In this document: positions 1 through 24,000 of the stretch, one piece after another
How the letters are laid out: each line of letters opens with the position of its first letter
Position numbering within the stretch: the stretch's first letter is position 1
From: Halostella salina
Lineage (GTDB): Archaea > Halobacteriota > Halobacteria > Halobacteriales > Natronoarchaeaceae
Assembly (NCBI RefSeq): GCF_003675855.1
Contig: NZ_RCIH01000002.1
Span: forward strand, 233,654 to 257,653
Length of the DNA: 24,000 nucleotides
Direction of reading: 5' to 3'
Position numbers and translations under genes: made by a program
Notes under the pieces: generated by a model
The model's input: the letters and a program-made list of their open reading frames with translations, nothing else
Told to the model about the DNA's origin: nothing
Databases searched by the model: none

Positions 1-2
1 AC

Positions 3-422
3 CGGATCGCCGACTCCGCCCAGCAGGTCGTCGGCGGGTTCCTGCTGGCCGGACCGTTCGTCGTCACCGAGGAGGTGTGGGTGCTGGCGGCTAACATGAC
101 CGTCTGGCACGCGCTGGTGACCGTCGGCATCGTCGCGGGCATCGGCTACGGCGCGCTGTACAAGGCCGACGCGGGGCGGGACCCCGACACCGAGGCGGAG
201 GTCGCGGGGATCCCGGTCCGGTTCGTCTCGCTGATGGTCGTGTCGTACGGCTCCGTCGCCGTGCTCGCGCTGGCGCTGACCGCACCGGAGACGTTTCTCG
301 TCCAGGAGGGGATCCTCCGCGACCCCACGCAGCGGACCGTCGCGATGGCCACGCTCAAGGCAGTCAGCGTCGGGGCGATATTCAGCGTCGTCGGCGCGGC
401 GACCGCCGACAGCGTGTTCTGA
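3..422 (+). CDS. integral membrane protein, N-terminus upstream of the window (DUF2391-like, family name from memory)
   Basis: The frame is open from the window edge (frame of nt 3) to TGA at 420-422. The listed ORF 75-422 is only its GTG-initiated tail. It has hydrophobic helices (VTVGIVAGIGYGALY, FVSLMVVSYGSVAVLALAL, VSVGAIFSVVGAA) and strong G/C at third codon positions. Confidence 0.6.
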   Translation, partial: RIADSAQQVVGGFLLAGPFVVTEEVWVLAANMTVWHALVTVGIVAGIGYGALYKADAGRDPDTEAEVAGIPVRFVSLMVVSYGSVAVLALALTAPETFLVQEGILRDPTQRTVAMATLKAVSVGAIFSVVGAATADSVF

Positions 423-503
423 CCCGACGGACGCGTTCCAACCTCACGACCGCAGTTCCCCCGACCCAGCAATCTTAAGTCCGTCGGACACGCGTTCCGT
501 GGT

Positions 504-1082
504 ATGGATTACGCGCTTGCGATCGACGGCAGTCCCGAGGAGATACCGGGCGGGACTGGCGTTCTCCTGCTGCACCCGAGCACCGGTGAGACGGACCGGA
601 TCGACACTGACTTTCTGAAGCAGGACACCGACCGATTCCTCGTGATCTCCACACGAACCACTGCGCGGGAGGTCATGCAGAAGCTCGACTACTACGACGT
701 TGACGAGGACCGGGCTGTGATCCTCGACACGCTTTCGGTCGAACGCGGCTACTCCCGGCGCAGCAGCGAGAACGTCCACTACGTCGGCGCGCCCGACGAC
801 CTGGACGGCATCGTCGAGCAGACCGAGGAGTTCCTGGCGAACACCGAGGGCAAGCGCCGGGTGAGCCTCGACTCGATCACCGAACTCGCCTACTACGCCG
901 GCGAGGAGGCCACGCAGGACGCGATCCGGGCGATCCTCGCGCTGCTCGACGAGCACGACGCCGTCGGCCTCTTTCACCTCGCGACCGAGGTCCACGACGA
1001 CGAAGTCGTCGCGGCGTACCGCGACCTGTTCGACGGCGTGATCGACCTGGACGAGGACGACTCGGTCAGCGTCGACTTCTGA
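504..1082 (+). CDS. KaiC/RecA-fold single-domain protein with degenerate P-loop (conserved haloarchaeal hypothetical)
   Basis: ATG at 504 has a TATA-like 'tcttaag' at 473-479, about 28 nt upstream, consistent with a leaderless mRNA. The layout resembles the KaiC/GvpD/Rad55 family. 'LLLHPSTGETD' sits where GxxGxGK[ST] is expected, a Walker-B-like 'VSLDSITEL' is present, and the C-terminus reads 'DGVIDL'. The protein is acidic. Confidence 0.7.
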   Translation: MDYALAIDGSPEEIPGGTGVLLLHPSTGETDRIDTDFLKQDTDRFLVISTRTTAREVMQKLDYYDVDEDRAVILDTLSVERGYSRRSSENVHYVGAPDDLDGIVEQTEEFLANTEGKRRVSLDSITELAYYAGEEATQDAIRAILALLDEHDAVGLFHLATEVHDDEVVAAYRDLFDGVIDLDEDDSVSVDF

Positions 1083-1105
1083 CCGAAGGGACGCGGGGAG
1101 TCCCG

Positions 1106-1882
1106 CTACAGCTTCTCGAACGTCTTTTCCGCCCACGTGACGGCGTACTCCGGCCCGTGGCTCCGGTAGGCGACCGTGGCGAGCGCCGCGAACGGTGCGG
1201 GCAGGTCGAGGTCGTGTTTGATCGCGGCACAGGCCAGCTCCGTCGCGTCGGCGAAGTCCGTCTCCTCGCGGGCGACCGCGCCCGGCAGGTCGGCGACGCG
1301 GCCCTCGATCCGCTCGCCGGCGTCGACCCAGGCGTCGCCCAGACGGGGGTGTTCGTCGGGCCAGTCCGAAAACGGCTCGCGGGTGTGACAGCCGATCCAG
1401 CCGTCGTACAGCGCCGCCGCGACCTGATAGGTGGCGTTGGGCGACAGCGGGAGCGCGTCGTCGAGGTCGCGGTAGCGCTCCCCGAAAAAGCCCAGGAAGC
1501 TCTCGGGAACGTCGAGCCCGACCTCCACGAGCGCCTCAGCGACGAGGAAATCGATGAAGGATTCGGGTGACCCCTCTACCCGGGGTTTGACGATGACGGT
1601 CGGCGGGTCGGTCTGTCGGGTCCAGACGACGCTCCCGTCGCCCGGGAGACCGATCGTGAACTCGTTCCCGGCGTACCGGGCGAGCAACTGCGGCGCGTCC
1701 TCGGGGAGCCACGCCGCAGGGTGGGTCGCCGGGTCGAGCGCGTCGACGAGCAGGCCCAGATCCTCGGCCTGCTCCGGCGGGAGCGTCTCGAAATCGCTCG
1801 CGGCCGAGAGCACCAGCGCGTCCGGCGCGTGGGCGTCACGGACGGCAGCGACGTCGTCGGGCAGGTCGCGCTCGCTGAACAT
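1106..1882 (-). CDS. conserved hypothetical protein (acidic, 258 aa)
   Basis: Long ORF with ATG start and high GC3. No motif that I recognise. Its ATG overlaps the stop of an upstream micro-ORF (TGATG), suggesting translational coupling. Confidence 0.7.
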   Translation of the reverse strand: MFSERDLPDDVAAVRDAHAPDALVLSAASDFETLPPEQAEDLGLLVDALDPATHPAAWLPEDAPQLLARYAGNEFTIGLPGDGSVVWTRQTDPPTVIVKPRVEGSPESFIDFLVAEALVEVGLDVPESFLGFFGERYRDLDDALPLSPNATYQVAAALYDGWIGCHTREPFSDWPDEHPRLGDAWVDAGERIEGRVADLPGAVAREETDFADATELACAAIKHDLDLPAPFAALATVAYRSHGPEYAVTWAEKTFEKL

Positions 1883-1971
1883 CAGGCGAGCAGGGACTGG
1901 ACGACGAGCACGAGGGCCAGGAGTCCGGAGACGCCGATGGTGCCGAGTACGATCTTCGTGGCTTCGCTCAT
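1882..1971 (-). CDS. 29-aa single-pass membrane micro-protein (MSEATKIVLGTIGVSGLLALVLVVQSLLA)
   Basis: Not in the ORF track because it is under 60 aa. ATG is at 1969-1971 and TGA at 1882-1884. The stop overlaps the ATG of the 258-aa ORF by 1 nt. A TATA-like 'ttttaag' on the minus strand (1997-2003) lies about 27-29 nt upstream of this ATG, as expected for a leaderless transcript. The core is hydrophobic and GC3-rich. Confidence 0.5.
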   Translation of the reverse strand: MSEATKIVLGTIGVSGLLALVLVVQSLLA

Positions 1972-2028
1972 GCTCGACGGGAGACGCCGCGCGCGCTTAA
2001 AACCAGGGCAATCGCCGTCGACGGGGGA

Positions 2029-3504
2029 TCAGTCCGCACCGGTCGCGCCGGCCTCGGCCTCCCGGGCGACCCGCCGCCACGCGCCGGACCAGAACCGGAC
2101 CGTGTTGACCGTCGCCCGGAGGTACATGTCGGCGAGGATGGCCCCGAACACGGCGGTGAGACCGAGCCCGAACCCGGGGTCGACCGTCACCCCGGCGACC
2201 GACACCGCCACGACGCCGGCCGGCAACGCCGTGAGCGCGACGGGGAGTTTGACCAGATACGTCCCCGCGACCGTGCCGTACAGCGGCCAGCGCGTGTCGC
2301 CCGCGCCGCGCAGGCCGCCCCGCATCGTCCGCGAGACGCTGAACGCGCCGACGCCGACGCCGAACATCCGGATGAAATCGACCGTCAGGTCGACGTGGTC
2401 CGTTCCGAAGGCGACGGCGATGGGGCGGGCCAGCGCGAAGATGACCGCCGCGATGAGCAGCTGGGTCGCCAGCGCGATCCGGAGGGTCTGCCAGCCGTAG
2501 GCGTCCGCTTCCTCCTCCTCGCCCGCGCCGAGGCTCTGCCCGACGAGCGTGCTGGAGGCGGTGGCGTAGCCCCACGCGGGCATCAGCGCGAGCAGCATGA
2601 CCCGGCGGCCGATGGCGTACGCGGCAAGCACCGGCGTCCCGAGCGCGCCGAGGATGAACAGGAACGGGAACCGCCCGAACGTCCGCGCGAGCCGGGTGCC
2701 CGCAAGCGGCGCGCCGACGCGGACGATCTCGCGGACGATCTCGCCGTCCCACTGCCGACCGCCGAGGCGGAGGCGCACCGGGAACCGGTCGGAGAGGAGC
2801 AAGGCGAGGAAGATGAGCGCCGCCGCGGTGTTCGCGACCGCCGTCCCCCACGCCGCGCCGGCGACGCCCAGTTCGGGGAACGGCCCGAGCCCGAAGATGA
2901 GCACCGCGTTCAGCCCGATGTTCGTCGGCAGGGTGACGAGGCGAACGTACATCGGCGTCCGCGTGTCGCCCGCACCGGCGAGCGCCCGGGCGGCGACGAG
3001 GCTCCAGAATCGAAACGCGACTGACAGCATCACGATCTTGAGGTAGACCGCGCCGAGCCGGACCGTCTCGGGGTCGTCGTTCAGCAGGTCGATGAGCGGT
3101 TCGGCGTACACCCAGCCGACGACGGTGATGGGGACCGAGATGGCCAGCGCGAGCCACAGCGACTGTTTGACGGCGAGGTCGGCCCGCACGTGGTCGTCGG
3201 CCCCTTTGAACCGGGAGACGACGCTGATGGTGCCGCTCGTCAGGGCGAGCGAGAGCCCGAATGGGATGAAGTAGTACTGGAAGCCGAGTTCGAGCGCCGC
3301 GACGGCGGTGTCGCCGACCGCGAGGCTCACCATGAAGAAGTCCGCGGTCCGCAGGAGCGTCCGCATCGCCCCGGTGACCATCACCGGCACCGCGAGGTCG
3401 AACGCCTCCGACCCCTTCTTCCGGTCGACCAGACCGAGGCGGGCCAGCGCCGCGGGGAACAGAAAGAGGAGGTCCCGGACGCGCCGTCGCGTGTCCTCCA
3501 GCAT
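2029..3504 (-). CDS. MATE family multidrug/oligosaccharide efflux transporter
   Basis: 491 aa with about 12 hydrophobic segments in a two-fold repeat architecture. The sequence has a typical MATE (NorM/DinF-like) character. ATG start. Confidence 0.8.
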   Translation of the reverse strand: MLEDTRRRVRDLLFLFPAALARLGLVDRKKGSEAFDLAVPVMVTGAMRTLLRTADFFMVSLAVGDTAVAALELGFQYYFIPFGLSLALTSGTISVVSRFKGADDHVRADLAVKQSLWLALAISVPITVVGWVYAEPLIDLLNDDPETVRLGAVYLKIVMLSVAFRFWSLVAARALAGAGDTRTPMYVRLVTLPTNIGLNAVLIFGLGPFPELGVAGAAWGTAVANTAAALIFLALLLSDRFPVRLRLGGRQWDGEIVREIVRVGAPLAGTRLARTFGRFPFLFILGALGTPVLAAYAIGRRVMLLALMPAWGYATASSTLVGQSLGAGEEEEADAYGWQTLRIALATQLLIAAVIFALARPIAVAFGTDHVDLTVDFIRMFGVGVGAFSVSRTMRGGLRGAGDTRWPLYGTVAGTYLVKLPVALTALPAGVVAVSVAGVTVDPGFGLGLTAVFGAILADMYLRATVNTVRFWSGAWRRVAREAEAGATGAD

Positions 3505-3650
3505 GCTCGCTGACGTTCGGAGCCGTCCGGGTTACGTCTTGCCAACGCGGAAACCCGGACCGTCGCGGAGCGGCGTCGGTTTCACACCCCGGTTTCGCGT
3601 AGAGATGGATCGAACGGTACCCGGGTCTGTCGAACGGTCGAAGCGGCTGT

Positions 3651-3670
3651 GGATGGGAAACGAAGGGGTG
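3651..3670 (+). promoter_or_regulatory. outlying origin recognition box (ORB-like), ggatgGGAAACGAAGGGGTG
   Basis: The 3' 13 nt 'GAAACGAAGGGGT' is identical to the ORBs at 6268, 6846, 6029(rc) and 8470(rc). It lies in the intergenic gap between oapC and the MATE gene. Confidence 0.65.
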
Positions 3671-3694
3671 CGCGGACGGGACGTGACGGTCCGG

Positions 3695-4465
3695 CTACGC
3701 CTCGTCGGACCGCCAGGTCTCCGGAACCTCGATGACGTAGCGGCCGTCCTCCTGCAGCGAGATGATGTACTCGTCGCGGTCGTACAGCTCCATCAGGTTG
3801 AGTTCGTACCGGCCGGGCTGGACGATCCTGATGCTCTCGAACTGTTCGTTTAGCTCCTCGCGGAGCTGGGACAGGTCCGGACGCTCCTCGTCCGGCGTGT
3901 CCGCGACGACCCCGTCCTCGGCCGCCGGTCGTTCGTCCACCGCCGGGCCGGGCGGCTCCTCTGGCAGTTCGTCGCTGGACACCACGTCGCTCCGGGCGTC
4001 GGCCTGCGCGTCGTCCTCGTCGGACGGGACGCCGGCCGCGCCGGCGGCGGACGGGGTCGACCCCCCGGCGTCCGGGTCGGGAGTGTCGGTCCCGGCAGGG
4101 TCCGGACGACCGCTGTCGGTCGCCGGGTCGGCAGCCGCGTCGCCTGCCGACTGTCCGGCCGACCCGTCGTCAGACCCGACCCAGTCCCGGACCGTTTCGC
4201 GTGCACGGTCGACCCGCCCGGTGACGCCGGCATCGGACCCCGAAGCCTTCGCGCCCGCGCCACCGCCGGCGGCGGGAGTCGGTCCGTCGTCGGCCGCGTC
4301 GCCGGCGGCCGGGCTCTCGGCGGTGCCCCCGTCGCCCCCCGCGTCGCCGTCGGAGCCGCTGGGGTCGAACTGGAACTTGTTGCCGCCGCAGTCCGGACAG
4401 CCCGACAGCATCTCCTTGGAGCCGTCGGCGAACATCCGGCCGCAGTTCGTACACTGGTGTGGCAT
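3695..4465 (-). CDS. oapC: zinc-ribbon protein of the origin-associated operon (OapC-like)
   Basis: N-terminal CxxC...CxxC ribbon (CTNCGRMF...CPDCGG), a long G/A/D/P low-complexity linker, and a conserved C-terminal domain (QPGRYELNLMELY...DGRYVIEV). Its ATG overlaps the oapB stop by 1 nt (TAATG). The symbol follows my recollection of the Haloferax volcanii oap genes. Confidence 0.8.
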   Translation of the reverse strand: MPHQCTNCGRMFADGSKEMLSGCPDCGGNKFQFDPSGSDGDAGGDGGTAESPAAGDAADDGPTPAAGGGAGAKASGSDAGVTGRVDRARETVRDWVGSDDGSAGQSAGDAAADPATDSGRPDPAGTDTPDPDAGGSTPSAAGAAGVPSDEDDAQADARSDVVSSDELPEEPPGPAVDERPAAEDGVVADTPDEERPDLSQLREELNEQFESIRIVQPGRYELNLMELYDRDEYIISLQEDGRYVIEVPETWRSDEA

Positions 4466-4848
4466 TATCGGCGCGAGACGAGCGCGCTGATCAGCGTCTC
4501 GTCCTTGTGCAGCGTCTGGATCTGGTTCGCCGGCCCGATGACGGTCAGCTTGTTCGTCGACTCCCGCCCCATGAGCCGGTCGAGGAAGCTGGCGTCGTCG
4601 GTCTGGGCGCGCGGGTACGTCTCTATCTCGATCCCGTTGAAGCCGTCGGGGCTGATCTCGGTCATGGTCACCTCGATCAGCCGGCTCTCCTCGTCGGGGG
4701 TGAGTCCCTCCTCCAGAATGACGATGTTGCCCTCGTGGACGCCGTCCAGGATCATCCGGATCTTCTCCATGCTCGTCATCCCGGCCATCCGTTCGCCGCT
4801 GATGAGGTCGATCTGGACGCCGTCGTCCGACTCCTTGGTTTCAGGCAT
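4465..4848 (-). CDS. oapB: DUF2073-family protein of the origin-associated operon (OapB-like)
   Basis: 127 aa with ATG start. It sits 3 nt downstream of the oapA stop and overlaps the oapC start. The family assignment is from memory. Confidence 0.75.
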   Translation of the reverse strand: MPETKESDDGVQIDLISGERMAGMTSMEKIRMILDGVHEGNIVILEEGLTPDEESRLIEVTMTEISPDGFNGIEIETYPRAQTDDASFLDRLMGRESTNKLTVIGPANQIQTLHKDETLISALVSRR

Positions 4849-4851
4849 GGT

Positions 4852-5493
4852 TCACGCGAAGTACTCCGCGATCTTGTCGTACACTTCGTCCATGTTGTCC
4901 CCCTCCAGCGCGGAGAGGGGCACCGTCTCGTGCTGGGGGAAGGCGTTGCGAATGCGCTGCTCGCTGGCCTCGTCCAGGTCGATCTTGTTGGCGAAGATGA
5001 GCACGGGGAGGTCACGGCTCTCGATGATGCCGATCAGCATCGTGTTCACCTGCGTGAACGGGTCCTCCGCCGAGTCGAGCACGTAGATGACGCCGTCGAC
5101 GTCCTCCCGGAGCCAGTGCATCGCCTCCGCGACGCCCTCGGTGGCCTCGCGGGAGCGACGCACGGCGTCGTCTTTCTCCATGTCATACTCGGTGAACTCC
5201 TCGTAGTCGACCTTCGTCGTCACGCCCGGCGTGTCGACGATGTCGATGGTCACCGACTTCCCGTTGCGCTCTATCTCCACGTCCTCCTTCCGGCGCGCCC
5301 GCCGGGTTTCGTGGGGGATGTGGCTCTCCGGCCCGACCGCGTCCCCGGTCCAGTCCCGCGCGATCCGGTTCGCGAGCGTCGTCTTCCCCGCGTTCGGCGG
5401 TCCGTAGATCCCGATCCGTTTGGGCTCCTCCTCGGAGAAGAGTCGCTCCGTCGCCCGTGAGATGCTCTGTCTGAGTCCGTTTATCAGTCCCAT
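4852..5493 (-). CDS. oapA: small GTP-binding protein of the origin-associated operon (OapA-like)
   Basis: G1 'GPPNAGKT', G3 'DTPG' and G4 'NKID' motifs are present. I prefer ATG at 5493, which has GAGG 8-11 nt upstream, over the GTG at 5526. The TATA-like 'cttaag' (5545-5550, minus strand) is too close to 5526 but suits a transcription start near 5521. Confidence 0.8.
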   Translation of the reverse strand: MGLINGLRQSISRATERLFSEEEPKRIGIYGPPNAGKTTLANRIARDWTGDAVGPESHIPHETRRARRKEDVEIERNGKSVTIDIVDTPGVTTKVDYEEFTEYDMEKDDAVRRSREATEGVAEAMHWLREDVDGVIYVLDSAEDPFTQVNTMLIGIIESRDLPVLIFANKIDLDEASEQRIRNAFPQHETVPLSALEGDNMDEVYDKIAEYFA

Positions 5494-5780
5494 CCTGTCC
5501 TCACGCACCCGTAGGTGCTTGTCCACGTAACGACACCGGATTCACTTAAGCCTACGTCAGACACGTATCCGCGGTCGGAGCGGTGTATTCGATGCCGGAT
5601 CCCGCCCGCGTCCCCTGGTCCGGGGCGGGATCCGGGCGATCGTGTTCCGGGTCCGACCGTTTACCTGTCGACCGTGTTCGGTCGATCCTGTTCGTCTCCG
5701 AACGCATCGCAGCAGTGGGGCTAGCAGGCGACGCCTCGTAGTCGGCCAGTCAGGATCTGTGGATCGGTGGAACGACGTTC

Positions 5781-5801
5781 TCCAGTTGAAATGGAGGGGT
5801 G
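5781..5801 (+). promoter_or_regulatory. ORB, TCCAGTTGAAATGGAGGGGTG
   Basis: Matches the window consensus tCCAnnnGAAACGAAGGGGTG, with 'atgg' in place of 'acga'. Confidence 0.7.
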
Positions 5802-5846
5802 TCATTTTCAGTTGAGGTAGTCGCTATACGTTTGTATTCGAAGAAA

Positions 5847-5865
5847 CACCCCTAGTTCGCTTGGA
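5847..5865 (-). promoter_or_regulatory. degenerate ORB (rc TCCAAGCGAACTAGGGGTG)
   Basis: Inverted relative to ORB 5781. The pair flanks a 45-nt AT-rich spacer (5802-5846). Confidence 0.45.
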
Positions 5866-6028
5866 GTCGAAACGCCCGGGTGAGGATCGTTCAACGGTGG
5901 TCGAACGGTGATCGATGTAGTCGGGAAACCGACCGGACTGAATCACCCGGGAACAAACGGACAGCACAGTGGAACGAGAGGACTGCGTTGATGGTCACGT
6001 GATGAGGGTCCCCCACCCTTGACCCCCC

Positions 6029-6049
6029 CACCCCTTCGTTTCGGGTGGA
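6029..6049 (-). promoter_or_regulatory. ORB with G-string (rc TCCACCCGAAACGAAGGGGTG followed by GGGGGG)
   Basis: Exact GAAACGAAGGGGTG core on the minus strand, forming the left border of the AT-rich element. Confidence 0.85.
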
Positions 6050-6080
6050 ACGACGGACGGGTGGGGTGGGGGGAAGCCCG

Positions 6081-6210
6081 TTCTCTAGTGTCGCATGGTT
6101 TTATGTATAATGACCTGTAACCAGACCCGTAGTACAAGAACAACTATTTTTGTTGTTTGAATTCTTCGAAAGGATCGATTAGGATCCACTAGAGACTCGC
6201 TAGTAGGTTG
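6081..6210. other. AT-rich duplex unwinding element (DUE) candidate
   Basis: 47 of 70 nt are A/T in 6101-6170, within a window that is otherwise visibly GC-rich. The stretch is bracketed by inverted ORBs (6029 minus, 6268 plus) and by a 9-bp inverted repeat tctctagtg/cactagaga (6082-6090 and 6187-6195). Confidence 0.75.
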
Positions 6211-6267
6211 GACCGGCAACACTTCGCCCCCGATGTTCGGCTCCCCCGCCCCCGGCTTGGTTCCGTC

Positions 6268-6288
6268 TCCAGTTGAAACGAAGGGGTG
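6268..6288 (+). promoter_or_regulatory. ORB with G-string, TCCAGTTGAAACGAAGGGGTG followed by GGGGTG
   Basis: Exact core, forming the right border of the AT-rich element. It is inverted relative to ORB 6029. Confidence 0.85.
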
Positions 6289-6743
6289 GGGGTGTTCCGA
6301 CCGCGATGTTCTCCGCCCTTCGAACACCTGTCCACGGCCCGTCGTTTCCGGGGTGTCGACGAACCTGCTGGGGCCCGACCTGATGGACTCCGACACTCTG
6401 GATCGACCCGGGAGCGATCGGCTCTCGACCTGCCCGATCCAGTTCCCGGCTCTCTCGGAACTCCATCGGAGTTCGATCCGGCCCTGGCTCCACGGTGGTC
6501 CTGACCCGACGCAACCCGAATCGTGACCCGGAGCAGCCTCGAACCGGAACCGACCAGCTTCCCGGTTCTCCCGATTCGGACCACGCTGTCGTTCCGGTCC
6601 GACGACGCCGGTGGCGAACACGAACCGGCATCCTGTGGTCGGACTTCGGCCCGAAACTCCGCTTCTGAGCCGTTTCGCCTCGGTTTTCCGGCAATACCGG
6701 ATCCCTCCACCGAGAGGGAAGATTTTAAGACCCTGGTGTACCT

Positions 6744-6766
6744 CCACTTCGTTTGCATCAACTGGA
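6744..6766 (-). promoter_or_regulatory. degenerate ORB (rc TCCAGTTGATGCAAACGAAGTGG)
   Basis: Shares TCCAGTTGA and AAACGAAG with the consensus, with a 2-nt insertion and a weakened G-run. Confidence 0.5.
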
Positions 6767-6845
6767 CGAACCGCGAACACGTATTGACTGCGAATCCGGT
6801 ATCTGAGGCCATTACGACGGGTTCGCTCCGTTTCGGCGGGCGGTT

Positions 6846-6866
6846 TCCAGATGAAACGAAGGGGTG
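6846..6866 (+). promoter_or_regulatory. ORB, TCCAGATGAAACGAAGGGGTG
   Basis: Exact core, ending 14 nt before the orc1 ATG. Confidence 0.85.
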
Positions 6867-6879
6867 AATCAACCAACGA

Positions 6880-8403
6880 ATGTCGGACGAGGACACGGGA
6901 CCCGAGCAAGCGGAGGGCGTGGAGGTAGACTCATCGCGGGACTTCGACGTGGAGCTGGACGACGTCGTCCTCGAGGACGAGGAGGAGGCGAATCAGGGCC
7001 TGTTCGATGACCTGCTGAGCGGCGAACCGATCTTCGAGAACAAGGAGGTGCTGCGCCCGTCGTACACGCCACACGAGCTCCCGCACCGCAAGGAGCAGAT
7101 CAACAAGATGGCGACGATCCTCGTCGCCGCGCTACGGGGCGAGACGCCGTCGAACATCCTCATCTACGGGAAGACGGGGACCGGCAAGACGGCGAGTGCG
7201 AAGTTCGTCAGCCAGGAACTGGAGAGCACGTCCCAGAAGTACCAGGTGCCCTGCGAGGTCGAGTACATCAACTGCGAGGTGACGGACACGCAGTACCGCG
7301 TGCTCGCACAGCTGGCGAACAAGTTCATCGAGGAGAACGAGCGGCTCATCGACGAGTGGCTCGACGACCTCCGGGACCTTCGGGAGGCGGCGTCCGACGA
7401 CGCGGCCGAAGCTCCGACCGTGCTGGCCGAGGCCGAGCCGATCGCGGGCACCGAGTTCGACTCCGTCGAGGCGATCGACGAGCGCATCGCCGAACTGGAG
7501 GCCGACCGCGAGGAGTTCGAGACCGTCCCGATGACGGGGTGGCCGACGGACCGCGTGTACAGCGTGTTCTTCGAGGCGGTCGACTATCACGAGCGCGTGG
7601 TCGTCATCATGCTGGACGAGATCGACAAGCTCGTCGAGAAGTCCGGCGACGACACGCTGTACAACCTCTCCCGGATGAACTCGGAACTGGACAACTCGCG
7701 CGTGTCGATCATGGGGATCTCGAACGACCTGAAGTTCACCGATTTCCTCGACCCCCGCGTCAAGTCCAGCCTCGGCGAGGAGGAGATCGTCTTCCCCCCG
7801 TACGACGCCAACCAGCTCCGGGACATCCTCCAGCACCGCTCGGACGTGGCGTTCAAGGCCGACGCGCTGACCGGCGACGTGATCCCGCTGTGTGCGGCCT
7901 TCGCCGCGCAGGAGCACGGCGACGCCCGCCGCGCGCTCGACCTGCTCCGGACCGCCGGCGAACTCGCGGAGCGCGACCAGTCGGAGGTCGTCGACGAGGA
8001 CCACGTCCGGAAGGCACAGGACAAGATCGAACTCGACCGCGTCGTCGAGGTCGTTCGCACCCTCCCGACGCAGTCGAAGATCGTCCTCTTCTCGATCATC
8101 CTGCTGGAGAAAAACGGCGTCCACAACATCAACACCGGCGAGGTGTACAACATCTACAAGCGCCTCTGCGAGGAGATAGACGCCGACGTGCTCACCCAGC
8201 GCCGGGTGACCGACCTCATCAGCGAACTCGACATGCTGGGCATCGTCAACGCCGTCGTCGTCTCGAAGGGCCGCTACGGCCGGACGAAGGAGATCAGCCT
8301 CTCGGTCCCCATCGACGAGACCGAGGCCGTCCTCCTCAGCGACTCCCGGCTGGGCGACATCGAGGACGTCCAGCCGTTCGTCCAGGCGCGGTTCGACAAC
8401 TGA
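6880..8403 (+). CDS. orc1: Orc1/Cdc6 replication initiator
   Basis: AAA+ Walker A 'GKTGTGKT', Walker B 'IMLDEID', and a C-terminal winged-helix region. It has an acidic N-terminus and an acidic insertion of about 70 aa. Its position next to the ORB cluster fits the call. Confidence 0.95.
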   Translation: MSDEDTGPEQAEGVEVDSSRDFDVELDDVVLEDEEEANQGLFDDLLSGEPIFENKEVLRPSYTPHELPHRKEQINKMATILVAALRGETPSNILIYGKTGTGKTASAKFVSQELESTSQKYQVPCEVEYINCEVTDTQYRVLAQLANKFIEENERLIDEWLDDLRDLREAASDDAAEAPTVLAEAEPIAGTEFDSVEAIDERIAELEADREEFETVPMTGWPTDRVYSVFFEAVDYHERVVVIMLDEIDKLVEKSGDDTLYNLSRMNSELDNSRVSIMGISNDLKFTDFLDPRVKSSLGEEEIVFPPYDANQLRDILQHRSDVAFKADALTGDVIPLCAAFAAQEHGDARRALDLLRTAGELAERDQSEVVDEDHVRKAQDKIELDRVVEVVRTLPTQSKIVLFSIILLEKNGVHNINTGEVYNIYKRLCEEIDADVLTQRRVTDLISELDMLGIVNAVVVSKGRYGRTKEISLSVPIDETEAVLLSDSRLGDIEDVQPFVQARFDN

Positions 8404-8469
8404 CCCGGCCACGTCAACCCATCACCCGGGAACCGGACCCGCTGCCGGCTCCGTGAAACGGTTTCCCAC

Positions 8470-8490
8470 GACCCCTTCGTTTCTCGTGGA
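8470..8490 (-). promoter_or_regulatory. ORB downstream of orc1 (rc TCCACGAGAAACGAAGGGGTC)
   Basis: Exact GAAACGAAGGGGT core on the minus strand, in the 128-nt gap between convergent orc1 and the signal peptidase gene. Confidence 0.8.
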
Positions 8491-8531
8491 GATCGGGGCT
8501 AACCACCGCCAAGAACCACCGTACCGGCCGG

Positions 8532-9488
8532 TCACAGCTTTGCGAACTGGAGTCGAACCCACCCGAGCAACGGGATCCGAACTTCGGCGCGCCCCTTGAT
8601 CCACTCGGACTTGACGACGGTGCTCCGGCCGGCGACCTGGTCGTAGTACGGCGTGTCGTCCCCCTTCGTGATGAACCCGTCGTGGGGGGCCGGACAGTTC
8701 CGGACCTCCTCGCAGGTGTCGCCCCGGAGGTGGTCCTCGTCGGCTCTGGCGACCCACTCCTCGTCCTCCTCGACGTAGATATGCGCCCGATGTATGATCG
8801 GCACCCCGTTGTCCCCGTTCGGCTGGAACACGATCACGTCGCCGTAGCTGCCGAACGACCGGACGCCGTTCTCCTGGCCCTGCTCGAAGGTCACGACTCC
8901 GGCGACGGCGTCCTCCCCGGCGAACCGGTTCTCGTCGACGATGAACACGAGGTCGTTTTTCTCCATGTGGGGCTCCATGCTCCCGCTCTCGACGGCGACC
9001 AGCGGCGGCCAGATGCCGCTGACCGCAAAGAGGAACAGGCCGACCAGCGCGACCAGCGCGACCGTGCTCAGCAGGTCACGGACCGCGGCCACGCCCTCGC
9101 TGTCGGCGGTGAGAAACCAGGCCACCGGCTCCTCGCGCACGCTGGGACCGCCGTCCGCCGACCCGTCCTTGGCCGTCGGACCGACGTCGTCGGGTGACTC
9201 GGACGGGCCGACCGTAACCGATGGCTCGGCGGCCGAGTCGGACCTCCCGCCCGTACTCGATCCCGGATCCACGTTCGGCGACGCGGCGGTAGCGCTGTCG
9301 TCGCGGTCGGCGTCCACGTCGCTCTTGGGACCGGCGTCGGACCCGTCTTCCGGCGCGGCGTTCGTCCGGCCGTCGGGAGCGTCGTCCGCGTCCGTTCCCC
9401 GAGGACCGTCCGCGCCCCCTTCCGGGGGTTCGTCGGCCTCGTCCGGGGGGTCGCGCTCGCGGTCGTCGCCGGTACCGGCGTCGGTCAT
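8532..9488 (-). CDS. sec11: signal peptidase I, archaeal Sec11/S26B type, with a long acidic N-terminal extension
   Basis: A membrane anchor (LLSTVALVALVGLFLFAV) is followed by the catalytic-Ser box 'VESGSMEP' and the His box 'IIHRAH'. The first 130 aa or so are D/E/P/G-rich low complexity. I prefer ATG at 9488 over the GTG at 9494. Confidence 0.85.
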   Translation of the reverse strand: MTDAGTGDDRERDPPDEADEPPEGGADGPRGTDADDAPDGRTNAAPEDGSDAGPKSDVDADRDDSATAASPNVDPGSSTGGRSDSAAEPSVTVGPSESPDDVGPTAKDGSADGGPSVREEPVAWFLTADSEGVAAVRDLLSTVALVALVGLFLFAVSGIWPPLVAVESGSMEPHMEKNDLVFIVDENRFAGEDAVAGVVTFEQGQENGVRSFGSYGDVIVFQPNGDNGVPIIHRAHIYVEEDEEWVARADEDHLRGDTCEEVRNCPAPHDGFITKGDDTPYYDQVAGRSTVVKSEWIKGRAEVRIPLLGWVRLQFAKL

Positions 9489-9626
9489 CGTCACCGCCTA
9501 CTGGCCTCCGCAAAATCAACCTTCTGTTCGTGGGAGCCCGTTGAACGACCCCTGCCGCCGAGTCGCCGCGCGTCGTCGCCCGACGTTCCGCTACGCTTTT
9601 GCACGCCGCCGACTTTTGTCGGCGGT

Positions 9627-11336
9627 GTGCCACTGGAGGCCCCCGCCCGGATCGTCAGCGAACTCACGAGCCGGGGGTACAACGCCGACCGCGAGGCGGT
9701 GACGCTCATCGCTTCCGCGGATGATCCGGCCCGCGCGCTGGAGCGCGTCGTCGAGGCCGCACCGGAGGGTGCGCTCCGACTCTCGGTCGACCACGTCCGC
9801 GCGGTGCTTGACGCCGACGACGCGGCCGGCGACCCCGCGACGATGAGCGAGTCCGCCTCCACCCGAGCGGGTGCGGTCGATGCACCGGCCGACGCCGGTA
9901 GCGACGCTGCCGATGCTGCCACCGCTACCGACGCTGGGGGCGACGCGCCTGACCACGCGGCCACCCCGGATGCCGCGACCACGGCGGACACAGGTGGAGC
10001 GCGTTCGGCCACCGCGGACAGCCAAGACCCCTCTACTTCGACTGCAGACCCGGACGCTTCGACCGATCGATCGTCGAAAAACTCTCCATCTGAAACAACG
10101 GTATCGGCCGACCGGAGCACCGACCAGTCGCTCCGCTCGGTCGACATCGCGAACGACATCACCGGTCGGAGCACGGGGACGGGCGCGTACGAGGACTTCG
10201 TCGCCGTGTTCCGGGACCGCTACGAGCGCCTGGGCGACAAACTCAGATCCAGGGTAAACCACCGCCCGGCGGAGGCGATCCAGTCGATGCCCGGCGGGAG
10301 CGAGGCGTCGATGGTCGGGATGGTCAGCGACATCCGGTCGACGGCCAGCGGCCACTGGCTCGTCGAACTGGAGGACCCGACGGGGACGTTCCCCTGCCTC
10401 GTAATGAAGGACCGCGACATCGCGGCGCTGGTCGAGGAGCTGCTCCACGACGAGATCATCGCCGTCGAGGGATCGCTGGCGGACGACGGCGGGATCCTCT
10501 TCGTCGATGCGATGCACTTCCCGGACGTGCCGCGGACGTACTCGCCGAACACGGCCGACCGCCACGTCCAGGCCGCGCTCATCAGCGACATCCACGTCGG
10601 CAGTCAGGAGTTCATGGCCGACGCGTGGTCGCGCTTCGCCGACTGGCTCCACACGCCCGAGGCCGAGGCCATCGAGTACCTGCTCATCGCGGGGGACATG
10701 GTCGAGGGCGTCGGCGTCTACCCGGACCAGGACGAGGAACTCGACATCGTCGACATCTACGACCAGTACCGGCAGTTCTCGGAACACCTGAAGGAGGTGC
10801 CCGGCGACATCGAGATCGTGATGATCCCCGGGAACCACGACGCCGTCCGCCTCGCCGAACCCCAGCCGGCGTTCGACGAGGAACTGCGGAACATCATGTC
10901 GGCGCACGACGCCCGGATCACGGGCAACCCCTCGACCGTCACGCTGGAGGGCGTCTCGATCCTCATGTACCACGGCGTCTCGCTGGACGAGGTGATCGCC
11001 GAACTTCCGGAGGAGAAGGCCAGCTACGACGACCCCCAGAAAGCGATGCACCACCTCCTGAAGAAGCGCCACGTCGCCCCGCAGTACGGCGGCCACCTCC
11101 GCCTCGCGCCCGAGGAGAAGGATTACCTCACCATCGACGAGGTGCCGGACATCTTCCACACCGGCCACGTCCACAAACTCGGCGTCGGCAAGTACCACAA
11201 CGTCCTCTCGATCAATTCGGGCTGCTGGCAGGAACAGACCGCCTTCCAGCAGTCGGTCAACATCGACCCCGACGCCGGGTTCGCGCCGGTCGTCGACCTC
11301 GACACGCTGGAGCCGACGATCCGTAAGTTCCACTAA
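9627..11336 (+). CDS. polD1: DNA polymerase II (PolD) small subunit DP1
   Basis: Calcineurin-type phosphoesterase motifs 'ISDIHVGS', 'AGDMVEG', 'PGNHD' and 'TGHVH'. The N-terminal 'MPLEAPARIVSELTSRGYNADREAV' looks like the haloarchaeal DP1 N-terminal domain. GTG start. A D/A/T-rich low-complexity insert spans roughly aa 70-170. Confidence 0.93.
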   Translation: MPLEAPARIVSELTSRGYNADREAVTLIASADDPARALERVVEAAPEGALRLSVDHVRAVLDADDAAGDPATMSESASTRAGAVDAPADAGSDAADAATATDAGGDAPDHAATPDAATTADTGGARSATADSQDPSTSTADPDASTDRSSKNSPSETTVSADRSTDQSLRSVDIANDITGRSTGTGAYEDFVAVFRDRYERLGDKLRSRVNHRPAEAIQSMPGGSEASMVGMVSDIRSTASGHWLVELEDPTGTFPCLVMKDRDIAALVEELLHDEIIAVEGSLADDGGILFVDAMHFPDVPRTYSPNTADRHVQAALISDIHVGSQEFMADAWSRFADWLHTPEAEAIEYLLIAGDMVEGVGVYPDQDEELDIVDIYDQYRQFSEHLKEVPGDIEIVMIPGNHDAVRLAEPQPAFDEELRNIMSAHDARITGNPSTVTLEGVSILMYHGVSLDEVIAELPEEKASYDDPQKAMHHLLKKRHVAPQYGGHLRLAPEEKDYLTIDEVPDIFHTGHVHKLGVGKYHNVLSINSGCWQEQTAFQQSVNIDPDAGFAPVVDLDTLEPTIRKFH

Positions 11337-11552
11337 GAAAGCCCTTGCTCGGCCTTGGCAGGCCTCGCTGCGCCCTTTCAATGTCCGCCGCCAGAATCGC
11401 TGCGCGATTCTCGCTAAGGCCCGCCAGTTTGCGCGAGCGCCAGCGGTCGCTGGCGCACGCTTCGAGTGCCTGCCCTTCCCCGTCCGCTGGCGGCGCTCGA
11501 CGCGGTCTCGCGCACGCCAGCGCGGCCGGAAGGCTGTGTCGATGCTGTCACG
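11337..11552 (+). repeat. copy A of a roughly 215-nt structured intergenic element
   Basis: nt 11337-11440 are identical to 14522-14625 (104/104). Similarity continues to about 11552/14736. Contains hairpins at 11393-11411, 11437-11456 and 11485-11522. Confidence 0.85.
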
Positions 11553-11578
11553 ACCACGCCTGGAGGGTCAACCCCGAG

Positions 11579-12004
11579 CTACGGCTCCATCCGGTACTTC
11601 ACGGTCGGCGTGCCGTCGAACCGCGGTCCGGGACCGGCCTCGGCGAAGCCGACGCTCTCGGCCGCGTCGGCGACGTGGGGAACGGAGTCCGGCGCGATCA
11701 GTTCGACCGGCATCCCCTCGCGCTCGGCGAAGCGGACCGGTTCGCCGAGCAACTGCTCGCAGGCGTCCGCGGTCCCATCGACCTGCGTCACGTGGACGCA
11801 GTTCTCGCGCGCATCGAAGCTGACGAAGCCCAGCAGGCCCGGGTCCTGCTCCTCGGCGTCCGCGTTCGGGTCCGTCTCTTCCTCCTCGGACTCGGCGACG
11901 CGGACCGTCCGGTCGTGGACTAGGTTGCGCATCACGTCCGTCGGGGCGTCGGCGATCGCGGCCATGTCGCCGGCGTCCGCCTCAACGGCGTCCCGTATCC
12001 TCAT
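11579..12004 (-). CDS. GNAT family N-acetyltransferase
   Basis: About 141 aa and acidic, with a C-terminal 'AESVGFAEAG' matching the acetyl-CoA-binding end of GNATs. ATG at 12002-12004 lies about 29 nt downstream of the TATA-like 'atttat' (minus strand, 12031-12036). The GTG at 12022 is the less likely start. Confidence 0.75.
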   Translation of the reverse strand: MRIRDAVEADAGDMAAIADAPTDVMRNLVHDRTVRVAESEEEETDPNADAEEQDPGLLGFVSFDARENCVHVTQVDGTADACEQLLGEPVRFAEREGMPVELIAPDSVPHVADAAESVGFAEAGPGPRFDGTPTVKYRMEP

Positions 12005-12100
12005 CGTGTCCACGGTAGTCACCCACGCACATAAATCCGCGGCGTGCGTGGGATGATCACAAGCGTCACACTTTCAATCTCGGGGGCGCTACGTCGACCC

Positions 12101-13237
12101 ATGACCGACGGTCCGGAGGGACACCAGCGCTGTGACTTCTGCCGGTTGCCCCACGCCGTCGACCCGGTCGAACTCGAACATCAGGGGACCACCTACGAGT
12201 TCTGTTCGTCCGCCTGCCGGCGGGCGATGCAGGAGTCGGACCGGGTGTTCACCGAGTACCACGGACATCGCCGGTTCGTGCCCGGCGTCGCCGCGCTCGA
12301 CGACTCCCTCCCCGAGGGGTTGCCGCGCAACTCCTTCGTCCTGCTCGCGGGGCAGGCCGGAACCCGAACCGAGGCACTCCACGCCGAACTCGTCTGGCGG
12401 GCGCTCAGACGGGGCGAACCGGCGGTCGTCGTCACCTTTCAGGAGCCCCCGACGTCCGTCGTCGAGACGTTCCTCACGATGGAGTGGAACGTCCTTCCCT
12501 ACCTCGAATCCGGCCAGCTCCGGATCCTCGACTGCTTTACCTACCGCGTCAGCGACCGCGACCGGATGCACGACCGGATGAGCGCGTGGAACCGCCATCT
12601 CCACCGTCTCACCGAGCCGGCGACCGAAACCGTCCGCGACCCCAGCGACATGAGCGAACTGGCGAACAAGCTGGACAACTGCCTCGAAGCCGAGTCGATG
12701 GTCGACACCGGCGTCGTGCTGATCGACTCGCTGACGGAACTCGGGACGCTCGTCCAGCCGGTGCAGGCGTACGACTTCGTCAAGGACGTGCGCGCCGACG
12801 TCTGCAAGGGCCGGTTCGTCCCCGTGTTCGCCGGGGCGACGTTCAGCGGCGAGAACGGCTCGTTCCCGCACGACCTGGACTACCTCGTCGACGGGATCGT
12901 CGACCTCGAACTCAACGGCGGGATCGTCGAGGACACGCTCCTCCGCCGGGTCCGCATCCGGAAGATGTCCGGCGTGCTCACCATCTCCGAGTGGACCGCG
13001 TTCGAGTACACGAGCGACACCGGACTCGTCCCGTTCGACCCCGACGAGGAGATGGCGGGGTCGGACCCCGCCGCTCCCGACGACCACCCCGACGACAGCC
13101 CGCCACCTGACGAGGAGTCACCGACCGAGTCCGGACCGACTCAAGAGACAGACAGAGCGGAGACGTCGACGCCCGACCCCACCGACGCCGACGCGCCGAA
13201 GGCCGACGCGGACGCCGCCCCGTCCGGCGACGGGTAG
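12101..13237 (+). CDS. TRASH zinc-finger fused to a KaiC/RecA-like domain lacking the P-loop lysine
   Basis: C-x2-C-x20-C-x3-C (CDFC...CSSAC) is a TRASH/YHS-type finger. 'LLAGQAGTRTE' sits where GPPGTGKT is expected. Walker-B-like 'VVLIDSLTEL', a KaiC-like 'RRVRIRKMSG', and an acidic P/D/E/T tail are present. ATG at 12101 lies about 27 nt after 'ctttcaatc' (12070-12078). Confidence 0.85.
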   Translation: MTDGPEGHQRCDFCRLPHAVDPVELEHQGTTYEFCSSACRRAMQESDRVFTEYHGHRRFVPGVAALDDSLPEGLPRNSFVLLAGQAGTRTEALHAELVWRALRRGEPAVVVTFQEPPTSVVETFLTMEWNVLPYLESGQLRILDCFTYRVSDRDRMHDRMSAWNRHLHRLTEPATETVRDPSDMSELANKLDNCLEAESMVDTGVVLIDSLTELGTLVQPVQAYDFVKDVRADVCKGRFVPVFAGATFSGENGSFPHDLDYLVDGIVDLELNGGIVEDTLLRRVRIRKMSGVLTISEWTAFEYTSDTGLVPFDPDEEMAGSDPAAPDDHPDDSPPPDEESPTESGPTQETDRAETSTPDPTDADAPKADADAAPSGDG

Positions 13238-13341
13238 TCCCGGATCTTCCCTCCAAAATTTCCGGAGATGGACACAGTTATGAGCGCGGTACGGCTACGA
13301 CATCCCATGACCGTCGTTGCCACGCGCCCGCGGGTGGTCGG

Positions 13342-14520
13342 ATGCGAGTAGTCGCCAAGTTCGGGGGGACCAGCCTTGGGAGCGGCGAGCGCGTCGACCG
13401 CGCCGCCGACTCCATCGCCACCGCCGTCGAGGAGGGCCACGAGATCGCCGTCGTCGCCAGCGCCATGGGGTCGACGACGGACGAACTGCTCGACGAGATC
13501 ACCTTCGAGACGGAGGACGAGGACCGCGCCCAGATCGTCAGCATGGGCGAGCGCACCAGCGTCCGCATGCTCAAGGCCGCCCTCGCAGCCCGCGGGATCG
13601 ATGCGATCTTCCTCGAACCGGGCAGCGAACAGTGGCCGGTCATCACCGACGCCGCCGGCGAGGTCGACGTCGAAGAGACCAAGCGCCGCGCCGGCGAACT
13701 CGCGGCCCAGCTCGACGGCGTCGTCCCCGTGATCACCGGCTTCCTCGCCGAGGACGGCGACGGCAACGTCACCACGCTCGGCCGCGGTGGAAGCGACACC
13801 ACTGCCGTCATGCTCGGCCGCTACATGGACGCCGACGAGGTCGTCATCGTCACCGACGTCGAGGGCGTCATGACCGGCGACCCCCGCGTCGTCGAGGGCG
13901 CGCGCAACGTCGGCGAGATCACCGTCGACGAACTGCGCAACCTCTCGTTCCGTGGCGCGGAAGTGGTCGCGCCCAGCGCCCTCTCGTACAAGGCCGGCAA
14001 CATGAGCGTCCGCGTCGTCCACTACCAGCACGGCGACCTGCTCACCGGCGGCACCCGGATCGAGGGCGAGTTCCGGAGCCTCGTCGACATGCGCGAGGGA
14101 TCGCTGGCCTGCATCACCGTCGCGGGCCGCGCCATCCGCAACAGCCCCGGCATCCTGCGTGACCTGACGACCGCGCTCGGCGACGCCGAGGTCAACGTCG
14201 ACGCTATCGCCAGCGGGATGGACTCCGTGACGTTCTACGTCGACGAGTCCGAGTCCGAGGCCGCCGAAACGGTGCTCCACCGCGAGGTCGTCGACCAGGA
14301 ACCGCTCTCCAGCGTCACCGTCGAGGAGGGGCTGGCCGTCATCCGCGTCACCGGCGGCGAACTGCCGAACCGGCCCGGCGTGATGCAGGAGATCGTCCAG
14401 CCGATGGCCGCGGCCGGCATCAACATCCACGACCTCATCACCAGCGCCACCTCCGTCGCCGCCTTCGTCGACTGGGACGACCGCGAGCAGGCGCTGGAGA
14501 TCATGCAGAACCGCTTCTAG
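13342..14520 (+). CDS. lysC: aspartate kinase
   Basis: N-terminal 'KFGGTSLG', amino-acid-kinase fold motifs, and C-terminal tandem ACT-like regions. 392 aa. Confidence 0.92.
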   Translation: MRVVAKFGGTSLGSGERVDRAADSIATAVEEGHEIAVVASAMGSTTDELLDEITFETEDEDRAQIVSMGERTSVRMLKAALAARGIDAIFLEPGSEQWPVITDAAGEVDVEETKRRAGELAAQLDGVVPVITGFLAEDGDGNVTTLGRGGSDTTAVMLGRYMDADEVVIVTDVEGVMTGDPRVVEGARNVGEITVDELRNLSFRGAEVVAPSALSYKAGNMSVRVVHYQHGDLLTGGTRIEGEFRSLVDMREGSLACITVAGRAIRNSPGILRDLTTALGDAEVNVDAIASGMDSVTFYVDESESEAAETVLHREVVDQEPLSSVTVEEGLAVIRVTGGELPNRPGVMQEIVQPMAAAGINIHDLITSATSVAAFVDWDDREQALEIMQNRF

Positions 14521-14521
14521 G

Positions 14522-14736
14522 GAAAGCCCTTGCTCGGCCTTGGCAGGCCTCGCTGCGCCCTTTCAATGTCCGCCGCCAGAATCGCTGCGCGATTCTCGCT
14601 AAGGCCCGCCAGTTTGCGCGAGCGCTGACGGTCGTCAGCGCACGCTTCGAGTGCCTGCCCTCCCCCGTCCGCTGGCGGGGCTCACTACCGTTCGCCCACG
14701 CCAGCGTGGCCGGTGGGGGACATCAAACCTGTCACG
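14522..14736 (+). repeat. copy B of the roughly 215-nt structured intergenic element
   Basis: See copy A. Hairpins are at 14578-14596, 14622-14641 and 14670-14706, and the last two carry compensatory substitutions relative to copy A. Confidence 0.85.
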
Positions 14737-14866
14737 GATCCCGCATCCGGTGGTCGGATCGATCCGGTTCGGAGACTCTCTCTCGCTGGACGATCGCCGA
14801 GTCGACCGCCGTGGTACCGCGACCCTCGGAACTGTTATACGTAAACCCGGCGTACAATTGATTGCA

Positions 14867-15061
14867 ATGGCAAACGGAACTGTTGATTTCTTCAACAACA
14901 CTGGCGGCTACGGTTTCATTTCCACCGAGGACGCGGACGACGACGTTTTCTTCCACATGGAGGACGTTGGCGGTGCGGACCTCGAAGAAGGACAGGACAT
15001 CGAGTTCGACATCGAGCAGGCCCCCAAGGGTCCGCGCGCGACGAACGTCGTTCGCAACTGA
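14867..15061 (+). CDS. csp: cold-shock domain protein
   Basis: 64 aa. 'GTVDFFNNTGGYGFI' contains the RNP-1-like motif and 'VFFHMEDV' the RNP-2-like motif. ATG start. TATA-like 'gttatac' lies about 33 nt upstream. Confidence 0.93.
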   Translation: MANGTVDFFNNTGGYGFISTEDADDDVFFHMEDVGGADLEEGQDIEFDIEQAPKGPRATNVVRN

Positions 15062-15089
15062 GTCTCTCTCGACACCACTAACTCGCGAT

Positions 15090-15094
15090 TTTTC
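15090..15094 (+). terminator. oligo-T tract downstream of csp
   Basis: A T5 run 29 nt after the csp stop, followed by hairpin cgaccg-acag-cggtcg (15104-15119). Archaeal termination commonly uses oligo-T. Confidence 0.4.
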
Positions 15095-15173
15095 GGGTGC
15101 TACGACCGACAGCGGTCGCGTCGCGCTGCCGACATCCCAACGAACTATTTTCTTCGACCCGTAGCACGCCGCC

Positions 15174-15578
15174 ATGGATCGGCTGACGACGGTCGACACC
15201 GTACACGAGGAGGGGTCGTGGCTCTTTACGATCCGCGACGAGTACGACGAACTCGACGAGGTCCTGTTGCTCCCCTGCGAGGACGGCGTCGAGGCGTGGA
15301 TCAACCGCTGCACCCACGAGGCACAGCGCTTCGACCGCGGCTTCGGCGCGGCGGTCCGGGACGGACAGCTCGTCTGCCCCAAGCACGGGTCGATGTTCGA
15401 CACCTGCTCGGGCGACTGCGACAACGGCGACGCCGCCGGCACGACGCTGCCCGGCGTCGACGTGACGGTCAACCGCGGCGACGTGTACCTGATCGACGAC
15501 GACGTGGCGTTCCAGCACGAGGGCGGCATCGACGACGGCGACGACGGCCCGAGTTCGACCTCCCACATCGGGCTCTGA
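15174..15578 (+). CDS. Rieske [2Fe-2S] domain protein
   Basis: 'CTHEAQRF' (CxH) and 'CPKHGSMF' (CxxH) ligand boxes. ATG lies about 26 nt downstream of TATA-like 'actattttc' (15144-15152), consistent with a leaderless mRNA. Confidence 0.88.
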   Translation: MDRLTTVDTVHEEGSWLFTIRDEYDELDEVLLLPCEDGVEAWINRCTHEAQRFDRGFGAAVRDGQLVCPKHGSMFDTCSGDCDNGDAAGTTLPGVDVTVNRGDVYLIDDDVAFQHEGGIDDGDDGPSSTSHIGL

Positions 15579-15740
15579 GCGGGTGCGTCGCCACACCGGG
15601 CATCGAAATGTCCCGACCTGCCGACCGATGGATACGTCCGTCCACCGTCACCCGCCGTTCGCCGTCGGGTCGCGGATCTGCCCGACGTCCCGCAGATCCC
15701 GCCGATTAGTTTGTTCACGGAGCCGGGCGTACCGGGAGCC

Positions 15741-17081
15741 ATGCGAGCGTACAAGACGAAGATGGTCGAGCGGATCGAGTTGCCCGACCGCGAGGAGCGC
15801 GAGGCGAACCTTGAGGCCGCCGGGTACAACGTGTTCAATCTGGACGCGGACGACGTGTACGTCGACCTGCTCACCGACAGCGGAACGGGCGCGATGAGCG
15901 ACGAGCAGTGGGCCGCCCTCCTCCGCGGCGACGAGGCCTACGCCGGCAGCGAGAGCTTCCAGGAGCTGGAGGCGGCCGTCCGCGACGTGATGGGGTTCGA
16001 GCACGTCGTCCCGGCCCACCAGGGCCGGGGCGCGGAGAACGTCCTCTACGGCGCGCTGGTCGGCGAGGGCGACGCCGTCCTCAACAACACGCACTTCGAC
16101 ACGACCCGCGCACACGTCGCCAACCAGGGGGCTGAGGCCGTCGACTGCCCCGCCAACGGCGCGCACGACCCCGACGCTGCCGGCGATTTCAAGGGCAACT
16201 TCTCGGTCGAGCGCGCCCGCGAACACGTCGAGCGCGTCGGCGCGGAGAACGTCCCCGTCGTCGTCCTGACGATCACGAACAACTCCGCCGCCGGCCAGCC
16301 CGTCAGCGTCGAGAACACCCGCGAGGCCGCCGCGTTCGCCGACGAGATAGACGCGACGTTCGTGATCGACGCCTGCCGGTTCGCCGAGAACGCCTACTTC
16401 GTCCGCGAGCGCGAACCCGGCTACGGCGACGCCTCCATCGCCGCGATCGCCCGCGAACAGCTCGGCTACGCCGACGCCCTCGTCATGAGCGGCAAGAAGG
16501 AGGGGCTGGTCAACGCCGGCGGCTTCGTCGCCGTCGCCGACGACGACCTGTTCGAGCGCGCCAAGCAGCGCGCCATCCTCTACGAGGGGTTCCCGACGTA
16601 CGGCGGGATGGCCGGCCGCGACCTCGCGGCGATGGCCGTCGGCCTCCGCGAGGCGGTTGACCTCGGCCGCGTGCGTGACCGCGTCGAGCAGGTCCGCGAC
16701 CTGGGTGAACGGCTCCGCGACGCCGGGATCCCGGTGTACTGGCCGGCTGGCGGCCACGCCGTCTACGTCGACGCCGGCGACCTGCTCTCGGGGATCCCGA
16801 CCGAGCGCTTCCCCGGGCAGGCGCTGGTCTGCGAGCTGTACCGCGAGGGCGGCGTCCGCGCCGTCGAACTCGGCGAGTTCGCGTTCCCCGGGGTCGACAG
16901 GCCGGATCTCGTCAGGCTGGCGCTCCCGCGCCGGACGTACGACCGCGACCACGTCGACCACGTCGTCGAGACGCTCGCGGCCGTCCGGGATCGTGCCGAC
17001 GCGGTGACCGGCCTCGAAGTGGTCGACGAACCCGAGATGGCCGAACTCCGGCACTTCTCCGCCCGGCTCCAGCCCGTCTGA
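15741..17081 (+). CDS. tnaA: tryptophanase (beta-eliminating lyase family)
   Basis: N-terminus 'MRAYKTKMVERIEL', 'DLLTDSGTGAMS', and a PLP-lysine context 'VMSGKKEGLVN'. About 446 aa. Tyrosine phenol-lyase cannot be excluded from sequence alone. I prefer ATG at 15741 over the upstream alternative start at 15711. Confidence 0.88.
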   Translation: MRAYKTKMVERIELPDREEREANLEAAGYNVFNLDADDVYVDLLTDSGTGAMSDEQWAALLRGDEAYAGSESFQELEAAVRDVMGFEHVVPAHQGRGAENVLYGALVGEGDAVLNNTHFDTTRAHVANQGAEAVDCPANGAHDPDAAGDFKGNFSVERAREHVERVGAENVPVVVLTITNNSAAGQPVSVENTREAAAFADEIDATFVIDACRFAENAYFVREREPGYGDASIAAIAREQLGYADALVMSGKKEGLVNAGGFVAVADDDLFERAKQRAILYEGFPTYGGMAGRDLAAMAVGLREAVDLGRVRDRVEQVRDLGERLRDAGIPVYWPAGGHAVYVDAGDLLSGIPTERFPGQALVCELYREGGVRAVELGEFAFPGVDRPDLVRLALPRRTYDRDHVDHVVETLAAVRDRADAVTGLEVVDEPEMAELRHFSARLQPV

Positions 17082-17117
17082 TCCGCCCGGTCCGCCGTCG
17101 AACCACCCCCGGCGCGC

Positions 17118-17462
17118 TCACCCGAGGATCCGGTCGGCCATCGACTGCGATTCGGCTTCCTCCTCTCGCCCGAGGCGCTTCCGCGCGCGGTGTCGGAGCC
17201 CGCTCGGCTCCTCTTCCCGGCCGAACTGTCGCCTGACCTCCTTCCGGAGGCGGTCCACGTCGCCGAGCTTCGCCGACCGCCGCTGCTCCGCGCGCTGCAG
17301 GACGACGCCGATCCCCAGAAACAGGGCGGCGTCCGCCAGCTCCGACCGGAACCGTCCCCTGTCGCCGCGGACGGCCAGCGCCTTCAGCAGCGACAGCCCG
17401 CCGACGGCGAAGTACAGTTTCGCGTCCGTCCCCCCGCCCCTGATCGCGTCCGTGATGGACAT
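17118..17462 (-). CDS. small basic membrane protein, hypothetical
   Basis: 114 aa with ATG start and high GC3. Two hydrophobic segments (LYFAVGGLSLLKALAV, AALFLGIGVVL) precede an R/E-rich tail. I count about 24 R+K against 17 D+E, which is unusual in an acidic proteome. Confidence 0.55.
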   Translation of the reverse strand: MSITDAIRGGGTDAKLYFAVGGLSLLKALAVRGDRGRFRSELADAALFLGIGVVLQRAEQRRSAKLGDVDRLRKEVRRQFGREEEPSGLRHRARKRLGREEEAESQSMADRILG

Positions 17463-17560
17463 GGCGTCCGTTCTACCCCGGGGTCAGGGTTAACGTTTTG
17501 CTCATACCGCGTCGCTGACGCTTCAGCTGGCTGATTCCACGCTCTGACGCGTCGCCCCAC

Positions 17561-18220
17561 TCACCGCCCTTTCTCCAGTCGCGCGCCGATCTTGCGCGGC
17601 AGGTCGGCGTCCGCGACGGCGTCCTGTACGGCCCCGATGTCGTACTCGACCCGATGCTCCTCGACTGTCAGCGCGTCGAGGTCGAGCACCGCGTACGCCG
17701 CCCGCGGGTCGCCGTCGCGGGGCTGGCCGACGCTGCCGGGGTTCATGACGATCCCCTCCTCGTACTGCTCGTGACCTTGGACGTGGGTGTGGCCCATGAT
17801 CAGGGCGTCCTCCTCGCCCAGCAGGCGCGGCGAGAACTGGTCGGGGTACGTGTAGCGGTCCGGGTCGTCCGGGTGGCCGTGAACGATCTTCACCTGCCCG
17901 TCGTACTCCACACGCTCGTCGGGGAGCGCCGCGAGCCACCCGACTTGGTCGTCCGACAGCGTCTCCCGGGCGTGCTCGACGCCCGCCCCCGCCATGCTGT
18001 TGAACCGGAACGCGGTGCCCGTCGCCACCGCACGGTCGTGGTTGCCCATCACTGTCGGCACGTCCCGCTCGCGCACCGCCGCGACGCAGTCGGCGTGCCA
18101 GGGGTTGTAGCCGACCACGTCGCCGGCACAGACCAGCCCGTCGACGGGCGGCATGTCGTCGAGCACCGTGTGCAGGGCGACGCGGTTGCCGTGGATGTCG
18201 GAGATGACGCCCAGTCGCAT
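17561..18220 (-). CDS. metallophosphoesterase (YfcE/MJ0936-like)
   Basis: Motifs 'ISDIHGN', 'AGDVVGY', 'GNHD' and 'GHTH' occur in the canonical order. Confidence 0.88.
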   Translation of the reverse strand: MRLGVISDIHGNRVALHTVLDDMPPVDGLVCAGDVVGYNPWHADCVAAVRERDVPTVMGNHDRAVATGTAFRFNSMAGAGVEHARETLSDDQVGWLAALPDERVEYDGQVKIVHGHPDDPDRYTYPDQFSPRLLGEEDALIMGHTHVQGHEQYEEGIVMNPGSVGQPRDGDPRAAYAVLDLDALTVEEHRVEYDIGAVQDAVADADLPRKIGARLEKGR

Positions 18221-18295
18221 ACGGATCCCGACGCGGGCGCGGCCCTTCAGGCTTGTCCGCCGTGCGGCGGCGGTTCTGCGTCCTGCCCGTCGTCG

Positions 18296-18874
18296 CTACC
18301 CGTCGCCGTTGACCATTGCGGTCTCGAACCCGTCGTCGGTCCGCGCCACGCCGGCGGCGCAGACGGCGTGCTCGAAGTCGAGGTCGTACGCTTTCCGGGC
18401 GGCGGCGGGGGCGTCCTCCGCCGCGAAGTCGAACGCTTCCGGACTGTTCTTCTCGTAGGTCGCCACCAGCGTCGGTTCGGTCACGCGCTCGACGAGCAGG
18501 GCGTCCTTCCGGACGACGCCGACGTACGCGCCCTCGCCGTCGAGGACGCCCGCTACGCGGGGCGTGTCGTAATCGTCCTTCTCGTAGTCAAGCGAGAGCA
18601 GCGCCGCGGCCAGCGCGTCGCGAGCGGGGTAGCCCAGTCCGAGTTTCTCGGTGATCGGGTCGACGTGCGAGCCGTTGCCCAGGACCGCCGCGTCGTCGAC
18701 GGTGCGCACGCAGTTGTACGCGATGTAGGGGTTGTCCGTCTCCGGGGCGTCCTCGGTCGGGCCGACCGTCAGCGCGCCCTCGCGGCGGTCGATCCGGCGG
18801 TTCGGGAACGAGCGGGAGGAGACGCGGTACGCGGCCACGTCCGGGCCGACGACGACGAAGCGTCCGAGGTACAT
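18296..18874 (-). CDS. purO: archaeal IMP cyclohydrolase
   Basis: The N-terminus '[10 protein letters not shown]' and overall length (192 aa) match the PurO family as I remember it. ATG lies about 27 nt downstream of TATA-like 'ctatttc' (minus strand, near 18897-18905). Confidence 0.85.
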
Positions 18875-18995
18875 ACCTGTGCATCACTCCGGGCGTGAAA
18901 TAGTGGTGTCGATCCGCATTCGTGTGCTATCGTTGTCCTTCCGAGCGACGGCCGCCGTCCCGAGGTTCAAATACCGGGTCGCGGCAACCGATCAC

Positions 18996-19571
18996 GTGAC
19001 GACCGAAGCGGACTGCCTCGCGGCGCTTCGCGAGGCCGCGCGGGAACTCGGCGAGTCGCCGACCAAAGCACAGTACGAGGCGTTGGGGTTGACACCCGCG
19101 TCCGCGACGATCTTGCGCGTCATGGGTAGCTGGAACGACGCCAAGGAAGCCGCCGGCCTCGAAACGTTCGAACAGGGGTCGTTGAACGAGGGCGAGGTGC
19201 AGCCGAAACCGGACGATGTCGATCTGTCCGACGAGGAATGGCGCGAACTGTCCGGCTATCAACGATGGTACCGAAAGAACCGCGAGTCGGAGATCCGGAA
19301 GAAGGACCGCCGACGTGCGGAACTCCGCCGGTGGCTACACGTGTACAAGCGGGACAGCTGTGTCTGCGAGCGCTGCGGCGAGGGAAGTCCGGCCTGTCTC
19401 GATTTCCACCATCCCGGGGAGAAAGATATCGGGGTCTCGACAATGATCGTGTACGGGTACTCGAAGGAAAACATCAGAGACGAGATCGACCGGTGTACCG
19501 TTCTCTGTGCGAACTGCCACCGCAAGGAACACTACTCCGTCCCTGCCGGGGTCGAGTCCACCGTCGAATAG
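18996..19571 (+). CDS. HNH endonuclease with N-terminal homing-endonuclease-associated repeat
   Basis: 'CERCG...LDFHH...LCANCHRKEH' is a zinc-bound HNH motif. The N-terminal 'LAALREAARELGESPTKAQYEALG...SWNDAKEAAGL' resembles the haloarchaeal HNH-associated helical repeat. A GTG at 18996 lies about 26 nt after TATA-like 'tcaaata' (18967-18973). The track ORF start at 18732 overlaps purO and is unlikely. Third codon positions are visibly more A/T-rich than in neighbouring genes. Confidence 0.8.
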   Translation: MTTEADCLAALREAARELGESPTKAQYEALGLTPASATILRVMGSWNDAKEAAGLETFEQGSLNEGEVQPKPDDVDLSDEEWRELSGYQRWYRKNRESEIRKKDRRRAELRRWLHVYKRDSCVCERCGEGSPACLDFHHPGEKDIGVSTMIVYGYSKENIRDEIDRCTVLCANCHRKEHYSVPAGVESTVE

Positions 19572-19651
19572 CGGCGGAAGACATTCGACTTCGCAACACT
19601 CAAATACGGATGCCCGCTATCAATAGCTGCGCACTCGAACGCGACGCTACG

Positions 19652-19724
19652 AGTCCCGTGGGGTAGCGGCCAATCCTGAAGCCTTCTGGGGGCTTCGACA
19701 CAGGTTCGAATCCTGTCGGGACTA
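19652..19724 (+). tRNA. tRNA-Gln (anticodon CUG)
   Basis: Manual cloverleaf, 73 nt. Acceptor agtcccg/cgggact. D arm gggt-agcggccaa-tcct. Anticodon arm aagcc-ttCTGgg-ggctt, with U33 and a purine at 37. Variable loop cgac. T arm acagg-ttcgaat-cctgt. Discriminator a. No encoded CCA. Confidence 0.9.
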
Positions 19725-19760
19725 CTTCTTCGATTCCACGCCGACCAGCCCGGCGGCCGC

Positions 19761-20489
19761 CTACCGCATCTCCTCGCCGCCGTTGACGTTCAGCGTCTCG
19801 CCAGTGACGAAGCCGGCGTCACGGAGATACGCGACGGCGTCGGCGATCTCCTCTGGCCGGCCGAACCGCTCCAGGGGGATGTCGGCCAGCTCCTCGCGCT
19901 TCTCCTCGGGGGTGCGGTCGGCGGTCATGTCGGTCTCGACGTGGCCGGGTGCGACGGCGTTGACCCGGACGTCGGGCGCGAAGTCCGCGGCGTGGCTCCG
20001 GACCAGCGAGAGCAGCGCGCCCTTCGAGGCGGCGTAGTGGGCTTCGATCGGCGCGCCGGTGTGGGCCAGTATCGAGGAGATGGCCGTCACCGAGGGGTCG
20101 TCGTCGGAGTCGCGGAGGTGCGGCAGGGCGGCCTTCGTGACGGCGAACGCGGAGTTGACGTTCACGTCCATCACGCGGTCGAAGTCCGCGGGATCGAGGT
20201 CCTCGGTGTAGACGTGCTGGTCGATCCCGGCGTTGTTGACGACGTGGTCGACGCCGCCGAACGCGTCGGCGGTCCGGTCGACGAGCCGCGCCGCATCCTC
20301 GGGGTCCGACACGTCAGCGCCCACGACGACCGCTTCCTGCCCGCGCTCGGCGACGGCGTCGGCGACGGCCCGGGCTGCGCCCTCGTTCGTGTGGTAGTTC
20401 ACCGCCATATCGTAGCCGTCCGCGGCGAAGCGGAGCGCGATTGCCTTCCCGATCCCCCGCGACGACCCGGTGACGACTGCTGCTGGCAT
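19761..20489 (-). CDS. short-chain dehydrogenase/reductase (FabG-like 3-oxoacyl reductase)
   Basis: 'VVTGSSRGIGKAI' (TGxxxGxG), 'NNAG' and 'YAASK' (YxxxK). I prefer ATG at 20489, giving 'MPAAVVTG', over the extended start at 20588. Confidence 0.88.
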   Translation of the reverse strand: MPAAVVTGSSRGIGKAIALRFAADGYDMAVNYHTNEGAARAVADAVAERGQEAVVVGADVSDPEDAARLVDRTADAFGGVDHVVNNAGIDQHVYTEDLDPADFDRVMDVNVNSAFAVTKAALPHLRDSDDDPSVTAISSILAHTGAPIEAHYAASKGALLSLVRSHAADFAPDVRVNAVAPGHVETDMTADRTPEEKREELADIPLERFGRPEEIADAVAYLRDAGFVTGETLNVNGGEEMR

Positions 20490-20586
20490 GGCCGGTACGT
20501 CGGGCGGGCAGGGCTTGTATCCCCGGGGCGGCGAGCGAACCACCACAAGACTCATTCCACGGGCGTCGAAGGCCGGATCCAGAGCC

Positions 20587-22005
20587 ATGCCACCGACCGT
20601 CGCCGTCGCGCACTATCCGGAGGGTGCCGGCCACGCCACGCGGATGCTCGCCGTCGCCGACGCCATCGCGGACGCCGGAGCGACCGTCCGGATGGCGGGC
20701 GGCGGCGCGGGCACGGAGTTCGTCGCGCTCAACGGCTACGACGAGTTCGAGCCGACGAACGTCGACTTCATCGACACGTATCAGGGCGGGTCGACGTGGC
20801 GGGTGGCGAGCCAGAGCCTTCCCGCGAGCCTCGCCCGGATCGCCGACTACCGGGCGTGGCTGCGCGAAACCGACCCGGACGCGCTGGTCACCGACGACAT
20901 GTTCGCGGCGATGGCGGCGTCGCGCTGTGACGTGCCGCTGTACGTGCTGAAACACGACATGCCCGGGCTGTACCGCGACCGGATCGAGCGGACCGGCGCG
21001 CGGTTCCACACGTCGTTCCAGCTGTCGGCGACGCGGGAGTTCTTCTACCCGGTCGTCTGGCCCGAATCCGGGGTCGATCCGTCGGGGGCGACGCGTATCC
21101 CGCCGGTGGCGCTGGAAGGCGATGCCGAGGACGGCGAGGACCGCGAGAGCGCGGACGTGGTAGTCGTCCCGAGCCACTACTCGGAGCTGGGCCGCATCGC
21201 CACGCAGCTCCGCCGGCAGGGACACGACGTAATAAACGTGGCCGACGACGACTGGGACCCCGTCCCGTCGCTGCTTCCGTACATCCGCGACGCGGACGCC
21301 GTCGTCTGCTCGGGCTACTCCACGATCATGGACGCCGCGGTGGCCGGAACGCCCTGCGTCGTCCACCCGGCGACCGACGAGCAGGACGCCGTCGCGGACT
21401 GGCTGGAGCGGTTCGACGTGGACGGCTTCGCCGTCGCCGAGGAACCGCTCGACGTGTTAGACGCCGTCGCCGACCCGCCGGACGCCCCGTCGTTCGGGAA
21501 CGGCGCGGCGTACATTGCCGAGACGGTCCTGAACGACCTCCGTGACCCGGACCCGTACGCCGCGCCGGAGCCCGACGACCCGGCGGACGCCCCGGACGCG
21601 CCCGACGTGTCGACCGCCTCCCGCCTCGGCACCGTCGCCGCGGTGCCGACGCTCTGTGCCGTCGTCCTGTCGACGGCGGGCGGGGCGGCGTCGCCGCTGC
21701 AAGCGATCGCCGGCCTCGCGGCTGCGGGCCGTCGCGTGTCCGCCGCCGGACGGCGGGCGGGCATCGCTGCCCTCGGGGCCGGGCGGCGCGTCGCGGAAGT
21801 GGCTGCAGGCGGGACGCGTCGTGCCGCAGAAGCGGTCGCTGCCGGAGCGCGTCGCGCCGGCGGAGCGGCTGCAGGCGGGGGGAAAACTGCGACGGGTCGC
21901 GCTGCCGACGCCGCGGGAACGGCGGCCGCCGCGGTCGGCGCGGCCGGCCGCGCACTCGCTCGTCGGTGCCGGGCCCTCGCCCGTCTCGCGCCGTCGCGAC
22001 CGTAG
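20587..22005 (+). CDS. GT-B fold glycosyltransferase (MurG/GT28- or GT1-like) with a hydrophobic segment and an Ala/Gly/Arg-rich basic tail
   Basis: N-terminal 'HYPEGAGHATRMLAVADAI' is a G-H nucleotide-sugar GT-B signature. C-terminal lobe 'VVCSGYSTIMDAAVAGTPCVVHP'. ATG at 20587 is divergent from the SDR gene. The last 120 aa or so are a hydrophobic stretch followed by the AAGRR.. repeats. Confidence 0.65.
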   Translation: MPPTVAVAHYPEGAGHATRMLAVADAIADAGATVRMAGGGAGTEFVALNGYDEFEPTNVDFIDTYQGGSTWRVASQSLPASLARIADYRAWLRETDPDALVTDDMFAAMAASRCDVPLYVLKHDMPGLYRDRIERTGARFHTSFQLSATREFFYPVVWPESGVDPSGATRIPPVALEGDAEDGEDRESADVVVVPSHYSELGRIATQLRRQGHDVINVADDDWDPVPSLLPYIRDADAVVCSGYSTIMDAAVAGTPCVVHPATDEQDAVADWLERFDVDGFAVAEEPLDVLDAVADPPDAPSFGNGAAYIAETVLNDLRDPDPYAAPEPDDPADAPDAPDVSTASRLGTVAAVPTLCAVVLSTAGGAASPLQAIAGLAAAGRRVSAAGRRAGIAALGAGRRVAEVAAGGTRRAAEAVAAGARRAGGAAAGGGKTATGRAADAAGTAAAAVGAAGRALARRCRALARLAPSRP

Positions 22006-22120
22006 CGCCCGGCGTCGTCGTACCGCAGCGATCGCCTGCTGTCGCCGTGACGCGCCGACTGTGTTCCACGATACCTAGTGACGAATTACCACTTTACGGC
22101 TCGGCGACATACCGCCGGCC

Positions 22121-23227
22121 GTGACCGAACTCGAAGCCCACTACGAGGCGGCGGTGGAGCGCCGCGGCTACGACCGCGTCGACGGGCCGTTCGGCGACCT
22201 GTCGGCGTCGTACTCCCGGGAGCGGTTCGCGTTCGCGGACGACGCCGACGCGCTCGCCGCGGCATCGCCCGAGGACACGCTCGTCTCGGTCGGTGTCTCG
22301 CCCACGGGCACGCCCCACGTCGGGACGCTGGGGCAGATCCGGACGGCGATCGACTGCCAGCGCGCCGGCTTCGACGTGCAGCTGGCGGTCGCCGACCAGG
22401 TGGTGTACAACGCCGGCGGGGGCGACGCCGCGACGCTCCGCGAGCGCGCCGAGCGGTACCGGCGGTTCGCCGCGGCCCGCGGCTTCGACGCCGACGACGG
22501 GCGGCTGTACGTCCAGAGCGAGGCCGACGACGTGTTGCGTGCGGCGTTCCGCCTCGGGCGGACCTACGACCCCGACGCGGGCGAGGAGTGGGACGAGTCG
22601 ACTGCGTTCGAGGAATCGCTCGCCACGGCGTACGACGACGCCGATGACCCCTCGGACGACCGGGACGATACCCCCGACGACTCGCCCGACGCGACCGATT
22701 TCTCCGGATCGCTGTGCGGCCTGCTCATGGCGGCCGACACCGTCGGGCCGCTGGCCGACGACTTCGGTCCCGAGAGGACGTACGACCGCGTCGTGCTGGC
22801 GCTCGGCGCGGACAACGTCGGGATGGCCCGGCGGTTCGACGCGGTACGCGAGCGGGCCGGCGTCGACGGACGCGTCGTCGGCCTGTTCTCCCGGCTCGTC
22901 CCCGGCGTCGACGGGACCCCGAAGATGTCGAAGGGGATCGACGGGTCTGGCATCCACCTCGGCATGTCTCCGGACCGGATCCGCGAGCGCGTCACCGATC
23001 CGGTGCTGGACGCGGACCGCCCGTCCGAGTCGGTCGTCTTCGAGATGCTGCGGCTGGTGCCGCCCGGCGACGGCGATGCTCCGGGCAATCTGCGCGACGC
23101 CTGCGCCGCGGGGGACGCCCGCTGGCGCGACGCCGTCGACGAGTGCGCCGACCACCTCGCGGCGGCCGCCGAGGCGTGGCAGGGGACTGCCAGCATCCGA
23201 CCCGACGGCCCCGAGGCGACCCGGTAA
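22121..23227 (+). CDS. class I aminoacyl-tRNA synthetase-like protein, divergent bacterial-type TrpRS paralogue
   Basis: 'SPTGTPHVGTLG' (HIGH region), 'AVADQ' (compare VDLHA), 'LYVQSE', 'LLMAAD', 'LGADN' (compare GEDQ) and 'KMSKG' (KMSKS) are collinear with bacterial TrpRS as I recall it. There is an acidic insert of about 45 aa. GTG start lies about 27 nt after 'ctttac' (22092-22097). Confidence 0.7.
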   Translation: MTELEAHYEAAVERRGYDRVDGPFGDLSASYSRERFAFADDADALAAASPEDTLVSVGVSPTGTPHVGTLGQIRTAIDCQRAGFDVQLAVADQVVYNAGGGDAATLRERAERYRRFAAARGFDADDGRLYVQSEADDVLRAAFRLGRTYDPDAGEEWDESTAFEESLATAYDDADDPSDDRDDTPDDSPDATDFSGSLCGLLMAADTVGPLADDFGPERTYDRVVLALGADNVGMARRFDAVRERAGVDGRVVGLFSRLVPGVDGTPKMSKGIDGSGIHLGMSPDRIRERVTDPVLDADRPSESVVFEMLRLVPPGDGDAPGNLRDACAAGDARWRDAVDECADHLAAAAEAWQGTASIRPDGPEATR

Positions 23228-23374
23228 CACCGACGTAACGCGGTGGCATCGCCGCCGCCGAACGCTCAAGTGGTTTCCGGACGAATCTGGTTGTGTAATG
23301 CAACTGGATGCAGACGCCGACCAGCACCGCGTATCGCTCGCAACCGACGCCTCCGCCGCTGAGGTGACGAACTG

Positions 23375-24000
23375 ATGGCCGCCACCAGCGTGCTCGTGAC
23401 GGGCGCGACGGGGAACCAGGGCGGCGCGGTCGTCGACCACCTGCTCGCCGCCGACGCCGAGTTCGACGTCCGCGGGCTGACCCGCGACGCGTCGAGCGAC
23501 GCGGCGTCCGCCCTCGAATCCCGCGGCGTCACGATGGTCGAGGGCGACCTGCACGACCCCGACTCGTTCCGAGCCCACGTCGCAGACGCCGACGCCGTCT
23601 TCGCGGTGACGAACTTCTGGACGCAGGGGTACGAGGCGCAGGTCGAGCAGGGCGAGAACCTCGCCGACGTGGCCGCCGACGAGGGCGTCGAGCAGTTCGT
23701 GTTCAGCGGCGTCGGGAGCCACGAGCGCGACACGGGCGTCCCGCACTTCGACTCGGCGTGGGACATCGAGCAGTACGCCCAGGACCTTGACCTGCCGCTG
23801 ACGGTACTCCAGCCGGTGTTCTTCTACCAGAACCTGGAGGCGTTCGCCGAGGACATCGTCGAGGATGGCACGGTCGCGCTCCCGCTTGCGGAGGGCGTCT
23901 CGCTCCAGATGGTCGACGTGGACGATGTCGGCCGCGCCGCCGCCGTCGCCCTCGAGCGCCCCGACGAGTTCGTCGGCGAGCGCTACGAACTGGCCGGCGA
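23375..24000 (+). CDS. NmrA-family NAD(P)-binding protein, 3' end beyond the window
   Basis: 'VLVTGATGNQGGAVVDHL' Rossmann motif, and an open frame to the window edge. Not in the ORF track because no stop falls inside the window. Confidence 0.85.
   Translation, partial: MAATSVLVTGATGNQGGAVVDHLLAADAEFDVRGLTRDASSDAASALESRGVTMVEGDLHDPDSFRAHVADADAVFAVTNFWTQGYEAQVEQGENLADVAADEGVEQFVFSGVGSHERDTGVPHFDSAWDIEQYAQDLDLPLTVLQPVFFYQNLEAFAEDIVEDGTVALPLAEGVSLQMVDVDDVGRAAAVALERPDEFVGERYELAG

Follow-up and report, generated by a model that had tools for sequence, protein, structure and literature searches.

Two intergenic elements in the genome of Halostella salina, lying directly behind the stop codons of two unrelated genes, are members of a family, here termed the Halostella hairpin repeat, in which conserved linkers alternate with GC-rich hairpin stems of variable sequence. 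The family is multi-copy and mosaic, and is very probably an interspersed palindromic repeat of gene 3′ ends. The reading that best accounts for the data, and which we consider probable overall, is that of an archaeal mosaic repeat similar to the REP/BIME sequences of bacteria, residing in 3′ UTRs and having a putative function there. Repeats of this interspersed palindromic kind have been studied in depth in bacteria, while archaeal descriptions are scarce.

Copies A and B in Halostella salina

The window (the whole stretch of H. salina DNA analysed, 24,000 nt) contains a single long repeat, as judged by a repeat search: two direct copies, A and B, each of about 215 nt and on the plus strand (Table 1). 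An earlier sequence-only reading had described two copies in the same orientation, 3185 nt apart and sharing 104 identical nt, and alignment confirmed the offset and the absence of any difference between 11337-11440 and 14522-14625. Similarity extends as far as CTGTCACG (11545-11552 in A, 14729-14736 in B). Copy A begins 1 nt 3′ of the TAA (11334-11336) of the gene for the small subunit of PolD (DNA polymerase II) and occupies most of the gap up to a convergent gene with its stop at 11579. Copy B begins 2 nt 3′ of the TAG (14518-14520) of the aspartate kinase gene, and a cold-shock-protein gene (ATG 14867) follows about 130 nt downstream of it. The encoded aspartate kinase matches that of H. 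salina at 100% identity. An orc1/cdc6 gene is found at 6868-8403 with origin-recognition-box repeats around it, placing the A/B pair 3-6 kb from a replication origin.

Table 1. Coordinates of the repeat copies and their component parts in the window.
Feature	Position	Strand	Remarks
Copy A	11337..11552	+	nhmmer E = 2.6e-55
5′ leader, AAAGCCCTT	11338..11346	+	96% pairwise identity
H0 hairpin, GCTCGGCCT-TGGC-AGGCCTCGC	11347..11368	+	family-wide, stem variable and TGGC loop conserved
Linker L1, TGCGCCCTTTCAATGTCCGCC	11369..11389	+	conserved; target position of the nested mini-element in relatives, directly after ATGT
H1 hairpin, GCCAGAATCGC-TGC-GCGATTCTCGC	11390..11414	+	family has three types of H1 stem, this being one
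Linker L2, TAAGGCCCGCCAGTTTGC	11415..11432	+	
H2 hairpin	11433..11460	+	lower stem GCG-A-G/C-A-CGC conserved, with A.A mismatch
Linker L3, CACGCTTCGAGTGCCTGCCCTTCCCCGTC	11456..11484	+	among the most conserved segments; served as search pattern
H3 hairpin, CGCTGGCG...CGCCAGCG	11485..11527	+	inner stem GCGC/GCGC, bulged A, variable loop
Copy B	14522..14737	+	nhmmer E = 1.2e-53
H2 of copy B	14618..14645	+	upper stem CGCTGAC/GTCAGCG; variant also at H. pelagica site H
H3 of copy B	14670..14711	+	inner stem GGGC/GCCC; loop TCACTACCGTTC
Possible third-copy remnant	8401..8415	+	directly after the Orc1/Cdc6 stop (TGA followed by CCCGGCCAC); tentative

The core of hairpin H1 (AGAATCGC-TGC-GCGATTCT) is the same in both copies. 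H2 has a variable upper stem of 7 bp (CGCCAGC in A) and a GGTC loop, and reads GCGCCAGC-GGTC-GCTGGCGC in A against GCGCTGAC-GGTC-GTCAGCGC in B; three adjacent base pairs differ, and each of the six substitutions, three per arm, is a transition. The outer stem of H3 is kept and one inner pair is changed from C-G to G-C, with a loop that differs freely (13 nt in A, 12 nt in B), that of B carrying the TCAC...GTTC motif that recurs in the family. H3 of copy A is followed by the conserved 3′ end CGGCC. An invariant first hairpin, compensatory differences in the second and a swapped inner pair below a free loop in the third had all been described from the letters alone, and each description holds. 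The same reading had placed 13 of 14 differences in paired positions or in a loop. Most do lie there, but a manual count up to the end of H3 gives roughly 17, and T/C at 11478, in a linker, is the sole unpaired and uncompensated substitution before H3. A further C/T difference lies immediately 3′ of the H3 outer stem.

Occurrence of the family

Syntenic loci of relatives were retrieved through the aspartate kinase gene. The element is present at both orthologous sites (PolD small subunit and aspartate kinase) in all Halostella-lineage genomes examined, i.e., a JGI contig (99% aspartate kinase identity), H. litorea, Halostella sp. JP-L12, two H. pelagica strains and the metagenome-assembled genome (MAG) QS_9_68_17. 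Natronoarchaeum philippinense has the same gene order, with gaps of 75 and 32 nt and no element. The family is old, its sites being filled throughout the genus and vacant in Natronoarchaeum.

A scan for the L3 linker pattern ACGCTYYGAGYGCCTGCCYYYCCCCG, using one genome per species, gave matches only in H. pelagica (six) and the MAG (seven). An nhmmer profile search of the retrieved loci revealed extra copies after orc1/cdc6 and after a malate dehydrogenase gene, and the malate dehydrogenase and ferredoxin sites recur on two metagenome contigs. At least eight copies are carried by H. pelagica and at least eight by the related MAG, the number per genome being a lower bound and H. salina being covered within its 24,000 nt window, so that what had been called a twin element is instead an interspersed repeat. 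Across several genomes there are at least 12 independent sites, some of them megabases away on the chromosome of H. pelagica. Of the eight copies known in H. pelagica, five are grouped in a 25 kb stretch beside oriC and the rest are at 0.40, 1.12 and 1.71 Mb; copies are also paired on the MAG scaffolds. Such clustering suggests local spread.

The site behind cdc6 carries a full copy in H. pelagica and in Halostella sp. JP-L12, and a short stretch, tentatively a remnant, is all that is left in H. salina and in H. litorea, the latter retaining TGA followed by CCCGTCCGCGCGGCCACC. Copies at site B of JP-L12 and at site B of H. pelagica are visibly decaying, as could be expected of a selfish element no less than of a useful one.

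Both window copies and three related loci were compared with Rfam, as the sequence-only reading had advised, and gave no match at gathering scores; permissive searches (E up to 10) returned only chance-level hits (E ≥ 0.4). No match was found by blastn among PLSDB plasmids and INPHARED phages, or by scanning viral contigs with the H1 and L3 patterns, and a metagenome scan with a 20-mer of L1 gave seven matches, all in unrelated coding sequence. A literature search found no description of the Halostella hairpin repeat. It is apparently an undescribed non-coding family, so far present only in the Halostella lineage.

Anatomy and conservation

Family members follow the order leader-H0-L1-H1-L2-H2-L3-H3 and end in the tail GCGGCC. 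The linkers are the leader AAAGCCCTTG, L1 GCGCCCTTTCAATGTCCGCC, L2 ...CCGCCAGTTTGCGCGAG and L3 CACGCTTCGAGYGCCTGCCCTYCCCCG. Each copy has GC-rich perfect palindromes, usually four (H0 to H3) and sometimes more or fewer, with loops of TGGC in H0, 3 nt in H1 and GGTC in H2. Some copies are without certain hairpins while others have extra two-hairpin modules, and hairpins have been gained or lost between strains.

Among 13 canonical copies, mean pairwise identity is 0.81-0.96 for the linkers and ends, 0.85-0.89 for the hairpin loops, 0.58-0.78 for the stem arms and 0.37 for the six bases beyond the element. At the B site, identity between the linkers of H. salina and those of H. pelagica is about 0.93 (by eye), compared with 0.71 at the third codon position of the adjacent gene. 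The linkers change more slowly than synonymous sites and are under constraint.

H2 occurs in the family as 13 distinct stems, and yet 98.1% of the pairs are standard and six of the eight pairs are changed on both sides, a score reached by none of 500 shuffles. Over 13 copies, RNAalifold found compensatory change in 24 of the 44 consensus pairs, and non-compensatory stem changes in additional copies, which the sequence-only reading had said would tell against a conserved fold, were not seen in bulk. RNAalifold also proposed a possible closing helix, P1, between GCCCTT of the leader and GAGYGC of L3 (GAGTGC in copy A), and an extended base for H3; P1 is without covariation support because the helix is invariant. 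A long-range helix between the H0 3′ arm and L3, seen in the single-sequence MFE fold, was dropped. It is missing from other copies, and the local H0 hairpin is preferred for that reason.

Several copies hold a short nested element whose ends, GCTRAAAAACG...CGTTTTTCAGC, are inverted. Its length is about 120 nt in most copies and about 60 nt at one locus, and it is always at the same point of L1; one H. pelagica strain has it and the other is without it. The Halostella repeat is unusual in being itself the specific target of a smaller repeat.

Exchange of stems between copies

Stem sequences recur in copies at different loci. TCGCGGC is found in H. litorea B, JGI B, H. pelagica F and MAG F, CCTCCGC in JGI A and MAG G, and CGCTGAC in H. 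salina B and H. pelagica H. Between close relatives, whole stems are replaced and the linkers are unchanged. The H0 stems of site A differ between the JGI contig and H. litorea, and the A and B copies of H. salina are identical over 104 nt; third codon positions of the neighbouring gene are 11-15% different between the JGI contig, H. litorea and H. salina. Stems are swapped among a shared repertoire and still form Watson-Crick pairs.

The differences between A and B had been interpreted as compensatory changes. Co-evolution in place is not upheld, because the stem variants are common to non-orthologous copies, in other loci and species, and the A/B differences would therefore be alternative module variants. 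The simplest reading of the sequences is that the H2 and H3 differences represent two variants from an old repertoire and not in-place co-evolution, and the 104 nt identity is most readily explained by a conversion tract of recent origin. Copies would trade modules by gene conversion, and conversion between copies would explain both the 104 identical bases and the apparently compensatory differences in H2 and H3. The earlier note had named, as an outcome that would overturn it, a family of two copies shaped by local conversion; the number of sites excludes the first part, and the conversion-like identity agrees with the second. A caution follows for genome scans, where 'compensatory' differences between paralogues may be swaps of palindromic modules and not RNA co-evolution.

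Placement at stop codons

All copies of the family are intergenic. At ten of the 12 independent sites a co-oriented gene precedes the leader, which starts between -1 and +3 nt from that gene's stop codon. Such precision is unusual, the upstream genes being unrelated core genes. Upstream genes with Pfam support are those for the PolD small subunit, aspartate kinase, Orc1/Cdc6, malate dehydrogenase and a ferredoxin-type protein. The others, assigned by reading their translations alone, are two PhoU-like genes, an F420-reductase-like gene, a desuccinylase-like gene and one of no assigned function. The element often takes its start from the stop codon, whose A or GA it shares, as in TGAAAGCCC, and the protein ends show no change relative to Natronoarchaeum. 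The two remaining sites, H. pelagica site D and MAG site E, are flanked by divergent genes instead of following a stop codon, a counter-point to placement in 3′ UTRs.

A DNA target of the sequence TRA was considered as the sole basis of the stop-codon rule and rejected: the window has 614 such trinucleotides and roughly 20 genes, so a TRA target cannot explain the rule.

A sigma-70 promoter scan found nothing, a result of limited relevance in archaea. As the repeat starts at a stop codon and has no evident promoter, it would form part of the upstream gene's transcript, as its 3′ UTR, and is therefore taken to be an extragenic 3′-UTR repeat of REP/BIME type. Of the earlier proposal of a new family of RNA elements, the family is real and apparently new to the literature, but a discrete RNA gene is not supported. 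Intrinsic terminators (a GC-rich hairpin followed directly by a T-run) were sought in 11000-15200, again with limited relevance in archaea, and no site was found, so the window copies carry nothing resembling one, which is a further counter-point to the 3′-UTR reading. The T-run of L1 begins 8 nt after H0 and is only T3 in H. salina, reaching T4-T5 in some relatives.

With a leader of 9 nt, the first stem lies 8-12 nt past the stop codon. REPs of E. coli that lie less than 16 nt from a stop codon affect terminating ribosomes (PMC12306157), and the first stem of the Halostella repeat falls within this range.

Selection on RNA or on DNA

The sequence-only reading had taken the conservation of pairing as a sign of selection on a folded molecule. 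Pairing is indeed conserved over sequence, but selection on RNA does not follow, since mismatches are neutral as to strand, the palindromes are strict and loops flip. The 77 distinct hairpins of the family have 657 Watson-Crick pairs, three G.T and eight A.C mismatches, and when the few G.U cells of the H3 base are added the G.T type is about as common as A.C, each being below 2%. A wobble-asymmetry test for the transcribed strand on these hairpins gave no signal for either strand. An RNA evolving via G.U intermediates should show many more of them, and on a single strand. Loops are inverted whole in several copies (TGC/GCA in H1, TGGC/GCCA in H0), stem swaps from GC to CG are as frequent as those from GC to AU within this one genus, and 3 nt loops predominate, with no GNRA or UNCG. 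The joint rarity of G.T and A.C, together with the loop flips, means that selection at the RNA level is not proven. These patterns of mismatches, flips and swaps are properties of DNA palindromes and are compatible with function as RNA.

The patterns would also fit hairpin-templated (template-switch) repair with small inversions. Selection for hairpin formation may keep the palindromes perfect with the aid of such repair, and template switching of this kind would account for the whole-loop inversions and for the missing G.U intermediates.

Alternative explanations

In one alternative, the main idea of the sequence-only reading, the repeat would be a new class of structured RNA under selection at the RNA level, with the fold acting as a domain of the 3′ UTR or as an RNA processed from it, and the stems would co-vary owing to the need of the RNA to fold. 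There is strong covariation in H0, H1, H2 and H3, loops and linkers are conserved (more slowly evolving than synonymous sites), P1 and the extended H3 base are possible additions, the H2 changes between A and B are without exception transitions, orientation is fixed relative to the upstream gene, and both strands fold into structures more stable than shuffled controls (z = -2.6 to -4.1). The covariation is, however, of the kind described above, with G.U-type pairs no commoner than A.C, inverted loops, frequent GC-to-CG swaps and mostly 3 nt loops, and P1 and the linkers, being invariant, can add no covariation support. The lack of an evident promoter and the gain and loss of hairpins between strains also weigh against this explanation, which we regard as unlikely.

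A similarly low probability is given to a non-autonomous transposon of the IS200/IS605 kind, comparable to the haloarchaeal PATEs, which would move as single-stranded DNA, with H0 and H3 as the recognised hairpins, and would insert 3′ of a short stop-like target. PATEs carry no transposase, have no inverted terminal repeats and produce no target duplication; they have palindromes near their termini, their copies are heterogeneous and they suffer internal deletions of the 'core' (PMC3119063). Target duplication apart, the Halostella repeat is like them in these respects. The leader at its 5′ end shows no complementarity to GCGGCC(R) at its 3′ end, and no target-site duplication is seen, the 3′ boundary being fixed only to a few bases and no clean empty site being available in a close relative (a search at the cdc6 and the malate dehydrogenase/ferredoxin sites found only remnants or degenerate copies). 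Its palindromes begin about 10 nt from the 5′ end and end a few nt from the 3′ end, and the local clustering near oriC could reflect transposition. The nested element of about 60-120 nt, with inverted ends and a fixed place in L1, recalls the insert SMR-A of PATEs in Haloquadratum walsbyi, of about 110 bp (PMC3119063).

The resemblance to PATEs fails at the ends. PATE palindromes resemble each other and those of IS605-type transposons (PMC3119063), whereas H0 and H3 are hypervariable, unlike one another and different from copy to copy, variation that would defeat recognition by a sequence-specific Y1 transposase. In PATEs the terminal stretch leading up to the palindrome varies strongly and is preceded by a conserved targeting oligonucleotide (PMC3119063); in the Halostella repeat this stretch is highly conserved and the upstream flanks have only TAA, TAG or TGA in common, with no conserved 4-6 nt oligonucleotide beyond the T-R-R of the stop codon. 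Trinucleotides of these three kinds are about 28 times as frequent in the window as real stop codons. Whole copies are kept at orthologous sites across the genus, haloarchaeal plasmids, phages and viral contigs gave no match, and no parent transposon is known.

A bolder version of the 3′-UTR reading is that the repeat is a mobile structured cassette, installed or selected at stop codons with single-nucleotide precision, in which the terminating ribosome would open P1 and H0 (3-12 nt past the stop) and the fold would report translation of the upstream ORF and set the fate of the mRNA. We consider this improbable; if true, the repeat would constitute an RNA class new to archaea and would be the first repeat there with reading-frame-dependent placement.

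Less probable again, to the point of being a marginal candidate, is an element acting on the chromosome as DNA, its linkers and cruciform-prone palindromes being bound by a replication or chromosome-structure protein. Bacterial BIMEs bind gyrase and IHF, and a comparable role would explain the clustering at the origin, seen beside oriC/cdc6 in both H. pelagica and the MAG, as well as the strict palindromes, the loop flips, the lack of a strand signal in the mismatches and the conserved double-stranded linkers. A strict link to stop codons and gene orientation would be unexpected if the site served replication or the nucleoid, the origin is distant from other copies, and local spread can explain the clustering.

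Two explanations can be set aside with near certainty. A purely local duplication followed by gene conversion, with no wider family, agrees with the spacing of 3.2 kb, the shared orientation and the 104 nt identity of A and B, but is refuted by the L3-pattern matches elsewhere in H. pelagica and the MAG and by the many independent sites. A coding role, whether as a gene for a small protein or as a C-terminal extension made by read-through, is refuted by the copy alignments: the ATG in L1 does open an ORF and an ORF scan finds one of 47 aa on the minus strand, but the ATG ORF is 20 aa in B and a run-on in A (the earlier statement that no reading frame is conserved was correct), hairpin lengths differ between copies by non-multiples of three, and the variable spacing from the stop codon means that no frame is kept.

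Possible function and significance

Returning to the preferred reading, a REP/BIME-like repeat in 3′ UTRs, a function in that position is proposed tentatively, by analogy with bacteria. The stable stack of hairpins would define and protect the 3′ end of the mRNA and insulate neighbouring genes, in the manner of bacterial REP/BIME sequences, and the first helix would be near enough to the stop codon for a terminating ribosome to open it or be hindered by it. Within such a function, mRNA 3′-end formation or protection would be the likely role and coupling to translation termination a possible one. The precision of -1 to +3 nt is a counter-point, being unexplained by a stabiliser function alone.

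The family offers a tractable case for asking how perfect hairpins persist and diversify, hairpin-templated repair being one candidate and selection, on RNA or on single-stranded DNA, another, how repeats find, or stay at, stop codons, and whether haloarchaea shape mRNA 3′ ends by hairpin stacks. Haloarchaea are reported to be without an exosome.

Comparison with known repeat families

The sequence-only reading had allowed that the element might match the termini of a known IS or MITE. No such match was found. The terminal inverted repeats of MITEs are lacking, inverted ends being present only in the nested mini-element, and no target duplication is seen. The Neisseria NIMEs and Correia elements and the Rhizobium RIMEs are, like the Halostella family, lineage-restricted intergenic repeats of 100-200 nt built of palindromes, but they have terminal inverted repeats and/or conserved palindromes. 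We know of none that is archaeal, or that is reported to abut stop codons with a precision like that seen here.

Integron attC sites also conserve structure over sequence and lie directly after the stop of the preceding ORF in a fixed orientation, and they work as folded single-stranded DNA. The Halostella repeat differs in having no R/L core sites, integrase or cassette array, in being flanked by core, syntenic housekeeping genes, and in being a much longer unit of four hairpins with conserved linkers.

The closest likeness is to REP/BIME sequences. Both are extragenic, multi-copy mosaics of GC-rich palindromes with conserved linker motifs, the Halostella repeat having optional extra modules, and both are found at gene 3′ ends. 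Protection of mRNA 3′ ends and transcription attenuation have been proposed for the bacterial sequences. REPs flank a cognate RAYT gene, which encodes a Y1 HUH transposase; no RAYT-type transposase is known to be linked to the Halostella repeat, and no transposase domain appears among the annotated genes of the retrieved syntenic loci. Many REPs lie within about 15-20 nt of a stop codon and can stall ribosomes and lower translation (PMC12306157). The Halostella repeat lacks the sequence conservation of REPs, as it lacks the end structures of MITEs and PATEs, and this is a counter-point to the REP/BIME-like reading: the REP palindrome is short and imperfect, its sequence and a tetranucleotide at its foot being conserved, whereas the Halostella stems are hypervariable. 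The unit is also distinct in consisting of four different hairpins in fixed order and orientation, in its archaeal host and in its much tighter spacing from stop codons. The usual rule is thereby inverted, the linkers being conserved and the palindromes varying yet staying perfect.

Setting of the repeat near a putative replication origin

The motif TCCAnnnGAAACGAAGGGGT(GGGG) occurs six times in the window, against 0.04 copies expected by chance, and these copies look like origin recognition boxes (ORBs). ORB-like copies lie on the flanks of a low-GC stretch (GC 0.52) just upstream of orc1/cdc6, and the whole arrangement most likely represents oriC, the replication origin of the chromosome. 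To the right of this putative origin, at a distance of 3-6 kb, is the twin element.

In H. pelagica and Halostella sp. JP-L12, the stop codon of orc1/cdc6 is followed by a full copy of the repeat. At the same site, H. litorea retains TGA followed by CCCGTCCGCGCGGCCACC alone, and H. salina TGA followed by CCCGGCCAC alone; a third local copy looks to have been almost wholly deleted.

Clustering of copies is seen in two genomes. Five of the eight known copies in H. pelagica (CP040678.1) lie within 25 kb adjoining the origin (3.152-3.177 Mb), the others being at 0.40, 1.12 and 1.71 Mb, and on scaffolds 118 and 56 of the related MAG QS_9_68_17 the copies are paired, with 13 kb between them. Such clustering could reflect local spread or an origin-related bias.

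Positions of features in the window and in loci (L numbers) fetched from relatives and metagenome contigs
Feature	Position	Strand
TCCAnnnGAAACGAAGGGGT(GGGG), ORB-like	window 3650-3669, 5781-5800, 6268-6287, 6846-6865	+
TCCAnnnGAAACGAAGGGGT(GGGG), ORB-like	window 6030-6049, 8471-8490	-
Low-GC stretch	window 5800-6200	
orc1/cdc6	window 6868-8403	
orc1/cdc6 sites compared	window 8401-8415; L008 5085-5105; L010 996-1286; L012 669-906	
Loop motif, example	window 14682-14695	
tRNA gene (Rfam)	window 19652-19724	+
~120-nt sequence	L024 about 3530-3700	
~120-nt sequence	L016	-
~40-aa ORF	L019 1056-1178; equivalent positions in L027 and L028	
Nested L1 element	L011 about 620-740; L023 about 2840-2965	
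Nested L1 element	L026	-
Nested L1 element, shorter form	L027	-

Sequences associated with the repeat

The loop motif TCAC-N(2-5)-GTTC(GC) recurs in hairpins whose stems are unrelated; it is found in H3 of many copies, in H1 at H. pelagica site D and in the optional GAGCCTTCGCTCACTTCGTTCGCGAAGACGCC module. In the window, Rfam yields just one match, a tRNA gene. Directly 3′ of the repeat, two unrelated H. pelagica sites share a second sequence of ~120 nt with a TATA-like box (GGTTTATAAG...GGCGCGAGGGCGGACGAGGCGGGTG...CGTCTGTTCG); it has no Rfam match, and could represent an unknown gene for a small RNA or else a further repeat.

Two repeat copies, one behind the ferredoxin gene and one behind the malate dehydrogenase gene, are arranged tail to tail; between them sits a short conserved ORF (~40 aa, MPNNAETHITEWAELIGDSVPD...) with its own AT-rich upstream region.

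Linker L1 of the repeat can carry a small nested element, inserted every time after ATGT, whose ends are inverted over 11 bp (GCTRAAAAACG...CGTTTTTCAGC); one H. pelagica strain has it and the other lacks it. It is built of GC hairpins flanked by A5/T5, which resemble bidirectional terminators. The nested element is reminiscent of the SMR-A repeats of Haloquadratum, which target palindrome-associated transposable elements (PATEs).

Follow-up and report, generated by a model that had tools for sequence, protein, structure and literature searches.

The window, a stretch of 24,000 nt from a Halostella-like genome, contains two copies (A and B) of a repeated element, each placed at the end of a gene. 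Copy B, which lies between lysC and csp, is used below to describe the parts of the element. The genes and features that concern us are as follows.

9627–11336, + strand: polD-small, DNA polymerase D small subunit (open reading frame list; Pfam DNA_pol_E_B and Metallophos)
11337–11540, + strand: copy A, type I element, 204 nt (repeat search, alignment and anchor dissection)
13342–14520, + strand: lysC, aspartate kinase (open reading frame list; Pfam AA_kinase and ACT)
14522–14564, + strand: copy B, 5' module P1 (covariation counts on the alignment)
14565–14653, + strand: copy B, middle part (anchor dissection)
14654–14667, + strand: copy B, C-rich motif CCUGCCCUCCCCCG (superfamily-wide signature)
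14668–14724, + strand: copy B, 3' hairpin HP4, GGCC and a short tail (anchor dissection and fold)
14745–14772, + strand: partial GGTNACC-like repeat stretch 3' of copy B (cluster scan)
14867–15061, + strand: csp, cold-shock protein (Pfam CSD, E = 8.8e-20)

A sequence-only reading of this DNA had placed both copies at stop codons, and this placement holds to the nucleotide. Copy A starts directly behind the TAA of polD-small (11334–11336), with GAAAGCCC beginning at 11337, and copy B starts just past the TAG of lysC (14518–14520), where a single G (14521) precedes the same GAAAGCCC from 14522. With zero or one base between stop and element there is no oligo-T ahead of either copy, as had been claimed, nor any space for a T tract. 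The sequence itself shows that each copy runs in the direction of its upstream gene, and at lysC the ACT domains extend to residue 389 of 392 (Pfam). Copy B spans 14522–14724; the similarity between A and B extends to about 203–204 nt, with 95% identity across 162 nt. The range marked in the sequence-only reading, 14518–14866, includes ~140 nt outside the repeat, namely the partial GGTNACC-like stretch and the csp promoter. The csp gene is a neighbour that lies outside the element and has its own TATA-like box (TTATA, 14835–14839) ahead of its ATG at 14867.

At the 5' end of copy B, the lower helix of P1 pairs GAAAG (14522–14526) with CUUUC (14560–14564) and encloses a C-rich internal loop and a hairpin, HP1 (14532–14553), whose loop is a conserved UGGC (14541–14544). 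The middle part consists of a conserved linker, AAUGUCC (14565–14571), a variable hairpin, HP2 (14576–14598), a conserved stretch with GCYAG (14599–14622) and a third hairpin, HP3 (14618–14645), with the loop GGUC, after which a further stretch leads to the C-rich motif. Behind that motif come HP4 (14668–14707), a conserved GGCC (14708–14711) and the tail, which reaches 14724. Copy A has the same layout, with its C-rich motif at 11469–11482 and its GGCC at 11524–11527, and in both copies the T run after HP1 is only TTT.

Copies A and B are of type I, which has 11 members in this genome; the superfamily as a whole numbers at least 29 here. All copies have the same 3' part, which runs from a C-rich motif (CCUGCCCUYCCCCG) through a hairpin to GGCC, as in the HP4 and GGCC of copy B. 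The 5' hairpin occurs as two interchangeable types (type I and type II), and HP2 as three unrelated sequence types. Elements are about 150–350 nt long, have at least four hairpins and are present in 3–30 copies per genome, and anchor dissection revealed hairpin units of roughly 50 nt nested within hairpins. Apart from the A/B pair, identities between copies are 73–90%. The 14-nt C-rich motif has 31 matches in the genome, 29 of which lie inside elements, and it turns up in 152 of 401 Halobacteria genomes, where a reversed pattern run as control gave almost no matches; the presence of the element varies between congeners. A pattern scan of genome contigs gave many bacterial chance matches, and of the matches listed only those from haloarchaea were used. 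The superfamily is thus spread across the class, and the sequence-only reading had seen just two of its copies. In Rfam 15, a gathering search of the window gave only a tRNA, and permissive searches with copies A and B and eight further loci gave chance-level matches only. The family is apparently undescribed: literature searches by topic and by the letters of the motif found no description of the element, the nearest kind being the palindromic PATE elements (PMC3119063).

The anchoring seen in the window recurs throughout the superfamily. In 23 of the 29 copies the element begins 0–5 nt past a stop codon or overlaps it by 1 nt, the gene in question being confirmed by Pfam and having the same orientation, which is far beyond chance under a generous null of random placement (P ~7.5e-33, about 1e-32). 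Likewise, 18 of 20 copies from relatives start between 2 nt past a stop codon and a 2-nt overlap with it, and about 24 of 30 copies sampled from other families stand at a stop codon, by inspection. The sequence-only reading had set its test beforehand, asking whether copies elsewhere lie at random with respect to genes and strand; nearly all adjoin a stop codon and share the direction of its gene, and the claim survived. The 5' flanks have nothing in common except the stop codon, which may be TAA, TAG or TGA and is followed by a purine spacer of 0–3 nt or overlapped, and orphan copies have ACA, CGA or GCA in its place. Behind polD-small, the junction reads TAA+GAAAG, TGAAAG or TGA+GAAAG in different species; judged from such sequence comparisons, the spacing to the stop codon is kept among orthologues while the junction itself mutates. 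The stop codon of the host gene is TAA in 15 of the 23 cases, vs 15% genome-wide (P = 7e-8).

The host genes are dispersed core genes, mostly of housekeeping function (SRP54, thermosome, RadA, TFB, FttA, GDH), and the elements lie at the ends of transcription units, where the next gene is either convergent or in tandem behind a promoter-sized gap. Four intact copies have no gene upstream of them and stand in divergent promoter regions, and two of these four are conserved in the congener G002 (genomes and families are cited, where necessary, by our G and f numbers). Tandem or alternating clusters are absent, except for a tail-to-tail pair in G004, whose two copies follow convergent genes.

Particular genes carry the element in one family after another. 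The gene for FttA/aCPSF1 does so in Halostella, Haloarchaeobius, Natronococcus, G020 and G112 (family f12), G179 (f18), and G367 and G062 (f2), a carriage that spans at least four haloarchaeal families; the upstream gene was Pfam-confirmed in Haloarchaeobius and Natronococcus, and recognized by sequence similarity only in G020. PolD-small carries the element in f1 and f2, and an NpdG-like gene and the gene of a 144-aa protein are also carriers in several families, judged by C-terminal sequence. At fttA, the 5' module is type II in G000 vs type I in G002, and the breakpoint between the two arrangements is the stop codon.

The helices of the element covary. In the alignment 15 of 30 pairs have changed on both sides; paired cells amount to 92.6%, vs 79.4% when shuffled and 31–47% when slid, and cells changed on both sides number 80 vs 25.9. 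HP1 contributes strongly (8 of 10 pairs changed on both sides), as does HP3 (6 of 11 pairs, with 97% of cells paired), and the counts for the outer pair of P1 are G-C 15, A-U 3 and G-U 2. HP2 and the closing helix could not be scored as a single structure string, since the register of the alignment differs among the three HP2 types. The motifs UGGC, GGUC, AAUGUCC and the C-rich 14-mer, all unpaired, are conserved across families. The C-rich motif is predicted to be mostly single-stranded, with a mean unpaired probability of 0.65 vs 0.36 overall in the fold prediction.

Helix cells are almost all Watson–Crick (G-U 4 vs A.C 3), GC-to-CG flips are frequent in the stems, and one loop is inverted between orthologues. 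Among 106 hairpins, UNCG or GNRA loops occur once on the plus strand and twice on the minus strand, so that neither strand has an excess. Taken with the nesting of hairpins, the Watson–Crick stems, the flips and the loop inversion fit DNA palindromes at least as well as they fit classical structured RNA. No defining boxes of H/ACA-like, C/D-box, bulge-helix-bulge, tRNA-like or group II RNAs were seen by eye. We also considered and rejected two further readings of the element. A read-through peptide, or a small ORF from a conserved AUG, fails because the frame shifts with hairpin length and with the distance from the stop codon, and because not all copies have the AUG; a small RNA gene on the opposite strand, ending at T5 tracts, fails because there is no position-specific AT-rich promoter signal beyond GGCC.

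T tracts are a property of the type II module, which carries a T5C tract on the sense strand 4–10 nt after the stop codon, as well as opposite-strand T5 tracts; the type I module offers just a U3–5 run after HP1. Such tracts are otherwise rare here, as T5 occurs within 20 nt of the stop codon in only 2.8% of the genes of this genome and within 50 nt in ~5%, and nearly half of the genes in which T5 lies no more than 15 nt behind the stop codon are those with type II modules. In Haloferax volcanii T5C terminates 95% of transcripts (PMC7237163). An archaeal T-stretch terminator is a matter of a few bases that needs no hairpin. If termination at T5C were efficient in type II modules, transcription from the upstream gene would seldom reach most of the element. 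A plain terminator requires neither ~200 nt nor exact contact with a stop codon. The type II module resembles T-stretch terminators in the tract itself and in its position at unit ends, whereas the element adds a long covarying hairpin, at least two more hairpins and the C-rich motif, and type I, including A and B, has no more than its short U run.

The element is probably a gene-end module rather than an ordinary jumping element, since its copies start at a stop codon or no more than three bases from one. That particular genes keep the element from family to family, with its spacing held, favours a module that is selected for at the gene end. The reading that we prefer, at a probability of roughly 0.45, is that of a co-transcribed 3'-end module, a terminator or stabiliser belonging to the upstream gene. 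What the sequences show is the anatomy of the element, its anchoring, its covariation, its spread through the class and its linkage to particular genes, from which we infer co-transcription, this role and the binding of a factor. The element would form the immediate 3' UTR of the transcript, and the foot of its first helix would lie where the cover of the ribosome ends. It would terminate transcription and insulate the unit, and would provide the mRNA with a structured 3' end, with the conserved single-stranded C-rich motif as a possible factor-binding site. Selection on shape and position would maintain the family, and recombination between copies would reshuffle it without a recognisable transposase. 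The three ideas first put forward for A and B, namely a 3'-UTR element, a mobile element that seeks stop codons and a protein-binding module, are in this way narrowed rather than settled.

To our knowledge, the definition of mRNA 3' ends in GC-rich haloarchaea is poorly understood, and a conserved, modular structure welded to stop codons is a testable candidate for a 3'-end signal or an mRNA-stability device. Its hosts include the termination factor FttA itself, as well as PolD, SRP54, TFB, RadA and the thermosome. In some other families the 5' module comes with ready-made, putative T5C terminators. For the annotation of haloarchaeal genomes, it matters that these ~200-nt blocks form one family. 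The puzzle is how an element of ~200 nt comes to stand, or is held, no more than three bases from a stop codon at many independent loci and in many lineages.

A serious rival to the gene-end module, although one that we hold to be rather unlikely, is selfish, non-autonomous DNA of the PATE or REP kind, hairpin-ended and moved in trans, with an insertion preference at stop codons; its hairpins would be recognition structures at the DNA level, kept perfect by template switching in palindromes. PATEs are haloarchaeal, heterogeneous and IS200/IS605-derived, with near-terminal palindromes that are invaded by small nested repeats; they insert 3' of a fixed 4–6 nt target, have two similar ends that correspond to the ends of IS605-type transposons, and turn over between strains (PMC3119063). 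Our element is likewise haloarchaeal and has nested hairpins, those of ~50 nt within hairpins recalling the SMR-A insertions into PATE palindromes. Like PATEs (PMC3119063), it has neither terminal inverted repeats nor a target duplication. Its 5' GAAAGCCC is not complementary to the 3' GGCC and tail, the only such complementarity (GAAAG/CUUUC) being internal to the 5' module; no triplet or longer sequence is repeated at the two ends of type I copies; and the triplets that flank the type II 5' hairpin are heterogeneous, with no consistent TNA duplication. Inspection of the ends therefore bears out the sequence-only reading, which had argued on these two grounds against a classical MITE, and we reject that candidate. 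Selfish DNA would also account for a multi-copy, mosaic family whose presence differs among congeners, for perfect Watson–Crick stems with flips, an inverted loop and no G-U bias, and for the module swap at fttA with its breakpoint at the stop codon. A possible source of movement exists in the IS200-type Y1 transposase genes (PF01797) of G000 (three) and G001 (one).

However, no Y1 gene was found in G002, G003 (89% complete) or G004, three of the five congeners, despite 22–24 motif copies in G002 and G004 and 15 BLAST hits in G003, and among the 29 copies none is adjoined by a transposase gene. Unlike PATEs, the element has no parent IS that we could see, its end hairpins (HP1 and HP4) differ from each other, and its copies are preceded by no conserved target of 4–5 nt, the stop codon being all that they have in common. 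Nor is there a set of near-identical copies such as recent bursts leave, given the identities outside the A/B pair, and intact copies remain at the same genes across families with their spacing to the stop codon kept. A 15-mer query of viral contigs gave no true copy among the 120 matches listed, which were chance matches within GC-rich phage genes. The comparison with relatives for empty sites, as proposed with the sequence-only reading, did produce three candidates in G000, but all of them are decayed remnants or rearranged DNA and none is clean, so that no exact insertion boundary or target duplication can be read from them. Were the element selfish nonetheless, its ability to find the ends of reading frames would be unprecedented for mobile DNA.

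Bacterial REP/BIME repeats (and those of ERIC/BOX type) are dispersed modular hairpins of 3' intergenic regions, built as mosaics and co-transcribed with the genes upstream of them; termination and stabilisation of mRNA 3' ends are among the roles known for them. REPs are single imperfect palindromes of ~35 nt (about 20–40 nt), present in hundreds of copies and tied to RAYT transposases, and they are clustered in alternating orientation with no systematic contact with stop codons. The element agrees with them in being a dispersed, non-coding, modular hairpin repeat of mosaic build. In contrast to them, it is archaeal and ~200 nt long, with at least four hairpins, conserved unpaired motifs and about 30 copies that follow the orientation of the upstream gene, in genomes that include the three congeners without a detected Y1 gene.

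Doubtful, in our estimation, is a more elaborate form of the gene-end module, in which the device would be read by the terminating ribosome. The helix at the stop codon would be opened and re-closed at each termination event and would couple termination to 3'-end formation or decay via FttA/aCPSF1 acting on the C-rich strand. Carriage of the element by fttA would then form an autoregulatory loop, and new copies would be installed by a stop-sensing mechanism.

We give a little less weight still to an RNA with a function of its own that rides on upstream transcription, such as a 3'-UTR-derived small RNA or a protein sponge. Its C-rich motif would bind protein or find G-rich partners to pair with, GGAGG-like ribosome-binding sites for instance, and contact with the stop codon would reflect compaction. 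Consistent with such an RNA, the C-rich 14-mer is the most conserved part of the element as well as being predicted unpaired, and a candidate tertiary pair between a loop and a strand, UGGC/GCYA (G-C 10, G-U 9), fits a plus-strand RNA. No promoter signal for the opposite strand was found. Three orphans (c3, c6 and c11) have stayed intact although no gene precedes them, and in c3 an ATTAAA box ends 17 nt before the start of the element. On the other hand, ~30 divergent paralogues per genome with a single seed and hypervariable stems are unusual for trans-acting RNAs, neither G-U enrichment nor RNA-type tetraloops were found, and hitch-hiking alone leaves the contact with the stop codon, kept among orthologues, unexplained.

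We consider it very improbable, finally, that the element serves a protein or recombinase as a site on the DNA and takes its orientation from the gene, as an attC-like folded single-strand site or a chromosome-organising site would. We know of no DNA-level process that senses the stop codon of a reading frame. Integron attC sites are single imperfect palindromes with R''/L''–L'/R' cores, arranged in cassette arrays beside an integrase. They share with the element a fixed orientation behind an ORF, often touching its stop codon, and a structure that is kept while its sequence varies, but the element has at least four hairpins, stands behind dispersed housekeeping genes with no cassette arrays, and revealed no attC-like R/L core motifs by eye. 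The GGTNACC arrays that follow several copies, with a spacing of ~11 nt, do resemble protein-binding sites. Whether the partial stretch at 14745–14772 belongs to the element is uncertain; full GGTNACC arrays lie downstream of six other copies, and in the cluster scan six of the nine GGTNACC clusters of the genome sit 237–386 nt 3' of an element start.

The window, part of contig C10 in a haloarchaeal genome of 3.7 Mb (65–69% GC), holds two copies of a repeated element, A and B. That both start at a stop codon, as a sequence-only reading had proposed, was borne out when the sequence was read directly:

9627-11336, polD-small (Pfam), stop TAA; copy A opens with GAAAGCCC at the very next base, 11337
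11579-12022 (minus strand), 147-aa ORF without Pfam match, convergent on polD-small and ending ~40 nt past copy A
13342-14520, lysC (Pfam), stop TAG, then a single G; copy B opens with GAAAGCCC at 14522
14518-14866, stretch marked in that reading, which extends past copy B into the promoter of csp (CSD domain)

The two copies share 95% identity across 162 nt and can be aligned across ~203 nt, and their differences within a hairpin are few and compensatory (CCAGC...GCUGG vs CUGAC...GUCAG).

BLAST and motif scans found 11 copies of this element, type I, in the genome. A lower helix (GAAAG/CUUUC) surrounds a C-rich internal loop and hairpin HP1 (loop UGGC), followed by a linker (AAUGUCC), the variable hairpin HP2, a conserved stretch, HP3 (loop GGUC), the C-rich motif CCUGCCCUYCCCCG, HP4 and GGCC; extra hairpin units of ~50 nt are nested in HP1, HP2 or HP3 of some copies. 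The C-rich 14-mer alone has 31 matches, two of them chance matches within genes and 29 of them elements, the latter a lower bound as further type II 5' hairpins occur without the exact 14-mer. About 15 of the 29 are type II, with the same 3' part and a different 5' half: a long hairpin whose arms start ...CGAMC-UUUUU and end AAAAA-...GUCG, then an A-rich linker, two hairpins and GUAUGCU. Chimeras of type II hairpin and type I linker are also present.

Whether every genomic copy abuts a co-oriented stop, a question raised by the sequence-only reading, could be answered for all 29: 23 start 0–5 nt (mostly ≤ 3) past the stop codon of a co-oriented gene or overlap it by 1 nt (P ~7.5e-33 against a generous null), two more lie behind a co-oriented stop with an atypical 5' part, and four occupy divergent promoter regions. 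Co-orientation with the upstream gene holds for 25 of 29 (P = 5e-5). By Pfam, the upstream genes encode LysC, PolD-small, TrmB, Lrp/AsnC, GDH, PhoU-type, F420-type oxidoreductase, SRP54, thermosome, PspAB, RadA, MCP transducer, Pyr_redox_2, PAPS-reductase-like, FttA/aCPSF1 and TFB proteins, whose domains mostly extend to the C-terminus, so that the proteins are not truncated. Stops of anchored copies are TAA in 15 cases, TAG in five and TGA in three, against 15%, 29% and 56% in the high-confidence, GC3-based ORF set made for this analysis (TAA excess, P = 7e-8). Anchoring recurs in the genus's four other species (18 of 20 copies), where the stop frequently overlaps the element (cU|GAAAG, UA|GAAAG, UA|AAAAG). 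Between orthologues the spacing from element to stop stays between a 2-nt overlap and a 1-nt gap while the junction sequence itself varies, which argues for selection on position.

Type I was not found outside the genus by BLAST. The 14-mer, in contrast to a reversed-pattern control that gave near zero, occurs in 152 of the 401 Halobacteria genomes sampled: by family, 6/6 (f1), 79/98 (f12), 48/85 (f2), 5/7 (f18), 4/11 (f7), 7/155 (f6), 1/22 (f15) and 1/8 (f17). Carriers include Halapricum, Haloarchaeobius amylolyticus, Natronococcus jeotgali and Halalkalicoccus paucihalophilus. Outside the Halostella family, where counts come from 30–35 sampled loci, inspection placed ~24 of 30 fetched loci, mostly type II, immediately after a stop codon. 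Host genes recur, among them PolD-small (Pfam) and, by C-terminal sequence, an NpdG-like gene, a 144-aa protein and others. Foremost is the gene of the termination factor FttA/aCPSF1, which carries the element in this genome (G000), the congeners G002 and G004 (Halostella pelagica CP040678, its loci identical to the named records) and G020 of family f12 (assigned by similar upstream sequence only), as well as in Haloarchaeobius and Natronococcus (Pfam KH_TffA and Beta-Casp). It did so in four of five further motif-bearing genomes from three families, and in none of five motif-less genomes examined. Such carriage may reflect feedback on fttA's own 3' end. The gene (C12:171376-173445; orthologues L057, L074 and L340–L344) is among the most consistent carriers across families.

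Copies differ between orthologues by entire hairpin modules. HP1 and HP2 are common to copies A and B, 3 kb apart, but not to their G002 orthologues, which points to conversion between the two. At fttA, the 5' half is type II in G000 and type I in G002 and G004, and all three have in common the 3' domain and a GGTNACC array farther downstream; the G000 half looks nearest (~90%, visual estimate) to a copy 42 kb off on the same contig, which follows a putative TFS gene (assigned from the C-terminal sequence). Among candidate empty sites in G000 no clean excision was found, the sites being a decayed 3' remnant or rearranged DNA. In alignment A2 of type I copies, HP2 of copy A and its G002 orthologue have the same stem with an inverted 3-nt loop (UGC vs GCA), the outcome that flipping a DNA palindrome would give.

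In HP1, HP3 and the lower helix of 20 type I copies, 92.6% of cells are paired (shuffled 79.4%, slid ≤ 47%), and 80 cells vs 25.9 changed on both sides. Pairs are nearly all Watson-Crick (four G-U vs three A.C), GC-to-CG flips are frequent in stems, and RNA-type tetraloops are enriched on neither strand; the covariation may in part be palindrome self-correction instead of selection. The sole plus-strand RNA hint is a candidate interaction in which the HP1 loop would pair with GCYA (G-C 10, G-U 9). For the C-rich motif an unpaired state is predicted (0.65 vs 0.36 overall). An opposite-strand gene is unlikely, since there is no promoter-like AT peak beyond GGCC.

No Rfam family matches the element and we found no paper on it. 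Closest in kind are REP/BIME, haloarchaeal PATEs (palindrome-associated transposable elements; PMC3119063), T-stretch terminators and attC sites, whose defining features, when tested, were mostly lacking. Type II modules carry T5C 4–10 nt past the stop, with T5 tracts on the opposite strand, and in Haloferax volcanii T5C terminates 95% of transcripts (PMC7237163). In G000 a T5 lies no more than 20 nt from the stop in only 2.8% of genes, type II modules account for nearly half of the cases at ≤ 15 nt, and elements sit at the ends of transcription units.

To our knowledge a reading frame is invisible to a DNA process but visible to transcription and translation. We therefore take the fixed co-orientation, the conserved spacing and the deep linkage to particular genes as pointing to a function at the mRNA 3' end. 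Together with T5C, the rarity of T5 and the unit-end location, this leads us to favour, at a probability of roughly 0.45, a module that would terminate or insulate transcription and supply structure to the mRNA 3' end, its first helix beginning where ribosome protection would stop. The main rival, selfish DNA of PATE or REP kind, is less likely: DNA-like stem statistics, nested hairpin units and turnover of copies suit it, but there is no fixed target, the end hairpins are dissimilar, recent bursts are lacking and no Y1 transposase was found in G002, G003 or G004. An RNA acting in trans is improbable, and a DNA-binding or recombination site is very improbable.

G000 itself has three IS200-type Y1 matches (C9:4362-4721, C3:48598-48945 and C10:45628-45873), two with an internal TAG and none adjoining a copy. 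T6–T7 tracts 40–70 nt past the GGCC of some copies (those at C4:423, C10:515391, C10:312787 and C10:209406) could be real terminators for transcripts traversing the element. Arrays of three to five GGTNACC or GGTTnnAACC palindromes at ~11-nt spacing look like sites for a dimeric protein or an optional 3' module; six of the genome's nine such clusters lie 237–386 nt downstream of an element start:

C9:155990-156023, array
C9:503548-503596, array
C12:10906-10954, array
C12:171023-171059, array
C12:241915-241948, array
C15:4249-4285, array
window 14745-14772, weak form

The nested unit (L004, L006, L009 and L011, which are G000 copies c3, c7, c10 and c8, plus L120 and L034) comprises a variable hairpin and GAGCCUYCGCUCACUYCGUUCRCGRAGAC, has constant orientation in HP1, HP2 and HP3 of type I, and looks like a small repeat nesting into hairpins. 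Short relatives at C10:474026(+) and C10:197792(-), neither behind a stop codon, consist solely of GAAAGCCCUCG, a long hairpin and CGCCCUUUCAGUCCGCCAGG. Finally, solo hairpins of 47–75 nt, with arms like TCGACCTTTT...AAAAGGTCGA and no remaining element, lie immediately 3' of TGA stops on C11(-) (384641, a reverse-strand scan position, not a plus-strand coordinate), C10(+) and C9(+), and may represent either the type II 5' module in its smallest form or a family of their own.

Follow-up and report, generated by a model that had tools for sequence, protein, structure and literature searches.

A predicted orphan TybB-type synthetase paralogue, probably adenylate-forming, in the haloarchaeon Halostella salina

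MshC is a CysRS-like cysteine:GlcN-Ins ligase of mycothiol synthesis that passes its adenylate to an amine, and HisZ is a non-catalytic class II paralogue of HisRS that partners the phosphoribosyltransferase HisG. Cyclodipeptide synthases are tRNA-dependent and have a class Ic-like fold without the HIGH and KMSKS ATP motifs. To our knowledge, a synthetase whose reaction ends with the adenylate has been characterised from a single cluster, the tyrocitabine (tyb) cluster of Lactobacillus iners, which includes TybB and was reportedly described by Patel et al. (2022, Cell 185:1487), 2022 being the year in which this pathway type is said to have been first described. In a review (PMC13235161), TybB is presented as a TyrRS-like 'abortive' synthetase that adenylates a sugar-modified tyrosine at its carboxylate and does not charge tRNA, and the product of the pathway is the adenylate itself, in contrast to that of MshC. 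Duplicated synthetases are represented by LeuRS2 of Halobacteria and TrpRS II of Deinococcus (PMC9437257).

The window analysed here is a 24,000 bp stretch of the H. salina genome (RefSeq assembly GCF_003675855.1, contig NZ_RCIH01000002.1; positions 233,654 to 257,653). An open reading frame on its forward strand (window coordinates 22121 to 23227) encodes a class Ic aminoacyl-tRNA synthetase-like protein of 368 amino acids (aa), designated P0001, and its GTG start codon is backed by homologues that start at the same residues in the alignment. Close homologues numbered 36, and every one with a named source was haloarchaeal. The Pfam matches of P0001 were tRNA-synt_1b (PF00579; E 7e-12), a value that makes a chance likeness to synthetases untenable, and a weak match to tRNA-synt_1f, with no others. 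As the ATP motifs are kept and no cyclodipeptide synthase model is among the Pfam matches, P0001 was not placed with the cyclodipeptide synthases. The initial annotation described the protein as a degenerate bacterial-type TrpRS, and the reading frame, the neighbouring genes and the motif strings that it quoted were all found as claimed (SPTGTPHVGTLG at residues 60–71, AVADQ at 89–93, LYVQSE at 129–134, LLMAAD at 201–206, LGADN at 228–232 and KMSKG at 268–272).

The HIGH-equivalent P-H-V-G-T (residues 65–69; coordinates 22313 to 22327, forward strand as for all features below) is invariant in 26 haloarchaeal proteins and was aligned by hhalign with H-I-G-H of archaeal TyrRS. Among 76 family representatives, P65 is conserved in 100%, H66 in 83%, G68 in 96% and T69 in 92%, hence HxGT is a family-wide signature and not random decay, as the word degenerate had implied. 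The strand LLMAAD of the side-chain pocket (residues 201–206; coordinates 22721 to 22738) contains D206, which is invariant in the clade, 97% conserved family-wide and aligned with the Asp of MQALD in archaeal TyrRS, and M203 stands where MQALD has Gln. GADN (residues 229–232; coordinates 22805 to 22816), with an invariant G229, aligns with G-x-D-Q of TyrRS and is derived from the GxDE of the family; all 76 cassette-type members (100%) carry Glu at position 232, where the crown haloarchaeal group carries Asn. The KMSKS loop is KMSKG in P0001 (residues 268–272; coordinates 22922 to 22936) but KMSKS in most of its relatives, and each of the two lysines, K268 and K271, is conserved in 96% of the family. 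The AlphaFold model of P0001 (pLDDT 87, pTM 0.89) has a low-confidence loop at residues 171–190, with pLDDT below 50 at 177–183. An acidic insert of about 45 aa had been reported, but residues 149–195 are mostly a family-wide segment with a helix at 162–174 and the invariant Y171. Only about 10 residues (~180–189; coordinates 22658 to 22687) form an acidic loop inserted relative to close relatives; it is peculiar to P0001 and its nearest relative, falls at insert positions in the hhalign alignment, is missing from most clade members and is longer in the homologue P0003. Nor is the C-terminal region notably short, as 96 aa follow KMSKG compared with 110 aa after KMSSS in the TyrRS of the same genome.

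Profile, structure and tree comparisons assign P0001 to a separate lineage of class Ic (TyrRS/TrpRS-fold) paralogues and not to the bacterial-type TrpRS from which a horizontal origin had been proposed. When the family profile was compared with PDB sequences, the matches were M. jannaschii TyrRS (E 1e-15), Aeropyrum TrpRS (E 5e-15) and, much more weakly, bacterial TrpRS (E ~1e-3). The best Foldseek matches of the P0001 model were archaeal/eukaryotic-type TrpRS and TyrRS (E 1e-13), and the alignments covered nearly the full length of both enzymes. In a tree with canonical outgroups, in which the outgroup reading frame X_L127 was disregarded as it is in the wrong frame, the family was monophyletic with respect to archaeal and bacterial TyrRS and TrpRS (SH-aLRT 99), and bacterial TrpRS was placed elsewhere, leaving KMSKS and xAAD as the only bacterial-looking traits. 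The closest profile and fold matches are thus archaeal TyrRS of the M. jannaschii type (NF006330) and archaeal/eukaryotic TrpRS (e.g. PDB 3a04), the family aligning with archaeal TyrRS over 219 columns at an hhalign probability of 98%. P0001 differs from these enzymes in having HxGT in place of the HxGH of archaeal TyrRS, a KMSKS-type loop in place of KMSSS, and about 50 additional N-terminal residues. In the hhalign alignment, the invariant pocket Tyr, His, Gln and Gln of archaeal TyrRS align with Ser56, Val94, Met203 and Asn232, leaving the Asp (D206) as the one retained pocket residue. In size, the C-terminal helical domain resembles the tRNA-binding domain of archaeal TyrRS, so P0001 might conceivably still bind tRNA.

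All TrpRS and TyrRS equivalog cut-offs in NCBIfam exceed the P0001 scores by 5–20 times (34 against 176.75 bits for TIGR00233, 40.8 against 891 for NF008928 and 33.6 against 451 for NF008925 among the TrpRS models, and 39.3 against 220 bits for the archaeal TyrRS model NF006330). Two other genes in the genome score above TrpRS cut-offs, one with 499.8 for a threshold of 478 and the other with 1043.9 for a threshold of 891, and one TyrRS passes its own. P0001 is the fourth Tyr/Trp-tRNA-synthetase-like gene product of this genome and an extra paralogue, as had been anticipated.

A profile built from the haloarchaeal proteins alone identified 162 representative proteins (E<1e-10), many of them aligned along their entire length, including a member encoded by a Streptomyces cluster (3.5e-65), and cassette-type proteins were matched over profile positions 5–340 (E 1e-50 to 1e-70). 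In 75 of 77 non-haloarchaeal loci, from bacteria, CPR and DPANN, the family gene adjoins a gene for a TrpD-like phosphoribosyltransferase, and a Zn-dehydrogenase (Zn-ADH) was present in 70 and a bacterial-type TyrRS in 66 of these loci, with an archaeal-type TyrRS present in additional loci. Fusions of the TrpD-like and of an HAD protein to the synthetase-like protein were also found. This architecture of TrpD-like enzyme, dehydrogenase or reductase and synthetase-like protein matches the tyb pathway (PMC13235161), the link to TybB being drawn from cluster architecture and the description in the review. The clusters of P0001 relatives follow the tyb logic, in which a synthetase-like enzyme is joined by a reductase and a PRPP/Amadori enzyme of the TrpD family. 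P0001, like TybB, is a TyrRS/TrpRS-like Rossmann enzyme outside translation, and its ATP signatures are kept.

One hypersaline-metagenome contig contains a mobile island that carries a complete cassette including a dedicated TyrRS, the integrase being of haloarchaeal type and the family protein acidic (pI 4.3); complete cassettes also occur in DPANN archaea. A metagenome scan with a halophile cassette member (P0046) as the query gave no match. One quick tree (SH-aLRT 93) had P0046 as sister to the orphan clade, implying cassette loss, but this reading was dropped because the tree with canonical outgroups nests P0046 within the cassette clade. The possibility that the cassette TyrRS forms an orthogonal pair with a tRNA was likewise set aside, as only two CPR loci have a tRNA-Tyr within the cassette and ten other cassette loci examined had none; the tRNA of an Aenigmatarchaeota cassette locus is an intron-containing Thr(CGU).

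The tyb cassette is already published, and what is new is the partner-less haloarchaeal clade to which P0001 belongs. This clade is monophyletic and was found in 23 of 401 genomes, representing 6 of 91 genera. A carrier from the genus labelled g9 has a copy with 67% identity to that of Halobacterium rubrum. Unlike the tyb cluster, it lacks TybC-like and TybE-like genes, a spare TyrRS, an NRPS and an exporter. No TrpD-like (TybC-like) or reductase (TybE-like) gene was found within 6–10 kb in 14 haloarchaeal loci, and searches elsewhere in the source genome for the cassette partners returned housekeeping-level matches only, hence there is no evident source of a substrate for P0001. P0001 keeps 29 of 46 family-conserved positions, including all ATP-motif residues (retained are PHxGT, D92, Q132, Y171, D206, G229, KMSK, S276 and W353), and 17 are changed. 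The changes include Glu232 to Asn (Glu in 100% of cassette-type members) and Arg130 to Tyr (Arg in 92%), and Gly60, Asp94 and His233 are also lost. As several of the changed residues belong to the pocket, P0001 probably differs from its cassette-borne relatives in its substrate or in what becomes of the adenylate.

The genes around P0001 encode an SDR on the minus strand, a weakly GT4-like protein upstream and an NmrA protein downstream, with a beta-eliminating lyase of the tryptophanase family ~5 kb upstream. The glycosyltransferase-like reading frame lies on the same strand and ends 115 bp upstream of the P0001 gene. Its Pfam match (25.7 bits) is below the cut-off of 28.5, and no NCBIfam or PDB sequence match was obtained. 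No glycosyltransferase was found beside the gene in 13 other haloarchaeal loci, including those of two congeners, based on Pfam tables for 8 of the 13 and a shared-neighbour comparison across all 13. In Halostella litorea, the SDR is directly upstream of the synthetase-like gene and the glycosyltransferase between them is absent. Across haloarchaeal genera (23 genomes), no neighbour within 1.5 kb on either side is conserved, and the only neighbours that recur within 6–10 kb are an M29 peptidase (4 lineages) and an aminotransferase-like gene (3 of these 4). Tryptophanase was found in 181 of 401 Halobacteria and lies megabases from the synthetase-like gene outside Halostella, hence its proximity here is genus-level synteny and coincidental, as the initial annotation had allowed. 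A 25 bp element (coordinates 22072 to 22096) that ends in a TATA-like TTTA 25–28 nt before the GTG codon is invariant at 22 of 25 positions in three Halostella species, two of which have no glycosyltransferase upstream. It is probably the gene's own promoter, giving a leaderless transcript, and P0001 is probably not linked in function to the glycosyltransferase next to it. PADLOC gave no match to anti-phage defence systems apart from a generic radical-SAM similarity, and a role in such a system was ruled out on this result.

The preferred explanation, which we consider probable, is that P0001 is an orphan and diverged TybB-type member with its own promoter that still forms adenylates. The explanation proposed initially was that P0001, as an MshC-like ligase, cooperates with the SDR, the NmrA protein and the glycosyltransferase encoded upstream to make an aminoacyl-sugar or aminoacyl-lipid. 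MshC is likewise a class I synthetase paralogue whose aminoacyl-adenylate is used on a non-tRNA, sugar-linked substrate, the gene for P0001 follows the glycosyltransferase-like frame closely on the same strand, and the wider family acts on a sugar-modified amino acid (PMC13235161). However, MshC is of the CysRS-like subclass and not class Ic, and the P0001 clade has no conserved glycosyltransferase partner, the pair being confined to this genome among the loci examined and missing even from congeners. With the gene order in H. litorea, a promoter-like element that is kept irrespective of the glycosyltransferase and a sub-threshold match of the latter, such a pathway is highly improbable, and the glycosyltransferase, SDR, NmrA protein and tryptophanase were rejected as functional partners on comparative context. 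What stands of the initial proposal is ATP-dependent chemistry on a non-tRNA substrate, which fits the TybB-type family (PMC13235161), but not the MshC-like coupling to a glycosyltransferase. It is very unlikely that P0001 is an auxiliary tRNA-charging enzyme, a third TrpRS or second TyrRS that is, for example, stress- or inhibitor-resistant. The HIGH- and KMSKS-like motifs, the C-terminal helical domain and the nearly full-length Foldseek alignments are consistent with such a role, and odd duplicated synthetases such as LeuRS2 are known in Halobacteria (PMC9437257), LeuRS2 and TrpRS II also being extra synthetase-like genes beside the housekeeping enzymes. However, those two, as close paralogues, have retained tRNA binding or charging, whereas P0001 falls far below all synthetase cut-offs, has replaced the TyrRS pocket residues, is found in few genera and is under relaxed constraint, and the characterised member of its lineage does not charge tRNA (PMC13235161).

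An unlikely reading, though one to be taken seriously, is that P0001 is a pseudo-enzyme or decaying relic that forms no adenylate and either serves as a binding or regulatory fold, as HisZ does for HisG, or is drifting towards loss. The dN/dS of the gene is 0.34–0.49 compared with 0.14–0.16 for its neighbours across the same pairs of genomes, hence constraint is on the purifying side (dN/dS below 1) but relaxed about 3-fold, and P0001 could be losing catalysis. The loss of family-conserved residues listed above, the family-invariant Glu232 among them, the patchy distribution and the missing partner genes point the same way, as do one copy with a stop codon and one that is truncated, although 22 of the 23 genome copies have no internal stop. 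Against this, PHVGT and KMSK(S/G) show little or no variation, and D92, Q132, Y171, D206 and W353 are invariant, in the 26 haloarchaeal proteins, which share 40–87% identity with P0001. The dN/dS is clearly under 1 and the upstream element is conserved. The GC3 is host-like, which points to long maintenance of the gene. HisZ, too, is a synthetase paralogue tied to a PRPP-dependent transferase, a kind of enzyme that is fused to some TybB-type proteins, but the TybB-type family keeps its catalytic signatures and the haloarchaeal clade has no transferase partner. Somewhat less likely is that the clade is an abortive synthetase re-purposed for a different adenylate and not a relic, which would either make a haloarchaeon-specific aminoacyl-AMP-type metabolite from a substrate of ordinary metabolism or protect the cell by reversing or sequestering the tyrocitabine-like adenylates of cassette-bearing neighbours in the brine. 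That P0001 is specifically an immunity enzyme, acting on neighbours' tyrocitabine-like adenylate antibiotics by pyrophosphorolysis or sequestration, is a conjecture that we consider very improbable. Adenylation by class I synthetases is reversible. The occurrence of cassettes on the hypersaline mobile island and in DPANN suggests that producers may share the habitat, and a fast-evolving, patchy accessory gene suits a conflict role. However, the crown group that includes P0001 has lost residues conserved in the producers' enzymes, which argues against the same ligand, and no PADLOC or resistance model was matched.

As a diverged TybB-type protein, P0001 would belong to an offshoot of the TyrRS/TrpRS fold and, judging from the retained motifs, would most likely bind ATP and an aromatic amino-acid-type acid to form an acyl-adenylate. 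It would act without the usual TrpD-like Amadori synthase, reductase, phosphatase and spare TyrRS.

Relatives of P0001 are named tryptophanyl-tRNA synthetase, nucleotidyl transferase family protein or hypothetical protein in their sources, and the present placement of the family, in a clade of its own and not within TrpRS as had been supposed, corrects what is likely a mis-annotation. The comparative analysis also removes an unsupported model of a glycosyltransferase-coupled pathway. In its place, a clade of haloarchaea appears to keep an abortive-synthetase-type enzyme alone, its ATP motifs intact, its pocket remodelled and its gene provided with a promoter-like element of its own. If P0001 is active, it would be a second use of abortive-synthetase chemistry, independent of the sugar-tyrosine pathway and in genetically tractable organisms.

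The open reading frame at 22121–23227 (+ strand) starts with GTG and consists of 368 codons and a stop codon, and this start is supported by the alignment, in which the close homologues have matching N-termini. The product (P0001), in which every motif string quoted in the initial annotation was found, matched the Pfam family tRNA-synt_1b of class I W/Y synthetases (E 7e-12). No curated NCBIfam TrpRS or TyrRS model reached its cut-off, all scoring far below it (e.g. TIGR00233, 34 bits against 176.75; NF006330, 39 bits against 220). Long antisense ORFs overlapping 22121–23227 were without support and are typical at 74% G+C. Five matches to PF00579 were present in the genome sequence, which is 99% complete, and corresponded to one TyrRS (434.8 bits, cut-off 220), two long TrpRS, one of them matched as two stretches (499.8 bits, cut-off 478; 1043.9 bits, cut-off 891), and the P0001 gene, confirming that canonical trpS is found elsewhere. 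Both TrpRS genes are in the same contig as the window (C10 of genome G000; coordinates 510825–511664 and 550617–551843); 40 kb separates them, and they lie ~255 kb and ~295 kb, respectively, downstream of the P0001 gene.

The gene had been proposed to encode an extra TrpRS of bacterial type, but comparison with known structures favoured archaeal TyrRS and archaeal/eukaryotic-type TrpRS. A profile built from 26 close homologues matched Methanocaldococcus jannaschii TyrRS (1e-15) and Aeropyrum pernix TrpRS (5e-15) in the structure database, whereas bacterial TrpRS was matched at only ~1e-3. The fold was shown by an AlphaFold model of P0001 (pLDDT 87.3, pTM 0.89), for which the best matches were archaeal and eukaryotic-type TrpRS and archaeal TyrRS (E 1e-13 to 1e-11, TM 0.5–0.67). 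In a profile-profile alignment of the P0001 family with archaeal TyrRS (probability 98%), the H-I-G-H motif aligned with H66-V-G-T69 and the invariant pocket Asp with D206, whereas the invariant Tyr, His, Gln and Gln corresponded to Ser56, Val94, Met203 and Asn232. The ATP motifs are kept and pocket positions altered, and the bacterial-looking traits are limited to KMSKS rather than KMSSS and an xAAD string.

A search of 5.8 billion proteins identified 36 close relatives of 320–389 aa, and those with a named source were haloarchaeal (Halostella, Halorarius and Halobacteriales MAGs), the remainder being from metagenome records. The gene was found, in single copy, in 23 of 401 Halobacteria genomes, representing 6 of 91 genera, and the close-homologue alignment shows no variation at PHVGT, D92, Q132, Y171, D206, GAD, PK, S276 and W353. 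When 1.84 billion representative proteins were searched with a profile, a wider family of 162 proteins emerged (E<1e-10), many of the top matches being 330–370 aa and aligned over nearly their full length. Shared residues are P-H-x-G-T, D92, R-x-Q132, Y171, L-M-x-A-D206-F, G229-x-D-E-H, KMSKS, S276 and W353, and membership of P0001 is shown by homology. The hosts include actinomycetes (Streptomyces, Kitasatospora, Nocardia and others), Clostridia, Bacilli, Alphaproteobacteria, Acidobacteria, Bacteroidota and CPR bacteria, as well as DPANN archaea. In one subclade (P0098, P0122, P0139 and relatives), partly fused to a TrpD-like domain, P-T-x-G-T replaces P-H-x-G-T, so that the first HIGH His is gone and KMSKS is retained.

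Examination of 77 non-haloarchaeal loci by tblastn found the aaRS-like gene in a cassette with genes for a TrpD-like phosphoribosyltransferase (75 loci), a Zn-dehydrogenase (70), a bacterial-type TyrRS (66) and a HAD phosphatase (48), with an archaeal-type TyrRS substituting where no bacterial TyrRS was matched. Fusions of the aaRS-like domain to a TrpD-like or a HAD domain are also known. Each of four cassette genomes checked encoded two more class Ic synthetases of full length, in addition to the TyrRS and aaRS-like protein of the cassette. At 49 of the 77 loci, nearly all actinomycete, the cassette has gained genes for a radical-SAM enzyme, a methyltransferase and a GT2, together with one for a protein of 363 aa (e.g. 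locus L037; coordinates 7108–8004); the radical-SAM enzyme is weakly viperin-like (PADLOC pVip, E 4e-11), and the 363-aa protein belongs to no Pfam or NCBIfam family. In two CPR MAGs binned to different phyla but almost identical in layout, a bacterial-type tRNA-Tyr(GTA) gene lies within the cassette on the minus strand (L112:15841–15924 and L117:15842–15925), flanked by genes for a ComF-like PRTase and an archaeal-type TyrRS. In a 0.6 Mb Aenigmatarchaeota MAG (L105; coordinates 3171–13207), genes for an APH-like kinase and for a TIM-barrel protein resembling CbiR form part of the cassette, and next to it are an integrase gene and a restriction-modification gene of Eco57I type.

As the cassette shares the logic of the tyrocitabine (tyb) pathway, to which it was likened by gene content and a review description rather than by TybB sequence, the type found at the 77 loci is, on that comparison, already in print as the tyb pathway. 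The 2022 work of Patel and colleagues is reportedly the source of the names 'abortive tRNA synthetase' and 'Amadori synthase'. In that pathway, TybC glycosylates L-tyrosine with PRPP followed by Amadori rearrangement, TybE reduces the product, and the TyrRS-like TybB adds AMP onto the tyrosine carboxylate (Patel et al. 2022, as summarised in PMC13235161). Homologues of TybB are found in clusters of bacteria, Candidatus phyla and archaea (PMC13235161).

The family was monophyletic in a tree that included canonical TyrRS and TrpRS outgroups (SH-aLRT 99), and divided into two clades, one haloarchaeal and one of cassette proteins, each supported at 98. No TrpD-like, dehydrogenase, TyrRS or HAD gene was found within 6–10 kb of the aaRS-like gene at 14 haloarchaeal loci, which represent eight or more genera or lineages. 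Cassette proteins found only housekeeping-level matches in the window's genome, the best for TrpD-like (103 bits, 32% identity) being probably trpD itself and those for the dehydrogenase scoring 37 bits or less. A full cassette (aaRS-like, TrpD-like, P-type-ATPase-like, phosphodiesterase, Zn-ADH and archaeal-type TyrRS genes) is found on a hypersaline-metagenome contig (L123; coordinates 5066–16377), next to genes for a tyrosine recombinase of haloarchaeal type and a DDE transposase, and looks like a mobile island. Its aaRS-like protein is acidic (pI 4.3) and fell inside the cassette clade in the outgroup tree but as sister of the orphan haloarchaeal clade in another tree, so that the trees disagree on whether the orphans lost a cassette. 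Basal orphan-clade members retain Arg130, an acidic residue 94 and, to some extent, Glu232 and His233, which are replaced in the crown group that includes P0001. At 46 positions conserved in cassette proteins, 29 are kept in P0001 and 17 changed.

A pathway shared with the adjoining glycosyltransferase had also been suggested. The GT-like ORF (about 20620–22005, + strand), located between the SDR and aaRS-like genes, gave a Glyco_transf_4 match below the Pfam cut-off and no NCBIfam or PDB sequence match. In H. litorea, the order is an HNH-repeat protein, an SDR (minus strand) and the aaRS-like gene, with no GT-like ORF between the last two, indicating an insertion peculiar to the window's genome. 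No GT was found beside the gene in the gene tables of eight other haloarchaeal contigs, and ORF clustering of these and five further 20-kb genome stretches revealed no neighbour conserved across lineages among the 13 loci. On this comparison, the pathway model fails. Tryptophanase, present in 181 of 401 Halobacteria genomes, is remote from the gene outside Halostella, in keeping with the suggestion that its proximity is coincidental.

A Peptidase_M29 (aminopeptidase) gene was observed near the orphan gene in four lineages (L124:10109–11203; L133, about 8350–9450; L134, about 7365–8888; L012:3739–4830), directly downstream in Halosimplex and genus g61, about 800 bp downstream in genus g67, and in convergent orientation on a contig from a metagenome. 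In Halosimplex, g61 and g67, the other flank of the orphan gene is occupied by an aminotransferase/beta-lyase-like gene. The adjacency may reflect shared synteny or a functional pair.

A 25 bp element upstream of the gene (TACCTAGTGACGAATTACCACTTTA; window coordinates 22072–22096) shows almost no variation among three Halostella species, whereas the coding sequence is only 63–72% identical in protein. It terminates in TTTA, 25–28 nt ahead of the start codon, and looks like the gene's own promoter, which would give a leaderless transcript; besides a TATA-like box it may include a regulator binding site.

Between Halostella species, P0001 shares 72% and 63% aa identity (dN/dS 0.49 and 0.34), while tryptophanase and the SDR are 86–93% identical (dN/dS 0.14–0.16). 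Together with a GC3 of 0.94, equal to that of tryptophanase in the window, these sequence measures indicate a long-resident accessory gene under relaxed yet real constraint. The best-supported reading is that P0001 is an orphan TybB-type enzyme that would still use ATP to form the acyl-adenylate of an aromatic amino-acid-type acid, though what it acts on, or what becomes of the adenylate, has probably changed.
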